Shown: positions 1 to 64,000 of the stretch, piece after piece
How positions within the stretch are numbered: position 1 is the first letter of the stretch
Layout of the letters: each line of letters begins with the position of its first letter
NCBI GenBank assembly: GCA_034440515.1
Contig: JAWXCF010000038.1
Location: 344 to 64,343, forward strand
Direction: 5' to 3'
Length of the DNA: 64,000 bases
From: Bacteroidota bacterium
GTDB lineage: Bacteria; Bacteroidota; Bacteroidia; CAILMK01
Notes under the pieces: model-generated
Databases searched by the model: none
What the model was told of the DNA's origin: nothing
What the model saw: the letters and a program-made list of their open reading frames with translations, nothing else
Position numbers and translations under genes: made by a program

Positions 1-564
1 CTCTGCTAGTGCGTAGTCTATGTCTGCACGGAATGTATGAAGCGGGGTACGCCCCTCTTTATACCCTTCAGACCTAGCTATCTCTGCACCACCTAGTCGG
101 CCACTTGCCCTTACTTTTATACCCTCTGCACCCATTCTCATTGTACTGGCTACTGCCATTTTCAATGCACGACGGAAACTGATACGAGCCTCTAATTGAT
201 TGGCAATATTTTCTGCTACCAAGGCAGCTTCTAGTTCAGGTCTTTTAATCTCGTGAATGTTGATCTGAACGTCTGCAGCAGTTGTTAATTTTTTTAACTC
301 ATTACGAAGTTTTTCAACTTCTTGTCCACCTTTACCTATTACTATACCAGGTCTAGCTGTGTGTATGGTAACGGTTACACGCTTTAATGTACGCTCAATA
401 ACAATACGGGCTATACCGCCACGTTGAATATGTTTGTTGATGTAGGCACGAATTTTAAAGTCTTCAAGTAGCTTTTTAGCATAGTCTTTTGTACCATACC
501 AATTACTCTCCCATCCGCGGATGTAACCTAATCTTAGCCCAATCGGGTTTACTTTTTGTCCCAT
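1..564 (-). CDS. rpsC: 30S ribosomal protein S3 (5' part; gene continues beyond window start)
   Basis: Reverse complement of 541-564 reads ATG GGA CAA AAA GTA AAC CCG ATT = MGQKVNPI, the canonical S3 N-terminus. The frame stays open to position 1. It sits immediately upstream of rplV in S10-operon order. Confidence 0.85.
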
Positions 565-582
565 TTCTTATATAATCTTTAT

Positions 583-954
583 TTAAGCGATGGTATCTAC
601 TTTTGCTTCTTGCGGTAGACCAACGGTTAGGGTAATGTGGTTAGAACGTTTACGAATTCTGTGGGCACGACCTTGAGGTGCAGGTTGCACTCTCTTTAGC
701 ATTCTGCCGCCGTCAACTGTTATGCGTTTTACAATTAGTTCACTTTCGTCAGCACCAGACTCTGCGTGTGCTTGCTTCCAATTATTAATTGCACTGAGCA
801 ACAATTTCTCTAATTGTACACTGTACATATGTTTTTCGTGTACTTTCAGTACATATATTGCCTTGTCAGCACGCATACCACGTATTAGGTCAGCCAATAG
901 GCGCATTTTACGTGGAGAGAATTGTGATCTATTTAATTTTGCTAATGCTTCCAT
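583..954 (-). CDS. rplV: 50S ribosomal protein L22
   Basis: 123-aa ORF with an ATG start (cat at 952-954). The sequence is L22-like (…KAIYVLKVHEKHMY…). It lies between S3 and S19 as in the S10 operon. Confidence 0.93.
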   Translation of the reverse strand: MEALAKLNRSQFSPRKMRLLADLIRGMRADKAIYVLKVHEKHMYSVQLEKLLLSAINNWKQAHAESGADESELIVKRITVDGGRMLKRVQPAPQGRAHRIRKRSNHITLTVGLPQEAKVDTIA

Positions 955-957
955 GGT

Positions 958-1227
958 TTACTTTTTCTTTTTAGCAGTGTGACCTCTGAAAGTACGTGTT
1001 GGTGAAAATTCGCCAAGCTTGTGACCTACCATATTTTCAGTTACATATACAGGAATAAATTTATTACCGTTGTGTACTGCAATGGTATGGCCTACAAACT
1101 GAGGAGATATCATACTACGGCGACTCCAAGTTTTGATTACAGTTTTTTTATCTGTTTCATTTAGGGTATCTACCTTTTTCTCCAGCTTAAAGCTGATGTA
1201 AGGGCCTTTTTTAATAGAACGACTCAT
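958..1227 (-). CDS. rpsS: 30S ribosomal protein S19
   Basis: 89 aa with the motif [38 protein letters not shown], the S19 signature. ATG start. Confidence 0.95.
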
Positions 1228-1230
1228 AGC

Positions 1231-2061
1231 TTACTTTCTTTTCTTACGTCTTTCGATGATGAATTTAGATGTAGGATTTTTAGGTGCACGAGTTTTCTTG
1301 CCCTTAGAATATAATCCTTTTCTTGAACGGGGTTGTCCACCTGATGCACGACCCTCACCACCACCCATAGGGTGATCTACTGGGTTCATTGCTACACCAC
1401 GTACACGTGGTCTACGGCCCAACCATCTTCTACGACCTGCCTTACCATCGCTGGTCAAGCTGTGGTCACCATTACTAACACTACCTACTGTAGCATAGCA
1501 TTGTGCTAATACCATTCTAGTTTCACCACTTGGCATTTTTAAGATGGCATATTTACCATCTCTGGCTAATAGTTGAACATATGAACCAGCACTTCTAGCG
1601 AAAGATCCGCCTTTGCCTGGGTGCAACTCAACATTGTGTACTAGTGTACCTAGTGGTATAAACTGTAGTTTAAGAGTATTCCCAATCTCTGGGGCTACTC
1701 TTTCACCACTTATTATTTCTTGCCCTACGGTAATGCCCTTAGGTGCTAGTATATAAGTCTTTTCGCCATCAGTATATTCTACTAATGCTATGAATGCTGT
1801 ACGATTCGGATCATACTCAATGGTCTTAACAGTAGCAGTTATGCCGTGTTTAGCCCTTGCGAAGTCTATAATACGATACTTACGTTTGTGACCACCGCCC
1901 ATATAGCGCATAGTCATTTTACCAGTATTGTTACGTCCACCAGATTTCTTGATTGGGCGTAGCAAACTTTTCTCAGGTTTGTCAGTAGTTAACTCAGCAT
2001 AAGAGTTTAATACTGCGAAACGTGTACCTGGAGTATTCGGTTTTAATCTTTTTACTGCCAT
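1231..2061 (-). CDS. rplB: 50S ribosomal protein L2
   Basis: 276 aa, [15 protein letters not shown]…, with the conserved GGGHKR and C-terminal [12 protein letters not shown] motifs of L2. Confidence 0.96.
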
Positions 2062-2069
2062 ACTCTTAT

Positions 2070-2360
2070 TTAGATGTTGCTATAGAAATCTATTTGATCT
2101 CCGTCTTTAAGTTTCACAATAGCTTTTTTCAAGGCAGGGGTGCGTCCTGATATAAAATTACGTTTGGTAAAGCGTGTTTTGCTTTTACCTTTATAATTCA
2201 TAGTACGAACTTCCTCTACCGTTACTTCATATATCTTTTCGATTTCAGCCTTTATTTCCAGTTTATCCGCTTTAGGGTCCACCATAAACGTGTACTGATT
2301 TAGCTTATCTTGTAGTTGTGTTCCCTTTTCAGTTACCACAGGTTTTTTTAATATGCTCAT
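2070..2360 (-). CDS. rplW: 50S ribosomal protein L23
   Basis: 96 aa. Position between L4 and L2, plus L23-like sequence (…[24 protein letters not shown]…). Confidence 0.9.
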
Positions 2361-2369
2361 ATCTGTAGT

Positions 2370-2996
2370 TTACTTTAAAGTTTCGTTAATTATGTTAACT
2401 GCATCTTCTGTCAATATCAATTTTTGCGCGTGCAATAGTGAATATGTATTCAACTCACTCGGTAGTGCAATATTTGCATTTTGAATGTTACTAGCAGATT
2501 TCATAATGTTCACATTAGCTGAACCAATTACGAAAAGGCTACGATTATCTGTAAGATTAAGTGCAGATAATATTTGGGTAAACTCTTTAGTTTTAGGTAC
2601 TGCCATATCAAAGTTTTCTACAACCACTATCTGATTGTTGATTGCCTTGTATGCTAATGCTGACCTACGAGCTAATGACTTAACCTTTTTGTTCAATTTA
2701 ATATCGTAGTCACGGACTCTAGGACCAAATACACGTCCACCACCACGAAGCAATGGAGACTTAATATCACCACGACGAGCGCCACCGCTCCCCTTTTGCT
2801 TGATAAGTTTACGCGTAGAACCCCTAAGTTCATTACGTTCTTTTGCTTTGTGCGTACCCTGACGGTTTGCGTTTTGAATACGCTTAACGTCTAGGTAAAT
2901 CACGTGATCATTGGGCTCTATGGCAAAGATTTCATCAGCCAGAGTTACCATTTTAGTGGTTTTCTCACCTTTTATGTTGAATACTTCCAGTTCCAT
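2370..2996 (-). CDS. rplD: 50S ribosomal protein L4
   Basis: 208 aa with L4-like sequence (…[25 protein letters not shown]…). Position after L3. Confidence 0.93.
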
Positions 2997-3003
2997 TTTA
3001 CCT

Positions 3004-3621
3004 TTATTTATGAATAACTACAAATGATCCTTTTCCTCCTGGCACTGCTCCTTTTAGGAGTATCAAATTCTTTTCAGGCATAATTCTGACAACGACAAGG
3101 TTTTGAACCTTTACTCTGTCGCCACCCATTCTACCTGCCATTCGCATACCTTTAAAGACACGGCTAGGCCAAGATGAGGCTCCAAGTGATCCCGGTGCAC
3201 GTGCTCGGTTATGCTGACCGTGAGTTCTACCACCTACACCACTAAAGTTGTGTCGGCGTACTACTCCCTGAAAGCCCTTACCCATACTGGTACCCACTAC
3301 ATCAACAAATTCACCTTCTTCGAAGATACTAATGTCAATACTGTCACCTAATTTCAGCGCTTGCTCAAATTCCAAGAACTCCACCAATTTAGCTTTAGGA
3401 GGGGTGTTAGCCTTCTCAAAATGACCTTTTAAAGCCTTTGTTGCGTTCTTTTCCTTACGGTCTCCGTATGCAAGTTGAACTGCGTTATAACCTTCATTTT
3501 CCTCAGTTTTTACGTGAGTGACAACGCACGGACCAGCCTGGATTACTGTAACGGGAATATTCTTCCCGTCAGCATCAAAAATGCTGGTCATACCTAATTT
3601 TTTACCTATTATGCCTGACAT
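3004..3621 (-). CDS. rplC: 50S ribosomal protein L3
   Basis: The ORF track starts at a TTG (3625-3627). The first ATG (cat at 3619-3621) gives [15 protein letters not shown]…, the canonical L3 N-terminus. Confidence 0.93.
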
Positions 3622-3623
3622 TA

Positions 3624-3929
3624 TCAAACTTTTATTTCTACGTCAACACCACTTGGCAATTCCAACTTCATCAGTGCATCAACTGTTTTAGCAGAACTAC
3701 TGTAAATGTCTATTAATCTTTTATGTGAGCACAGTTCAAACTGTTCTCTTGCTGTTTTATTCACGTGAGGTGAGCGTAATACTGTGAAGATTTTCTTCTC
3801 AGTAGGAAGTGGTATTGGACCACTAACAACTGCACCTGTTGTTTTTACGGTCTTTACAATCTTTTCGGCTGATTTATCAACCAAATGGTGATCATAAGAC
3901 TTCAACTTTATTCTAATCTTTTGACTCAT
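3624..3929 (-). CDS. rpsJ: 30S ribosomal protein S10
   Basis: 101 aa, [14 protein letters not shown]…, a clear S10. Confidence 0.95.
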
Positions 3930-3940
3930 GGTTACTTAGC

Positions 3941-6064
3941 TTACACTTTTTCGGATTTACCTTTCATTTTAGCCAATATACCTTCAGCTATACTATTTGG
4001 CACCTGATCATAATGGCTGAATGTCATAGTACTAGAACCACGTCCAGATGTTACTGTACGCAATGTAGTTACATATCCAAACAACTCACTTAACGGAACT
4101 TTTGCTTTGATGATTTGACCATCGCCACGACTATCTACACCCTCCAACTGTCCACGGCGTCTGTTTAGGTCACCCATTACATCGCCCATATAATCTTCTG
4201 GAGTTACTACTTCTACACTCATTATTGGCTCAAGCAACATAGGCTTAGCTTTTCTACAAGTCTCTCTAAATGCTAATCTAGCACAAAGCTCAAATGATAA
4301 TGAATCTGAGTCCACTGGGTGGAAAGATCCTTCAAACAATCTAACTCTAAGTGAATCTAGCGGATAACCAGCTAGAACACCATTGCTCATAGCATTATCA
4401 AAACCTTTTTGTACTGCAGGAATGTACTCCCTAGGTATAGATCCACCTACTACTTCATTAATGAATTGTAAGCCACCACCGGGGTTTTTCTCTAGGAATG
4501 CTGCATCAGCAGGACCAACCTCTACTTGAATATCTGCAAATTTACCACGACCGCCCGTTTGCTTTTTATAGACTTCGCGATGTTGTACAGTCATAGAAAT
4601 TGACTCTTTGTAGGCTACTTGTGGAGCCCCTTGGTTACACTCTACTTTGAACTCACGTTTCAGTCTATCAACGATAATCTCTAAGTGAAGCTCACCCATT
4701 CCACTAATTACGGTCTGACCAGTTTCCTCATCTGTTTTAACACGGAATGTAGGATCCTCTTCAGACAATTTACCAAGTGCAATACCTAATTTATCTATAT
4801 CAGCTTGAGTTTTAGGCTCAATTGCTAAACCGATAACTGGCTCAGGGAATGTCATACTTTCTAAAGCAATAGGGAATTTCTCATCGCATAGTGTATCACC
4901 AGTACGAATGTCTTTAAAACCAACTGCTGCACCTATATCACCAGCTGTAACTGAATCAATAGGGTTTTGCTTATTAGCGTGCATTTGGAATATACGACTG
5001 ATACGCTCTTTTTTCATAGTTCGCGTATTCAACACATAAGACCCAGCGTCTAATCTACCACTATATACACGGAAGAATGCTAATCTACCCACAAATGGGT
5101 CAGTCATTATCTTGAATGCAAGTGCAGAGAATGGGTCTGATGCTGCAGATTTACGAGTTACCTCTTCTTCAGTATCTGGATTAATTCCCACTACGTCTGG
5201 CATATCCATAGGTGATGGTAGGTATTGACATACCGCATCAAGCATAGTTTGCACACCTTTATTTTTAAATGCAGAACCGCATAGCATTGGTGTAATGCTC
5301 ATAGCAATAGTTGCCTTACGAATTGCAGAACGTAACTCTTCAACTGTGATACTTGCAGGATTCTCAAAGAATTTCTCCATCAATGTATCATCGTGTTCAG
5401 CAATGGCTTCTACCATTTTCTCACGATACTCATTAACAGTTTCAATTAAGTCTTCTGGGATTGGAATAGTGTAAGATTCAAAACCGTAACCTTCTTCTTT
5501 CCATACAGTAGCTTCCATAGTTACTAGATCCACTACACCTTTAAATGTATCTTCTGCACCTATAGGTACCTGAAGTGGAACTGGACGACCATTTAATTTT
5601 TCCTTAACTTGTTTTACTACGTTAAAGAAGTCTGCGCCTGCACGGTCCATTTTATTAACGAAACCGATACGCGCTACATTATATTTATTAGCTTGACGCC
5701 AAACTGTCTCACTTTGCGGCTCAACACCACTTACTGCACAGAATAAAGCAACAGAACCATCTAATACTCTAAGTGAGCGCTCTACCTCTACGGTAAAGTC
5801 AACGTGACCTGGTGTATCAATGATGTTGATGTCATAATCAATATCTTTATACATCCAGTGGGTACGAGTAGCAGCAGAGGTAATGGTAATACCACGTTCT
5901 TGCTCTTGTACCATCCAATCCATAGTAGCGGCACCGTTATGCACTTCGCCAATCTTATGATTAACACCAGTGTAGAACAATACTCGCTCTGTAGTGGTAG
6001 TCTTACCAGCATCAATGTGTGCCATTATGCCGATATTTCTTGTATAATTTAAATCATTACTCAT
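3941..6064 (-). CDS. fusA: Elongation factor G
   Basis: 707 aa with a GTP-binding N-terminus ([23 protein letters not shown]). Classic EF-G, located between S7 and S10. Confidence 0.97.
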
Positions 6065-6074
6065 TTGTACAGTA

Positions 6075-6542
6075 CTATACTCTAAAGTGTGAGAATGCTT
6101 TATTTGCTTCAGCCATACGGTGTGTGTCTTCTTTCTTTTTCACAGCAGCACCTTCGTTGTTAGCAGCAGCCAAAATTTCTGCAGCCAATTTATCAATCAT
6201 TGACTTCCCATTGCGTTTACGTGAATATAAAATCAACCATTTCATACCCATTGCCATTTTACGCTCAGATCTAATCTCTGTCGGTATTTGGAACGTGGCT
6301 CCACCTACACGTCTGGCTTTAACCTCAACTTGTGGTGTTACATTAGTTAGTGCCCTTCTCCATACTTCTAGACCATTCTCTTTAGTACGTGTTTCTACTA
6401 TTTCTAAAGCTCCGTAAACAATGTTAAAAGCGGTGGTTTTTTTACCATCTAACATTAGGTTGTTTACAAATTTTGTTAAAACAGTATCTCCGTACTTCGG
6501 ATCAGGTAATATATAGTGCTTCTTGGGTTTAGTCTTCCTCAT
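6075..6542 (-). CDS. rpsG: 30S ribosomal protein S7
   Basis: 155 aa, [19 protein letters not shown]…, the S7 family. Confidence 0.95.
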
Positions 6543-6573
6543 TTTGTTTGAGTTATTTTTTTGACTTTACTTA

Positions 6574-6957
6574 TTATGATTTTTTAACCTTAGGTCGTTT
6601 AGTACCATATTTACTACGGCTCTGTTGACGTTTGTCAACGCCGGCAGTATCTAAGGCACCACGTACTATGTGGTAACGAACCCCTGGTAAATCTTTCACA
6701 CGACCGCCACGAACCAGTACTATGCTGTGCTCTTGTAGGTTGTGACCTTCACCAGGAATGTAAACGTTTACTTCCTTTTGATTAGTTAACCTAACACGCG
6801 CTACTTTACGCATAGCTGAGTTAGGCTTCTTAGGGGTAGTAGTGTACACACGTGTGCACACACCCCTTCTTTGTGGGCAGGAATCAAGGGCAGGAGACTT
6901 ACTCTTATTTTTGATTTTCGTTCTGCCGTTTCTTACCAATTGCTGTATAGTTGGCAT
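6574..6957 (-). CDS. rpsL: 30S ribosomal protein S12
   Basis: The ORF track extends to a TTG at 7026. The in-frame ATG at 6955-6957 gives [12 protein letters not shown]…, the canonical S12 start. The C-terminal part (…[16 protein letters not shown]…) is also conserved. Confidence 0.93.
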
Positions 6958-7241
6958 ATATCGTGTTAAAAACCTTTCAAATTTTAGGACTGCAAAAATA
7001 GGAGTTTTTTTGCTAATAACAATCAACAGTTTAACTGTTTATTATTAGGGGCAAGCAAGAGGATAAGACACCAAGCCCAATCAAGTTCGAAAAACCATAG
7101 ACAATAACACGTCACGGCAAAACAATATATGAAAGTGCGAAGGTTTTAACCTATTGTTAAAACTTCTAACAGGGGGCAAAAATAAAGTATTTATTTTACA
7201 TTATCATTACGTAATCATACTTTTTTTAAAATATTATGCAC

Positions 7242-7274
7242 AAAAAAAGCCGACTCCTTTTGCAGAAGTCGGCT
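7242..7274 (-). terminator. Rho-independent terminator downstream of the outer-membrane beta-barrel gene
   Basis: Plus strand reads aaaaaaAGCCGACT-ccttttgcaga-AGTCGGCT. On the minus strand this is an 8-bp GC-containing stem followed by a U7 tract, just after the stop of the 7300-8031 gene. Confidence 0.6.
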
Positions 7275-7299
7275 TGTATCATTATCTCTTGGTCAAATA

Positions 7300-8031
7300 T
7301 TATAAAATATTTTCCTTGCTTTCTGGGCAAGCATTAGAAGCTTTACCGCAGCAACTTCCTAAATTATAAGTTAGTCCAAGTGAGGCACCCATACCCAATG
7401 TATTGGTATTGATAATATTGATTGGGTTTACTGAATTAGTTCTGTAATTTAATGATCCAGTTACTGTCATTCCGTGACAAAGCTTTTGATCTATGTATAG
7501 TCCACCTAATAAAGCACCATAACTGGCACGACTAATTCCCAGGTTATTGCTTTTATCAGCGCTTAATTCTGAACCATAGTAACTCTTATCACACAAAGCG
7601 TAGTTAACTGATGCACCTGCTCTAACACCGATAGATGTACCGCAACACCCCAATAGTTTAAAATTGCCAACCATTGGCACCTCAATAGTGCTATAACTTA
7701 CCTGATAATTACCATTATAGGTATTGCCTTCTTTAGTAATAGTATTTATAAATGTATTGTAGTTTACTGTTCTATAGTTTATTCCTGACTCTAGGCTAAA
7801 TTTATCGCAAACACGAAATTTAACTACTTTACCATAGCCAATACCAGTACCTGCTACAGAGTAGGCATCTTTTCTATAGGTAGTATATCTATCTACCATT
7901 GTCTGTACACCTACAGATATTCTTTCTTTCTTTAAGAGATTTATACATTCAGGACCTCCGCAAGCTAAAACGCTTGCAGTACTGCTAAGAGTCAAAACGA
8001 CACCTAGGACTATTGTTTTAAAATTCTTCAT
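7300..8031 (-). CDS. Outer-membrane beta-barrel protein (porin/OmpA-like beta-barrel family), with signal peptide
   Basis: 243 aa with an N-terminal signal peptide (MKNFKTIVLGVVLTLSSTASVLA). It has alternating hydrophobic beta-strand patterning, G/Y/N richness and a C-terminal aromatic region typical of small OM beta-barrels. Confidence 0.55.
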   Translation of the reverse strand: MKNFKTIVLGVVLTLSSTASVLACGGPECINLLKKERISVGVQTMVDRYTTYRKDAYSVAGTGIGYGKVVKFRVCDKFSLESGINYRTVNYNTFINTITKEGNTYNGNYQVSYSTIEVPMVGNFKLLGCCGTSIGVRAGASVNYALCDKSYYGSELSADKSNNLGISRASYGALLGGLYIDQKLCHGMTVTGSLNYRTNSVNPINIINTNTLGMGASLGLTYNLGSCCGKASNACPESKENIL

Positions 8032-8140
8032 TTGATTACAAATATGATTTAAGCTTAATCAAATTTACTCATTTATCTGTTAGTATAATGCTTTGTATAT
8101 AAATAAATTATGAAGAAATGATATTCATTATAATTGAGCT

Positions 8141-8187
8141 TAAATAAAACAGCAACCCCTTGCTACATTTCTATAACAAGGGGTTGC
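8141..8187 (-). terminator. Rho-independent terminator after first DUF1573 gene
   Basis: Perfect 11-bp inverted repeat GCAACCCCTTG…CAAGGGGTTGC (8152-8162 / 8177-8187) with a 14-nt loop. On the minus strand it is followed by a U-rich run. Confidence 0.6.
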
Positions 8188-8245
8188 ATCACTAACTTAT
8201 TTCACAAACAACAACAGGAAACGCCTTAAATAAAAGTAAAACTAT

Positions 8246-8710
8246 CTAAGGTAAATCATCAGTTGGCTCTTGTACATTTCCCTTAATATAAAGGATAATG
8301 ATTTCGTAGCCTATATTAACCGTTAAGGTTTTATCGAATTCTCCAATTTTAGAGGAATCATATCTCACTGTAATTTGCCCTACTCCACCCGGTAATATTG
8401 GTTCTTGTGAGAATGAACTGGTTGTACATCCACAAGAGGGGGTTACAGTTACTAAGCTAATTGGGTCTTTACTTACATTTTTAAGATAATAAGTATATCT
8501 AGCGTCACTTCCATAAGGAATATTGCCGAAATTAAATTTTACAACATTCCATTTTATTCTACTATTTTTATTTCCTGCCTCAAAGGTCATATCCTCAACA
8601 GCCTCTGATTTCTTAATGTGTTTACTACCCTTAGTTGGCTGTGCAATAGCTTGGTTGCATACCATTAGGGTTAGTATTAATATGCACGCTATAAGATGAA
8701 ATATCTTCAT
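8246..8710 (-). CDS. DUF1573-family secreted protein (paralog 1)
   Basis: 154 aa with a signal peptide. Conserved motifs W-x-F-G-x-I/V-x-Y-G and S/T-C-G-C-T are shared with the two downstream paralogs and characteristic of DUF1573. Confidence 0.7.
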   Translation of the reverse strand: MKIFHLIACILILTLMVCNQAIAQPTKGSKHIKKSEAVEDMTFEAGNKNSRIKWNVVKFNFGNIPYGSDARYTYYLKNVSKDPISLVTVTPSCGCTTSSFSQEPILPGGVGQITVRYDSSKIGEFDKTLTVNIGYEIIILYIKGNVQEPTDDLP

Positions 8711-8841
8711 ATTCTTTAATTAAATTATTTAATGTGATGGTAATTATTTCAGAATCATCCAATCAAATATTTAGCTTTGGCCTTCATATATTAATACGAA
8801 TATTCTCGTGATGAAGTTGGAATAATATCAACATTTTTTTG

Positions 8842-8870
8842 CAAAAAAAAGCCGATAGCTATACTACCGG
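8842..8870 (-). terminator. Probable intrinsic terminator after second DUF1573 gene
   Basis: Plus strand reads aaaaaaaaGCCGATAG-ctata-CTACCGGC, an 8-bp stem with one mismatch. On the minus strand it is followed by U8. Confidence 0.45.
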
Positions 8871-8898
8871 CTGTATAGATGAACTATTTCTATCTAAA

Positions 8899-9405
8899 TT
8901 ATTTACCTTGCTCCTTTATGTTACCTTTTATAGTCAACATAATGGCTTCTCCATTATCAAGAGTTACTGTAATAGTTTTGGTAAATGCACCAGGAATGGT
9001 GTTATTGTTATATCTAGCAGTAACATTACCAGTTTTGTTTGGCATTACAGGCTCCTCTGTGCTACCAGCTTTAGTACAACCACAGCTAGTATTTACAGCA
9101 GTGATGGTAACTGGTTTTTGACTTACGTTTTTAAACATAAATGCGTGGCTACAATCAGCACCATAAGTTACGTCACCGAAATCCCAAGTTAACTTGTCCC
9201 AACGAACTGAACTATTTACATCGCCTTCGTCAAATTTAGGTCCTGTTTCTTTTGCAACAGTCTTAGTAGTTTTCGCAGTTTTAGTGGTTTTGCTAGTTTT
9301 AGCAGGTTTACTTTTTTTGCCTTGCTGACCTGGTTTATCACCTGCATTAGCACTTAAGCTAATAGTTAATAAAGCGGCTGCACATAGTGTAAAAAACTTA
9401 TTCAT
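8899..9405 (-). CDS. DUF1573-family secreted protein (paralog 2) with K/T-rich low-complexity linker
   Basis: 168 aa with a signal peptide. A KTSKTTKTAKTTKTV linker precedes the DUF1573-like core (WDFGDVTYGAD…TSCGCTK). Confidence 0.7.
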   Translation of the reverse strand: MNKFFTLCAAALLTISLSANAGDKPGQQGKKSKPAKTSKTTKTAKTTKTVAKETGPKFDEGDVNSSVRWDKLTWDFGDVTYGADCSHAFMFKNVSQKPVTITAVNTSCGCTKAGSTEEPVMPNKTGNVTARYNNNTIPGAFTKTITVTLDNGEAIMLTIKGNIKEQGK

Positions 9406-9599
9406 TATTTAATTAATATAGTGTTGCTATTGTTATTTTATGTTATTTGCAAATTGAATGCCGAATTTCATTGAGTAATCTGCATTTGCATCTGTTGACT
9501 ATGAGCTATACTCATTTTTTTATGCCAAATGGAGCTTAGCCAAAAATATATTTGCAGGTTTATCCTAAATTCCAAACAAATACTAAATTTTAATCTATT

Positions 9600-10070
9600 T
9601 TACTTGCCTGGTTCTCTAATGGTTCCCTTAATTCTTAGCGTGTACTTTTCACCGTTTTTCAAACTGATATATGCATCTTGAGAGAAATAACCCGGCATCG
9701 TACTATCTCTATAAGTTACCTGAATAGTACTGTAATGACCAGGCAGAACACTATCACTACTGTAAATAGTTTTAGCACAAGAGCAGCTAGTACTTACATT
9801 GTCTATTGTAATGCTAGCCCTAGACACATTTTTAAATGTAAAAGAATGAGAGCAGTAGGTTCTGTATCTTACTGATCCAAAATCACATTTCCATTCAGTA
9901 AACTTAAGCGAAGTATCTAATAGCTTATTTGAATTTAAAATTATTATATTGTACTTATTGGTTTCCAAATCATTCTTTGAGATTTGCAAAATATTCATTT
10001 GGCTGTTATATACAGAAAAACTGTTTGTACAAAGATAAAAAAGTAATAAAAAAAGAATAGACACATTCAT
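9600..10070 (-). CDS. DUF1573-family secreted protein (paralog 3)
   Basis: The ORF runs to 10130. The ATG at 10068-10070 gives a clean signal peptide (MNVSILFLLLFYLC…). Core motifs are WKCDFGSVRYRTYCSH…STSCSCAK. Confidence 0.6.
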   Translation of the reverse strand: MNVSILFLLLFYLCTNSFSVYNSQMNILQISKNDLETNKYNIIILNSNKLLDTSLKFTEWKCDFGSVRYRTYCSHSFTFKNVSRASITIDNVSTSCSCAKTIYSSDSVLPGHYSTIQVTYRDSTMPGYFSQDAYISLKNGEKYTLRIKGTIREPGK

Positions 10071-10200
10071 AAAACTATAATAATTATGGCCGACAATGAT
10101 ATATACGTAATTCATATTCCAGCTAATCATATTAAATCAACATTTACAATGCCAAATAATAGCTTTGCTAAAAAATCTAGTTGATATAATTTAAAAAAAT

Positions 10201-11631
10201 ATGAAGCATTTAATATATATAAGTATAATTGGCGTATTAATGATGGGTTGTAAAACCCAGAAACTTAATTATGAGCCAAAATTAGCTACATCTGTTGTTC
10301 AGGCCAAAGAAGAGCGACTTATCAGTCGAATAAACATACCTTTAACTGTAAACTTAGCTGATGCTAGCAATTTTATAAATAAATCTTTACCCAATAATCT
10401 ATATGAAGACAATGATGCTAGCATCGATAATTTAAAAATTAAAGTAGGACGGTTGGGTGATATTAGTCTAACAGGTAGTAACAATAAAATTCAAATAAAT
10501 GTACCACTTCACATAGATTTATTGGCTGAATATGTGATGAATGCTTGTGAAATATGTCCAAACATTAGTGTCCGAAAGTCTCAAGTACTAGATGTTAAGG
10601 TAATTACAACTTCAACCCTAAGTGTAAATGCTGACTGGAAACTGGTAAGTAGAACAGAGACTAGTTATGAATGGATAAGTACGCCAGCAATAGATCTTGG
10701 AATTGTAAAACTACCAGTTACAATGCTAGTTAATAAGATATTAAAACCTAGAATGAATGAAATATCAGCACAAATAGATAAATATTTGTATTCACAGATT
10801 GACATAAAAACCCCAATAAATATAGCTTGGAAGGAACTGCACAGACCTGTAACCCTAGACCCAGATACTAAGACAATTTTAAATATGGAGCCACAGAACA
10901 TACAAATGAGTCCTATAAGTATTAGTAACAATATAGTTTCATTGAACCTTGGTCTAGAGTCTTATTTAAACATTAGTAGCGGAATAGACGTCAGACCATC
11001 ACCACTTAAGGTACTACCAAAGCTGATAACCACGAAAGCAATTAATGATGCTTGTCAAATAGCTATATATGGAACAGTATCTTATGATTTAGCTACGAAA
11101 CTAGCCAGTCAATTTTTGGTAAATAAAACATTTACAGCTGAGAAAAAATACAACATATTGGTAAAATCGATTAAAATTTACAAAAAACCAGACGAGGCAA
11201 ATAAAATGGCGATGACCTTAGGCATAAAGGGAACTGTCGGAAAAGGGCTATTTAAGAAAAAAGTAAATGGACTAGTATTTTTAGAGGGAACTCCTTATTA
11301 TGATCAAATTGAAGGTTCCATCAAAATAAAAAATTTAGACTATTCTTTTGATACTAAAAATGCACTAAATAAAGCAGCAATTTGGGTGTTAAAAATTGGA
11401 TTTAACAAATATATAGAGAGCTATATGGTGTATCCTGTAAAGGATCAAATTGACTATGCATTTAATACTATATCAACTAGACTTGAGAAGAAATCTAAAA
11501 TAGGCGACTATGCTGAAATGTATGGTACGCTAAATAGCCTGCAACCAGGTACAGTGTATGTAAACGATGGAGGTATCAATGCGGTAATACTTGCAGGAGG
11601 TAAAGTCAAAATTGAATTATTAAAGCCATAA
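10201..11631 (+). CDS. Large lipoprotein, DUF4403-like (hypothetical)
   Basis: 476 aa with a lipoprotein signal (…GVLMMGC). The size and composition resemble the Bacteroidetes DUF4403 family. The assignment is from memory and not verified. Confidence 0.45.
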   Translation: MKHLIYISIIGVLMMGCKTQKLNYEPKLATSVVQAKEERLISRINIPLTVNLADASNFINKSLPNNLYEDNDASIDNLKIKVGRLGDISLTGSNNKIQINVPLHIDLLAEYVMNACEICPNISVRKSQVLDVKVITTSTLSVNADWKLVSRTETSYEWISTPAIDLGIVKLPVTMLVNKILKPRMNEISAQIDKYLYSQIDIKTPINIAWKELHRPVTLDPDTKTILNMEPQNIQMSPISISNNIVSLNLGLESYLNISSGIDVRPSPLKVLPKLITTKAINDACQIAIYGTVSYDLATKLASQFLVNKTFTAEKKYNILVKSIKIYKKPDEANKMAMTLGIKGTVGKGLFKKKVNGLVFLEGTPYYDQIEGSIKIKNLDYSFDTKNALNKAAIWVLKIGFNKYIESYMVYPVKDQIDYAFNTISTRLEKKSKIGDYAEMYGTLNSLQPGTVYVNDGGINAVILAGGKVKIELLKP

Positions 11632-11789
11632 TACCCAATAAGAAGAATCTATTTGATAAATAGTAGATGCTTAGTTGCGTAATATTTTTTATCATAGCTT
11701 AAATTTGATGCAAGAAATTGTTAAAAATAAAACTCTACCACATTCAAAACACCTTTTTAAAGCTATAAAAAAATATTGAAACATAAACT

Positions 11790-12710
11790 ATGAAAAAACT
11801 TTTGATCTTATTATGCTTGCTTTCCGGCATATTCTCCACTTCTGTATTAGGGCAAGATGGAATGAATGGGGTAAAAAATGTGGTAATCGACGGTAGCGAG
11901 GACTATATGAAAGATAATGCCTACAGAATGTTAAGTAAACTTGAATTCTATCAAGATATGGTTGAACTTCAGTTAATAGGCATTGCTGACACAGCAAAAG
12001 TGGATAAGGGATTAAAAAAATTGAAGGAGTCTAAAAGATTAAAACGGTTTATTGCTTATAAAACGAATATGAGCAAATTGCCTAGCCAATTGATGGATCA
12101 TAATGAATTAACTGTAGTGCGAATCAATTATAGTAGCCTAAGTAGAATACCGACAGAAATTGAATCATTTCCTGCACTTGATACACTTGAAATCAATTAC
12201 ACCAGTTTAAAATCTTTACCAGAAGGAATTCAAATGCAAAACTTGTTAACCTACGTGAGCTTTAATCACGATAGTTTAAAGACTATTAAGCCTGAGTTTT
12301 GTAAACTAAATAGAGTAATTCACTTAGACTTAGGTTATAATCAATTTACAAAATTACCAGAAGAGTTCCCTCGATTAAAGAGTGTAGAATATTTAGACCT
12401 GAGTGGATGTAATTTTAAAAAACCTGCTATAGAATGGAAAAAAGTTGCTGAGCTGAAAGAATTAAGAGTATTGCACATTCAATCTTGTAACCTTACTGTA
12501 TTCCCACCAGAATTATTGCAATTGAAAAAACTAGAAGAGATATATATAGACGGCAACCTAATAGAAGATTTACCAGGAAGTTTTGAAAATATGCTGAACC
12601 TAAAAAAAATAAGCATTACTAACAATCAGTTTAAACAATTTGATGTAGAAGAGCTAAAACAAAGACTCCCAGGTGTTACTGTCGTAGAGGGAACCAACTT
12701 TAGAAAGTAG
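11790..12710 (+). CDS. Secreted leucine-rich-repeat (LRR) protein
   Basis: 306 aa with a signal peptide (MKKLLILLCLLSGIFSTSVLG). It has about 8 LRR units with LxxLxLxxNxLxxLP spacing (…LKSLPEGIQ…, …FTKLPEEFPRLKSVEYLDLSGCN…, …LIEDLPGSFENMLNLKKISITNNQF…). Confidence 0.75.
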   Translation: MKKLLILLCLLSGIFSTSVLGQDGMNGVKNVVIDGSEDYMKDNAYRMLSKLEFYQDMVELQLIGIADTAKVDKGLKKLKESKRLKRFIAYKTNMSKLPSQLMDHNELTVVRINYSSLSRIPTEIESFPALDTLEINYTSLKSLPEGIQMQNLLTYVSFNHDSLKTIKPEFCKLNRVIHLDLGYNQFTKLPEEFPRLKSVEYLDLSGCNFKKPAIEWKKVAELKELRVLHIQSCNLTVFPPELLQLKKLEEIYIDGNLIEDLPGSFENMLNLKKISITNNQFKQFDVEELKQRLPGVTVVEGTNFRK

Positions 12711-12845
12711 TAGAGATTAATTATTATTATATTTAACGTAATCTATAACATAGGTTGCGTTTTTTTATGACGTAATTTAAATATTTCCCTGAACATTTTA
12801 ATACAGTTTTAACTCTACATTAAATAACAATTATTATTTAAAACT

Positions 12846-13016
12846 ATGGGAACTGTATTCAAAATTTTTCTTGTCTTGGTAGTCTTGGCAGCATTTGGCT
12901 TCATTGGTTGGGGTGCAGTAACAGGCTTAGTTAAAATCATACTATATGTAGTGTTAGCACTTGCAGTGTTAGGATTTCTAGTAGGCGGCCGATTATTTGG
13001 TAGATCTTCTGACTAG
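12846..13016 (+). CDS. Small hydrophobic membrane protein (56 aa, two predicted TM helices), hypothetical
   Basis: ATG at 12846, TAG at 13014-13016. Translation is MGTVFKIFLVLVVLAAFGFIGWGAVTGLVKIILYVVLALAVLGFLVGGRLFGRSSD. It is not in the ORF track because it is under 60 aa. Confidence 0.35.
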   Translation: MGTVFKIFLVLVVLAAFGFIGWGAVTGLVKIILYVVLALAVLGFLVGGRLFGRSSD

Positions 13017-13091
13017 ATATCTAAATTAACTAAATCAACATTTAGATTTATATCCCATATGGTTAGTTCTATATGGGATTTTTTATGTTAT

Positions 13092-13126
13092 AAAAAAACC
13101 CGCATTGCAAAAAAGCAATACGGGTT
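13092..13126 (-). terminator. Rho-independent terminator ending the rpoBC-DUF3467 transcription unit
   Basis: Plus strand reads AACCCGCATTGC-aaaaaa-GCAATACGGGTT, a 12-bp stem with one mismatch. It is preceded on the plus strand by A7, which is U7 after the hairpin on the minus strand. Confidence 0.6.
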
Positions 13127-13148
13127 ATAACATTAATTCATATAAATG

Positions 13149-13469
13149 TTAGGCTAATCCTGTTGGGCCGCTAAACATTAAACCTGGTCCAGGTATTTGA
13201 TCATCTTCATCTATTCTACCGTATCTGCTCTCATACTTAGAAATATTGTCTTCTAATGCACGCAAAAGCTTCTTAGCGTGAATTGGGTGAAGGACTATTC
13301 TACTTTTCACTTTAGCCTGCGGAATACCGGGCATCATAGCTACAAAGTCAACAACAAACTCAGTAAGAGAGTGAGTTATGATAGCCATATTGCTATAAGT
13401 ACCCTCAGCCATATCTTCACTTAAGTGAATGCTGATTTGATTTTCGTCTGTAATTATTTCATCTGACAT
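13149..13469 (-). CDS. DUF3467-family protein (conserved small protein found downstream of rpoC in Bacteroidetes)
   Basis: 106 aa, MSDEIITDENQISIHLSEDMAEGTYSNMAIITHS…. Position directly after rpoC and size are typical. The family assignment is from memory. Confidence 0.6.
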   Translation of the reverse strand: MSDEIITDENQISIHLSEDMAEGTYSNMAIITHSLTEFVVDFVAMMPGIPQAKVKSRIVLHPIHAKKLLRALEDNISKYESRYGRIDEDDQIPGPGLMFSGPTGLA

Positions 13470-13486
13470 ATTTCTATAGCTAATGA

Positions 13487-16400
13487 TTAGTTTTTACTAG
13501 ATAATCTATCATATACGTCACGACTGCCTACTACAATGTCTTCAAAGTCTCTAACACCAGTACCGGCAGGGATTCTGTGACCTACTATTACGTTCTCTTT
13601 CAACCCATTCAGTGAGTCAATTTTACCTGCTATTGCAGCTTCGTTTAACACCTTAGTAGTTTCTTGGAAAGACGCCGCACTTAAGAAACTCTGCGTACCT
13701 AAACTGGCACGTGTAATTCCTTGTAGTAACGGACTTGTAGTAGCACTAATAGCCTCAGCAGCCTCAACTAATTTTTTATCTTGGCGTTTTAACTTACTAT
13801 TTTCTTCGCGTAGCCTACGACTAGTTATAATCATACCTGGCGTTAAGTCTGGGCAATCACCTGGTTCAACTATTACTTTCTTATCGTAAATGTTGCTATT
13901 TTCTAGCAATACCTCCCATTTATCAACAGCCTCATTCTCTAAAAATCTGGTATGTCCAGGGTTTTCTACCAAAACTTTCTGCATCATTTGACGTACTATG
14001 ACTTCAATGTGCTTATCATTGATTTTTACACCCTGTAGTCTATATACCTCTTGTATTCCATTAAGAATGTACTGTTGAACTGCATATGGTCCTTTAATTT
14101 TCAATATGTCAGCAGGCGTAATGGCACCATCACTTAATGGTTCACCAGCCTTAACAAAGTCATTCTCTTGAACTAAGATGTGTTTGCTTAATGGAACTAA
14201 GTATTTCTTTTGCTCACCTTCCTTACTTGTTATGATTATCTCTCTATTACCCCTTTTGATACCACCGAAACTGATAGTTCCATCAATCTCTGTAATTACT
14301 GCTGGGTTAGACGGGTTACGCGCCTCAAATAATTCTGTAACACGAGGCAAACCACCTGTAATGTCACGAGTCTTACTTGTTGCTCTTGGTATTTTCACCA
14401 AAATCGCACCTGCATCTACAGCTTCACCATCATCTACTACTATGTGGGCACCTACAGGTAAATTGTACTCTCTAAGTGTTTCCCCATCTAAGTTATTGAT
14501 TATAATGGTAGGAATTTTATTTTTAACACGAGTTTCAGTAATTACTTTTTCACGGTGACCAGTTTGCTCATCGACTTCCTCACGGAATGTAATACCCTCT
14601 GTTATGCTATCATAGAAAATTTTACCAGGGAACTCACTCAATATTACTGAGTTATATGGGTCCCAATGACAAATTCTATCTTCTTTTTCAATTATCTGAC
14701 CATCAATTACGTGCAGGAATGATCCATAAGGAATATTAAATGAGGCCATCATTACGTTGGTACGCTCATCTATAATTCTTATTTCACCACCGCGACTTAG
14801 TACTACGTTGGCTATACCCTCTTCAGACTTAGTATCAAACTTAACTGAAACTACGTTCTCGAACTCTAACCTACCAGGAGACTTAGCTAAATGCTGAGAC
14901 TCACTCGCAATCTTAGATGCTGTACCACCCACGTGGAATGTACGAAGTGTTAACTGTGTACCTGGTTCACCAATTGATTGTGCTGCAATAACACCTACTG
15001 CCTCACCACGTTGTACCATACGACCACTACTCAAGTTTCTACCGTAGCACTTTTCACAAACACCACTTCTACTTTCGCAAGTCAGTACAGACCTAATCTC
15101 AATTTCTTCAATTAAGCTCGAATCAATGATTTTAGATATATTTTCATCTAACTCTGTACCAGCAGCTGATATTAATTCGCCTGAAATTGGATCATATATA
15201 TCGTGAAGGGTAGTTCTACCTAATATTCTTTCAAATAAGGTTTCAACTATTTCTTCATTATCTTTTAATGCAGTGATTGGTAAACCACGAAGTGTACCAC
15301 AATCTTGTTGACGAACAACAACATCTTGTGCCACGTCGTGCAAACGACGAGTTAAGTAACCGGCATCTGCTGTTTTTAGTGCAGTATCGGCAAGACCTTT
15401 ACGAGCACCGTGTGTAGATATGAAATACTCAAGAACTGACAGACCTTCTTTAAAGTTGGCTATAATCGGATTCTCGATAATCTCACCTGCGCCACCGCCA
15501 CCAATGTGTTTACGTGGTTTTGCCATTAGACCCCTCATACCTCCTAGTTGACGGATTTGCTCTTTACTACCACGTGCGCCACTATCTAGCATCATATATA
15601 CAGAGTTAAAGCCCTGATTATCATTAGCTAAATATTTCAACAAGTTGTCGGTTACACGGGTTGTAATACGTGTCCATACGTCAATTACCTGATTATAACG
15701 CTCATTATTAGTTATGAAACCATTGTTATAGTTGTCAGTAATTTCATCTACCTCTTCTTGTGCATTGTCTATTAAGCTAAATTTCTCTGAAGGTACAGGA
15801 ACATCACTTAGATTAAAGCTAAGACCACCACGGAATGCATAGTGAAAACCTAACTCTTTAATTTCATCAAGGAATTTAGCAGTTGATGCCAATCCTGTTT
15901 CTTGATATACTCTTGTGATGATTTCTCTTAAAGATTTCTTACTTAATAGCTCATTAATATAACCCATTTTAGCAGGTACTACTTGATTAAATAGTAATCT
16001 ACCAATTGTAGTTTCTATCAATTTATTTTCTAGCTCACCATCTTCTTTTTTCACATCTGCACGCACTTTAATTACTGCGTGTAATGCTACTTGACCGTGG
16101 TCATAAGCTATAATGGCTTCTTCTGGGCTATAAAACTTCAGACCTTGACCTATTACAGTTTCGGTTTCAGTACTAATGCGTTGTTTAGTAATATAATATA
16201 AGCCTAATACCATATCTTGAGATGGTACACAAATAGGGTTACCATTTGCTGGGTTCAATATATTATGCGATGCCAACATCAGTAATTGTGCCTCTAGTAC
16301 TGCAGCGTGTCCTAGGGGAACGTGAACGGCCATTTGGTCACCATCAAAGTCGGCGTTGAAACCAGTACATACTAATGGGTGAAGTTGTATAGCTTTACCC

Positions 16401-17773
16401 TCAACCAATTTAGGTTGAAATGCCTGTATACCAAGTCTGTGCAACGTTGGTGCACGATTCAGCATTACAGGGTGGCCTTTCAATACGTTTTCTAGGATGT
16501 CCCAAATTACTGGGTCTTTTCTATCAACTATTTTCTTAGCAGATTTTACAGTTTTAACTATACCTCTCTCTATTAGTTTTCTAATAATGAATGGTTTGAA
16601 TAACTCTGCTGCCATATTTTTAGGCAATCCACATTCGTGCATTTTCAACCAAGGACCTACTACGATAACAGAACGACCAGAATAGTCAACCCTTTTACCT
16701 AATAGATTTTGACGGAAACGCCCTTGTTTACCTTTTAGCATATCGCTTAAAGATTTTAATGGACGGTTACCTTCAGTTTTTACTGCGTTAGCTTTCCTAC
16801 TGTTGTCAAATAAACTGTCAACAGATTCTTGCAACATCCTCTTTTCATTTCTTAAGATAACCTCTGGGGCGCGTATCTCTAAAAGTCTTTTCAGACGATT
16901 GTTTCTAATGATAACGCGACGATACAAGTCATTTAAGTCTGATGATGCAAAACGGCCACCATCAAGTGGAACTAATGGACGTAATTCTGGTGGAATGACA
17001 GGTAATACCTTTATGATCATCCACTCAGGTTTATTCACAAAGTTTTTATTGGCAGATCTAAAACTTTCTATTACTTTTAGTCTTTTTAGTGCCTCATTTT
17101 TACGTTGTTGAGAAGTTTCGGTAAATGCAGCGTGCCTTAGGTCATAAGAAAGCTTGTCTAAGTCTAATTTCCCAAGTAGCTCAACCAAGGCCTCACCACC
17201 CATTTTGGCGATAAATTTCTGTGGATCGCTATCATCAAGTAATTGATTATCCTTAGGTAATGTCTCAAGGTGATTCATATATTCCTCCTCATTAAGGAAG
17301 TCCATAGTCTGTACACCTTCTTCTTCTTTTACACCTGGGCTGATTACTATGTAACGCTCATAATAAATAACCAACTCTAGCTTCTTAGCAGCTAGACCCA
17401 GCATATACCCTATTTTGTTAGGTAAAGATTTGAAATACCAAATGTGTGCAACGGGAACTACTAGGTTTACGTGACCTAAACGCTCACGACGTACCCTTTT
17501 TTCAGTTACCTCTACACCACAACGGTCACAAACTATCCCTTTATAACGAATACGTTTGTATTTACCGCAGTTACACTCATAGTCTTTAACAGGTCCAAAT
17601 ATTCTTTCACAGAATAAACCGCCCATTTCTGGTTTGAATGTACGGTAGTTAATTGTTTCAGGTTTTGTAACCTCTCCGTGAGACCATTCTAAGATAATCT
17701 CCGGTGAAGCCAAACCAATTGAAACTGTGCGAAAATCGCTTTGCAGTTTCTTATTCTCTCTTTTTATAGCCAT
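13487..17773 (-). CDS. rpoC: DNA-directed RNA polymerase subunit beta'
   Basis: 1428 aa with zinc-finger cysteines (CNCGKYK…CDRCGVEV) and the [12 protein letters not shown] catalytic motif. Length is typical for Bacteroidetes beta'. Confidence 0.98.
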
Positions 17774-17819
17774 TAGACCGTATTGAGATGTTTTTTTGTG
17801 TTATTAATAATAAAAATCC

Positions 17820-20800
17820 TTAGTCTAGATTAATATCTAGCGCTAAACCTTTCAACTCGTTTAACAATACGTTAAACGATTCTGGCAATCCTGCATCAGG
17901 TAAGTTATCTCCTTTTACTATTGCTTCATATGTTTTGGCACGGCCAATGATGTCATCAGATTTAATAGTTAACATTTCTTGCAAGATGTTGGAAGCACCG
18001 AATGCCTCAAGTGCCCAAACCTCCATCTCACCAAAACGCTGACCACCAAACTGACTTTTACCACCTAACGGCTGTTGCGTAATTAAGCTGTATGGTCCGA
18101 TAGAACGCGCGTGCATTTTATCATCAACCATATGGCTCAATTTCAACATATAGATTACCCCAACTGTTGTCGGTTGGTCAAATCTATCGCCAGTCAAGCC
18201 ATTATATAAGTAGGTACGACCATTTAAAGGAAGCTCTGCTTTCTCAATGTAGCTATTAATCTCTGCCTCAGTTGCACCGTCAAATATTGGAGTAGCGAAC
18301 TTTACTCCAAGTTTTTTACCTGCCCAGCCTAACACCGTTTCGTATATCTGACCTAAGTTCATCCTACTAGGTACTCCTAATGGATTTAATACAATGTCAA
18401 CAGGCGTTCCATCTTCTAGGAATGGCATATCCTCACGTGGTACTATCTTAGCCACAACACCTTTATTACCGTGACGACCTGCCATCTTATCACCTACTTT
18501 CAACTTACGTTTTTCAGCGACATAGATTTTGGCCAATTTCAATACTCCAGTAGGTAATTCATCACCTACTGTAATAGAAAATTGTTCACGACGATAAAGC
18601 GCCATAGCTTCGTTTACTTTAGCACGATAGTTCTGAATTATTTTCTTAGTTTTATCAGACCTATCAGTGTCACTTGACCAGTTATTTGGATCAACCTCAT
18701 CAAAGTTTATAGCGCGTAAAATTGTTTTACCAAACTTAGCAGCTTTAGGTACTATTTCCTCACCGTATATGTTTTTCACACCACTTGACGTTTTACCATC
18801 TAACAGTATGATCAACTTTTCATTCAACAATTCTTTTAGTGCTGAGATTGTCTTGTTGTTATCGCTCTCTAACTTAGTTAATAGTGACTTTTCTTTATCG
18901 CGATTAACACGTTCTTTACGCGCACGTTCAAACAATTTCTTAGTTATTACAACACCGTTTCCACTTGGTGGTACACGTAGCGACACGTCTTTTACGTCAC
19001 CAGCTTTGTCACCAAATATTGCACGAAGTAGTTTTTCCTCAGGTGAAGGTTCACTTTCACCTTTAGGAGTGATTTTACCAATTAGAATATCCCCTTCTTT
19101 TACTTCAGAACCAATTCTAATCAGACCATTTTCGTCTAGATTTTTAGTTGCTTCCTCACTTACGTTAGGTATATCATTGGTAAATTCCTCTACGCCACGT
19201 TTGGTATCTCTTACGTCTAATTCGTATTCATCTATATGAATGCTAGTAAACCAGTCTTCACGTACAGCATTTTCATTAATTACAATGGCATCTTCAAAAT
19301 TGTAACCCTGCCAAGGCATAAATGCCACAACCAGATTTCTACCCAATGCTAATTCGCCTTGTTCAGTGGCAAAACCATCACATAGTACATCACCTTTCTC
19401 TACCCTTTGTCCTTTACGAACTATTGGTTTTAAAGTGATGCAAGAATTTTGGTTAGTACGACGGAACTTTACTAGATTATAAGACTTAGTATCACCATCA
19501 AAATCAATTAATTTAGAATCTTCATCTTTGTCATAACGCAACCTAATTAATTGCGCATCTACATAGTCTATTACTCCAGGACCTTCGGCAACTACTAGTG
19601 CTCTACTATCCATTGCTATACGTTTCTCAATTCCAGTACCAACTATTGGTGCTTGCGGTCTAAGTAATGGTACAGCCTGACGTTGCATATTCGATCCCAT
19701 CAGGGCACGATTCGCATCATCGTGTTCTAAGAACGGGATTAGTGAGGCAGCAATAGATACGATTTGGTTAGGCGAAACATCCATATATTCAAGACTAGTT
19801 GGCTCAACAATGGTGAAATCACCGCTTTCTCTTGCCTTAACACGCTCAAGAGCAATGTTACCATCTTTGTCAACTTCTGCTATTGCCTGACCTATCATTT
19901 TGCCATCTTCTTCTTCAGCACTTAAATAGGTTACATTTTCTGTAATTACTCGACCATCAGTTACTTTACGGTATGGAGTTTCTATGAAACCCATTCCATT
20001 AATTTTAGCATATACTGAAAGTGAGCTGATCAAACCAATGTTTGGACCTTCTGGTGTTTCAATGGTACATAAACGTCCATAGTGAGTATAGTGTACGTCA
20101 CGAACCTCAAAACCTGCACGCTCACGACTAAGTCCACCTGGTCCTAGCGCTGACATACGTCTTTTGTGCGTAATCTCTGCCAAAGGATTCGTTTGATCCA
20201 TAAACTGAGATAACTGATTGGTACCGAAGAAACTATTAATTACACTACTAAGAGTACGAGCATTTATCAAGTCTGTTGCAGTAAAGACCTCATTATCACG
20301 AACGTTCATACGCTCACGAATAGTTCTGGCCATCCGTGCTAAACCTACACCAAACTGTGCATACAATTGCTCACCAACTGTACGAACACGTCTGTTGCTT
20401 AAATGGTCAATATCATCTATATCAGCTTTACTGTTGCTTAACTGAATTAGATATTTAATGATTAATATAATGTCATCTTTAGTTAATACACGGGTATCAA
20501 TAGACTCACTTAAACCAAGTTTCTTGTTGATACGGTATCTACCTACTTCACCTAAGTCATATCTTTTATCAGAGAAAAACAACCTATCGATGATGCTACG
20601 TGCAGTTTCATCATCTGGCGGGTCAGTATTTCTTAATTGTCTATATATGTGCTCTAGGGCTTCTTTACCAGTATTTGATGGGTCTTTCTGTAAAGTATTG
20701 TAAATGATGGCATAGTCATTTACTTCAATATCTTCACGGTGTAAAAATATACTTTTAGTATTAGCCTCTAGTATTGCATCAATGTGAGCTTCCTCTAGAT

Positions 20801-21626
20801 GCGTATCTCTTTCTATTATAATTTCGTTACGCTCTAATGATACAACCTCTCCAGTATCTTCATCAACTAAGTCTTCTACCCATTTGCGAAGTACCCTAGC
20901 TGCAAGTTTTCTACCTAGTAGTGATTTTAGCTTAGCCTTACTAACTTTAACTTCCTCTGCCAATTCAAAAATTTGCAAAATGTCTTTGTCAGATTCGTAA
21001 CCTATTGCTCTAAGTAGCGTTGTAACTGGGAATTTTTTACGACGGTCAATATATGCAAACATTACGTTGTTCACGTCTGTAGCAAACTCCATCCAACTTC
21101 CTTTAAATGGAATAACCCTAGCACTGTATAGTCTGGTACCATTGGTATGGAAAGTCTGACTAAAGAAAACACCAGGAGAACGGTGCAATTGAGATACAAT
21201 GATGCGTTCAGCACCATTGATTACAAATGTACCACGAGGAGTCATATATGGTAGTGTACCAAGGTAAACGTCTTGAACTATTGGTTCGAAGTCTTCGTGT
21301 TCAGGGTCAGTACAGTATAGTCTAAGTTTTGCCTTAAGTGCTACACTATGGGTTAAGCCACGCTCTATACACTCATCAATGTTGTATTTAGGTGGATCAA
21401 TGAAATAGTCTAGGAACTCAAGTACATAAAGACCTCTTGCATCACTGATTGGAAAATTTTCAGCAAATACCTTATAGAGACCTTCTTCCCTGCGATCTTC
21501 CGCAGGAGTATCTAATTGAAAAAATTCATGGAATGATTTCAATTGAACCTCCAAGAAATCCGGATAGTTTAGCGGATTTGGGGTTTTCCCGAAATTAATA
21601 CGGGTATTTTTCTTTTGAGCAGTCAA
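17820..21626 (-). CDS. rpoB: DNA-directed RNA polymerase subunit beta
   Basis: 1268 aa with a conserved N-terminus (…[21 protein letters not shown]…) and the GRHGNKGV motif near the C-terminus. The apparent start codon is TTG (21624-21626), with no in-frame ATG before an upstream stop. Confidence 0.97.
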
Positions 21627-21678
21627 TGTTGATATATAAATTTAGCTGCGTGAATCAAGAATGTGTATAAACAGGAAT

Positions 21679-21704
21679 AGACCTGCCAATTTCTTGGTAG
21701 GTCT
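21679..21704 (-). promoter_or_regulatory. Stable hairpin in rplL-rpoB intergenic spacer (possible attenuator/processing site)
   Basis: The 11-bp stem AGACCTGCCAA / TTGGTAGGTCT (one G·U) has a 4-nt loop. It lies between the rplL stop and the rpoB start. There is no strong U-tail, so it is more consistent with partial attenuation or RNase processing than a full terminator. Confidence 0.35.
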
Positions 21705-21728
21705 AATCATATAATTTGTTGAAGGTTA

Positions 21729-22109
21729 TTACTTAACCTCAACTTCAGCACCTGCTTCTTCTAATTTGGCTTTGATTGCTTCAGCCTCATCTTTAGAAAC
21801 GGCCTCTTTGATAGCTTTTGGAGCGCCATCAACTAGATCTTTAGCTTCTTTTAGACCAAGACCTGTTAGGTCTTTTACTATTTTAACAACATTTAGTTTT
21901 TGACCACCTGCAGCTTTCAGGATTACATCAAACTCAGTTTGCTCTACTACAGCTTCAACAGCAGCACCAGCGCCCCCGCCTGCCATCATAACAGGTGCAG
22001 CAGCAGCCGGCTCAATGCCGTATTCATCTTTCAGGATCTGAGCCAGTTCATTTACTTCTTTTACAGTAAGGTTTACTAACTGGTCAGCAATTACTTTAAC
22101 GTCCGCCAT
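21729..22109 (-). CDS. rplL: 50S ribosomal protein L7/L12
   Basis: 126 aa with an Ala-rich hinge ([16 protein letters not shown]) and the C-terminal domain. ATG start. Confidence 0.96.
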
Positions 22110-22154
22110 TTCTTAACGATTTGAAATTATTGATTATAAATTATGTAACTTGTG

Positions 22155-22685
22155 TTAGGCATTTCGCTCTTCTAGAGTTTTTAGAATGCCAGCTATTTTA
22201 GCGCCCTGACCTTTCAGTGCACTTATTACGTTTTTAGCAGGTGATTGCAATAATGCTATTACGTCACCTATTAATTCTTCTTTACCTTTTAGTTGGGTCA
22301 ATGTATCTAATTGGTCATCGCCAATGTACAATGACTCTTGCAAATACGCAGCCTTAAGTGTTAAGCCTTTATCGCCATTACTTTGACGATATTCCTTAAT
22401 AAGTTTAGCTGGTGCTGTCATTTTCTCACTAATCATAATTGCAGATGATCCCTTCAAAACAGTTTTGAATTCAGAATCATCTATCTCACAATTAACAAGT
22501 GCCTTTCTGATTAGGGTATTTTTTACAGCCTGCAGAGAGACACCTTGCTCAAAGCACATACGGCGTAAACTATTGTTCTTAACTACGTTAAGTGCTGAAA
22601 TATCAGTTATATAAAAGTTTTTGCCACTGTCATTAAACAATTGTGTCAAACCTTCAACTATATCTTGCTTTTGATCTTTATTCAT
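22155..22685 (-). CDS. rplJ: 50S ribosomal protein L10
   Basis: 176 aa, located between L1 and L7/L12. L10-like sequence. Confidence 0.9.
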   Translation of the reverse strand: MNKDQKQDIVEGLTQLFNDSGKNFYITDISALNVVKNNSLRRMCFEQGVSLQAVKNTLIRKALVNCEIDDSEFKTVLKGSSAIMISEKMTAPAKLIKEYRQSNGDKGLTLKAAYLQESLYIGDDQLDTLTQLKGKEELIGDVIALLQSPAKNVISALKGQGAKIAGILKTLEERNA

Positions 22686-22697
22686 TATAAGTAGATA

Positions 22698-23396
22698 TTA
22701 TAGACCCACAACAGACTTACTATCAATAGTAATTCCAGGGCTCATTGTGCTAGATATTGTTATGCTTTTAAAATATGTACCTTTAGATGCAGATGGCTTA
22801 AGTTTAGCTACTGTAGCTAACATTTCTTGAATGTTGGCTTGTATCATATCAGGGGAGAAACTAACCCTACCAACACTGGCGTGGATAATTCCAAATTTGT
22901 CAACCTTAAAGTCGATCTTACCTGCCTTTACTTCTCTTACTGCTTTTCCAATTTCTGGAGTTACAGTACCGGCTTTAGGGTTAGGCATTAGACCGCGTGG
23001 TCCCAGTACCCTACCTAGCTTACCTAGTTTAGGCATTACGTCTGGGCTAGTTATGATAACATCTATATCAGTCCAGCCGCTTTCAATTTTCTTTAAGAAT
23101 TCGTCTAATCCTACAAAGTCAGCACCAGCTTCTCTAGCCTCTGCCTCTTTATCAGGATTAACTAGAGCCAAAACCCTAAGGTCACGACCTGTACCGTGAG
23201 GTAATGCCACTGTACCACGCACCATTTGGTTCGCTTTACGTGGGTCAACCCCAAGTCTGATATCTAAGTCAACTGAAGCATCAAACTTAGTTGTAGTGAT
23301 ATCTTTTACCAATGTGCTAGCCTCTACCAGCGTATATGCTTTTGTAGAGTCAACCTTATCGGCTATTTTTTTTCTATTTTTAGTTAACTTAGTCAC
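22698..23396 (-). CDS. rplA: 50S ribosomal protein L1
   Basis: 232 aa, (M)[20 protein letters not shown]…. The start codon is GTG (cac at 23394-23396), with a stop immediately upstream in frame. Confidence 0.94.
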
Positions 23397-23422
23397 TGAT
23401 TAAAGTATGCTATAGTTGTGAA

Positions 23423-23860
23423 TTAAAATGGGCTATCACCCGTTACGTTTATACCCATACTCCTCGCAGTGCCAGCTACCATACTCATTGCAGATTCAAC
23501 TGTGAAACAGTTTAAATCAGACATTTTGTCTTCTGCTATACCGCGTACTTGCTCCCAATTTACAGATGCAACCTTAATACGGTTGGGTTGGGCACTACCG
23601 CTTTTTAGTTTAGATACTTCTAATAGTTGTACCGGAACTGGAGGCGTCTTAATTATGAATTCGAAACTCTTATCGCTGTAAACAGTGATAACTACTGGCA
23701 ATACTTTGCCGGGTCTATCTTGCGTCCTTGCATTAAACTGCTTGCAAAACTCCATTATGTTTACACCTTTAGAACCTAATGCAGGTCCAATTGGTGGAGA
23801 TGGGTTCGCAGCGCCGCCTTTCACTTGTAACTTGATAAATCCTGTTACTTCTTTAGCCAT
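23423..23860 (-). CDS. rplK: 50S ribosomal protein L11
   Basis: 145 aa, [29 protein letters not shown]…, the L11 signature. Confidence 0.96.
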
Positions 23861-23997
23861 TGCTTTACTTTAGTTTAGTATTCGTCACAATCCTATTGTT
23901 CTGTTACGAATAATATTTATACTTTTTATTAATTTTAATTAACTGGGGCAGTTACTCAATGCAACTGCATTTATACTTAAATTTATATTTCTATAAA

Positions 23998-24537
23998 CTA
24001 TACTTCTCGCTCTACTTGCATATAGTTAAGCTCAACTGGTGTGCTACGACCAAATATTTTAACTATAACAATCAATTTTTTCTTCTCTTCGTTGATTTCT
24101 TGAATCACACCAGTGAAGCCATTAAATGGTCCATCTATGACCTTAACAGATTCTTCCCTTAGGAAAGGAATTTCTTCCGTTGCACCTGCATTATTCATTT
24201 GGTCAACTATACCCAACATTTTATTGATTTCACTCAATCGCATTGGTTCAGGATCTCTTTTTGGTGGTAAAAATCCCAATACATCCGTTACAGACTTAAT
24301 GACACTTATTAATTCACCGTGTAGGTCACCCTCTATCATAATGTAGCCAGGGAATGTGTTTCTCTCCTTGAAAACTTTCTTGTTGTTTTTCAACTGAACT
24401 GTTTTCTCCATTGGAATGATAATCTGATTTATTAGTTCAGACATCTTCTCTCTTTCTAATTCTGACTCAATATGAAGCTTAATTTTCTTCTCTTTACCAG
24501 AGACTACTCTAAGCACATACCATTTAAATTCACGCAT
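23998..24537 (-). CDS. nusG: Transcription termination/antitermination factor NusG
   Basis: 179 aa, MREFKWYVLRVVSGKEKKIK…, with a KOW-like C-terminus. Position between secE and rplK. Confidence 0.92.
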   Translation of the reverse strand: MREFKWYVLRVVSGKEKKIKLHIESELEREKMSELINQIIIPMEKTVQLKNNKKVFKERNTFPGYIMIEGDLHGELISVIKSVTDVLGFLPPKRDPEPMRLSEINKMLGIVDQMNNAGATEEIPFLREESVKVIDGPFNGFTGVIQEINEEKKKLIVIVKIFGRSTPVELNYMQVEREV

Positions 24538-24586
24538 ATAACTAACTAATCAGATTTTAACAGATTATCAATCAGGTTTAATAAGA

Positions 24587-24778
24587 TTAAGCTCCGTAAA
24601 TAATTTTGAACAGTTGTTCAAGTATTGTATCAATACCAAATACCAATATGGCAATTAGCACAGATGCAATAAGCACTACAGTGGCACTGCTCTGTAACTC
24701 TTCCCAAGTAGGCCAAGTCACTTTATTCAGCAATTCATCTGTAGTCAACTCTATTGACTTTGAAATTCTTTCAAACAT
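24587..24778 (-). CDS. secE: Preprotein translocase subunit SecE
   Basis: 63 aa with a single TM helix, positioned immediately upstream of nusG. Confidence 0.85.
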   Translation of the reverse strand: MFERISKSIELTTDELLNKVTWPTWEELQSSATVVLIASVLIAILVFGIDTILEQLFKIIYGA

Positions 24779-24843
24779 CTTAATTAATCAATTATAATTA
24801 TGTAAGGTAGATGCAGTTGTTACACATACATCTTCGGCTAACG

Positions 24844-24916
24844 CACGGGCGGAGAGGCTCGAACTCCCAACCTGCGGTTTTGGAGACCGCTGCTCTACCA
24901 ATTGAGCCACACCCGT
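24844..24916 (-). tRNA. tRNA-Trp (anticodon CCA)
   Basis: The reverse complement folds as a cloverleaf (GCTC…GAGC D-arm, anticodon loop CT-CCA-AA, GTTCGAGCC T-arm). It sits between tuf and secE as in many bacteria. Confidence 0.85.
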
Positions 24917-25017
24917 ATTATTTAAAATACTTAAATCTCTGTCTAATTGCAATAAAAGGATAATATACGAGGGCACTAATACAGTACCCCCATACTTACC
25001 TATTTATTATTAGTTAA

Positions 25018-26205
25018 TTACTTAACTATTTCAGTTACTTGACCTGCACCTACTGTACGACCACCTTCACGAATTGCGAAACGAAGACCTTTCTCCATCG
25101 CAACTGGAGCGATTAATTTTACAGTGATAGATACATTATCGCCGGGCATTACCATTTCCATTCCTTCAGGTAAATTGATTTCACCAGTGATATCTGTAGT
25201 ACGGAAATAGAATTGTGGACGATATTTGTTAAAGAATGGTGTGTGACGACCACCTTCTTCTTTCTTCAATACATAGATTTCAGCTTTGAAGTCTGTGTGC
25301 GGAGTGATAGAACCTGGTTTACAGATTACCATACCACGACGTAAAGCTTCTTTCTCAATACCACGAAGTAGAAGACCAGCATTATCACCAGCTTCACCAC
25401 GGTCAAGTATTTTACGGAACATCTCAACACCTGTAACAGTAGATTTCAATGGTACTTCATTGTAACCTACGATTTCTACTGGATCTCCAGTGTTAATAAC
25501 GCCACGTTCGATACGACCAGTAGCAACTGTACCACGACCTGTGATTGAGAAAACATCCTCTACAGACATTGCAAAATCAAGATCAACAGCACGTGGAGGC
25601 AATGGAATGTAGCTATCTACATTTGTCATTAACTCCTCTACAGTTTCAATCCATTTTGGGTCATCGTTTAGTGCACCTAATGCAGAACCGCGAATAACTG
25701 GAGCATTGTCACCATCAAAATCGTAGAAAGACAACAGATCACGAATCTCCATCTCAACTAAGTCAAGAAGTTCTTCATCATCCACCATATCCACTTTGTT
25801 CATAAACACTACTAAAGCAGGTACACCAACCTGACGGGCTAATAGGATGTGCTCACGAGTCTGAGGCATAGGACCATCAGTAGATGCAACAACCAATATA
25901 GCACCGTCCATTTGTGCAGCGCCAGTTACCATGTTTTTAACATAGTCAGCGTGTCCAGGACAATCTACGTGTGCGTAGTGACGGTTAACAGTTTCATACT
26001 CCACGTGTGAAGTATTGATTGTAATTCCGCGCTCTTTTTCTTCAGGTGCGTTATCGATAGAATCGAATGAACGCTGTTGAGCGAAACCTTTCTTTGACAG
26101 AACGTGAGTAATAGCCGCAGTTAGCGTTGTCTTACCGTGGTCGACGTGACCGATGGTACCAATGTTGACGTGTGGCTTCGTCCTTTCAAATTTCTCTTTT
26201 GCCAT
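25018..26205 (-). CDS. tuf: Elongation factor Tu
   Basis: 395 aa, [28 protein letters not shown]…, a canonical EF-Tu. Confidence 0.98.
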
Positions 26206-26262
26206 GACGGGTTAAATTATAAAATTGATTTCGTTAATTTCGTTAAGTAAATAAAAGCGATG

Positions 26263-26334
<72 letters not shown>

Positions 26335-26521
26335 TTTACGTCTAATATTGTGTATTCTTCCAGTAAATCTACTTTTATTTCTACATAAAATTAGAGGGGC
26401 AAAGATAATGAAAAGTTATCTTTAAATCCACAAAAACTTTATAAAGTAATAAATTAATTTAATTCGGACCTTTTCTAGAAAATATTTTAGTCTAGATACC
26501 TGCTTCAATTTTAATATCGTG

Positions 26522-26594
26522 AGCGGGAGACGAGACTCGGACTCGCGACCCTCAGCTTGGAAGGCTGATGCTCTACCAACTGAGCTACTCCCGC
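26522..26594 (-). tRNA. tRNA-Gly (anticodon TCC)
   Basis: RC reads GCGGGAGTAGCTCAGTTGGTAGAGC…, anticodon loop CT-TCC-AA, perfect 7-bp acceptor stem. Confidence 0.85.
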
Positions 26595-26762
26595 ATAGAT
26601 ATTAATATGTTAATCGTAAAACCGTCAGCGTATCAATAGATACTTTGGTACTAACTGTCTTAGTAATTATTGGGCAGATATAGTCTTTTTCTTCAAGGCT
26701 ATATGAGGAAGCATATGACTAACGATTCAAGTAACATTATGAATCAGATTAGTGCCTTGAGC

Positions 26763-26785
26763 AAAAAAAGAGATTATATCTCTTT
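26763..26785 (-). terminator. Terminator-like hairpin between tRNA-Tyr and tRNA-Gly
   Basis: Plus strand reads aaaaaaAGAGAT-tat-ATCTCTtt, a near-perfect palindrome. On the minus strand the hairpin is followed by U6-7. It lies inside a 210-bp spacer within the tRNA cluster upstream of tuf. Confidence 0.35.
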
Positions 26786-26805
26786 ACAATAATTGCAATC
26801 TTAAG

Positions 26806-26888
26806 TGGGGAGAGAAGGATTCGAACCTTCGAAGAATTACTTCAACGGAGTTACAGTCCGTCCCATTTGGCCACTCTGGTATCTCCCC
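26806..26888 (-). tRNA. tRNA-Tyr (anticodon GTA), long variable arm
   Basis: RC reads GGGGAGATACCAGAGTGGCCAAATGGG…GACTGTAACTCC… with a long extra arm and GGTTCGAATCC T-arm. It closely resembles bacterial tRNA-Tyr. Confidence 0.85.
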
Positions 26889-26953
26889 AGCTTTATCTTT
26901 AAACTTATATATAATGCCTGATGTAAAATAAAGAGCCGACAGACGGACTCGAA

Positions 26954-27027
26954 CCGCCGACCTGCTGATTACAAATCAGCAGCTCTACCAACTGAGCTAT
27001 GCCGGCTTACTCTACATATGAAATTGA
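26954..27027 (-). tRNA. tRNA-Thr (anticodon TGT)
   Basis: RC reads GCCGGCATAGCTCAGTTGGTAGAGC…, anticodon loop TT-TGT-AA, T-arm GGTTCGAGTCC. Confidence 0.85.
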
Positions 27028-27173
27028 AATTAGGGCTAATTACTCCCTATTTCCAACTGCTTACATCAAGCACATTATAATCAATACTATAAAGATCTAA
27101 ATATCTTGTTACCCTCAATTTTCGTAAGGGACTGCAAAGATAATTAGTTTCATAATATTTCCAACAATAGTAA

Positions 27174-27464
27174 TTAATTATTTTTTAGGGTAGTTTCCTT
27201 GTACTTCTTTATTTGTCGTGTCATTACTTCAACGGCACGGTCTAGCGCGCTGGCAAATGTGTCGCCTTTTTCCTTTACAAACAAGGTATCGTTTTTAACT
27301 ATGCACTTTATTTCTATCTCCTTATGATCTTTACTATCGTGTAGATATACTATAGCATCTACTATGTTTTCATAGAAGTGCTCCAATTTAGATACTTTTG
27401 TTTCGATGGTTTCTTTCAATTCTGCACTTACATCTAAGTGGTTTAACTCCATTCTTATTCGCAT
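27174..27464 (-). CDS. hpf: Ribosome hibernation promoting factor (short HPF/RaiA family)
   Basis: 96 aa, …MELNHLDVSAELKETIETKVSKLEHFYENIVDAIVYL…. The size and sequence match the S30AE/HPF family. Two in-frame ATGs (27464 and 27452) are candidate starts. Confidence 0.75.
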   Translation of the reverse strand: MRIRMELNHLDVSAELKETIETKVSKLEHFYENIVDAIVYLHDSKDHKEIEIKCIVKNDTLFVKEKGDTFASALDRAVEVMTRQIKKYKETTLKNN

Positions 27465-27465
27465 A

Positions 27466-28389
27466 TCATTCTTTACTTTTAGGGTGAGACAATTTGTAAA
27501 TTTCCTTTAACCTGGCAATATTGGTATGTGTATAGACTTGAGTAGCTGCCAGACTGCTGTGCCCAAGTAGTTCTTTAATAGCGTTTATATCAGCCCCATT
27601 GTTTAGTAGTTCCGTGGCATAACTATGCCTAAGTGAGTGTGGATTTGTTACAGTATTATTATTAATTTTTCCTAACTCTCTATTAATTAATCTATCTACT
27701 AGAACTGGATAAAGTGGATCTCCTTTAGGGGTCAGAAACAAATTCTTCGCATTTTGGATCAAGTTTGCCCTATAGGTTAAGTAAGTGCTTATTAACTCTA
27801 CTAATGTTTTTGTGATGGGTACTATACGTTGTTTGGACCGTTTACCTAATACCTTAATCTGTAATTGTGCTAAGTCTATATTAGTAACTTGAAGCTCTAT
27901 CAGCTCTGCCCTACGTAAACCAGCACCATAGCATAGTTCTAATATCAATCTATCTCTAACAGATATAAAATCGTCTGCGACTTTATATTCTTCACTGTCT
28001 AATAATTGATTTATGTTGGCAGCGGGAATAAAGTCTATGACTCGTTTAGGCCCCTTAACAGCAGGTATTGACTTGACAGGATTGTAATTAACCTGTTCTG
28101 CTCGAATTAGGAATTTGTAGAAAGAATTAAGAGATATTCTTTTTCTATTAATGCTTTTGTTTGCCAGACCTTCTGCTGATAATGCATATATCCAGTTTCT
28201 AACTTGGGGTATAGTTATTACATTAACATTTGATTGCTGCAAATCAAGTATTTTTTCTTCTTTGGTTTGAATGAAGCCAACATTAATAAAGCTGAAGAAT
28301 TGGGTAACATCGCTGATGTATGCTGATATTGTATTGGGAGAATATCTGCGTTCATTTTTCAAATATTTATGAAATGAATCTATCAACAT
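27466..28389 (-). CDS. Tyrosine recombinase, XerC/XerD family
   Basis: 307 aa with an N-terminal SAM-like domain and a C-terminal catalytic domain bearing R…HxxR…Y residues (…HSLRHSYATELL…LGHSSLAATQVYTH…). The rpsU-xerC-hpf arrangement is conserved in Bacteroidetes, so this is a housekeeping recombinase rather than a mobile-element integrase. Confidence 0.8.
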   Translation of the reverse strand: MLIDSFHKYLKNERRYSPNTISAYISDVTQFFSFINVGFIQTKEEKILDLQQSNVNVITIPQVRNWIYALSAEGLANKSINRKRISLNSFYKFLIRAEQVNYNPVKSIPAVKGPKRVIDFIPAANINQLLDSEEYKVADDFISVRDRLILELCYGAGLRRAELIELQVTNIDLAQLQIKVLGKRSKQRIVPITKTLVELISTYLTYRANLIQNAKNLFLTPKGDPLYPVLVDRLINRELGKINNNTVTNPHSLRHSYATELLNNGADINAIKELLGHSSLAATQVYTHTNIARLKEIYKLSHPKSKE

Positions 28390-28552
28390 ATACTGCTAAA
28401 ATACAAAAAACAATCCAAATTGGTGCATCTATCAAATAATTGAAGTAAACCTATGTTGTTTTAATAGAAAAAGCCCAAATAAATAAATATTTGAGCTTGC
28501 TATATGCTTATTTACTACACCCTTAGATATAGCTATACTTTAGCTATCTAAA

Positions 28553-28747
28553 TTAAGCTTGTTCGCCCTCAGCAAACGTTTGCTTGTATATGGCTTTACT
28601 CACCATATTACGCTGCTTGATGCTATCTTTAATGAAATAGCGACGACCACGAAATTCTTTGATGGTGCCTGCCTTTTCCATTTTCTTTTTAAAACGTTTT
28701 AATGCTTTATCTATGGCTTCGTTTTCTCTTATGGTAACCTTGATCAT
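28553..28747 (-). CDS. rpsU: 30S ribosomal protein S21
   Basis: 64 aa, basic, with the pattern …ALKRFKKKMEKAGTIKEFRGRRYF…, typical of S21. Confidence 0.85.
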   Translation of the reverse strand: MIKVTIRENEAIDKALKRFKKKMEKAGTIKEFRGRRYFIKDSIKQRNMVSKAIYKQTFAEGEQA

Positions 28748-28832
28748 TTATAGTAGAAACTAACTAATTTTATTAAGTAGGAGTGCAAAAGTAAGAATAA
28801 TTTTAATCTAGACCAAATATATGATATATTAT

Positions 28833-29279
28833 TTATTCAATTATCAGACGTTTACTAGCACGGTAGTATTGTGTAAGAATATTTTCAGCAACATTTAGAA
28901 ACTCAACTGCCTTAGATATAAATTCAGGTGTTAATTGATCAAAGCCATTTTCGTTTTGCAATACATACTTGATTTTATCAAATCCATCTTCAAATACTGG
29001 TAAACTTTTCTCTGTTTCTAGCACCATATTAGTGTCAATTTGCAGCATTTCTTTTACAGTAGTAATGCTATTCTTAGTCATTTCTACTTGAGTAGTCATT
29101 TGGTTTAAGGCGTTATTCAAATTAAAAAACAATTCCTCAGCAGGGCTATTGAAAACTTTAGCTTCAGGTTGACTGGTATTGCTAATGAAAGACTCGTGGT
29201 CTATGTGTGCTTGCTTTAACAGGCTCTTTAAGTCCTCATAAGAAAAATTATCTCTGTTTTGATTCTCTAAGTTTTCCAT
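28833..29279 (-). CDS. Hypothetical protein (148 aa, no signal peptide)
   Basis: Clean ORF with an ATG start. No recognisable motifs. Confidence 0.5.
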   Translation of the reverse strand: MENLENQNRDNFSYEDLKSLLKQAHIDHESFISNTSQPEAKVFNSPAEELFFNLNNALNQMTTQVEMTKNSITTVKEMLQIDTNMVLETEKSLPVFEDGFDKIKYVLQNENGFDQLTPEFISKAVEFLNVAENILTQYYRASKRLIIE

Positions 29280-29348
29280 TTATTTAATTGATGTTTTTGG
29301 CAATTTACCTGCAACTTAATTTTGTATAAGATTATATAACGCAATAAA

Positions 29349-29386
29349 CCCCGTAATGTATTGTACAATATGGGGAAATTTTTTTT
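29349..29386. terminator. Possible bidirectional hairpin/terminator between acyl-CoA dehydrogenase and hypothetical gene
   Basis: CCCCGTA…TATGGGG stem (29349-29375) followed by T8 on the plus strand. The minus-strand reading has only a modest U run. Confidence 0.3.
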
Positions 29387-29403
29387 CAAAAATGCATATA
29401 TGT

Positions 29404-30552
29404 TTACTTATTACCTTTTAATATTTCTCTAGCTATGACCAACTTTTGAATTTCGCTGGTACCTTCTCCTATAGTACAAAGTTTGCTATCGCGATAAAAT
29501 TTTTCTACAGGGAAATCTTTAGTATAGCCGTACCCACCAAATATTTGTATTGCATCTGTTGCTACTTTTACGCAAACTTCACTGGCATAATATTTCGCCA
29601 TAGCTGACTCTTTGGTCATCTTTTGCTTTTTATTTTTTCTATCGGCGGCTTGATACAGTAACAATTCTGATGCTTCTATTTCTGTAGCCATATCAGCTAA
29701 TTTAAACGATATAGCTTGAAAACTAGATATTGGCTGATTGAATTGATGTCTCTCTTGTGCATATTTTAGGCTAGCCTCATAGGCGCCTTTTGCAATTCCT
29801 AAACTTAATGCACCAATGCTAATTCTGCCGCCGTCAAGTACCTTCATAGACTGTACAAAACCATCGCCCACCTCACCCAATCTTTGGGTATCAGGAATTC
29901 TACAATTGTCAAACAACATTTCTGTAGTTTCGCTACAACGCATTCCTAGTTTATTCTCTTTTCTACCACCTTCAAAACCAGGTGTACCACGCTCAACTAC
30001 AAATGCAGTCATACCGTGACTATCACCACGTTCGCCTGTCCGTACTATTACTACAGCAACCTCAGCTGATGTCCCGTGAGTAATCCAACATTTAGCGCCA
30101 TTTATTATCCAATCGTCCCCATCTTTTTCAGCTACAGTCATCATATTTCCAGCGTCACTACCTGTATTTGGTTCTGTAAGACCCCAAGCACCCAGCCATT
30201 GACCAGTGGCTAACTTAGGTAGCCATCTCATTTTTTGCTCTTCATTTCCAAATTCTAATATATGCCCCGTACACAGACTATTATGTGCTGCCACACTTAG
30301 TCCTATACTTGGGTCAACTTTAGATATTTCATCAATTACAGTTATGTATTCGAAATAACCTAAGCCAGAACCTCCATATTGCTCAGGAACCAAAACACCC
30401 ATATACCCTTGCTCGCCAAGTTTATAGAATAAATCTCTTGGAAAGTGTTGGCTTTCATCCCAATCCATAATGTTTGGGCGTATTTCTTTCTCGACAAATG
30501 TTTTCAATGCATCAGCAATCATCCGCTGATTATCATTTTGTAAATAATCCAT
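29404..30552 (-). CDS. Acyl-CoA dehydrogenase (short/branched-chain type)
   Basis: 382 aa with a conserved ACAD fold. A catalytic Glu lies near the C-terminus (…YRDSKLCTIGEGTSEIQKLVIAREIL…) and FAD-binding motifs are present. Confidence 0.9.
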   Translation of the reverse strand: MDYLQNDNQRMIADALKTFVEKEIRPNIMDWDESQHFPRDLFYKLGEQGYMGVLVPEQYGGSGLGYFEYITVIDEISKVDPSIGLSVAAHNSLCTGHILEFGNEEQKMRWLPKLATGQWLGAWGLTEPNTGSDAGNMMTVAEKDGDDWIINGAKCWITHGTSAEVAVVIVRTGERGDSHGMTAFVVERGTPGFEGGRKENKLGMRCSETTEMLFDNCRIPDTQRLGEVGDGFVQSMKVLDGGRISIGALSLGIAKGAYEASLKYAQERHQFNQPISSFQAISFKLADMATEIEASELLLYQAADRKNKKQKMTKESAMAKYYASEVCVKVATDAIQIFGGYGYTKDFPVEKFYRDSKLCTIGEGTSEIQKLVIAREILKGNK

Positions 30553-30732
30553 TCTGACCGTTATTGAAGTATAAGTATGTAAATAATTAGCAACAAATTA
30601 AATACTTAAAGCCCGTAATAAAGCAAACATTTATAAGTTAAGCCTGTAATTAAGGAAATAGTAATAATAGTAAATGTTATTATAAATTAAGAAAGAAGAC
30701 CATAATCTAATACCTATTTCTAATTAAAGAAA

Positions 30733-31566
30733 CTACTTTGAAATGTCAAAACTTAAGTAAGGCAACAACTTTTCAATTTCCTCATCACTAAATACTTTCA
30801 TAGATTTTAAGTCTGCTATACCAGTAATAGGATGTTGATTTTTACGAAAATTTATAATGGCATTAGCCTGCTGTGATGATATGTAAGGATGAAGATTTAG
30901 ACTCTCATAGTTAGTTTCGTTTACAACTAATTTCTTAATTGGTTTCACCAGTCTCATATACGGCCTAGCTAATTCAAATTGAGACATTTCCACCCCATAA
31001 GTTTCAGCCACTTGTGTGATATTTGCAAACCCGCCTAGATTTTTTCTAAATCGCAATATCTTACCTGCATACACAGGCCCAATACCGGGTAGAGAAATAA
31101 ATTGGATGCTGTCAGCACTATTTATGTCTATAGCCACAAGTTTCTTGCTAACAAATGCATCTTTTCCATTTTGGTTTGGTAAGGTTAAATTTGGCAATAG
31201 TCTTAGGTAAGTACTTGAATCTATTGCATATAATCTCTTTACGTCTTCCGCTTTATAGAACTTACCACCTTTTACTCTATATTTCACCCATTGTTCCGCT
31301 TGCCTTACGCTAAGTCCTAATAAAAGCAAACTATCATAGGAAATTACATTGGGGTTAAATGAGAAATTAGCTGGTTTATTATTTAATTGAGAATCGGATT
31401 TCTCGTCTTTCGTCTTTTCTTTGATTTCATGTAAATAAATATCAGGGTTTGGTGCCCAATACCTGATAGTATATTGAATAAACAGGCACACCAATATGAT
31501 AAAAGCCAATACGAAAAGCCCCCTTATCCTTGATTTACTAATGTTATTCTCTGGTTTTTGATCCAT
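30733..31566 (-). CDS. ComEA-like helix-hairpin-helix DNA-binding membrane protein
   Basis: 277 aa with an N-terminal TM segment (LFVLAFIILVCLFIQYTI) and two HhH motifs (…INSADSIQFISLPGIGPVYAGKIL…, …LNLHPYISSQQANAIINFRK…). Confidence 0.65.
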   Translation of the reverse strand: MDQKPENNISKSRIRGLFVLAFIILVCLFIQYTIRYWAPNPDIYLHEIKEKTKDEKSDSQLNNKPANFSFNPNVISYDSLLLLGLSVRQAEQWVKYRVKGGKFYKAEDVKRLYAIDSSTYLRLLPNLTLPNQNGKDAFVSKKLVAIDINSADSIQFISLPGIGPVYAGKILRFRKNLGGFANITQVAETYGVEMSQFELARPYMRLVKPIKKLVVNETNYESLNLHPYISSQQANAIINFRKNQHPITGIADLKSMKVFSDEEIEKLLPYLSFDISK

Positions 31567-31750
31567 AAATACAACTGGTTCAAAATTATTCGATTTTAGT
31601 AGAATAACTAAACTGAATTTTTGGTGAACTCAAGCCGGTAAACCAACAGTACAAGCTTAAAAAACTGTCAAATTGTCAGTCTCATATCGTAGATTTGTAT
31701 TATAAAATTTAATTTAAGGTTTGGAAAGTTTAGAGACAAAGATTGAGCGT

Positions 31751-33097
31751 ATGCCCCAAAAAAAACTTTATATAGAAAGTTACGGCTGCCAAATGAATTT
31801 TAGTGACAGCGAAGTAGTTGCATCGATAATGATAGCAGATGGTTATGTCTCTACTAAGATAATGGAGGAAGCGAATGCAGTATTTTTAAATACCTGTGCA
31901 ATTCGAGATAATGCAGAACAACGTGTCAGACAAAGACTTACTGAGATAAATCAAGTTAAGCTAAAACGCCCAGACTTAATTATTGGCGTATTAGGGTGTA
32001 TGGCAGAACGACTAAAGACCAAGTTGCTAGAAGAAGAAAAAATGGTTGATATCGTTGTAGGTCCAGATGCTTATAGAGATTTGCCCAGACTAGTGGCTAC
32101 TGCAGAGTCTGGTCAAAAAGCTGTTAATGTATTCCTAAGTAGAGAGGAAACTTATGCTGACATAAGCCCAGTTCGATTAGACGCCAACGGCATAAGTGCA
32201 TTTGTGAGCATAATGCGGGGTTGCGATAATATGTGCAGTTTCTGTGTAGTTCCCTATACCCGTGGTAGAGAGCGGAGCAGAGATCCTGAAACAATAATAC
32301 AAGAAACCAAAGAACTGGTACTAGCTGGCTACAGAGAGGTAACATTACTTGGGCAAAACGTAGATAGCTACAAGTACACCAATCCTGCTAGCACCGAAGC
32401 TGTGAGCTTTGCACAACTTCTTGAATTGGTTGCCTTAGTATCTCCAATACTCAGGGTAAGATTCTCTACCAGTCATCCGAAGGATATAACAGAAGATGTG
32501 ATCTTAACAATGAAACGAAACGAAAACATCTGTAACTACATCCACTTACCAGTACAGAGTGGAAGTACCAAGATACTAGCGTTGATGAACCGTACTTATA
32601 CCCGAGAATGGTATTTGAATAGAATTGAAATGATTAGGAAACATTTACCAGATGTAGGCCTTAGTTCAGATATAATAGCTGGATTCTGTAATGAAACTGA
32701 AGAAGATCATCAAGAAACCTTATCTATGATAGAGATAGTAAAGTATGACTTCCTTTATAACTTCACCTACAATGAACGCCCAGGCACACCTGCAGCCAAA
32801 AAACTGCAAGATGATGTACCAGAAGCTACTAAGAAACGAAGGTTACAAGAAATAGTTGACCTGCAAAGAAGTTACAGTAAGATATTAAATAATACTATGA
32901 TAGGCAAAACCGTGAAAATACTAATAGACGGTGACAGTAAGAAAAGCAACGAAATGTTAAGAGGGCGAACTGACCAAAATACAGTAGTTGTGTTTCCAAA
33001 AGAAAATTATAAAAAAGGTGAATACGTTTACGTATTCATCAATTCATCGACCAGTGCTACTCTATTGGGTCAAGCAATTGGCTTCGAATTAAATTAA
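31751..33097 (+). CDS. miaB: tRNA-2-methylthio-N6-dimethylallyladenosine synthase (MiaB-type radical SAM methylthiotransferase)
   Basis: The ORF track starts at a TTG (31721). The ATG at 31751 gives [16 protein letters not shown]…, the canonical MTTase N-terminus. It carries the radical-SAM CxxxCxxC motif ([15 protein letters not shown]) and a C-terminal TRAM domain. Confidence 0.88.
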
Positions 33098-33108
33098 AAA
33101 AATGCTAA

Positions 33109-34380
33109 GTGAGTAAAATACAAGACATAAAAAACAAATTTGAGATAGTGGGTAACCATCCTTCTTTAATAAATGCATTAGAAATAGCCGTAAAAGTTGC
33201 ACCGACAGACATCACTGCCCTAATATTAGGTGAAAGCGGCGTGGGTAAAGAAGCTATAAGTAAGATAATACATAGCTTAAGTAAGCGTAAACACAATAAT
33301 TTTATTGCCATAAACTGTGGCGCAATACCAGCCGGTACCATAGATTCAGAATTATTCGGTCACGAGAAGGGTTCATTTACCAGTGCAGTTGACTCTAGAA
33401 AGGGATATTTTGAAACGGTAGATGGAGGTACTATTTTCCTAGACGAAGTCGGAGAAATGCCCCTAGAAACGCAAAGTAGACTACTAAGAGTATTAGAATC
33501 AGGTGAATTTATAAAAGTAGGTAGCAGCAAGGTCCAAAAAACAAATGTGCGAGTTATTGCAGCCACAAATAGAGACCTATTAAGCTATGCCAGAGAGGGG
33601 AAATTTAGAGAAGACTTGTACTATAGGCTTAGTACAGTAACAATTAAAATGCCCCCGCTACGTGACAGAGCTACAGATATACCAATGCTATTTGCGCGAT
33701 TCGTTTCAGACATTTCAGACAAATACAGCATTCCTCCAATTGAAATAACACACGAAGCAATGGAACAAATGCAAATGTTCCCTTGGCCAGGTAACATCAG
33801 GCAATTAAGAAACTTTGTTGAGCAAATTTGTATATTAGAGGCAGACAGACTACTAGAGGCAGATACTGTTATAAAATATTTACCAGATTTACCTAAAGAC
33901 AAATATCCTAAAGGTTCAGTATTGCCAGCAGTATTGCCTCAACAAACTGATTTCACTAATGAACGTGAAATTATGTATCAATACCTGTCAGACATTAAGT
34001 CTCAGTTGAATAACATTCAGACTATGCTAATTAATTTAGCAGGGGTTAATTTTCAAGGCTTCAATGCAAATCCAATAATGCCCCTACACAACCCTAACAA
34101 GTTGCTAATGACAGGTAATACAGAGGAGAATAGCAACATTAACCCTCAAATCATTTATGCTAAATCTAACAGAAGGCAAGATGACTACGTTAATAATACT
34201 GACGAAGATGAATTTATTCAAAAACCAATAGGGAACGTAGTTAGCCTGCAAGACCACGAACGTGAATTGATAAAAAAATCTCTTACTAAGCACCAAGGGA
34301 AAAGAAAGCTAGCTGCCAAAGAACTAGGCATTAGCGAACGTACCCTATATCGGAAAATAAAAGAGTATGACTTACAATAA
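33109..34380 (+). CDS. Sigma-54-dependent transcriptional activator (AAA+ EBP) lacking an N-terminal sensor/receiver domain
   Basis: 423 aa beginning directly with the sigma-54 interaction domain (Walker A GESGVGKE, ESELFGHEKGSFTSA, RVIAATNRDL). A Q/N-rich linker follows, then a C-terminal Fis-type HTH (KRKLAAKELGISERTLYRKIKEY). The start codon is GTG at 33109, with TAA immediately upstream in frame. Confidence 0.85.
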   Translation: MSKIQDIKNKFEIVGNHPSLINALEIAVKVAPTDITALILGESGVGKEAISKIIHSLSKRKHNNFIAINCGAIPAGTIDSELFGHEKGSFTSAVDSRKGYFETVDGGTIFLDEVGEMPLETQSRLLRVLESGEFIKVGSSKVQKTNVRVIAATNRDLLSYAREGKFREDLYYRLSTVTIKMPPLRDRATDIPMLFARFVSDISDKYSIPPIEITHEAMEQMQMFPWPGNIRQLRNFVEQICILEADRLLEADTVIKYLPDLPKDKYPKGSVLPAVLPQQTDFTNEREIMYQYLSDIKSQLNNIQTMLINLAGVNFQGFNANPIMPLHNPNKLLMTGNTEENSNINPQIIYAKSNRRQDDYVNNTDEDEFIQKPIGNVVSLQDHERELIKKSLTKHQGKRKLAAKELGISERTLYRKIKEYDLQ

Positions 34381-34900
34381 ACCCTTAGTTTTAGCCAGTT
34401 TCTACATTGCTGTACTTTTCATTATCGCTTTTAGTTTTAGTGCTTGCTCTACTTGCGGCTATAGTTTGAAAGGGGGTAGTTTAGATCCGGCTGCTGAAAA
34501 ACTTAAGGTAGATTTCTTTAATAACAGGGCAAGTCAAGTAAACCCAACGCTGAGTCAAATATTTACAGAAAAATTAAAAGACAAGTACTTAAGGGAAACT
34601 AGATTAAAACTAAACGTTGACGACCCTGATGTTTATTTAAGCGGTTATATAAGCAGTTATACCGTTGCACCAGTAGGTGTAGGTTCTAATGGTCAAGCAC
34701 AATCATCACGATTAACTATTGTAGTTCACGTGAAATATATGAGTAAACAAAACCCTAAATCTAACTTTGAGTCAGACATTACACAATTTACTGATTTCAA
34801 TGCAACTCAAAGTTTTTCTGCTGTTGAGGCAACCTTGGTAGATGATATTTGTAATAAACTAGTACAAGATATATTTAATAAGACAATTTTGGATTGGTAA
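34367..34900 (+). CDS. LptE-like lipoprotein (LPS-assembly lipoprotein family), hypothetical assignment
   Basis: 177 aa with a lipoprotein signal (…IIAFSFSAC). Its size and position (translationally overlapping the sigma-54 activator by 14 nt) match the Bacteroidetes LptE-like gene. This is weak sequence-only evidence. Confidence 0.45.
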   Translation: MTYNKPLVLASFYIAVLFIIAFSFSACSTCGYSLKGGSLDPAAEKLKVDFFNNRASQVNPTLSQIFTEKLKDKYLRETRLKLNVDDPDVYLSGYISSYTVAPVGVGSNGQAQSSRLTIVVHVKYMSKQNPKSNFESDITQFTDFNATQSFSAVEATLVDDICNKLVQDIFNKTILDW

Positions 34901-34904
34901 CAAT

Positions 34905-36299
34905 ATGAATACACAAAGACTACATCAGCTCATTTCCTCGCCTATGTTGTTGGAAATTAACACAGACCTACCCTATCTACAGCAATTGACTCAAGATTAT
35001 CCCTATTTTAATACAGGGCACAGTCTAATGGCAAAGTTGTTATATGATCAAAAAAATATTAAGTCTTCAGATTACGTTAAAAAAGCATCACTGTACTCCG
35101 GTGACAGAAGTGTTTTATATAATTTAATACAAACTTTAGAAATGGTAGAAGATGAAATCTTGGTTGACTTGCCAGAAATAGAACAACCTGCTGAGCCAGA
35201 AATAGAACAAGAACCTGCACCTACTATTCAGCCATTAATTCCTGAAATTCAACCTTTGGAACCAAACGAGAACCCTGAAATAGCGCCTAATCAACCTATA
35301 GAACCAGACACTTGGCAGGAACCTTCTACACAACCTCAAACAGAACCCAATCAACAACCTAGTCCTTTCCCATTTGGTGAGACAATACCAAATTTTAACC
35401 TTGATGAAATACTACTAGGATCTGGTGTAGAAACTGAAGAGGAAATAGTAAAAGAGGAACTAATAGAAGAATTAATACCCATTGAAGTAAATGAGTCTGG
35501 TAAAAAAGAGGAAGAAGCAGATGATAAAGGCAATAAACCAACTGAGCCACCACAAGATCCTGTAAACCCAGAAACAATACCAGAGCCAGAGCACCAGCAC
35601 AATCCTATGCTGCAACCTAGCGATGATGAAGAAGAAATAGATACCGTAAAAAATCAAGAAGTAAATAGAAACGAGGATGATTTATTAGCGCCAGAAGTAA
35701 ATGAACCTGTAAATACTTTTAACCAGAGACTGCTACCAATTGCTAGCTTTGACTACTTCGCTTTTCTAGATAAATCTGGAATGAAATTAAACAATAATGT
35801 TGATACTAAAATATACAAAGTAGGTAACCTGAATAAACAAGAAATTAAATTAGACTTCTACTCTTGGTTACAACTTACCCAAACCAAAAAAGAATGGGAA
35901 ACTTTACCCTCTGAAACACCACCAGAAAAAGGTAGTGGCGATAAGGAACAAAAGCCAAACTTAGAAAAAACACCAGATGCTCCACCAGCTCCTCATAAGG
36001 AAAACCAAAACGAAGAGGAAAAATCGTTCGATGCAAATGATATCCTAAATCATTTTATAGCTACAACTCCTAGAATTAGCCAAACCAAAAGAGCCATATA
36101 TAAAGCTGAAGATAAGGCTAGGGAAAGCGATAGAGAAGATACAAGCCTAGCAACTGAAACATTAGCAGAAATATACCTAAACCAAGGTATGCACGCAAAA
36201 GCAATAGAAATTTATGAAAAATTAAGCTTGCGATATCCAAATAAAAGCAGTTACTTTGAAGGTTTAATCGCTCAGATTAAAGATAAGACTTCAGTTTAA
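34905..36299 (+). CDS. Acidic Pro/Glu/Gln-rich protein with C-terminal TPR-like helix pair (hypothetical)
   Basis: 464 aa. The central 200 aa are low-complexity (PEIEQPAEPEIEQEPAPTIQPLIPEIQPLEPNENPEI…). The C-terminus reads …LAEIYLNQGMHAKAIEIYEKLSLRYPNKSSYFEGL…, which is TPR-like. Confidence 0.6.
   Translation: MNTQRLHQLISSPMLLEINTDLPYLQQLTQDYPYFNTGHSLMAKLLYDQKNIKSSDYVKKASLYSGDRSVLYNLIQTLEMVEDEILVDLPEIEQPAEPEIEQEPAPTIQPLIPEIQPLEPNENPEIAPNQPIEPDTWQEPSTQPQTEPNQQPSPFPFGETIPNFNLDEILLGSGVETEEEIVKEELIEELIPIEVNESGKKEEEADDKGNKPTEPPQDPVNPETIPEPEHQHNPMLQPSDDEEEIDTVKNQEVNRNEDDLLAPEVNEPVNTFNQRLLPIASFDYFAFLDKSGMKLNNNVDTKIYKVGNLNKQEIKLDFYSWLQLTQTKKEWETLPSETPPEKGSGDKEQKPNLEKTPDAPPAPHKENQNEEEKSFDANDILNHFIATTPRISQTKRAIYKAEDKARESDREDTSLATETLAEIYLNQGMHAKAIEIYEKLSLRYPNKSSYFEGLIAQIKDKTSV
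35171..35210 (+). repeat. Short tandem direct repeat inside the Pro/Glu-rich ORF
   Basis: GCCAGAAATAGAACAA occurs at 35171 and again at 35195 (period 24 nt), encoding PEIEQ…PEIEQ. Confidence 0.6.
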
Positions 36300-36677
36300 A
36301 TGTTCTACTTATTATTAGTTATTTTAATCATTGCCTGCATACTGCTGGTATTTATAATTTTAGCTCAAAATCCTAAAGGTGGTGGATTATCATCAATGGG
36401 TTCAGGGGCCTCAAATCTATTAGGTGCACGTCAAGCTGCTGACTTTTTAGAAAAAATGACTTGGTATTTCGGTATTGGGATAATCGTTGCAGTGGTGGGT
36501 ACTTACTTTTTAGGTGGTGGCAGCACTACGGCTACAGCTGAGGGTGAAAAAGGCCCAGCTAAAACTTTTAAAGTAAGAGAAAACAATGGCTATATGCCAT
36601 CTGGTATTAATACCAAAACACCTACTACACAACCTGCACCTGGTCAAACTGCACCTCAATCAGAGCCTGCTAAATAA
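36300..36677 (+). CDS. secG: Preprotein translocase subunit SecG
   Basis: 125 aa with an N-terminal TM helix followed by LAQNPKGGGLSSMGSG, the SecG signature (QxxKGxGL). A second TM helix follows. Confidence 0.85.
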   Translation: MFYLLLVILIIACILLVFIILAQNPKGGGLSSMGSGASNLLGARQAADFLEKMTWYFGIGIIVAVVGTYFLGGGSTTATAEGEKGPAKTFKVRENNGYMPSGINTKTPTTQPAPGQTAPQSEPAK

Positions 36678-36702
36678 TAATATTAATTAACTACAAATTA
36701 TG

Positions 36703-36733
36703 AAAGCCCAAGACTTTGTCTTGGGCTTTTTTT
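36703..36733 (+). terminator. Rho-independent terminator after secG
   Basis: AAAGCCCAAGAC-ttt-GTCTTGGGCTTT is a perfect 12-bp stem followed by T7. Confidence 0.75.
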
Positions 36734-36886
36734 ATGCGCCATTAGTCTGCCAATTTTTCACTTCATTTCACGCATTTATGACAAATGAATTGACTAATCG
36801 GGTAAAAAAGAAAGCCAAATTTTCAATGGCATAATCTGTGATTATTGCCAATTGAAAACATTAACACATAATTTTTTACATAGCAA

Positions 36887-37177
36887 ATGAGTATTAACCT
36901 AAAGCCACTGGCTGACAGAGTATTAATTAAACCTGCAGCGGCAGAAGAAACAACTAAATCAGGTATCATCATTCCAGATACTGCGAAAGAAAAACCTATG
37001 CAAGGGGAGGTAATAGCAGCTGGCAATGGTAAAGTAGCAGAAGATGGTAAAGTATCTCCTCTTACTGTAAAAGTTGGTGACAGAGTATTGTATGGTAAAT
37101 ATGCTGGCACAGAAATGAATTTCGAAGGAGAAGACTACCTAATTATGCGTGAGTCTGACATTTTCGGCATTATCTAG
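36887..37177 (+). CDS. groES: Co-chaperonin GroES
   Basis: 96 aa, [37 protein letters not shown]…, a canonical GroES. Confidence 0.96.
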
Positions 37178-37239
37178 TCTAGTACGCTTAAGCGACCCAA
37201 AATCAATCACAACAATTTTTCACTTAACATTTCAAATAA

Positions 37240-38886
<1,647 letters not shown>

Positions 38887-38915
38887 TCATTACTGATTAA
38901 TCCGTTATATTACAA

Positions 38916-38952
38916 CCCGGTAGAGAGAAATTTCTATCGGGTTTTTTATTTT
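38916..38952 (+). terminator. Rho-independent terminator after groEL
   Basis: CCCGGTAGA…TCTATCGGG is a 9-bp stem with one G·U. It is followed by TTTTTTATTTT. Confidence 0.65.
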
Positions 38953-39215
38953 GTAAAATTTTAAATTCATTCCCAAGATATTTGAAAGTAGCTGATTTCA
39001 ACTTAAAATTAATTTTGTTGATTCTAAATACTTGAAGTTATCGTAAATAGTGGGACAGAAATGCTAAATTTTACATACATAAATTCTCAATTTCAAAATC
39101 AAAGCCTAAGAAAGGCAACTAACGAAAATGATATCTATATCAACTTACTTTGCATCAACTTTACTCGTTTACAATTAATAGTCAATCATACCACAGCTTG
39201 AATATATTTCTATTA

Positions 39216-39776
39216 ATGAATTTAAGTAATACTCAAAAATATTTGGGGTGTTTGGTGGTCATTTGTATTTTATTTACCTCGTGCAACAGGTATAAAATGC
39301 AATCATCTAATTCATATAGAAACTATGCTGGTTCACAATTGGTGATTCAAAAAATAGATTCAAATAGAGTACATCAAAGTGTTGAAAATCAAACATACTC
39401 AACATATCAGCTAAAAATAAATAAACCTAATAAGCCAATTTCACCCAAACTAATTACGAGTAAGTTTACCAAACAAATAGATAAAGTTAATGTGCTTCAA
39501 GCTTATATACCAAATGTTGAAGTTAAAAAAATTGAGAAAGAACCGAAATCTTGGTTATACTATTGTGGAGCTAGTATTATATTGTACGTTTTGTCAATTT
39601 TAGTTCAAATTATTTCTTTCAGTACTTTTGCCTTAGTAATAGGTTTATTATTATCACTCGCTAGCACTGCATTTTGCATAGTAGGAATTGTTCACCTGTC
39701 TAAAGTTAATAAAAATCCTAATAAAAAGAAAGAAATAGAAAGAGATAAGAAACGTGAAGACATAGATATTTATTAA
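39216..39776 (+). CDS. Paralog family member A: lipoprotein-signal protein with C-terminal two-TM hairpin and charged tail (hypothetical)
   Basis: The ATG at 39216 gives the signal MNLSNTQKYLGCLVVICILFTSC (lipobox FTSC). It has the conserved motif GSQLVIQKIDSN, a K/N/T-rich variable middle and two hydrophobic helices (ASIILYVLSILVQIISF / ALVIGLLLSLASTAFCIVGIVHL). The tail is KKKEIERDKKREDIDIY. Confidence 0.6.
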   Translation: MNLSNTQKYLGCLVVICILFTSCNRYKMQSSNSYRNYAGSQLVIQKIDSNRVHQSVENQTYSTYQLKINKPNKPISPKLITSKFTKQIDKVNVLQAYIPNVEVKKIEKEPKSWLYYCGASIILYVLSILVQIISFSTFALVIGLLLSLASTAFCIVGIVHLSKVNKNPNKKKEIERDKKREDIDIY

Positions 39777-39785
39777 TATTAATTT

Positions 39786-40376
39786 ATGAATTCAAACCCA
39801 CCAATTATGATAAAATCATACTTAAAATATCCTTACTTACTCGTTTGCTTTGCATTTATGCTTGCTTTATTTTCATCGTGTAATAGGTATAAAATGCAGC
39901 CTACAGGTTCATCTAAAAACTATGTTGGCTCACAATTGGTGATTCAAAAAATAGATTCGAATAGTGCAGCTCAAATTGTTGAAATACAATCAAGCACAAC
40001 ATCTCATCAAAAAGTAAACACTCCGAATAACATAATACGCCATCAAAGAATTGCGGCCAAGTTTACCAAAAAAATGAGTAAGGTAGATGGCATTGATGTA
40101 ATTATGCCGAAAGTTGTTTTAAAGAAAAATCGGAATGAGCCAAAATCTTGGATATTTTATTGTGGTGGTAGTACTGTTTTGTTATTTTTAGCTTCGGTGA
40201 TTCAATCTACATTTTTTAATGTTCCCGTTTTGGTTTTTTTGTCCGTAATAATATACCTAATAAGTATTGCATTTTGTATTATCGGCATCGTTCATTTAGG
40301 AAACCCTAGTAGATATTCAACCAAAAAGAAAGAAATAGAAAAAGATAAGAAACGTGAAGACATTGACATTTATTAA
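39786..40376 (+). CDS. Paralog family member B (same architecture as A)
   Basis: The lipobox LFSSC is followed by NRYKMQ…GSQLVIQKIDSN. The C-terminal two-TM hairpin is followed by KKKEIEKDKKREDIDIY. The nucleotide termini are near-identical to paralog A. Confidence 0.6.
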   Translation: MNSNPPIMIKSYLKYPYLLVCFAFMLALFSSCNRYKMQPTGSSKNYVGSQLVIQKIDSNSAAQIVEIQSSTTSHQKVNTPNNIIRHQRIAAKFTKKMSKVDGIDVIMPKVVLKKNRNEPKSWIFYCGGSTVLLFLASVIQSTFFNVPVLVFLSVIIYLISIAFCIIGIVHLGNPSRYSTKKKEIEKDKKREDIDIY

Positions 40377-40405
40377 TATTGGATTTTTGAAATCAAATTC
40401 AAAAA

Positions 40406-41023
40406 ATGTCAAAATCAAGGGTAAAGAATGTCGTTCTATTTGTAGGCATATCAATGATGTTCGTTATACTATCTTCTTGCAATATGTCACATCAACATAT
40501 TGTGGCTAATAAGTCTTATGTAAATTCTCAGTTAGTAATTTGTAAACGCTCGCCTAGTATTACTATTAGTACTATAGTGGTATCGTAGAATGTAACTAGA
40601 GAAGATAATAAATATGTTAGGCACAACCAAAAGCAACTCCTAAAAAAAACAAAGCAGAAGGCTATTACTGTTACACAGTTTGTTGCAAGACAAATGGCTA
40701 TTACAAAACTTAATAATCATACATCAAGCATTACGATTAATGACAATTCTGCAATTAAATTTATTATATTAGCGCTGCTTATTTATTTATGCTATTAGGG
40801 AAAACAACAAATTCTAACACAATAGTTTATAAAATCTAAGCACAAACATAGCCTAGTGAAAGCCAACTTTGTTAAATATTTTGTTGCACCCAAACTACAT
40901 AATTACATCGCTAATAAACAGATTAATGCGAATCCGTCTACTGGTGATTATGGCAGCAGTAATATTAAAAAGTTAGAATCAATTAGAGACAAAGAACAAG
41001 GACAGGAAATACCAGTAGATTAA
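40406..41023 (+). pseudogene. Frameshifted/degraded paralog of the same family
   Basis: A 60-aa N-terminal ORF (signal + ILSSC + …SYVNSQLVICK) terminates early. Downstream, other frames encode a TM-like remnant (…SSITINDNSAIKFIILALLIYLCY) and the charged tail KKLESIRDKEQGQEIPVD* ending at TAA 41021-41023. Confidence 0.5.
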
Positions 41024-41064
41024 TTGCATTAGCAGTAAAGAATTATAGTATTATCTAGTTTGAT

Positions 41065-41703
41065 TTGTCCACTTATTATCTAAATTCGAATTTAAACCCA
41101 CAATGTGTGACAGTTTCTAAATTAAAATACTACTTGTTCCTGAGTTTAATATTAATACTTGGGGTTTTTTCTTCTTGCAAAACGTCACAACATATTGAAG
41201 CTAAAAAATCTTACATAAATTCAAAGTTAGTTATTAGCAATCCTACACCAACTAATGTCCAAAATGATGTGGTGGTTAGGGAATATGTATCTATTGTAGG
41301 GAAAAAGTGTAAAGAGCCTAACCCATTAAAAAAGCTAGAAAGAACTAAACAGAGTATTAATTCAGCCAAACACAATGCAGGAAAATGCTTTAAAAAACCA
41401 CAGTTACCCACATATACTGCTAGTAAAAAACTTAATAGAAATCCATCATCTCCTACTTATATTACTGCAATAATATTTCTAGTATTTGCCATTGCTAGTT
41501 TTATAATATCAGCTAGCTTAGATTTTGATTTTGTTGCTTCAATTGCTTTTGTAGTTATTGGTATCTGTTTGCTTCTCATATCTGGTGTAATATTATTAGC
41601 AGGTATCATTTTAGATTTAACTTATATATCTGACAGTAAAAAACAGAAAAAAATTGACTTACAAAAAGAAAGCGAACAAGATAATGAAATACCAAGAGAC
41701 TAA
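41065..41703 (+). CDS. Paralog family member C
   Basis: Non-ATG start (TTG at 41065, or GTG at 41107 giving the signal TVSKLKYYLFLSLILILGVFSSC). It has the motifs …KKSYINSKLVISN… and a C-terminal two-TM hairpin. The tail KKIDLQKESEQDNEIPRD parallels the pseudogene tail. Confidence 0.55.
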   Translation: MSTYYLNSNLNPQCVTVSKLKYYLFLSLILILGVFSSCKTSQHIEAKKSYINSKLVISNPTPTNVQNDVVVREYVSIVGKKCKEPNPLKKLERTKQSINSAKHNAGKCFKKPQLPTYTASKKLNRNPSSPTYITAIIFLVFAIASFIISASLDFDFVASIAFVVIGICLLLISGVILLAGIILDLTYISDSKKQKKIDLQKESEQDNEIPRD

Positions 41704-41757
41704 ATAAATTTAGAAGTTGGGCAATTTGTGACTTGATTTATATGATTTATGCTTTAA

Positions 41758-42402
41758 AACCTAAATGTAAGTTCTTACAAAAAATATAAGACTAAATCAA
41801 AAATAAAATATTATTACATACACATTATCACAATATTGACGTTTAGTTTATTGTCAACTTGCAGTAAGTCAAATCAACAATCTATTGCAAATAATTCAAA
41901 TGTAAATTCTCAAATAGTAATTATCAACATTGTACCTACCATTGCCTTTAATCCAATGGATGTTCAGAGAAATTTAATTTAAATCCGATTGATATAAGGA
42001 GCCGATTCCATTAGAAAAACTGAAAAAAATCGAGGCAAAAACCTAAAGTAGCTAAATACAAATTAGTTAAGCAACTAAATATTCCGCAAATGCATACTTG
42101 TATAACACAAAAAAAAGTATAGAAATCGCTCAAGGGGTTTCTACATTGCTGTAGGAATTTTAAATGCAACTGCAATATCTTGTTTTATTGTATCCGTATT
42201 TGCACAAAATGACCAACTTTCATTTGTTTCTGTTATGGTAGGTTTTTCCTTATTAATTCTCTCTGCACCATCATTTATTATTGCTGTAATTGTAGATATA
42301 ATCTACCAATCACAAAATAAAGAAAAGAAGACAAAGCTTAATAAGCAAAAAGAGAAAAAACCAGAAATGGTGATAAAGAAAATCAATTTTCAAAAACTAT
42401 AA
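41758..42402 (+). pseudogene. Degraded paralog: N-terminal remnant (41758-41982) and C-terminal remnant (42106-42402) separated by disrupted middle
   Basis: The N-terminal remnant has no ATG and reads …ITILTFSLLSTCSKSNQQSIANNSNVNSQIVIINIVPT…* (signal + lipobox + SQIVI motif). The C-terminal remnant reads …GFYIAVGILNATAISCFIVSVF…MVGFSLLILSAPSFIIAVIVDIIYQSQNKEKKTKLNKQKEKKPEMVIKKINFQKL* (two-TM hairpin + charged tail). Confidence 0.45.
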
Positions 42403-42539
42403 CAAAATCAGCATATACTTATTTAACCTTTACAAACAAAATATTATGTTTTACAAACATTTAGCACAGAGTTAATTATTGATAGCTAGATGAAACTAAA
42501 TTTGTAGCAGTCACAATTAAGATTTACTTAATTAAAGCA

Positions 42540-43151
42540 ATGAAATATAATAGAATTTTACCCATCATTAGTTCTATAGCCATAATTTTCCTATTTACGG
42601 CTTGTAGTAAAACTAACTATTATAGCAACCAAGTATTGGTACCTGCTTCACAGTTGCTAATTCACACTCAAACCGAATATCAGGATAAGATTAATGAGAA
42701 AACGGTTTTTATTATAACTGAAGCAGCTCCTATTAAAAAAAGCAATGTTTGTAAAACTGAAATAAAAAGGAAACAAGTTCGCCAAGCAAAATTAGTAGCA
42801 CAAAAAAAGATAATTCGACAAAAATTAGCTAAATCTAGTATGTATTTACCTAAATTAATTACTTATAAATCTAACACTGCAGGTAAAGCTCCCTGGTGGT
42901 TTAATATATTAACCTTACTTACTGTAGCTGTATTTATATTTGGAATAGCTGTCACATTTGAATATAATATTCCTGGTTATGAACTAACCATTCAAGAGGG
43001 ACTTAAAGTAATGGTATTAGGTTTAATTCTAATAGCTATTATGCTATTAATATATGTAGCAAGTTATGCTAAGTCTGACAGGGCAAAATATCAAGATGAA
43101 TATATGCCACAAAACAATAACCAACAGCAACAAAAAGACTATATGAAATAG
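42540..43151 (+). CDS. Paralog family member D (divergent)
   Basis: The signal MKYNRILPIISSIAIIFLFTAC (lipobox FTAC) is followed by …ASQLLIHTQ… and a K-rich middle. Two TM helices (WWFNILTLLTVAVFIFGIAV / VMVLGLILIAIMLLIYVASYA) precede the polar tail …NNNQQQQKDYMK. Confidence 0.55.
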   Translation: MKYNRILPIISSIAIIFLFTACSKTNYYSNQVLVPASQLLIHTQTEYQDKINEKTVFIITEAAPIKKSNVCKTEIKRKQVRQAKLVAQKKIIRQKLAKSSMYLPKLITYKSNTAGKAPWWFNILTLLTVAVFIFGIAVTFEYNIPGYELTIQEGLKVMVLGLILIAIMLLIYVASYAKSDRAKYQDEYMPQNNNQQQQKDYMK

Positions 43152-43152
43152 T

Positions 43153-44322
43153 CTATTTCTCTGGATAAATCAGGTATTTTAGTCTAATTTTTTTGTATTT
43201 GTATATTCCAAGTTGCCAAGACTCGCGAATTTGCTTTGCATCTTTACCGGCTATAATCATTTGTCTAATACTAGCCGTGCCTGCTAATTTGTCAAAGAAT
43301 GAATTAAAAAATGCATCCTTTTTAACATCATTTTTATAAAAACCAATTAAAAAGTCTAGATACAATTGATTGTTGAACCTAATAAATTGCATTGCAAAAT
43401 CTTTGAGCAAGAAACCATTGCATTCAACATTAAGGTAAGGTGGATTCTCTGCCCTACCCTTTATAACTCTAGGGGTAAAGCTATAATTTCCTGCAGCGAA
43501 TTTCGGTACACCAATACATTCAAAGGCTTGATCAGTACCTCTACCCACACTTACATTAGTTCCTTCAAATAGGCAAAGACTCGGGTATAGATATACAGAT
43601 TCTAAGCTTCTAAGGTTTGGTGATGGTGGTATGGGACTATTATAAGCCATACTGTGATTATAGCCTGTACAAGGAATTACGATTAATTTACATTGCTTTT
43701 TCTTATCTAGCCATTTCTCTCCATTTATCATTTTTGCCATTTCTGCTAGGGTGCATCCATATACTATAGGTATCGGGTGTAAGCCTACGAAACTCTTATA
43801 TTTAGACTCAAGTATAGGCCCATCTATATAGAATGCATTAGGGTTTGGTCTATCTAGCAACAATAGTGGTTTTTTATTATCAGCACAGGCCTGCATTACA
43901 TAGTGTAGGGTACTTAAATAGGTATAGAATCTAGTACCTACATCCTGCACATCAAATACTAGAATATCTATCTTAGCCATATCCTGAACTGTAGGCATAT
44001 AGTTTTTACCATATAAACTCACTATTTCTACACCTGTTGCCTTATCTACAGTTGAATTAATGTGTGCCCCAGCTTCTGCATCGCCACGAAATCCGTGTTC
44101 TGGTGCAAATATTTTCACGATATTTATCCCCAATCTACTTAATGTATCTACGAGGTGCATATCTCCAATCATACTGGTTTGGTTTACTACTACCCCTACC
44201 CGCTTACCTTGCAATGTGTTGATATACTTATCTATCTGTTCATCGCCTAGCTTTAATTGTCCAAGTGCTATTGTTGATGAAATTAGAAATAAGCATAGAA
44301 TGAAGTATTTAAAATGAAGCAT
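43153..44322 (-). CDS. DUF1343 / NamZ-like exo-N-acetylmuramidase family protein, secreted
   Basis: The ORF track begins at a TTG (44337). The ATG at 44320-44322 gives the signal MLHFKYFILCLFLISSTIALGQ. About 390 aa, with an LLLDRPNPN-containing core remembered as characteristic of DUF1343. Confidence 0.5.
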   Translation of the reverse strand: MLHFKYFILCLFLISSTIALGQLKLGDEQIDKYINTLQGKRVGVVVNQTSMIGDMHLVDTLSRLGINIVKIFAPEHGFRGDAEAGAHINSTVDKATGVEIVSLYGKNYMPTVQDMAKIDILVFDVQDVGTRFYTYLSTLHYVMQACADNKKPLLLLDRPNPNAFYIDGPILESKYKSFVGLHPIPIVYGCTLAEMAKMINGEKWLDKKKQCKLIVIPCTGYNHSMAYNSPIPPSPNLRSLESVYLYPSLCLFEGTNVSVGRGTDQAFECIGVPKFAAGNYSFTPRVIKGRAENPPYLNVECNGFLLKDFAMQFIRFNNQLYLDFLIGFYKNDVKKDAFFNSFFDKLAGTASIRQMIIAGKDAKQIRESWQLGIYKYKKIRLKYLIYPEK

Positions 44323-44422
44323 AAATGATAACGACAAATAATAAGATGCAATAATATTACAGAATGGGTGTCACATTGCCGTAAAAGTCAATAATATTGC
44401 CAAGGTGAATATGGGACTTTTT

Positions 44423-45637
44423 ATGGCCAACCGACTTTCTAATAAAAAGGGAGGGGTATTTACTAAAGTAATAACTCGAATATCTGTTTGGGCCATTGCT
44501 TTAAGTACCGCAACCATCATTATTACAATAAGTATGATATTGGGTTTTCAGCAACAAATTAAAGATAAAGTTTCCGCATTTTCTGGTCACATTCAAATTA
44601 GCCCCTACAATAGGGAAAACCAATCTGAGACAAACCCATTAGTATATAGTGACAGTCTGGTAAATAACATTGTAGCACTGCCTCCCATTAGTCACGTTCA
44701 AGCATTTGCCAATGTACCTGCATTATTACGCTATAATAGTGTGAGTGAGGGTGTGGTGTTGAAAGCTGTTGATGCTCACTATAAATGGTCTGGCTTTGCA
44801 ACATATCTAATGTCTGGTAAACTGCCAGACTCTGGGAGTTTGGGTAAAGGCATAGTGATTAGCCAACTATTGGCCGATAAAATGCAGTTAAAAATAAAAG
44901 ATACCCTTTTAGCTTACATAATAGATACAGATGGTGGTAAGAAACATAAATTAAGGCAATACCACGTAACTGCGACCTTTACAACAGGGTTAGATGAGTT
45001 TGATAAAGCTGTAGCACTAATAGATATGGTTGAGGTGAAACGACTAAAACCAAACTGGATAGATGGACAAATTTCTGGTTTGGAGGTATTCACAAACAAA
45101 TTTAATGAAATAGATACAAGCACCTACCAAATAGCCGAATTACCCGACCTAGATAAGGAATTAGATATATTGACTATTCAAGACAGAATGCCCCAAATAT
45201 TTGATTGGCTATCTCTCCTTAATATTCATATTAAGATTATCATCATATTAATGGGAACCGTTGCCATCATAAATATGGTAACTGCCCTAATTATTATGAT
45301 ATTAGAGCGAAACGCTATGATTGGTCTGCTGAAAACCTTGGGGATGAAAAACAAAGCCCTAATGCAAATATTTTTAATAAGTGCCAGCAGATTAATCATT
45401 AAGGGACTGATAATTGGTAATTTGCTCGCCATTGGCCTACTGGCTATGCAATACTATACTCATATAATTAAGCTAGATGCTGAGCAATACTATTTAAGTG
45501 AGGCCCCAGTTTCATTCCCTTGGTTGTATATGGTGCTAATTAATGTTGGAGTACTACTAGTATGTAGTATTTCTATGTTAGTACCATCACTATTGGTACT
45601 GAAAACAAAACCTGCGGCCGCATTAAAAAGCTTTTAA
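44423..45637 (+). CDS. ABC-transporter permease, FtsX/LolC/LolE-like (lipoprotein-releasing system type)
   Basis: About 404 aa. It has an N-terminal TM, a large periplasmic domain and three C-terminal TM helices (FtsX fold). The ATG at 44423 gives MANRLSNKKGGVFTKVITRISVWAI…. The ORF track begins at a GTG at 44405. Confidence 0.75.
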   Translation: MANRLSNKKGGVFTKVITRISVWAIALSTATIIITISMILGFQQQIKDKVSAFSGHIQISPYNRENQSETNPLVYSDSLVNNIVALPPISHVQAFANVPALLRYNSVSEGVVLKAVDAHYKWSGFATYLMSGKLPDSGSLGKGIVISQLLADKMQLKIKDTLLAYIIDTDGGKKHKLRQYHVTATFTTGLDEFDKAVALIDMVEVKRLKPNWIDGQISGLEVFTNKFNEIDTSTYQIAELPDLDKELDILTIQDRMPQIFDWLSLLNIHIKIIIILMGTVAIINMVTALIIMILERNAMIGLLKTLGMKNKALMQIFLISASRLIIKGLIIGNLLAIGLLAMQYYTHIIKLDAEQYYLSEAPVSFPWLYMVLINVGVLLVCSISMLVPSLLVLKTKPAAALKSF

Positions 45638-45698
45638 TTAATTGATTTAATTACCTTTGAGAAAAAGAACTTTTCATCATCAGTAATTATTTCTTGAG

Positions 45699-46352
45699 AT
45701 GATAATATTAGATTCGAATATAGTAAACGTTAGACCAGACAAAGTCTATAAAATATTGAGCGGTACCAAAGATATTTTTTTTGAATTAGGTATTCGCTCA
45801 ATGTCAATGGAATTAATTGCCAAAAAACTGGGAATCTCTAAAAAAACACTGTATTCCATTGTGCGCAATAAGAAAGACCTAGTAACTAAAGTTATGGTCT
45901 TTACTTTAGATCAAATAAAGTCTACCGTAATTAATCTGACTTCAACTAATGAAAATGCAATTGAAGAAATGCTATCAATTTTTAAATTTAATGAGAAGAT
46001 TAGCAGTCAAATAAATTCAAACCTTTTACAAGAATTAGAGAAATATTTCCCTGACAGCTATGAAGTTTTAATAAATTTTAGAAAAAATTTCCTTTGCCCA
46101 GTGCTTATAGATAATATTAAAAAAGGAATTTCGCAAAACTTATATCAAGCTGACGTAAAGCCAGATTTAGTTATTCAATTTTATATGAGCTATAGTTTAA
46201 AACTATATGAAAAGCAGGATTACATATTAAAATATACACCAGTTCAAATAGCCAAGTCTATGTTTTGCTACCATATTAAAGGATTGTCTAATACAAATGG
46301 ACTAAAATACTTAACAGAAAAAATAAGCGAAGACACTTTCGTAGTAGTATAA
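45699..46352 (+). CDS. TetR/AcrR-family transcriptional regulator
   Basis: 217 aa with an N-terminal HTH (…FFELGIRSMSMELIAKKLGISKKTLYSIVRNKKDL…). Confidence 0.75.
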   Translation: MIILDSNIVNVRPDKVYKILSGTKDIFFELGIRSMSMELIAKKLGISKKTLYSIVRNKKDLVTKVMVFTLDQIKSTVINLTSTNENAIEEMLSIFKFNEKISSQINSNLLQELEKYFPDSYEVLINFRKNFLCPVLIDNIKKGISQNLYQADVKPDLVIQFYMSYSLKLYEKQDYILKYTPVQIAKSMFCYHIKGLSNTNGLKYLTEKISEDTFVVV

Positions 46353-46421
46353 AAGTAAAATGCCCTGCTGTGAAATCAATAGGGCATAAATACCTAACAA
46401 ACTATTTGAACTAAATGTAAC

Positions 46422-49400
46422 TTATAATTTATGGTTTCTGCTCATCACGCCTTTTCTAATTAACCAAACACGCAGTTTGTGATTTAACAAATACATAGCC
46501 GGCACTACTAATAGTGTAAGGAAAGTAGCAAAGGACAAACCAAATATAATGGTCCAAGCTAATGGTCCCCAGAATGTGACACTTTCACCACCTAGATAGA
46601 AATCTGCTTTACCTTCAGAAAATAAAGTAAAGAAGTTAATATTCATACCTAAGGCAAGTGGTATCAAGCCTAATATACAGGCAGTTGCAGTTAATATTAC
46701 AGGATTTAATCTAGTTCTACCCGCCATTGCTATGGCTTCTCTGGTTTTTAACCCTCTAGACCTAAGTTCATCTGCAAACTCTACCAGCAATATACCATTC
46801 TTAACTACGATACCAGCTAAGGCAATAATACCTACGCCGGTCATAATAATGGAAATGTCCATCTTAAAAATGCTAAAGCCTAACAGTACCCCTGCAATTG
46901 AGAAAATTACTTCACTCAATATTATTATTGGTTTACTGATGGAATTAAACTGAGTTACCAATATTACAATGATTAATGCCAAACCTAATGAACCTGCTAA
47001 ACCTAAGAAACTAGAAGTTTCAGCTTGGTCTTCTTGTGAACCTCCTAGCTTAATCTCGTTTTCAGGGGGAGTTGGATAATCAGCTATTACAGCCTTTACT
47101 TGTTCTACCACTTCTGCTTCATTAAATCCTTGTAACACATTACTAGATACGGTAATGACACGTTTCAAATTTTTACGTTTTATCCCTCCAAATGTGTTTT
47201 GATACTTCATTGTAGCCACTGCACTCATTGGTATTTGCCTTACTGCACCACCCATAGACATATCTCTGTAGGTAATTTTCATATCCATAACACGGTCTAT
47301 ATTCTTACGGTAAAATTTAGAGTATCGCACTTGAATTGGGAACTCGTCCTCATCAACTTTAAATTTACTTGGTCTATCTATACCAAATATACCAGCCCTA
47401 ATTTCAGATGCAATTTGCCCCGTGCTAATGCCCATTCTGTTGGCACGCTCACGGTCAATGTCTATTACAACCTCTGGTTTCTGATCGTCAAGGTCACTTT
47501 TTAAGTCCTCCACTCCTGGTATATTGATTTTATCTAAGTGATTTTCAAACTTTTTACTTAGGCTTACCAGTTGGTCTAGGTCTTCTCCACTTATTTCTAT
47601 AGCTATGGGTTTACCAGTTGGTGGACCATTGCTTTCAGTTTCAACTGTAATAGTTGCACTAGGTATGCCACTTACAGCATCCCTTAACTGATTGGTATAT
47701 TCTGCTGTATGTTGCCCAATACGGTCGCCAAATTCTACAAATGATACCGATACCTTTCCTCTATTCAATGCTCCCTGTTGTGAAACTGGGTCTTGTGGGT
47801 CACCAGCACCAACGGCTACGTTACTTATTACTGACTCAATATCTGGATTGTCTTTGCCTTGGAACTTAGCGTTCAATACCTTTTTCACTCTAGCCTCTAC
47901 TTCTTTTGTTATACTATCAGTAACTGGAAGATCTGTACCAACTGGCATTTGGATATACACAAACACTTGGTTAGGGTCTCCAGATGGAAAGAATACTACT
48001 TTCGGAGATCTTACTGCAGTTAATACGAAGCTAAATATCAATAAAACTATTGCAATAAGGATGGTGAAGTAAGCATTGTTCTTTCTCAATACTTTAGAAA
48101 CCAACCTGTAATATCCATTCATAAATGCAGGTAAAACTTTGTTTTGGAAGCCTCTGATGCCGTATATGAACACATATTTGTCTAATATGGCGAACAGCAT
48201 AAAGAATATCATCAGGTTACCAAATCCTCTGTTACCACCCAAATGTGCAAATAAAGCTACAACGCCTAGTATGCCGATAATAATCCAAAAACGCTTATTT
48301 CCTTTTCTTTTTGCTTTATTCTCTTCTTCAGGAGAATCATAATAATCTTTTTTCATAAAACTAACTGCAAATACAGGGTTTATGATAAATGCGACTAGCA
48401 ATGAAGCCAAAAGTGTAATTATCAAGGTTATGGGTAAGAAATACATAAACTTACCTATGATGCCTGGCCAAAAACTTAATGGGAAGAACGGTGCTAATGT
48501 CGTTAATGTTCCAGCTAATACGGGTATAAATACCTCACCTGCTGCAGCCTTAGCACTTTGAACAATAGACAATTCCCTATGTTGATGGAATATTCTATGG
48601 GTATTTTCAATAACAACAATCGCATCATCTACAACAATACCTAATGCGAGTAAGAAACTGAATAGTACAATCATATTGAGTGTAAATCCAATGCCCGGTA
48701 ATATTAAGAATGCCAAGAACATAGAGATTGGAACACTAAGTCCAACAAATATGGCATTAGTGGTTCCCATAAAGAACATCAGTATGAACGTAACCAAGAT
48801 GAAGCCAATTATGATGGTATTAATTAAATCATTCAGCGTAGTCCTTGTAGAGTTACTTTGGTCACCCGTTATTTTCACATCTAAGCCTTTGGGAAAACTA
48901 GTCTGTTGCATTTTGGTTACAGCTTCACGTACTTGGTCACTGGCGCTGATTAAGTTTTCACCAGAACGTTTTACCACGTTTAACGTAACTACCGGTTTAC
49001 CATTTAACCTAGCATAAGAAGCTCTTTCTTCAAATCCATCTTGAACTGTTGCAATATCTCTTAAATAGATTGGAGCACCCATAGGGTTATTAATCACCAA
49101 GTCTTTCATAGCCTCTACACTTTTGTATTGACCTATTAGTCTAAGACTTCTCTTAAAGTCGCCTACTGACACGTCACCACCACTTATGGTTAAGTTTTCG
49201 TAGCCAATAGCTGTAGATATATCTCTTAATGTCAATTTAGCAGCTTGCATTTTATACATATCCACATCTATCTGCACTTCTCTATTTAATGCACCGACTA
49301 TATCGACACGGGTAATTTCTTTAAAGCCCTCTATTTTATCTTGCAAATCTTCAGCGTACTTTTTCAATTTATCATTGTCAAAGTCTCCAGATAAATTGAC

Positions 49401-49892
49401 ATACATTATTGGCATATCACTAAAGTTTATCTCTTGAGCATCTGGTGCTTGCGGTAAATCCGTTGGTAAATCTGTTCTAGCCTTATCAACTTTATCTTTT
49501 ACACGTTGCTTAGCTGTTTCTACATCTATACCTGCATTAAATTCTACGCTAATTATAGAGAAATTCTGCATACTGGTAGAGGTTACTTTTTTCACCCCGC
49601 TTATTGCCTTTACCTGTTTTTCTATAGGTCTGGTAACTAAGTTTTCCATATCGGTAGGCGATGTACCAGGGTAAACTGTGCTCACCATAATAGTCGGAAT
49701 TACGATATCAGGAAATTTCTCCTTTTGCAATCCGTTGTAAGTTGATATACCAAATAGACAGGCCAGAATTGTTAATATATAGATAGTAGTCCTATTATCT
49801 ACAGACCAACTGGTTGGGCCAAATCGCTTATTCAGCTTTTCACGGGAGGCTATTTTTTTCTCCCTTTCTTCAAGCTCTTTATTAGAAGCCAT
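46422..49892 (-). CDS. RND efflux transporter permease (AcrB/HAE1-like)
   Basis: 1156 aa with 12 TM helices and two large periplasmic loops. Conserved RND motifs are present (e.g. …ALGIVVDDAIVVIEN…). Confidence 0.92.
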   Translation of the reverse strand: MASNKELEEREKKIASREKLNKRFGPTSWSVDNRTTIYILTILACLFGISTYNGLQKEKFPDIVIPTIMVSTVYPGTSPTDMENLVTRPIEKQVKAISGVKKVTSTSMQNFSIISVEFNAGIDVETAKQRVKDKVDKARTDLPTDLPQAPDAQEINFSDMPIMYVNLSGDFDNDKLKKYAEDLQDKIEGFKEITRVDIVGALNREVQIDVDMYKMQAAKLTLRDISTAIGYENLTISGGDVSVGDFKRSLRLIGQYKSVEAMKDLVINNPMGAPIYLRDIATVQDGFEERASYARLNGKPVVTLNVVKRSGENLISASDQVREAVTKMQQTSFPKGLDVKITGDQSNSTRTTLNDLINTIIIGFILVTFILMFFMGTTNAIFVGLSVPISMFLAFLILPGIGFTLNMIVLFSFLLALGIVVDDAIVVIENTHRIFHQHRELSIVQSAKAAAGEVFIPVLAGTLTTLAPFFPLSFWPGIIGKFMYFLPITLIITLLASLLVAFIINPVFAVSFMKKDYYDSPEEENKAKRKGNKRFWIIIGILGVVALFAHLGGNRGFGNLMIFFMLFAILDKYVFIYGIRGFQNKVLPAFMNGYYRLVSKVLRKNNAYFTILIAIVLLIFSFVLTAVRSPKVVFFPSGDPNQVFVYIQMPVGTDLPVTDSITKEVEARVKKVLNAKFQGKDNPDIESVISNVAVGAGDPQDPVSQQGALNRGKVSVSFVEFGDRIGQHTAEYTNQLRDAVSGIPSATITVETESNGPPTGKPIAIEISGEDLDQLVSLSKKFENHLDKINIPGVEDLKSDLDDQKPEVVIDIDRERANRMGISTGQIASEIRAGIFGIDRPSKFKVDEDEFPIQVRYSKFYRKNIDRVMDMKITYRDMSMGGAVRQIPMSAVATMKYQNTFGGIKRKNLKRVITVSSNVLQGFNEAEVVEQVKAVIADYPTPPENEIKLGGSQEDQAETSSFLGLAGSLGLALIIVILVTQFNSISKPIIILSEVIFSIAGVLLGFSIFKMDISIIMTGVGIIALAGIVVKNGILLVEFADELRSRGLKTREAIAMAGRTRLNPVILTATACILGLIPLALGMNINFFTLFSEGKADFYLGGESVTFWGPLAWTIIFGLSFATFLTLLVVPAMYLLNHKLRVWLIRKGVMSRNHKL

Positions 49893-49966
49893 ATATATTA
49901 TTTGGGTAGTTTAATTAAGGCAGCCTAGAAAATTACCAGACAGGCTTTCATTAAACATTTTTTTTA

Positions 49967-51112
49967 TTAATAGTTAATTGCAGTGCCTTCGCTTACGTTT
50001 TGGTAACCCATAACGATTACTTTCTCATTTTCCTTCAAACCAGATAATACTTCTATTTTACCTCCATAGTTTTGACCTACAGTAATGGTCCTTTTACGAG
50101 CAATTTTCTGCTTTCCCGATTCTTCAACTACATAAATGAATTTACCGGCCTCGTCATTTTGCACCACGCTAATAGGAACTGTTACTACCCGCTTATTTGT
50201 ATAGTCGTTTATTTTAATTACTGCCACCATATTAGGTCTTAATTCTCTTGTGTTGCCATTCATTGCAAATTCAACTAGAAACGTCCTATTTACAGTGTTT
50301 ATAGCACGACCTACAGTTTTTACACTGCTTTTCATACTGAAATTAATATCTGGAAACTCCAATATTGTCTCGTCACCAATGTTAATTTTAGTAAGATAGT
50401 TTTCAGAAACATCTGCTAATGCTTTAGTTTTGTTGTAGTTAACAATTCTTACTCCGTCCATTCCTGGAGTTGGCACTTCACCTACTCTTAGTGTTAAGTC
50501 ATCAACTACACCATCTATAGGTGCAACTACATTGTAGTTACTAATCATTTGCATCGTAGTGGCTTTCTTCCTACGAAGACCTTCAAGAGTATTTTTTGAC
50601 TGAATATAAGCTATTTCAGTGCCAATTTTTTGGTCCCATAGAGCTTTCTGTTTGTTGTAAATAGTCTGTGCTAGATCTATTCCGTTATTTAATTCGTCTA
50701 ACTGTTCAGGAATTGAGCCTTTGTCTAATCTAGCTAATAGCTGTCCTTGTCTTACGGACTGACCTCTAGATACCAAAACCTCTGTAACCATAGTACCTGA
50801 TACTTTAGGAGTCACCATTATGTTTTGATCGCTTTCAATTCTTCCTTGAATCTCAAGATAATGTTTGAAAACTTCTGTTTTTACTTCAGCTACATTTATT
50901 AGCGTAGTTATAACATTAGAATCAGCCTTAACAGGATTCTTTTTCTCTAGTGCCGTTATTTCAGCGTCTATTTTAGCTTTCTCCTTTTTTAAGTTAGCTA
51001 ATCTTGTTTTATCGTCAGCTGCTGGTGTGCAAGCTGTCAGCGCAACAATTGCACTCAGTAATATTATTATAATTGATGCTCTCATTTTTATTTTAGGTAT
51101 TGGTACATTCAT
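49967..51112 (-). CDS. RND efflux periplasmic adaptor (membrane fusion protein), lipoprotein
   Basis: It contains coiled-coil, lipoyl and beta-barrel regions. The start is ATG 51112 (MNVPIPKIKMRAS…) or ATG 51085 (MRASIIIILLSAIVALTAC, lipobox LTAC). The ORF track begins at a TTG at 51175. Confidence 0.85.
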   Translation of the reverse strand: MNVPIPKIKMRASIIIILLSAIVALTACTPAADDKTRLANLKKEKAKIDAEITALEKKNPVKADSNVITTLINVAEVKTEVFKHYLEIQGRIESDQNIMVTPKVSGTMVTEVLVSRGQSVRQGQLLARLDKGSIPEQLDELNNGIDLAQTIYNKQKALWDQKIGTEIAYIQSKNTLEGLRRKKATTMQMISNYNVVAPIDGVVDDLTLRVGEVPTPGMDGVRIVNYNKTKALADVSENYLTKINIGDETILEFPDINFSMKSSVKTVGRAINTVNRTFLVEFAMNGNTRELRPNMVAVIKINDYTNKRVVTVPISVVQNDEAGKFIYVVEESGKQKIARKRTITVGQNYGGKIEVLSGLKENEKVIVMGYQNVSEGTAINY

Positions 51113-51137
51113 TTGAAGGTGAATATTTGGTTTTTTA

Positions 51138-52505
51138 TTAAAAATCTGTTGAACCCAAAGCTCTTTTGTAATCAATTTGGCTGATAATTATTTCATAAAG
51201 GGAACTGTAGTAATTGGTTTGCGCTTCTATTAAATCAGCCTCTGCATTTACAACCTCAAGGTTGGTACCTACACCGGCACTAAATTTCTTTTGTGCCACA
51301 CTTACTACTCTCTGTGCTAGATCTAAATTTCTTTGCACATTTTGCAAAGTTTTATAATTGTTAGAGTAACTAATGTTTGCCTGTGACAATTGAAAGTCAA
51401 TATAGTTTTTTGTATTAACCAAATCATTCTGATTTTTCTGAATGGTGTAATTGGCCTGACGTAACTGATATTTCCGTTGGAAACCGTCAAATAAACTCCA
51501 GTTCATTCTTAAACCAATCAATGATATTGCAAACCATTTTTCATCAGTATTAAAGAAGTTGAACTCAGTACGTTGGGCATTTGCATTCAGGGCGCCAACG
51601 GCTACTAGTGTTGGTAAGTATTGCCCTCTAATTCTTTTGGCTGACAACTCGTTTAACTGAAGTTGATATTCTAATAGTGAATATTCTGGTCTGTTAGCAT
51701 AGCTAACTGCTTGTGTTTCTAATGTCTTAACTACGTCCGCACGCAAAGTGTCTGACAGTGCTAGTTGGTCAGCTATTGGCATCCCCATTTGAAACTTTAA
51801 TAGCTGGGTACTTAACTCTATAAATGCTTGTACTTTATCTCGCTCTACTTGTAGATTAGTTAGCGAGACACTTAGTCTATCTACATCTATTTGCTCAGCT
51901 AGACCTTGCTTATAGACAGCATTTAGATCATTGTAAGTTTTCTGCAACCTAACTATGTTTGCATCTATTAATTGGATTCTTTTTTTGTTAATTACTACAG
52001 AATAATATGCTTTTGCCACATTTGTTGCGGCTTCAAGTCGAGTACGTTCTATATTTTTCTGAGTTAACCCGATAAAAGTTCTACTTGCTTTTAATCCGAT
52101 TAAGAAATCGTTGTTAAACAACAATTGTGAAGCACCAAAACCTGCAGTTGCATTATATTTTGTACCAAACTTTACTGGGATAAAGGTTCCAGCAGGGGCA
52201 CCAAAAAATTCCCCTGGTAAAAGTGAGGTGGGTATAGATAAATAATTATTAAAATCTAAACTGCCTGTTACCTGTGGTAAGCCTAAACCGTATATTTCAC
52301 TTACTCTAGCTTGCGCTGATAGTTTATCTAGTTCAGAATTCTGAACGCTAGACAAGTTCTTATAGGTATATTCTATAGCATCTTTTAAACTAAAGGTATA
52401 GTTTGATCCATTTTGTGCCTTTATGCCTGAGCTAATTAGTAAAAGTAATATTAATAATTTAGGAAGTTTACGTTTAATATATTTACTCATATTTTGTTCA
52501 TTCAT
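51138..52505 (-). CDS. TolC-family outer-membrane efflux protein
   Basis: 455 aa with a signal peptide and two repeats of the coiled-coil/beta structure. It lies upstream of and co-oriented with the MFP and RND genes. Confidence 0.85.
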   Translation of the reverse strand: MNEQNMSKYIKRKLPKLLILLLLISSGIKAQNGSNYTFSLKDAIEYTYKNLSSVQNSELDKLSAQARVSEIYGLGLPQVTGSLDFNNYLSIPTSLLPGEFFGAPAGTFIPVKFGTKYNATAGFGASQLLFNNDFLIGLKASRTFIGLTQKNIERTRLEAATNVAKAYYSVVINKKRIQLIDANIVRLQKTYNDLNAVYKQGLAEQIDVDRLSVSLTNLQVERDKVQAFIELSTQLLKFQMGMPIADQLALSDTLRADVVKTLETQAVSYANRPEYSLLEYQLQLNELSAKRIRGQYLPTLVAVGALNANAQRTEFNFFNTDEKWFAISLIGLRMNWSLFDGFQRKYQLRQANYTIQKNQNDLVNTKNYIDFQLSQANISYSNNYKTLQNVQRNLDLAQRVVSVAQKKFSAGVGTNLEVVNAEADLIEAQTNYYSSLYEIIISQIDYKRALGSTDF

Positions 52506-52761
52506 AGCTGGTATGTAACTTTATGATTATTAGAATTAAGCGTGGCAAAGGTATTTATTAATTAAAATGCAATTAACATTCAGTGTCTTATTAGTTGTTT
52601 ATTTAAGTTAAAATGTCAATCTTAACCATTAAAATGTATTTAAATATAAAGTCGCAGGGTAAACCCTATAATAAATGAGCATTATCAGCTTTAAAATCAT
52701 TGGCATTAATGCTCTTGATATTTGAAATGTTTTAGTTGTAGCGTGCTACCTTCGTACTTGT

Positions 52762-53547
52762 ATGAATGCAAACGAAAAGGTAATATTAATAACTAATGAT
52801 GACGGAATTACTGCACCGGGCATCGCAATGCTTATAAATTCAGTAAGACATCTTGGTAAAATCATAGTCGTAGCTCCAGACTCTCCACAAAGCGGTATGG
52901 GCCACGCAGTAACCATTAGCAGACCATTAAGATTAGATCCTGTTAAGGTATTTGAAGGCATAGAAAGTTATAGTTGTAGTGGTACACCTGCAGACTGTGT
53001 GAAACTGGCTGTAAGTAAGGTATTACATAAAAAACCAGACATAGTAGTAAGTGGCATAAACCACGGTAGTAATAGCAGCATAAATGTACTGTATAGTGGT
53101 ACAATGAGTGCAGCAGTAGAAGCAGCCATAGAGGGAATTCCTGCAATTGGTTTTAGTTTTTGCAACTACAGCCACGGAGCAGATATGAGCAGTGCTGGTG
53201 CAGTAGCGGCGGTTGTTACCAAGCAATTGATGGAAAATCCACTGCCGTCCAATAAATTATTGAATGTAAATATTCCTGATTTACCTACAGACCAATTAAA
53301 AGGGATAAAAATATGCAGACAGGCAAAAGCCAAATGGGAGGAAGAGTTTAGTGAAAGAATTGACCCACACGGTAGAAAATATTTTTGGCTCACAGGAAAA
53401 TTTGCAAACTACGACAGTGGCGATGATACAGATGAGGCAGCATTAAAAGCTGGGTTCGTATCTATAGTTCCGGTTCAATATGACTTAACTGCACACGATG
53501 TAGTGGAGAGTATTAAGAATTGGGAGCAAAACTTAGATAAAATCTGA
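52762..53547 (+). CDS. surE: 5'/3'-nucleotidase SurE
   Basis: 261 aa, MNANEKVILITNDDGITAPGI…, the SurE N-terminal DDG motif. Confidence 0.9.
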   Translation: MNANEKVILITNDDGITAPGIAMLINSVRHLGKIIVVAPDSPQSGMGHAVTISRPLRLDPVKVFEGIESYSCSGTPADCVKLAVSKVLHKKPDIVVSGINHGSNSSINVLYSGTMSAAVEAAIEGIPAIGFSFCNYSHGADMSSAGAVAAVVTKQLMENPLPSNKLLNVNIPDLPTDQLKGIKICRQAKAKWEEEFSERIDPHGRKYFWLTGKFANYDSGDDTDEAALKAGFVSIVPVQYDLTAHDVVESIKNWEQNLDKI

Positions 53548-53551
53548 GACA

Positions 53552-53854
53552 ATGTTATACAAAAAAAAGTTGTTTGAAAATAATAATATTGTTGTAGGAC
53601 TGCTATGTGGTGTTGTTTCAACACTAATTGGAAGTATAGTAATGTATGTGCTATTTGAGTTTGTAATAAACCCAATTGCTAATAGAGAGCTAATATCTAC
53701 CAGAGTAATGGCACTGACTGGACTAAGTGCAAATGTTCCCATAGTAAATGCATTTATGAATAGAGGGAGTATGAGATCTGCACGAGGAGTAATGGTTGCA
53801 TTTATGTTGGGTGCCGCATACATAATCTATAAATTCTTTAGTCAGACTTTATAA
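53552..53854 (+). CDS. Small membrane protein (100 aa, 2-3 TM), hypothetical
   Basis: ATG start 4 nt after the surE stop. It has hydrophobic helices (IVVGLLCGVVSTLIGSIVMYVLF… / VMVAFMLGAAYIIYKF). Confidence 0.5.
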   Translation: MLYKKKLFENNNIVVGLLCGVVSTLIGSIVMYVLFEFVINPIANRELISTRVMALTGLSANVPIVNAFMNRGSMRSARGVMVAFMLGAAYIIYKFFSQTL

Positions 53855-53861
53855 CAATAAG

Positions 53862-54989
53862 TTGTTGAAATACTATATAATAGCTGGGGAGGCAAGTGGA
53901 GATATGCAAGCTGCCCACTTGATGAAAAAAATAAAGCTAATCGATGCAGTAGCTCAATTTAGAGGTTGGGGTGGCGAACTGATGCAACAACAGGGTGCCG
54001 AAATAGTAAAACACTACAAAGACTTAGCGTTTATGGGTTTTACGCAAGTAATAGCTAATCTGGGTACCATACTGAATAACATTAAGTTTTGTAAAACAGA
54101 CATAACGGCCTACCAGCCAGATGCCATTATTTATGTAGATTACCCAGGGTTTAATATGAGAATAGCGGCCTGGGCTAAAAAGAGTAATTATAAGAATATC
54201 TACTACATCTGTCCGCAGGTATGGGCTTGGAAGGCAAAAAGAAGTCTTAAGCTAAAACGAGATATAGACTTGTTGCTGTGCATCTTACCATTTGAGAAGA
54301 AGTTTCTAAATAAGTACCAATTTACCCAAAAGCAAGTAGAATACATAGGCCACCCATTATTGGAAATAATTGCAGGTTATAAAGCCAATGCAGAAATAAA
54401 AGTAGAAGTTCAAGATAAGTTAGTGGTACTGCTACCTGGCAGTAGAACCCAAGAAATTAAGATAAAATTACCCATTATGCTTGCAGCTGCAATGCAATTT
54501 CCAGATTATAAATTCATTGTAGCTGGTGCCCCAGGTCAAGATATAGAGAATTACAAAGCAGCAGGCTTAACTGATGATGTGAGCATTGTATTTGGTCAGA
54601 CTTACTCATTGCTTTCAATGGCTTATGCTGCAATAGTTACCAGTGGCACCGCCACGCTAGAAGCAGGTCTATTTCAAGTGCCACAAATAGTAGTATATAA
54701 GGGTAGCCCAATAAGTTATTATATTGGCAAACAACTGGTTAAAATAAAATACATAAGTCTAGTAAACCTAATAGTTGATTGTCCAATAGTTAAAGAAATG
54801 ATTCAAAATGAGCTTACTCTAGGCAACTTAGTCGGTGAAATGAAAGCCTTATTAACTGATAATGAATATAGACAAAACATTGCTAATGGTTACGCAGAAT
54901 TAGAACATTTATTATCTGGAAATGGTGGGGCAAATAGGGCGGCTGAGCTTATAATTAAGCTTATAAAAAATAATGAAATAGAGAGGTAA
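53862..54989 (+). CDS. lpxB: Lipid-A-disaccharide synthase
   Basis: 375 aa, (M)LKYYIIAGEASGDMQAAHLMKKIK…, the LpxB N-terminal glycosyltransferase motif. The start must be TTG (53862 or 53865) because there is no in-frame ATG after the upstream stop. Confidence 0.88.
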   Translation: MLKYYIIAGEASGDMQAAHLMKKIKLIDAVAQFRGWGGELMQQQGAEIVKHYKDLAFMGFTQVIANLGTILNNIKFCKTDITAYQPDAIIYVDYPGFNMRIAAWAKKSNYKNIYYICPQVWAWKAKRSLKLKRDIDLLLCILPFEKKFLNKYQFTQKQVEYIGHPLLEIIAGYKANAEIKVEVQDKLVVLLPGSRTQEIKIKLPIMLAAAMQFPDYKFIVAGAPGQDIENYKAAGLTDDVSIVFGQTYSLLSMAYAAIVTSGTATLEAGLFQVPQIVVYKGSPISYYIGKQLVKIKYISLVNLIVDCPIVKEMIQNELTLGNLVGEMKALLTDNEYRQNIANGYAELEHLLSGNGGANRAAELIIKLIKNNEIER

Positions 54990-55029
54990 TTAAAAATAAA
55001 TACGATATTTGCAGACTGTTTTGAAAATT

Positions 55030-55102
55030 GGGGGATTAGCTCAGCTGGTAGAGCGCTTCCATGGCATGGAAGAGGTCATCGGTTCGAGCCCGTTATCCTC
55101 CA
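55030..55102 (+). tRNA. tRNA-Ala (anticodon GGC)
   Basis: GGGGGATTAGCTCAGCTGGTAGAGC…, anticodon loop AT-GGC-AT, with the G3·U70 pair in the acceptor stem (Ala identity element). T-arm is GGTTCGAGCCC. Confidence 0.85.
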
Positions 55103-55197
55103 CTCCCCTTAAACAAAAAGTAAAAACATACTAAAAAACCCGAACTATAGAGACAAAAAATAGCACTTAACTAAGTTTTTTTGAAGGCACATCATCC

Positions 55198-56301
55198 TTA
55201 CTCATTACACAATTCACCCTCTGCCATTAGAATGGCTTTTTCAGAACCAAGTTTTATTGCTTCTCTTAAGTCGTTGCAAATGAGTTCCTTGTCTTGGTGT
55301 AGAAATTTTCTAGCTATTGCTCTGTTGGTATAAATAAAATAGTTTTTAGGTGCTAATTCTTGGGCTTTATCATAAGCAGCTATGGCCTGTGAATAATCAT
55401 TATTATCGCCGTAAGTCAGAGCTAGTCTGAACCAAGCATCTGAAAAGCTAGGGTCGTTTTTCAACACCCTTTTCCAGTATATGATTGATTCATTATAGTT
55501 TTTCTTACCATAATATGCATTGGCTAAGTAATAGGTAGCCTGTATGTCATTGGGATAAATAGACAAAAACTTGGAAAGGTCAGCAACAGCCTCTGCAGCG
55601 CGAGCAGATTCTAAATAAGCATATCCCCTATATAAATAAACGAAATATTCTGCCGTATCTGCCTTAAGTACAGCATCATAGTAATTAATAGCCAGTAACT
55701 TATTGCCTTGATTCAGGGCAACACCGCCAGCCTTTTGCATCATAAATGATGGTCGATAGTTTGCTCTAGCCAAACTGTCATAGCCAAACAAAGCTTTATC
55801 TAAATTACCCTCTTTATTTACAGAATTGTAATAGCTTTCATCAGCTAATGGGCTAGTAGTTAGCCTACGAACCCGATCAAATGTATTAGAGGCATTAGAA
55901 TATTGTTTAATAGTTATTAAGTACTTAGCCTTTATTTCAAGCGCTTGCAACACAAGTGTGTATTTGTCCAATGTACCAAGTTGCTGAATAGAAACGGTCT
56001 CTAAGTTTTTTGTTTGTAGGCTTTTAGTATCAAAGTAGGCTGACTCTATTTTAGTTAAGTCTGGTAATGCCTTTTCCATTTCCTTTTTTTCAATGTAAAT
56101 CATCGCCCGTAGGTAATAACCTGCTAAGTCTTTAGGAAATGAAGTAATTAAATTTTTAGATACAGTATTGGCTTCGACCATTTTGCCATTTACCATCAGG
56201 CTCATACCCTTTTGCAAATCCTTTACCACCTTATTTGTTTGGGCAGTACCGGTGTGCATTTGAAATATAAATACTGTAAGAAGTATAACTATTCTGTTCA
56301 T
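55198..56301 (-). CDS. Tetratricopeptide-repeat protein with signal peptide
   Basis: 367 aa with multiple TPR units (…AIAAYDKAQELAPKNYFIYTNRAIARKFL…). Confidence 0.7.
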   Translation of the reverse strand: MNRIVILLTVFIFQMHTGTAQTNKVVKDLQKGMSLMVNGKMVEANTVSKNLITSFPKDLAGYYLRAMIYIEKKEMEKALPDLTKIESAYFDTKSLQTKNLETVSIQQLGTLDKYTLVLQALEIKAKYLITIKQYSNASNTFDRVRRLTTSPLADESYYNSVNKEGNLDKALFGYDSLARANYRPSFMMQKAGGVALNQGNKLLAINYYDAVLKADTAEYFVYLYRGYAYLESARAAEAVADLSKFLSIYPNDIQATYYLANAYYGKKNYNESIIYWKRVLKNDPSFSDAWFRLALTYGDNNDYSQAIAAYDKAQELAPKNYFIYTNRAIARKFLHQDKELICNDLREAIKLGSEKAILMAEGELCNE

Positions 56302-56307
56302 AATGAG

Positions 56308-57063
56308 TTACATAAAGAAAAAATCAATAATACTCACTTTCAAATTAAGCAATTTGAGTGTAGGGTCATTGCTATTTAATCTTTGTTGAGTGTATATGTG
56401 CTTTTTGGTGGCTTCGTCAATAGATGTTTTACCTTGTTGTGCGAGAAATATGTTGGTCTTAACCTTAGCTTGGTAATCTTTATCTAAATTACCACCACGC
56501 CAATCAGCTATTAGACCTCCAAATTCCCAGCCAAACCCATATAGATGAATATCTTGGGCATTTAGTTTAACTAATTCTTCTATGCTTGTACCTATTTTAA
56601 TTCCATCGGAAAATTTCCAAATGCTGTTTTCGTTTTTAATGCGTAATCGCACAGGATATTTCTGATAAATGGTGTCACTCCACACTATTTCTGCTTCAGC
56701 TGTTGTACCAGCAAACAGAACAGTTACGGTCATAGGCTTACCATCTACTTGTACTAACCTATTGCTAACGTTTGCTTTACCATATACGCTATCTAGCTTC
56801 GCCCTTGTAAAAAATATATTAATTATACCAGCAGATTTACCAGGGTTCATTGTGTAATTAAACTGAGTTGGGGCTAACTTAATCTCCGTACTTTGCTTCC
56901 TACCTGAATCAATATTTGGCGGGTTATCTGATTTTCCTTTTGCTATTGAATTTTTATCGTTCGTGTTGCCCTTAGTAGATTTATTATCTGGTTTACAAGT
57001 TACTAAATAGATAGTTGATGCTAAAAGTAATCCAAGTCTAAGTTTATTTATTATTGGTTTCAT
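56308..57063 (-). CDS. Hypothetical lipoprotein
   Basis: 251 aa with a lipoprotein signal (…ASTIYLVTC). Confidence 0.55.
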   Translation of the reverse strand: MKPIINKLRLGLLLASTIYLVTCKPDNKSTKGNTNDKNSIAKGKSDNPPNIDSGRKQSTEIKLAPTQFNYTMNPGKSAGIINIFFTRAKLDSVYGKANVSNRLVQVDGKPMTVTVLFAGTTAEAEIVWSDTIYQKYPVRLRIKNENSIWKFSDGIKIGTSIEELVKLNAQDIHLYGFGWEFGGLIADWRGGNLDKDYQAKVKTNIFLAQQGKTSIDEATKKHIYTQQRLNSNDPTLKLLNLKVSIIDFFFM

Positions 57064-58163
57064 TAAAGTAGTTGTGCGCTTGAATTTTGTAAATGATAAT
57101 ATCTAATACCTTCAAACTTTCCATCTATAATTTGCCTCAATCTATCTACAGAAGTGTCTGTAATAAAAATCTGTCCCATTTCTTGACCAATTATCCAAGA
57201 GAATAAATTCTTCAAGCGTTCATCATCTAAACGTTCACAAATGTCGTCAAGTAATAAAATGGGTGCAAATCCTTTTTTCGAATGCAGATACAAATATTGG
57301 GCAAGTTTTATTGCTATCAAATAGGTTTTTTGTTGACCTTGACTGCCCTGCTTCTTTACAGATGCATCATTTATCATCATTCCAATCTCATCTCTATGAA
57401 TGCCTGTATTAGTCCTACCCAACGCAATGTCTTTTCTCAGGCTTTGTTCCAATCCCAATTGAAATGCTTGATCCGATAATGTTGATACATAATTTAGTTT
57501 AGCATTCTCTTTACTATGAGATATTTGACCATATACTTTTCCAAACAATGGTACAAACTCCGTCATAAATTCAAGTCTAACTTTATAGATATTTTCACCT
57601 AAAGGAATTAGCTGTTCATTATAAATTCCCAACATCGATTGCATACTGGGTTTTTCATTAATTTGACGTAATGCAGCATTTCTCTGCTTCAATATTTTCT
57701 CATACTGTATTAAATTATTCAAATACAGCTTATCAGTCATACTGATTAAAGCATCTAGCCAATTTCGTCGCCCCTCACTTAATCCATTTACCAATTCTAA
57801 ATCTGCTGGGGCTATCATTACAATAGGATAGTTGCCATAATATTCTGAAATTTTAGAGAATGCAGCCTCATTTTGCCTAATTACCTTGCGTTTACCCTCT
57901 ATTAGTATGCACTCTAAGTGATAGTTATGGTCAAAATTTACAACATTGCCTCTTATGGCGAAATAGTTTTGCCAAATAGCTATCAAACTGGCGTCTTGCG
58001 CTGTAAAGTAACTTTTACCGGTGCACATCAGGTGAATGGCATCTAATATATTCGTTTTGCCTACACCATTTAACCCAGTAAAGCAAACTACCTGACCTAA
58101 GTCGCTTAGTTGCAACTTCTCATAGTTTTTAAAGTTTTCTATACTTATTTCGGTCAGATGCAT
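57063..58163 (-). CDS. recF: DNA replication and repair protein RecF
   Basis: It carries Walker A (GLNGVGKTNILDAI) and ABC-signature-like C-terminal motifs. The ATG at 58163 gives MHLTEISIENFKNYE…, the canonical RecF start. An alternative ATG lies at 58199. Confidence 0.88.
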   Translation of the reverse strand: MHLTEISIENFKNYEKLQLSDLGQVVCFTGLNGVGKTNILDAIHLMCTGKSYFTAQDASLIAIWQNYFAIRGNVVNFDHNYHLECILIEGKRKVIRQNEAAFSKISEYYGNYPIVMIAPADLELVNGLSEGRRNWLDALISMTDKLYLNNLIQYEKILKQRNAALRQINEKPSMQSMLGIYNEQLIPLGENIYKVRLEFMTEFVPLFGKVYGQISHSKENAKLNYVSTLSDQAFQLGLEQSLRKDIALGRTNTGIHRDEIGMMINDASVKKQGSQGQQKTYLIAIKLAQYLYLHSKKGFAPILLLDDICERLDDERLKNLFSWIIGQEMGQIFITDTSVDRLRQIIDGKFEGIRYYHLQNSSAQLL

Positions 58164-58237
58164 TGGAATGAATTGTGCTGGGGGCAAATATATGTGCATA
58201 GCTTTGCCTATAAATAAACGAATTTAAAGATTAAGCG

Positions 58238-58648
58238 ATGGGAAGACTAATGGCGATAGATTATGGACAAAAAAGATGTGGCATAGCAGTAAGTGACCCA
58301 TTAAAAATCATCGCTACTGGATTAACTACAGTGCTTACTCACGACTTACCGAAATGGATGAGCAATTATATACAAGCTAACGAAGTTGAAAAATTAGTAA
58401 TTGGGCTGCCACTTACATTAGGTGGTGATGTAAACGAAGTGGAAAGATTTATACTAGAATTTATTGCTTTTATGACAAAAAATCATAGTTCTATCCCCAT
58501 TATCAGACTAGATGAGCGCTTTACCAGCAAGCTAGCAGCTAATGCCATACTAAACAGCGGGATAAAAAAAAAAGATAGAAAAGATAAATCATTGGTAGAT
58601 CAAGTTAGTGCTACCATACTTTTACAAAACTATATGTACAGTCTATAA
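58238..58648 (+). CDS. ruvX: Putative pre-16S rRNA nuclease / Holliday-junction resolvase-like YqgF (RuvX)
   Basis: 136 aa, MGRLMAIDYGQKRCGIAVSD…, the YqgF/RuvX N-terminal motif. Confidence 0.85.
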   Translation: MGRLMAIDYGQKRCGIAVSDPLKIIATGLTTVLTHDLPKWMSNYIQANEVEKLVIGLPLTLGGDVNEVERFILEFIAFMTKNHSSIPIIRLDERFTSKLAANAILNSGIKKKDRKDKSLVDQVSATILLQNYMYSL

Positions 58649-58725
58649 TAAATATTTCAATATAATAATATTGTAAATGTAGCTTTGTGGGATAACTACT
58701 TTTTGCAAATTAATTTTTTAGTCAA

Positions 58726-59289
58726 ATGATATTACCGATTGTGGTACTAGGAAATCCTGTCTTAAAAAAACAAGCTGAAGACATAACTACAGGGTATCCT
58801 GATATTCAACTATTACTAGATAATATGTTTGAAACAATGGATAACGCCAAGGGAGTTGGACTTGCTGCCCCGCAAATAGGGAAATCCATTCGAGTATTTA
58901 TTGTGGATGCTGGTGGTATGGATGAAGACAAGTACAAAAATTTTAGGGAAGTTTTTATAAATCCTGAAATAACAGAAGAAAGTGGAGAGACTTGGAAATT
59001 TGAAGAGGGTTGCCTAAGTATTCCAGGAATTAGAGAAATGGTTGAAAGACCTGAAATCATAAAAATCACTTATTTAGACAGGAATTTCATTAGCCACACA
59101 ACTGTATTTGATGGAATTGCTGCAAGAATTATACAGCACGAGTACGATCATATAGAGGGAGTACTTTTTACTGATTTAATTCCAAACTTTAAGAAAGTCT
59201 TGATAAAGAGCAGGTTAAATAATATAATAAAAGGGGAATATAAAGCTGATTATCCTACCAAGCGAATTCTAATAAAGAAGGCTAAATAA
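58726..59289 (+). CDS. def: Peptide deformylase
   Basis: 187 aa with GVGLAAPQIG, EGCLSIPG and QHEYDHIEG motifs. Confidence 0.93.
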   Translation: MILPIVVLGNPVLKKQAEDITTGYPDIQLLLDNMFETMDNAKGVGLAAPQIGKSIRVFIVDAGGMDEDKYKNFREVFINPEITEESGETWKFEEGCLSIPGIREMVERPEIIKITYLDRNFISHTTVFDGIAARIIQHEYDHIEGVLFTDLIPNFKKVLIKSRLNNIIKGEYKADYPTKRILIKKAK

Positions 59290-59303
59290 GTCGTCAATAT
59301 TTA

Positions 59304-59948
59304 TTATGCCTTATTGGATTTAATTTTCTCAACTATGTCCATATCGATTTCCAATTCATCGAAATCTTTCATACCGGGTTGTTCTTCATCTCCACCTATA
59401 AAATGAAAACCTAGAGGCATATATAATTCTTGTACTTTAATTGCATCAGCTTTAAAGTCTGATACTTGAAGCAATACGTTGCTCATTTCAATTATATCTT
59501 GTAACTTTATTCTAAAATCAAGCTCAACATTTGTAAAATCTTTGCAAGCTATAATCCATAATTCTGGAGCATTCTTGGCATTAGCTATATCTTGTACTAT
59601 TTTATCTAATTGAGCTAAGTCTATGACTTCAACGTGTTGAATAATGCTACAATGCTCTGATATACTCGACCAAATGTTCGGCTTGTAATCATTTAATTGA
59701 ATGTAATCTAGATTCAGACGCTCCTGCATATTTAACATTAGCTCAGCTATATCTCCATTAAATTCCCCAACTAGCAAAGGACCTGTCATCCAATTGATTA
59801 TTTCTGCAGCCTTGTCCGGTGCTACATAGCTTGGATTATCAGGATTAAAGCTAAACCCCAGCAAATTAATTCCTGCAGCTGCTGCCCAACGAGCATCACT
59901 TAAATTATTTACGGCGCCAAGCTTAACTATTGGTGATTCGTCTAACAT
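59304..59948 (-). CDS. Phosphoribosylanthranilate isomerase (TrpF)-like protein
   Basis: 214 aa whose pattern parallels TrpF (…DARWAAAAGINLLGFSFNPDNPSYVAPDKAAEI…NLDYIQLND…). No other trp genes are adjacent. Confidence 0.45.
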   Translation of the reverse strand: MLDESPIVKLGAVNNLSDARWAAAAGINLLGFSFNPDNPSYVAPDKAAEIINWMTGPLLVGEFNGDIAELMLNMQERLNLDYIQLNDYKPNIWSSISEHCSIIQHVEVIDLAQLDKIVQDIANAKNAPELWIIACKDFTNVELDFRIKLQDIIEMSNVLLQVSDFKADAIKVQELYMPLGFHFIGGDEEQPGMKDFDELEIDMDIVEKIKSNKA

Positions 59949-60011
59949 ACTCTTAATTATTTCGCTAGCAAATGTGCAAGCTAATCTATTAAAACGAGTG
60001 AATATAAGTAA

Positions 60012-60599
60012 TTATAATGCAGTTTTAGACTCATCTGTGTAGGCTTCTGCTATTTGCTCTAAATCTTGATACCAAACTGGACCATACGCTCTGATAAGTG
60101 GTTCCTTTAGAAATTTATATATAGGCATTCCCAATGCCTCGCCCAAACTACAAGCTGGACTGCAAACAGACCAACGGTTGTAGTTAAGTGCATCATAGCC
60201 TCCTACTTTAGATACCCTAATAGGGTATAAATGACAACTTAATGGTTTATGAAACTCTAGCTTACCAGCTAAATGTGCCGTTTCTATTGCGCACTTGTGT
60301 ATGCCGTCTGGCTGAGTAAGTACAAATACACACTCATTTCCGTCTATACAGGTAGTTACTAGCTCTCCATCTGTGTCATATTCATAAAATCCACGTTCCT
60401 CTAACAAACCTATTCCAGCCTCACTCATATATGGAATTATGGCATTTATATTGTCAGTTATGATAGTTGCCTCGGCTGAAGTGATTGGTGCGCCGATGTC
60501 CCCCTCTACACAACAGGCACCTTTGCAAGCAGATAAATTACAAACAAATTCGTTATCTAATAATTCTTCACTTATTATTGTTTGCTCTAGTATAATCAT
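60012..60599 (-). CDS. Cysteine-rich protein, DUF3109-like (hypothetical)
   Basis: 195 aa with clustered Cys (CNLSACKGACC…, CIDGNEC, CSPACS). The DUF3109 assignment is from memory only. Confidence 0.4.
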   Translation of the reverse strand: MIILEQTIISEELLDNEFVCNLSACKGACCVEGDIGAPITSAEATIITDNINAIIPYMSEAGIGLLEERGFYEYDTDGELVTTCIDGNECVFVLTQPDGIHKCAIETAHLAGKLEFHKPLSCHLYPIRVSKVGGYDALNYNRWSVCSPACSLGEALGMPIYKFLKEPLIRAYGPVWYQDLEQIAEAYTDESKTAL

Positions 60600-60837
60600 C
60601 TTTTTTAATTTAGTGTAAGACTTTAGTTCAAATATAAATCTATAAGTATTAGAGTGTAGTGTTAGGATTGAAGTCTATTAATTGAAGTCTAACAAATAAT
60701 TTAATAAAGAGAATACCTAAAATAGGTAAACCCAGAATTAACAACTAGCTTAATTAAAGTAAATGGGAAATAAATATTTTATTATTTTTTTCAGTTTCAA
60801 GTTAGATTGACGGTACTTTGTTTGAAATACCGAAATA

Positions 60838-61473
60838 ATGTTATTTGACCATAGTAGTATTGATCACCTAAAAGAGGAATTGGTAACCTGCATTCACTTC
60901 TTGCATAGTCAACATTGGGCACCAGCTACCAGTAGCAACTATTCATTCAGAATTCCAGACCACGATATGTACTGCATCAGTCAGTCAGGTAAAGATAAAG
61001 GCGAATTTGATTATAATGATTTAATGATTATTAATAATTCCGGTGAGCCAGTTGAGGACGTGGAACTTAGACCTAGTGCAGAAACCTTGCTTCATACTTT
61101 AATATATGAAAACCCACTGACCAACTGTGTACTTCATACCCACTCAGCCATAAATACTGTACTAAGTACCGCACATTTAGCTGAGGGTAAGGTAACGATA
61201 GCTGGTTATGAATTGCTAAAGGGACTTTCTGGCATTGCAACCCACAATCATTCTGTTGACATTCCAATATTTGATAATGATCAAGATATGACCAGTCTTA
61301 GTCAAAAAATTCGTATGTATCAGGCATCAAATCCAAATATGTACGGCTTTTTATTAGCTGGACACGGTCTATACACTTGGGGTAAAACTATAAAAGAAGC
61401 TCGAAGACATATAGAAGTGTTAGAATTTTTATTTGAAGTAACGTTTAAAAGTAAATTGTATGGCCGTTCTTAA
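60838..61473 (+). CDS. mtnB: Methylthioribulose-1-phosphate dehydratase (class II aldolase/adducin family)
   Basis: 211 aa in the class II aldolase fold (…NCVLHTHSAINTVLS…). It is the first gene of an overlapping three-gene mtn cluster. Confidence 0.75.
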   Translation: MLFDHSSIDHLKEELVTCIHFLHSQHWAPATSSNYSFRIPDHDMYCISQSGKDKGEFDYNDLMIINNSGEPVEDVELRPSAETLLHTLIYENPLTNCVLHTHSAINTVLSTAHLAEGKVTIAGYELLKGLSGIATHNHSVDIPIFDNDQDMTSLSQKIRMYQASNPNMYGFLLAGHGLYTWGKTIKEARRHIEVLEFLFEVTFKSKLYGRS

Positions 61474-62011
61474 TATTCCAGACTCAAACTATAGCAATAG
61501 CAACCCAGTTGACATAAAAGACTTCTTACAAGAAAGGGGCATTTGGTTTGATCAATGGTCAGCTAATGTTGAATTGCAAAATGATGCCGATCAAGCTACT
61601 ATCTTAGGTGCTTATACAGAAAGTCTAATGCCATTTATGAAAAAAATGGGTTACGAAACTGCAGATGTATTAAACGTACATAGTGAAACTGAAAATTTGC
61701 CTGCCATTCGAGCCAAATTTCTAAAAGAACACACCCATACCGAAGATGAAATTAGATTCTTCGTAGATGGTCAGGGATACTTTTGGTTTAATTTGGGTAA
61801 TGATGAGCCGATATTTAATGTTCTTTGCCAAGCTGGAGATTTGATTAGTGTGCCTCCTGGCATTTCACATTGGTTTGACCTTGGCACACCTCCATTTGTT
61901 AAGGCTATTAGGGTATTCACAGATCAATCTGGATGGGTTCCACATTACACAGAATCTGGTATTGACCAGAAGTACAATCCTAAATATGATAATGATCCTG
62001 CTGGCGTATGA
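61460..62011 (+). CDS. mtnD: Acireductone dioxygenase (ARD, cupin)
   Basis: 183 aa with the cupin motif …EHTHTEDEIRFFVDGQGYFWFNLGNDEPIFNVLCQAGDLISVPPGISHWFD…. Confidence 0.85.
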   Translation: MAVLNIPDSNYSNSNPVDIKDFLQERGIWFDQWSANVELQNDADQATILGAYTESLMPFMKKMGYETADVLNVHSETENLPAIRAKFLKEHTHTEDEIRFFVDGQGYFWFNLGNDEPIFNVLCQAGDLISVPPGISHWFDLGTPPFVKAIRVFTDQSGWVPHYTESGIDQKYNPKYDNDPAGV

Positions 62012-62706
62012 TAAAATATATATTAACAGACCTAGAGGGAACTGCCTGTAGCATAAACTATGTGCATAAAGTTTTATTCCCATATTCATTGCTTCACATT
62101 TCAGATTTTGCACATAAGTACCTACAGGAAAGTACAGTGCAAGCTGCACTAGCAGAGGCACTAAACACAATTAAAGTTGAAACTGACAAAGCTGTAGAAA
62201 TTGATGAATGCATCACTTTCTTAAAGAGTTGGATAACAACAGATAGGAAACATCCTGCCTTGAAAATATTACAAGGCTTAATCTGGGACAAAGGTTATAA
62301 AAATGGAGAATTAAAAGCACACCTCTATAACGATGTGTTGAGTTCATTCATTAGCTGGACGGGATCAGATATACTAATTGGTATATACAGCAGTGGCAGT
62401 GTATTAGCCCAAAAACTATTAATGGAATACTCTGAATTAGGAGACATTACTCCATTAATTAGCGATTATATAGACCCAACTATGGTAGGACCTAAAGCTG
62501 AAAGAGCATCGTACCTTAAAATTACAGAATACCTAAGCCTAAAGGCTAATTGTATTCTATTCCTAAGTGATGTACCTGCTGAGCTAGATGCAGCTAAATC
62601 TGCAGGGATGATAACTGTACAAGTGCATAGGTCAGACAATGAAGTATTTGTCAGCTCTAATCACCATCAAATAGAGAATTTCACTCAAGTTGCTCAGTTA
62701 ATCTAA
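62008..62706 (+). CDS. mtnC: Enolase-phosphatase E1 (HAD family)
   Basis: 232 aa, MIKYILTDLEGTACSI…, the HAD motif I (DxEGT). It overlaps mtnD by ATGA. Confidence 0.85.
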   Translation: MIKYILTDLEGTACSINYVHKVLFPYSLLHISDFAHKYLQESTVQAALAEALNTIKVETDKAVEIDECITFLKSWITTDRKHPALKILQGLIWDKGYKNGELKAHLYNDVLSSFISWTGSDILIGIYSSGSVLAQKLLMEYSELGDITPLISDYIDPTMVGPKAERASYLKITEYLSLKANCILFLSDVPAELDAAKSAGMITVQVHRSDNEVFVSSNHHQIENFTQVAQLI

Positions 62707-62724
62707 TTTAGTAATTAAGATCCT

Positions 62725-63612
62725 TTGACAGATACAAGACGCTCCTATTTAATATTACATTTTGTAATATTTCTTTGGGGCTTTACTGCTATTTTAGGTC
62801 AGCTAATTAGCATATCTGCATTGCCTTTGGTTTTTTATAGATTAGTAATTACCTGCCTAAGTCTTTTGGTTTTTAGGGGTCTTATACCTAATATAAGGGT
62901 TATATCTACACGTACTAAGTGGAAACTATTAGGAATAGGGATTATTGTTACCCTCCACTGGATTGCATTCTATGGCTCAATAAAATTAAGTAGTATCACC
63001 GTTGCACTTGCTTGTTTGGCAACTACCAGTTTCTTTACAAGTATAATAGAACCAATTGTCGTAAGAAGAAAAATAGATTTGCTAGAGGTTGGATTGGGAA
63101 TATTGGTCATACCGGGTATTTTCCTAATCTATTATTTCACTAATGCCTCACTAATAGCACTAATAGTAGGACTATTTTCTGCATTAATGGCAGCTATATT
63201 TCCTGTTTTAAATTCAAAATTTGTAAAAGAAATAGATGCTAAAGCTATAACATTTTTAGAATTAGGAGCAGGGGCTGTATTACTTGGATTATTATTCCCA
63301 ATACTATACATCTCACAACCAGATCTTCGTCTTATACCAAATCTAAACGACTTAGTTTGGCTACTCATATTAGGGATAGTATGTACAACCCTACCCTTTG
63401 TTTTAGCATTAAATGTATTGAAGAAAATATCGGCTTTTTCAGCATCATTAGCTATCAATCTTGAGCCGATTTATGGAATAATAATGGCCATAATTATTTT
63501 TAAGGAAAATAAGAAATTTGACAATTTGACTTATTTAGGTCTGGTAATTGTGCTAATTAGTGTGTTTTCTCACCCTGTTATTAAGTATTATTTAAAAAGT
63601 AATGAGAAATAA
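62725..63612 (+). CDS. EamA/DMT-superfamily transporter
   Basis: 295 aa with about 10 TM helices arranged as duplicated EamA halves. Apparent TTG start. Confidence 0.65.
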   Translation: MTDTRRSYLILHFVIFLWGFTAILGQLISISALPLVFYRLVITCLSLLVFRGLIPNIRVISTRTKWKLLGIGIIVTLHWIAFYGSIKLSSITVALACLATTSFFTSIIEPIVVRRKIDLLEVGLGILVIPGIFLIYYFTNASLIALIVGLFSALMAAIFPVLNSKFVKEIDAKAITFLELGAGAVLLGLLFPILYISQPDLRLIPNLNDLVWLLILGIVCTTLPFVLALNVLKKISAFSASLAINLEPIYGIIMAIIIFKENKKFDNLTYLGLVIVLISVFSHPVIKYYLKSNEK

Positions 63613-64000
63613 AAGATGGTTAACTTAATCCAACTATCAATCATTAATTGAATAAAATCTGTTATAAACTGGAATTGCGACCAATTTGTATATTAAGTTT
63701 ATGAACCAAATTTTATGGTTTTCTAAATAATATTTAGATTTTTTTTGATAATTTGTTTATGTAAACTTTTCTACCAATGTTACCACCAGGTGAAATGATA
63801 TAATTTGTAAAAATACCTTTCCTCATACAAACTAAAAAACGTAGTATACCTAACTTTAGAAAATTGGATACCATAAATTGTATCTGAATCAATTCCTTTT
63901 TGCTTGTTCTTTTTTAAATTAAAAATAGAAATTGGGCCATAATTGTAAAGTAAATTATCAATTCATCATTTACAATGGTAATATTTTCGGAACTTACTAC

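Follow-up and report, generated by a model that had tools for sequence, protein, structure and literature searches.

What are the short, AT-rich genes that lie between groEL and a NamZ gene in this uncultured Bacteroidota bacterium, and what kind of protein do they encode? Within the window—the whole 64-kb stretch of DNA that we analyzed—six co-oriented copies, all on the + strand, occupy positions 39216-43151. They are bounded upstream by the intrinsic terminator of groEL (38914..38953, + strand; a 13-pair stem followed by a T run), the sole terminator-like site within 38800-43300, and on the other side by the convergent NamZ gene (43153-44337; Pfam NamZ_N/NamZ_C). A first-pass annotation had proposed at least four intact and at least two degraded co-oriented paralogs here, and our count between these two boundaries is four intact copies (A, B, C, and D) and two degraded ones (P1 and P2), with repeat spacings of 597-600 and 687-695 bp. 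The AT-richness it remarked on is likewise plain: GC is 0.25-0.30 in the array and 0.35-0.41 in the flanks, third-position GC is 0.19-0.26 in the copies as compared with 0.282 ± 0.027 in 38 other genes, and the copies are low in GC at every codon position.

The intact copies share one order of parts: a lipobox, an SQLVI-like conserved motif about 15 residues past the lipobox Cys, a basic linker, a two-helix hydrophobic hairpin, and a charged tail. Copy A (39216..39776; 186 aa) has the lipobox LFTSC with the Cys at position 23, the motif GSQLVIQKIDSN, an 88-aa linker of net charge +10, a hairpin spanning roughly residues 112 to 165, and the tail KKKEIERDKKREDIDIY; its NCBI annotation begins at Met28 (159 aa), so that the signal peptide is lost. 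Copy B (39807..40376; 189 aa, or 196 aa from an alternative start at 39786) is 50% identical to A, carries the lipobox LFSSC, and shares its N-terminal motif and its tail with A. Copy C (41107..41703; 198 aa) opens with GTG, with an alternative TTG start at 41065, and an independent gene call (P0004) also gives 198 aa; it combines the lipobox VFSSC and the motif NSKLVIS with a linker of net +14, an acidic DFDF hairpin loop, and a charged tail. Copy D (42540..43151; 203 aa) has the lipobox LFTAC, the motif ASQLLIH, a linker (net +14) in which a basic helix is predicted at residues 78-97, a 16-aa acidic hairpin loop, and a Q/N-rich tail, and its stop codon lies 1 bp from that of the convergent NamZ gene. 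Both pseudogenes belong to the C subfamily. P1 (40406..41023) preserves the lipobox ILSSC and a C-like tail, its hairpin has decayed, and it contains three internal TAG stops (40586, 40796, and 40823). P2 (approximately 41836..42402, with similarity from about 41794) has six internal stops and a degenerate lipobox, LSTC; its hairpin and K-rich tail are still discernible in a 55-aa ORF (42235-42402). Each is broken solely by in-frame nonsense codons, with a single reading frame kept.

Are the six copies one family? Searches inside the window with tblastn (A-B, 5.5e-54; C-P2, 1.4e-14; C-P1, 6e-11; B-P2, 2.5e-7) confirmed A, B, C, P1, and P2 as paralogs by similarity far above chance. The tandem paralog family of the first-pass annotation is thus real for these five copies; the homology of D to a profile of A, B, and C was not detectable (hhalign probability 1.6%). 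Membership of D in the family is based on architecture, shared short motifs, and position; homology is statistically undemonstrable. Overall, identity between copies ranges from 14 to 50%.

Relatives outside the array are almost absent. Searches of Pfam, NCBIfam, PHROGs, PADLOC, PDB, and Foldseek with the array proteins returned no matches, and four scans of viral contigs found no relatives. HMMER, run exhaustively against 1.84 billion representative proteins, recovered only the organism's own copies and one soil-metagenome family, distant, of the same architecture, and likewise arranged as a tandem pair. The array profile aligned with the family of this second organism at a probability of 95% (hhalign, E = 3e-8), falling to 57% once D was removed from the profile. 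These searches support the earlier suggestion that the array proteins belong to no named family. One candidate that we tried and rejected was the chlamydial Inc type, with its bilobed hydrophobic domain, for which the CT214 family scored 21 bits against a cutoff of 90 in a match confined to the hairpin.

The C-terminal pair of hydrophobic helices and the short charged tail described earlier are both present. The hairpin of about 50 aa is modeled as alpha-helical in two independent AlphaFold2 runs (pLDDT 72-81). In copy A, for example, its helices span residues 112-133 and 137-165, and about 20 aa of charged tail come next. What had been taken for a periplasmic domain of about 130 aa is instead a polycationic stretch of 88-94 aa between the Cys and the first helix (net +10 to +14) that AlphaFold2 leaves without a fold. 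Because its model confidence is low (pLDDT 29-46, from alignments only six sequences deep, such that "disordered" may partly reflect shallow input), the linker is probably unstructured; a low-confidence secondary-structure prediction gave no strands in it. The linker contains two Cys residues in copy C and one in copy D, and a second conserved motif, AK...(Y/M)x(L/I)P, lies about 13 residues ahead of the first helix. The combination of lipobox and hairpin is rare: among the 86 lipobox ORFs of a 1.4-Mb sample, just two had it, both of them unrelated polytopic fragments.

We scored a putative lipoprotein by a match to PROSITE PS00013, a Cys at position 15-35, and K or R in the n-region. The lipobox called in the first pass stands, in that A, B, C, D, and P1 match PS00013, as do P0006 and P0008 of the second organism (8 of 9 copies over the two organisms); the pseudogene P2, with STC, fails. 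Copy A has its first K at position 8, outside the first seven residues. Cys23 is among only four invariant columns in an alignment of six proteins at 16-51% identity, unchanging while the remaining signal region diverges. Surface export in Bacteroidota is signaled by acidic residues at +2 to +6, of the K-(D/E)2, Q-A-(D/E)2, or S-D-D type (PMC5080379). By this rule the acidic signal is absent from every copy, with zero D or E at these positions (NRYKM twice, KTSQH, SKTNY, and SLYRR), in agreement with the first-pass observation of basic residues after the Cys.

How has selection acted on these genes? For the A-B pair taken as a whole, Nei-Gojobori dN/dS comes to 0.34; by segment it is 0.67 (linker), 0.13 (hairpin), and 0.07 (tail). 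The linker (0.67-0.75) has the top value among sizeable segments, and no segment reaches 1. The hairpin and tail, to judge from codon substitutions, are under purifying selection, which shows that the genes are functional. Both organisms have mosaic synonymous divergence (Fisher p = 0.002 and 2e-6, respectively), which indicates gene conversion. Taken together, the data indicate relaxed or purifying selection, birth-and-death turnover, and mosaic gene conversion, with adaptive diversification not proven. "Rapidly diversifying," as the family had been called, is unsupported in its adaptive sense: divergence is high, but dN/dS stays below 1 throughout. Turnover of the locus, which had been put forward as a check across related genomes, was not seen among near-identical strains: the contigs of three other assemblies are unchanged, and the four near-identical assemblies, this one included, differ in neither copy number nor alleles.

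The neighborhood is one of housekeeping genes, including SecG, GroES/EL, NamZ, a LolE-like permease, TetR, and an RND pump. The upstream order LptE-TPR-GroES-GroEL is conserved, and NamZ/LolE is found downstream in 0 of 80 relatives; the array sits at a synteny breakpoint just 3' of groEL. Nothing marks it as the "undescribed system" that had been suggested, since in the 64-kb window no partner gene and no toxin, Rhs/CDI, T6SS or other secretion-system, recombinase, or phage gene lies near it. A polymorphic-toxin or T6SS immunity array, or an acquired defence island, was likewise considered and rejected, with no adjacent toxin, Rhs/CDI, T6SS, or recombinase gene and no PADLOC match.

Which known designs does the array resemble? 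Tandem, lineage-specific arrays of lipoprotein paralogs occur generally in Bacteroidota, spirochaetes, and mollicutes, and their members are normally anchored by lipid alone. The array resembles them in its co-oriented, fast-diverging small genes, pseudogenes, and gene conversion, but adds a hydrophobic hairpin and lacks phase-variation elements (strong inverted repeats, a recombinase, and simple-sequence tracts were all absent from it). Class II holins and pinholins also have two transmembrane helices and a K-rich charged C-terminal tail, with charge flanks suited to an N-in/C-in hairpin; the array proteins, however, carry about 110 aa of lipobox and linker N-terminal to the hairpin, have no endolysin or phage context, and match holin profiles only at noise level (best Pfam family Phage_holin_3_6, E = 0.41, with 11 bits where the cutoff is 28; no holin PHROG). 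A lipobox plus a two-helix membrane hairpin does occur in Gram-negative envelopes, in the glycine-zipper lipoproteins SlyB, YfgH, OsmB, and YiaD (bioRxiv 10.64898/2025.12.22.696046). Unlike theirs, the hairpins of A, B, C, D, and P2 contain no GxxxG repeats; the array hairpins are also far more hydrophobic and lie C-terminally, beyond a basic linker of 90 aa, instead of directly following the lipid anchor; the Pfam glycine-zipper family gave no match even at E <= 10. [quoted passage not shown] The array shares the N-terminal lipoprotein signal (by pattern only) and the C-terminal membrane anchor, but has two helices and a charged tail in place of one transmembrane domain, and comprises six chromosomal copies amid housekeeping genes in place of a phage lysis cassette with holin and endolysin. 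The periplasmic part of u-spanins is predicted to be beta-rich, with a Cys in 0 of 58 surveyed (PMC6139136), whereas the array linker is low-confidence or helical, with Cys in C and D; PHROGs revealed no sequence similarity between the two.

The array is confirmed as real, and its design is unusual. The explanation we favor, at about an even chance, is that these are small, non-enzymatic proteins of the cell envelope, a family restricted to this lineage and anchored by both lipid and hairpin, which arose and spread by tandem duplication at a synteny breakpoint and evolves through birth-and-death with partial gene conversion. Sec would export the precursor, and the lipoprotein pathway would then attach lipid at the Cys and cleave there, while the very hydrophobic hairpin would be retained in the inner membrane; with lipid at one end and the hairpin at the other, the mature protein would therefore be tethered at both ends, its flexible basic linker in the periplasm. 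Sorting of the lipid end to the outer membrane would give it the topology of the phage unimolecular spanins, and its SQLVI-like and AK...(Y/M)x(L/I)P motifs would be where conserved envelope partners dock. Such a protein might act as a structural tether, a shield, or an exclusion factor. The hairpin's distribution of charge contradicts this topology and keeps alive a possible, if rather unlikely, rival: a three-pass inner-membrane protein in which the lipobox goes unused, an uncleaved N-out transmembrane helix is followed by a cytoplasmic linker and tail, and only the short acidic hairpin loop is periplasmic. In that case the basic linker might bind nucleic acid or anionic lipid at the inner face of the membrane. 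K/R residues flank the hairpin (three to five before, three to seven after) and are missing from the inter-helix loop in A-C, with one in D (the loop is acidic in C, D, and P2 and neutral in A and B). The linker has 16-19 K/R, the tail 4-8, and the loop only 0-1, so that the positive-inside rule would place linker and tail in the cytoplasm. The first 90 residues after the Cys carry a net +8 to +14, a charge untypical of lipoproteins: 86 predicted Bacteroidota lipoproteins average -3.1 ± 4.5 over their first 90 mature residues, with a maximum of +9; A and B also reach +2 within five residues of the Cys, as do 1% of that reference. The charge of the hairpin and a "mature" part of exceptional basicity thus argue against cleavage. 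Conservation of the lipobox argues for it: copies only 14-25% identical to one another, like those of the second organism, keep the Cys and its small neighbors at -1 and -2. The hydrophobic stretch at the N-terminus is also signal-peptide-like, at 14-18 aa short for a transmembrane helix and preceded by K/R in the n-region, and an N-out orientation would need one to three N-terminal K/R to be moved across the membrane.

Under either topology the copies could be products of conflict, that is, exclusion or immunity factors against phages or membrane-targeting toxins or bacteriocins that an arms race had diversified. A divergent, AT-rich tandem array with pseudogenes at a synteny breakpoint, the comparatively high dN/dS of its linker, and tandem duplication repeated in the second organism would all suit such a role, but we judge it improbable given the conflict-free neighborhood, the empty PADLOC, PHROG, and viral-contig scans, dN/dS that never exceeds 1, and a locus static across the four near-identical assemblies. 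Chance ORFs in AT-rich junk DNA, nonfunctional or decaying, might account for two pseudogenes in six, low GC at all codon positions, and the lack of an ATG start in C; this is very unlikely, as the hairpin and tail are constrained, lipobox, motifs, and architecture have all survived divergence to 14-25% identity and recur in the second organism, and four ORFs of 186-203 aa stay open in K/N/Q-rich sequence where stops are one mutation off. Least credible, and disfavored as extremely improbable, is a remnant prophage lysis cassette. Its appeal lies in the u-spanin-like ends, the holin-like helices and highly charged tail, and an adjoining peptidoglycan hydrolase; yet that hydrolase, NamZ, is a conserved cell-wall-recycling exo-muramidase, convergent with D and missing from the second organism's locus, there are six copies instead of one, and phage genes, PHROG matches, viral-contig relatives, and credible holin matches are all lacking. 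We also consider it improbable that these are cellular, non-phage proteins with the lipid end in the outer membrane and the helical hairpin in the inner one, a flexible polycationic tether linking the two, and so chromosomal counterparts of u-spanins that act as trans-envelope tethers or exclusion factors. If true, such a dual-membrane tether would be a previously undescribed class of Bacteroidota envelope protein, and the copies would be variable tethers or exclusion factors against phages or membrane-active toxins.

The Bacteroidota-type -7 promoter motif TAnnTTTG, which occurs 35 times on the + strand of the 64-kb window, is found about 200 bp 5' of copy A (39010..39017, +), a candidate promoter for A and B only. 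It recurs 43 bp 5' of copy D (42497..42504, +), where it may provide this copy with a candidate promoter of its own.

What lies between groEL and the NamZ gene? The array that the first-pass annotation had observed there was confirmed: six co-oriented gene copies occupy the interval between the groEL terminator (38914-38953), its upstream boundary, and the convergent NamZ gene (43153-44337). Four copies are intact: A (39216-39776, 186 aa), B (39807-40376, 189 aa, or 196 aa if the start is at 39786), C (41107-41703, 198 aa from a GTG, in agreement with the independent gene call P0004), and D (42540-43151, 203 aa). The remaining copies, P1 (40406-41023) and P2 (~41836-42402), are pseudogenes that keep a single frame and are interrupted by nonsense codons only. 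The repeat unit measures 597-600 bp from A to B and 687-695 bp from P1 through C to P2. Within-window tblastn resolved three subfamilies: A and B (50% identity, E = 5.5e-54); P1, C, and P2 (E = 1.4e-14 for C-P2 and 6e-11 for C-P1), which are tied to A/B at 1e-5 to 1e-7; and D, which had no BLAST link to any other copy in this search. The array has a GC content of 0.25-0.30 versus 0.35-0.41 in its flanks, a deficit that is present at all codon positions (GC1, 0.33-0.38 vs. 0.47; GC3, 0.19-0.26 vs. 0.282 +/- 0.027). Bacteroidota-type TAnnTTTG motifs lie 5' of A (39010) and of D (42497). No terminator was found within the array, nor any terminator-like structure between the stops of D and NamZ, which are 1 bp apart (43151-43153). 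The three premature stops of P1 (40586, 40796, and 40823) are all TAG, while the six in P2 mix TAA and TAG; among 46 other ORFs in the window, TAG ends 7 and TAA 36. The all-TAG pattern in P1 probably arose by chance, via AAG/CAG to TAG changes in K/Q-rich sequence.

How are the encoded proteins built? All intact copies, P1, and two relatives from a second organism (P0006 and P0008) match the PROSITE PS00013 lipobox, with the Cys at position 22-25; this Cys is one of only four invariant columns among proteins with 16-51% identity. A short hydrophobic motif follows ~15 residues past the Cys (GSQLVIQ, NSKLVIS, ASQLLIH, NSQLVIC, or NSQIVII), and then a hydrophilic linker of 88-94 aa (pI ~10, 14-17% Lys, net charge +10 to +14), closed by an AK...(Y/M)x(L/I)P motif ~13 residues ahead of the first of two hydrophobic helices. 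These helices span ~50 aa together, are separated by a short loop (neutral in A and B, acidic in C, D, and P2), and are followed by a charged C-terminal tail. The combination is rare: among the 86 lipobox ORFs of a 1.4-Mb sample of DNA from other Bacteroidota, only 2 also had 38 or more hydrophobic residues within a mature part no longer than 300 aa, and both were unrelated polytopic fragments. AlphaFold2 models built from a six-sequence alignment had a mean pLDDT of 55 for copy A and 52 for copy D, and gave any confidence at all only to the signal helix, to the hairpin at pLDDT 72-81, and to a helix in the tail. The basic stretch described earlier as a ~130-aa periplasmic domain is indeed present, but it is a ~90-aa polycationic linker and, given its pLDDT of 29-46, probably unstructured, with a lone basic helix at residues 78-97 of D. 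In public records, copy A begins at Met28 (NCBI SGJ04_03615, 159 aa; window 39216-39296), and copy B begins at the equivalent Met in one JGI call (160 aa; window 39786-39887). These starts omit the signal peptide and lipobox, and the database versions therefore conceal the lipoprotein feature.

None of the resources searched contains a description of the family. Pfam, NCBIfam, PHROGs, and PADLOC returned only sub-threshold matches, all on the hydrophobic hairpin; all PDB profile matches were to designed or generic transmembrane hairpins; and Foldseek with the low-confidence model of copy A found nothing in the PDB at E <= 0.001. A word-indexed search of 5.8 billion clusters gave self-matches only, plus P0008 once P0006 had joined the profile, and exhaustive HMMER against 1.84 billion representatives recovered the window's own copies, P0006 (E = 1e-4), and a marginal hit, P0007 (E = 6e-4). 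The latter is an 89-aa two-helix hairpin with a K/E-rich tail, which we regard as a compositional match because it has neither lipobox nor linker; one source calls it a "bacteriorhodopsin," an evident mis-annotation. P0006 and P0008 are soil-metagenome proteins, encoded as a tandem pair on contig L085, and share the architecture (lipobox LITSC/LSTSC, SQKMI motif, LP motif, and hairpin) except for the tail. Metagenome DNA scans, with A and B or with the second organism's pair as queries, re-found L085 alone, and four viral-contig scans revealed no relatives. In profile-profile comparison, homology of the window profile including D to the soil pair was supported at a probability of 95% (E = 3e-8, 132 columns), and more weakly without D (57%, E = 1e-4). 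D alone reached no significance against either the A/B/C profile (1.6%) or the soil pair (3.5%, with only the AK...LP motif aligned); we thus infer its membership from architecture, motifs, and position. Neighbors of the second organism's genes have no Pfam match, on contigs of 3.6 kb or shorter. A GC-richer element of ~250 bp is repeated 3' of each paralog in that organism (L085, 635-886 and ~2030-2284; L086, 1130-1381). Its ORF ends in ...RESPDLYFWSSAKFYETGEDEFGILTHYL and has no Pfam match, and the repeat may be what is left of a mobile or REP-associated element by which the genes were duplicated.

Are these real genes, and are they diversifying? Nei-Gojobori dN/dS between A and B is 0.34 overall and 0.23 in the N-terminal motif, 0.67 in the linker, 0.13 in the hairpin, and 0.07 in the tail. 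For the pair in the second organism the overall value is 0.50, with the linker at 0.75 and the hairpin at 0.38. These values indicate real genes whose membrane parts are under purifying selection and whose linker is weakly constrained, and the possibility of spurious ORFs was rejected. Because dN/dS exceeds 1 in no segment, the adaptive "rapid diversification" of the first-pass annotation is not demonstrated. Synonymous divergence is mosaic in both organisms, between conserved blocks and the signal plus hairpin in A/B (Fisher p = 0.002) and between the 5' part and the hairpin in the second organism (Fisher p = 2e-6), which points to partial gene conversion among neighboring copies.

How does the array relate to its genomic surroundings? 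The near gene order is MiaB, sigma-54 activator, LptE, TPR protein, SecG, GroES, GroEL, array, NamZ, LolE-like permease, TetR, and RND efflux pump; further upstream, ORFs with the lengths of rpoB/rpoC and EF-Tu genes and a tRNA cluster suggest, by size and tRNA content, a core-gene region. Many of the 80 Bacteroidota species listed share the LptE-TPR-(SecG)-GroES-GroEL order (34367-38886; e.g., L004, L005, L007, L010, and L011). The region downstream of groEL differs in all of them, with NamZ/LolE 3' of groEL in 0 of 80. With the upstream order kept and the downstream part unshared, the array sits at a synteny breakpoint. The 80 groEL neighborhoods, a listing that does not include the window's own genome, contained no relatives of the family. 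The host's GroEL is 79% identical to the best species representative among the matches listed, which marks this "Bacteroidota bacterium" (locus tags SGJ04_03615-03635) as an isolated lineage. No phage, transposase, recombinase, toxin, or secretion-system gene lies near the array, nor do strong inverted repeats that would signal phase variation, and without partner genes around it the label "system" is unsupported. An Rfam search of 36000-46000 gave a single sub-threshold match, outside the array between secG and groES: VrrA at 36662-36734 (+), scoring 31 bits where the gathering score is 50 (E = 0.04), most likely a chance match. Between LptE and SecG, a 464-aa protein (34905-36299) has a long Pro/Glu/Gln-rich low-complexity center; toward the C terminus, where relatives conserve it, it matches TPR only weakly.

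Where in the envelope would such proteins reside? The conserved lipobox, a hydrophobic stretch of 14-18 aa, and a K/R n-region suggest that signal peptidase II would cleave the precursor, and the hairpin is so hydrophobic that it would stay in the inner membrane. The simplest and most likely arrangement is thus a protein anchored at both ends, in which a flexible basic tether would lie in the periplasm between a lipid anchor and the hairpin. [quoted passage not shown] They are the closest to the family in design, but three features that define them, a single transmembrane domain, a lysis-cassette context, and a beta-rich, Cys-free periplasmic part, are all absent here. A surface lipoprotein was rejected, since there is no D/E at +2 to +6, where the Bacteroidota export signal of surface-exposed lipoproteins would be expected (PMC5080379). 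However, the hairpin has K/R-rich flanks and a K/R-poor loop, the signature of an N-in/C-in hairpin, and the mature part is more basic than any of 86 predicted lipoproteins. Both are a real problem for anchoring at two ends and favor a serious rival, in which the protein would cross the inner membrane three times, keep its linker in the cytoplasm, and leave its lipobox unused.

Other known designs fit less well. Lipobox and helical hairpin occur together in SlyB/YfgH-type lipoproteins too, but the GxxxG zipper that defines these (bioRxiv 10.64898/2025.12.22.696046) is missing here, and a glycine-zipper lipoprotein was rejected. Class II holins share the hairpin and charged tail, but the family has neither holin signature nor endolysin. 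A prophage lysis remnant was rejected given the lack of phage genes nearby and the negative viral-contig scans, as was an immunity array, with no toxin or defense gene adjoining. The family is best filed as a lineage-restricted form of something familiar, the tandem, fast-evolving paralogs of small envelope proteins, with an unusual and topologically puzzling architecture. If the protein is anchored at both ends, it would be a rare cellular protein tying inner to outer membrane through a disordered polycationic linker, and would lend itself naturally to testing how a lipoprotein unable to leave the inner membrane is sorted in Bacteroidota; if it is a three-pass protein, a perfectly conserved lipobox can mislead. 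For now, the family joins the very many orphan membrane-protein families from uncultured bacteria. Its occurrence in one near-clonal population and one soil lineage, with no partner genes, makes its immediate value modest, and it would draw more than moderate-to-low interest only with evidence for anchoring in both membranes or for a role in conflict.

Three other assemblies of the window's own population (L001, L082, and L083) are ~99.9% identical to it and carry the same pseudogenes, so the four assemblies give no sign of strain turnover; the three have no SNP excess in the array. All three end within the array, at window 41771, 41991, and 40020, respectively, which suggests either assembly fragility of the AT-rich repeat or strain heterogeneity. 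Contigs of 64.6 kb and 153.6 kb span the array.

Follow-up and report, generated by a model that had tools for sequence, protein, structure and literature searches.

The tandem array lying between groESL and namZ in the window (the whole stretch of 64,000 nucleotides that was analyzed) is an ordinary birth-and-death paralog array, predicted in its members A to E to encode small orphan envelope proteins of an uncultured Bacteroidota genome. Two of these members, the adjacent genes A and B, carry two blocks of nearly identical DNA, for which we favor, with a probability of roughly 0.55, an explanation that combines an old duplication, purifying selection on two modules, and a past partial gene conversion, or the formation of a chimera, between the neighboring copies. 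The conversion event itself is what we infer from the pattern of silent-site divergence between both genes. Five detectable paralogs (A to E) and a sixth gene (F) with the same architecture form the array (Table 1).

Table 1. Features of the array and of the region upstream, in positions of the window.
Feature	Position	Strand	Basis or remark
Terminator-like hairpin with T-run, 3' of groEL	38914..38943	+	Consensus match only
Paralog A, 186 aa	39216..39776	+	ORF list; lipobox pattern, hydropathy; Logan gene call also 186 aa
Block 1, A copy (NY[A/V]GSQLVIQKIDSN)	39321..39366	+	46 nt, 3 mismatches to B copy
Fast-evolving stretch of A, 32 codons (B homolog 39963-40058)	39366..39461	+	dN = 0.50, dS = 0.48, dN/dS ~1
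Old segment of A: end of middle region, transmembrane hairpin, linker	39482..39722	+	dS ~2.1, dN/dS 0.21
Block 2, A copy: last 17 codons, stop, and 4 nt (TATT)	39723..39780	+	58 nt, 3 mismatches to B copy
Paralog B, 196 aa (189 aa from alternative ATG at 39807)	39786..40376	+	ORF list, same architecture as A
Block 1, B copy	39918..39963	+	
Block 2, B copy	40323..40380	+	
Copy C, pseudogene, three in-frame stops	40406..41023	+	Single reading frame
Copy D, intact, 198 aa (alternative TTG start 41065)	41107..41703	+	ORF list
Copy E, eroded multi-lesion pseudogene	about 41791..42402	+	Several stops in either frame
Gene F, 203 aa, lipobox LFTA-C, basic middle, hydrophobic hairpin, charged tail	42540..43151	+	ORF list

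A common plan is observed in these proteins, consisting of a lipoprotein-type signal peptide, a region of ~85 aa that is probably disordered, a membrane hairpin made of two helices, and a charged helix at the C-terminus. The lipobox core pattern of the PROSITE PS51257 type is matched by A, B, C, D, and F, with the cysteine at residues 22 to 32, and is not matched by copy E (LLSTC). Accordingly to this signal-peptide pattern, the first five would be signal peptidase II substrates, their lipidation and cleavage being predicted; both lipoprotein processing and membrane topology are inferred here from sequence. In A, the lipobox is LFTS-C (Cys codon at 39282), the hydrophobic hairpin spans ~39549 to 39707, and the charged tail is KKKEIERDKKREDIDIY; in B, the Cys codon is found at 39879 and the hairpin at ~40146 to 40307. 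The NCBI call for A (P0002) has 159 aa and starts at 39297, so that the signal peptide is omitted. An AlphaFold2 model of A shows pLDDT values below 50 for residues 22 to 110 and helices at residues 112 to 165 and 168 to 185, although with a mean pLDDT of 52, obtained from a four-sequence alignment, the model is not good enough for fold searches to be informative. A and B share 50% protein identity and, outside the blocks, ~70% DNA identity, with an overall dS of 0.99, and they are old duplicates. No other members of the array are alignable as nucleotide sequences.

The original prediction of near-identical blocks in A and B is confirmed, and no other repeats are seen at the nucleotide level within the 4.1-kb array. 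A dot-plot that compares 39100-43200 with itself (34 or more matches per 40-nt window) gives only two diagonals, 39309-39387/39906-39984 and 39713-39787/40313-40387, none of this kind appearing in 30 shuffles, and the similarity is not at the motif level only. The same dot-plot reveals no block of at least 85% identity between C, D, E, or F and either A or B. In block 1, the mismatches lie at 39328, 39332, and 39362, which leaves an exact run of 29 nt (39333-39361 = 39930-39958); this 29-mer occurs twice in the window against zero occurrences expected. In block 2, with mismatches at 39742, 39764, and 39767, the exact runs are 19 and 21 nt. Exact matches of 19 to 29 nt are about the minimal length for RecA-dependent exchange. 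The end of block 2 had been placed 11 nt past the stop codon, a count in which the last codon and the stop were misassigned: identity extends for only 4 nt (39777-39780), after which 10 mismatches are found in 15 nt. With so short a post-stop identity, noncoding DNA gives no support for a conversion tract. On the other side, the boundary of the tail is sharp at the protein level, none of the eight linker residues being identical, against 16 of the 17 tail residues.

Silent-site divergence between A and B is distributed as a mosaic. Block 1 shows a dS of 0.25 (dN = 0.03) and block 2, the tail, a dS of 0.33 (dN = 0.02), whereas values above 2 are found elsewhere. The signal peptide, among the most diverged parts of the pair, reaches 2.5, and the transmembrane hairpin 2.8, which means saturated silent sites, although in hydrophobic segments some of the matching residues may be identical by state, in which case the apparent dS there would be inflated. 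Between these extremes, silent sites in the fast-evolving stretch that follows block 1 are well below saturation. Codon identity at identical amino acids gives a similar picture: in the blocks, 26 of 30 such codons are the same in both genes (14.7 expected at saturation), and outside them 33 of 60 (27.1 expected). By segment, the counts are 28 of 35 for 39285-39481 (16.7 expected), 14 of 16 for the tail (8.4 expected), and 12 of 31 for 39482-39722 (13.2 expected). Moreover, the rare codons TTG, GTG, AAG, and CGT of the blocks are common to A and B. A change-point analysis of third positions places the best low-divergence segment at 39309-39419, with marginal permutation values after correction for segment choice (P = 0.036 and 0.055), and run and scan tests of silent-site heterogeneity are not significant (P = 0.13-0.23).

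These tests leave some room for an account without conversion, which we regard as possible and rather doubtful. It holds that a single old duplication diverged uniformly at its silent sites and that the blocks are just the most constrained motifs, helped by AT-biased codons and sampling noise. Block 1 is indeed a protein motif common to all copies A to E (Y-x-[GN]-S-[QK]-L-V-I), located after the lipobox, strongly biased two-fold codons abound in the tail (AAA 0.75, CAA 0.75, GAA 0.64), and the selection-corrected tests are, as given above, marginal or not significant (P = 0.036-0.23). However, under saturation with the codon usage of this genome, the 26 identical block codons of 30 have a probability of ~1e-5, while the rest of the gene stays at the saturation expectation. 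Also, non-preferred codons (TTG 0.19, GTG 0.12, AAG 0.25) are common to both copies of the blocks, and at the S-Q-L-V-I motif C, D, and E use other synonymous codons, so these codons are not fixed by protein constraint alone. Finally, the fast-evolving stretch, which is not conserved, combines low dS with high dN (Table 1), a combination not explicable by protein constraint. The test that discriminates constraint from conversion is per-segment silent-site divergence set against population data.

Another explanation would be that the blocks are kept as DNA or RNA, for example with the A-rich tail of one gene acting also in translation initiation of the gene that follows, or with the blocks serving as an RNA structure or a regulator binding site. 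Between the tail and the following start codon lie 9 nt in the case of A and B and 29 nt in that of B and C, and block 2 is purine-rich and predicted to be unstructured, as is typical of translation-initiation regions in Bacteroidota. Nonetheless, we consider such a function unlikely: RNA structure is not significant in the four block copies (z = -0.5, 0.05, -1.2, and -0.7), no Rfam family is found in the array, block 1 sits in the middle of the gene without a role of this kind, and these nucleotides are not conserved in C, D, and E. Moreover, C is a pseudogene, so no initiation is needed downstream of B.

Partial conversion on an old duplication, the explanation that we favor, runs as follows. 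The array grew by tandem duplication and is decaying through ordinary birth and death, C and E being fixed pseudogenes. The near-identical blocks correspond to the modules on which purifying selection acts most strongly, namely the post-lipobox motif and the C-terminal tail. One or two past partial conversions of the RecA type, or an unequal crossover giving a chimera, would have taken place between A and B, leaving the silent sites of the blocks and of 39285-39481 much younger than those of the signal peptide and the hairpin, and after conversion, the stretch 39366-39461 would drift nearly neutrally. Of the recent duplication or gene conversion originally proposed, the conversion part holds to the extent that the silent-site mosaic, by marginal tests, fits segmental conversion or a chimeric origin; a recent duplication is not supported, with dS ~1 overall and above 2 in the signal peptide and hairpin. 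The hypervariable core proposed with it is not supported either: selection on the transmembrane core is purifying (dN/dS 0.13), and 39366-39461 is the only stretch with dN/dS ~1. A bolder possibility is a lineage-restricted envelope family in which the exposed middle (39366-39461) is under diversifying selection and the anchors are kept uniform by recurrent short-tract conversion. This seems improbable to us; if true, it would represent slow recombination-based diversification in deep-branching uncultured Bacteroidota, under a pressure such as phage or antagonistic neighbors in microbial mats.

Partial gene conversion between bacterial paralogs is known from tufA/tufB in Salmonella and Escherichia coli and from tandem outer-membrane or lipoprotein paralogs. 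As in the tufA/tufB type, A and B are adjacent, have the same orientation, and contain tracts with far lower silent divergence. In contrast, their tracts are short (about 50-200 nt) and 5-6% diverged, the homogenization is partial and old, and the A/B case rests on two sequences.

Regarding the remaining copies, C had been described as frameshifted, when in fact it keeps one frame with three stop codons, and its lesions are nonsense base substitutions and not tract slippage. An intact lipobox (ILSS-C) and the N-terminal motif are present in it, and the second transmembrane segment is degenerate or lost. Copy D falls in a C/D/E subgroup and shares 24-29% identity with A and B. The split remnant E proves to be a true pseudogene with multiple lesions, having lost its ATG start and the canonical lipobox match; its middle is shifted to the +1 frame, where KEPIPLEKL matches D, and the transmembrane hairpin and tail are readable at 42235-42402. 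Gene F was considered as a sequence paralog of A to E and rejected, with no BLAST match and an hhalign probability of 6% restricted to the signal peptide; for F, we claim only the same predicted architecture and the same position.

The genomic setting of the array is a chromosomal core housekeeping neighborhood (rpoBC, tuf, groESL), with SecG, GroES/EL, NamZ, an FtsX-type permease, TetR, and an RND pump as neighbors. The terminator-like hairpin downstream of groEL suggests that the array would be a transcription unit separate from groESL, and a sigma-70 promoter scan gives 39 sites against 29 ± 6 in shuffles, which is not above chance.

No further copies of the family are detected elsewhere in the 64-kb window, and in public data the family is found only in one uncultured Bacteroidota population. 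Among 1.84 billion representatives, an exhaustive profile search with A, B, D, and F as the query recovers only A, D, and F, besides one marginal match, a 103-aa transmembrane protein (P0005, E = 4.5e-4) set aside as unrelated, its gene context being different. A word-indexed search of 5.8 billion proteins with B returns only A and B. Likewise, no homolog is found in viral contigs searched with D, in a metagenome scan with protein B or with the exact 29-mer of block 1, or by tblastn across 80 NamZ-anchored loci. When GTDB species genomes are scanned with NamZ as the anchor, the best hit shows 57% identity and is not accompanied by an array homolog. An orthologous array was not found in public data, the other copies belonging only to strains 99.9% identical.

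Three independent assemblies of the same population (L001, L082, and L083) are 99.88-99.92% identical to the window, with zero indels and isolated SNPs (4, 7, and 12, respectively), and their differences do not cluster into mosaic patches within A or B. The pseudogene lesions are identical across the population assemblies, the stops of copy C recurring in L001 and L083. The blocks differ by 5-6%, which exceeds the diversity of the population (about 0.1%; 0.08-0.12%) by a factor of at least 50, and hence any homogenization is old. An SNP at 39534 in L001 (G to C, the homologous base of B) was discarded as a sign of conversion, since it is one site with a chance probability of 1/3. These assemblies also bear on whether a repeat collapse or a chimeric MAG contig created false identical patches. 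All three break inside the array (L001 stops at 41771, L083 begins at 40020, and L082 begins at 41991), as could be expected from such an artifact, but the blocks are not 100% identical, unlike collapsed repeats. We give this explanation practically no credit, and it is excluded because L001, an independent Logan assembly (SRR6448214), covers A and B entirely and shows a single SNP.

The locus had also been proposed to be an actively turning-over contingency locus with cassette-type diversification, that is, a programmed system of cassette antigenic variation or phase variation in which the conserved ends are anchors and the pseudogenes silent donors. In favor of it are the tandem arrangement of the genes, their conserved ends, the presence of two pseudogenes, and an enrichment in A/T runs (2.4 runs of at least 7 per kb vs 0.83 per kb). 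However, the evidence largely refutes a programmed system, and we hold it to be very improbable. For simple-sequence repeats, TRF finds in the array nothing beyond AT-rich chance repeats of two to three copies, and the longest homopolymers are A8, with A7-A8 tracts at 40642-40649, 42023-42029, and 42109-42116; phase variation of this kind is rejected, with no repeat tract and zero gaps in the alignments of three assemblies from different runs or samples. An invertible promoter or shufflon is rejected too, the inverted repeats being AT-rich chance-level matches only (70-89% complementary, kilobases apart) and no recombinase standing next to the array among the neighbors examined. The nearest tyrosine recombinase, an XerC/D-like gene at 27466-28389, is 11 kb off in a housekeeping cluster. 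A diversity-generating retroelement is not supported either, as the block mismatches (C/T, T/C, A/G, G/A, A/T, and T/C) are not adenine-specific and no reverse transcriptase is present among the neighbors examined. As for cassettes, there are no truncated silent ones, each copy has its own N-terminus with start and lipobox region, and the pseudogenes contain no DNA near-identical to A or B. The base-substitution lesions of C, the assemblies without indels or mosaic differences and with the same stops, and the high divergence of the signal peptide, which is the usual conserved anchor of variable lipoprotein families, also argue against programming and turnover.

Cassette and contingency systems are exemplified by vlsE/vls of Borrelia, pilE/pilS of Neisseria, and the vsp/vlp lipoproteins of Mycoplasma. 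The array resembles them superficially in its conserved ends, divergent interior, pseudogene-like neighbors, and envelope genes. Nevertheless, it differs in having no promoterless truncated cassettes or flanking repeats common to all copies, no simple-sequence repeats, invertible elements, recombinase, or strain variation, and no conservation of the 5' signal-peptide region. Conserved ends with a divergent middle in neighboring paralogs are not in themselves a sign of programmed variation. Another comparison is with birth-and-death lipoprotein families, such as Mlp/Erp of Borrelia and other species-specific arrays. Like Mlp/Erp, the array consists of tandem lipobox paralogs, intact beside decayed, with a fast mature domain and no homologs outside the lineage; unlike them, it is chromosomal and has no link to plasmid or prophage. 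The locus documents an orphan family with an unusual architecture (lipobox plus C-terminal membrane hairpin) in a housekeeping neighborhood and could be used to illustrate, on a small scale, how lineage-specific genes arise and are lost; its practical value is modest, and no long-standing question is made testable by it.

The C-terminal two-helix membrane hairpin is itself unusual for lipoproteins. In the curated libraries searched (Pfam, NCBIfam, PADLOC, and PHROGs), no match is above threshold, and all subthreshold matches fall on this hairpin. The Chlamydia Inc CT214 family, DUF4870, and DUF2207_C share with the array two close transmembrane helices (~50 aa in total), although with scores far below the curated cut-offs (e.g., 21 bits vs 90), which corresponds to a compositional resemblance only.

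The genes A and B head an array of six same-strand genes or gene remnants (A to F), each of ~600 nt, that occupies 4.1 kb of low-GC DNA (0.29-0.34) between a terminator-like hairpin and the convergent namZ, in a core part of the chromosome of a Bacteroidota bacterium that is uncultured. Other ORFs examined nearby include those of an FtsX-type permease and LptE. Global alignment and exact counts bear out the two near-identical DNA blocks described for A and B, and a self dot-plot of 39100-43200 shows only the two corresponding diagonals (at least 34 matches per 40 nt), with none in 30 shuffles. The 29-mer of block 1 has just two occurrences in the window, where 0 would be expected, and the block mismatches are not adenine-specific. 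Past the stop codon, identity covers TATT (4 nt) and not the 11 nt originally described. It is improbable that the tail is conserved by doubling as the initiation region of the next gene. Neither RNA structure (z -1.2 to 0.05) nor an Rfam family was found behind the block conservation.

Features of the array and its surroundings
Feature	Position	Remarks
presumed rpoC and rpoB	13487-21626	1428-aa and 1268-aa ORFs, taken as such from size and position alone
tRNA cluster	24844-27006
presumed tuf	25018-26205	395-aa ORF, taken as such from size and position alone
XerC/D-type tyrosine recombinase	27466-28389	minus strand
TPR protein	34905-36299	among ORFs examined near the array
presumed secG	36300-36677	125-aa ORF, taken as such from size and position alone
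GroES/GroEL	36887-38886
terminator-like hairpin	38914-38943	3' of groEL
TAnnTTTG	39010-39017	206 nt before A; preceded 25 nt upstream by TTTG
A	39216-39776	intact
block 1	39321-39366 (A), 39918-39963 (B)	46 nt, 3 mismatches, 29-nt exact core
TAnnTTTG	39623	within A, 163 nt upstream of B
block 2	39723-39780 (A), 40323-40380 (B)	58 nt, 3 mismatches, exact runs of 19 and 21 nt
B	39786-40376	intact
C	40406-41023	pseudogene
D	41107-41703	intact
E	about 41791-42402	pseudogene
TAnnTTTG	42497-42504	43 nt upstream of F
F	42540-43151	intact
NamZ	43153-44337	minus strand

A and B were aligned by codon, with codon usage drawn from the window's long ORFs (32 kb), and dS and dN were calculated by segment following Nei-Gojobori. 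According to these values, the duplication is not recent, contrary to what had been proposed. The supposed hypervariable core is not borne out either: the hairpin is both old and under constraint, near-neutral evolution being confined to 32 codons (39366-39461).

Divergence between A and B by segment
Segment	dS	dN	dN/dS
whole gene	0.99	0.35	0.35
signal peptide	2.5	0.57	0.23
block 1	0.25	0.03	0.11
39366-39461	0.48	0.50	about 1
transmembrane hairpin	2.8	0.38	0.13
tail (block 2)	0.33	0.02	0.07

Where A and B have the same residue, the codon is also identical in 26 of 30 cases within the blocks (14.7 expected at saturation) and in 33 of 60 outside them (27.1 expected). By segment, the same count gives 28/35 for 39285-39481 (16.7 expected), 12/31 for 39482-39722 (13.2 expected), and 14/16 for the tail (8.4 expected). 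Moreover, the blocks share the non-preferred codons TTG, GTG, AAG, and CGT, and at the S-Q-L-V-I motif C, D, and E carry synonymous codons other than those of A and B. Because these segment comparisons are post hoc, permutation tests were run in which the best segment was sought again in every shuffle. These gave P = 0.036 for third-position identity (best segment 39309-39419, 86% versus 50%) and P = 0.055 for codon identity at identical residues (low segment 39483-39698, 39% versus 80%), with P = 0.13-0.23 in simple run and scan tests. A mosaic history accordingly has moderate but not decisive support.

Silent divergence is unusually low in the blocks and across 39285-39481, which suggests that A and the adjacent B once underwent partial gene conversion or an unequal crossover giving a chimera; conversion between them is plausible. 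It would be part of the most likely account, held with a confidence of about 0.55, where a lineage-specific tandem array evolves by ordinary birth and death, and A and B are old duplicates whose near-identical blocks encode the two protein modules under the strongest constraint. The main rival, purifying selection, codon bias, and chance in the absence of conversion, agrees with the run and scan tests and sits less well with the excess of identical codons; we consider it possible but doubtful. Between A and B, only the exact matches of 19-29 nt are long enough to serve as substrates for homologous exchange, so that occasional loss or gain of one 600-bp unit would be mechanistically possible.

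An independent Logan assembly of the same population, L001, covers 36873-41771 with 4 SNPs, one alone in A. Since it spans A and B, an assembly artefact is highly improbable as the source of the blocks. Also, L001, L082, and L083, which derive from one JGI metagenome and two SRA runs, match the window at 99.88-99.92% identity, with no indels or clustered A/B differences, and share the stops of C and E. The block divergence of 5-6% exceeds the diversity within the population by a factor of 50 or more; therefore, the last homogenisation far predates the common ancestor of the population. The sole strain SNP in A, at 39534, turns the window's G into C in L001 and so gives the base at the homologous B position 40131, which is compatible with micro-conversion and has a chance expectation of 1 in 3. 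In E, CA at 42009-42010 is replaced by an adjacent double substitution, TG, in L082 (the JGI metagenome) and L083, and TG differs from the homologous bases of D. SNP density in the array is ~2 times that of the flanks, most array SNPs lying in pseudogenes. All three assemblies break within the array, L001 at its end (41771) and L083 and L082 at their starts (40020 and 41991); low GC, poor coverage, or strain heterogeneity may be the cause.

Regarding variation machinery, the array has no simple-sequence repeats, its homopolymers reach A8 at most and are invariant between assemblies, inverted repeats are at chance level, and no recombinase or reverse transcriptase occurs among the neighbours examined. 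The original prediction is thus confirmed as an observation and supported in part as an interpretation: the mosaic is real and conversion is plausible, whereas a recent duplication, cassette-type diversification, and an actively turning-over contingency locus find no support. A programmed cassette or contingency system is very improbable on these results. The XerC/D-type recombinase (307 aa, Phage_integrase and SAM_1 domains), ~0.5 kb from the tRNA cluster, upstream of the presumed tuf and 11 kb from the array, is probably a housekeeping enzyme, and nothing ties it to the array.

C, previously described as frameshifted, is readable in a single frame that three stops interrupt, and its second transmembrane helix is gone. 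E, with no ATG start and several stops in either frame, is an eroded pseudogene; its middle KEPIPLEKL matches KEPNPLKKL of D in the +1 frame. A lipoprotein lipobox pattern (Cys at residues 22-32) is matched by A, B, C, D, and F. Shortly past this Cys, A-E share the motif Y-x-[GN]-S-[QK]-L-V-I, followed by a K/N/Q/T-rich region of ~85 aa, a hydrophobic region of ~50 aa (two helices), and a charged tail. In an AlphaFold2 model built on an alignment of four sequences, pLDDT averages 52, being below 50 for residues 22-110 and 70-83 for the hairpin (112-165), with the tail as a C-terminal helix. F resembles A-E in architecture and position, and no homology to them could be demonstrated from sequence.

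The A-E family is an orphan. No family reached threshold in Pfam, NCBIfam, PADLOC, or PHROGs; a search of 5.8 billion proteins returned A and B only; and in an exhaustive profile search of 1.84 billion representatives, the matches were limited to A, D, F, and a single marginal, unrelated protein. This sole non-self match (P0005, E = 4.5e-4) has 103 aa, two transmembrane helices, and a KREIKREKRIRD tail, and adjoins a glutaredoxin gene on an unrelated Logan contig (L084, 1709-2020); its likeness is probably compositional. No relatives appeared in 80 Bacteroidota loci anchored on NamZ (57% identity for the best NamZ), JGI metagenome contigs, or viral contigs. The family itself is new and undescribed, and its evolutionary pattern is well known.

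The proteins are listed at NCBI as 'MAG: hypothetical protein SGJ04_03615/03620 [Bacteroidota bacterium]'. Within 39216-39299, the NCBI entry for A (P0002, 159 aa) begins at an internal Met (39297) and leaves out the signal peptide and lipobox. A 186-aa Logan gene call (ATG at 39216) and homology to B favour the longer form, so the start site of P0002 is probably misannotated.

Finally, TAnnTTTG, the Bacteroidota-type -7 promoter motif, is absent from the intergenic gaps preceding B, C, D, and E. Judging by the placement of its matches, which are by consensus only, A to E may be transcribed together and F separately. The stop codons of F and namZ lie 1 nt apart (43149-43155), with no terminator-like hairpin detected between these genes. 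The TPR protein (464 aa), upstream of the presumed secG, has a long low-complexity P/E/Q-rich region with imperfect PEIEQ / PEIQP repeats, its TPR-like matches being weak, below cut-offs, and confined to the C-terminus.
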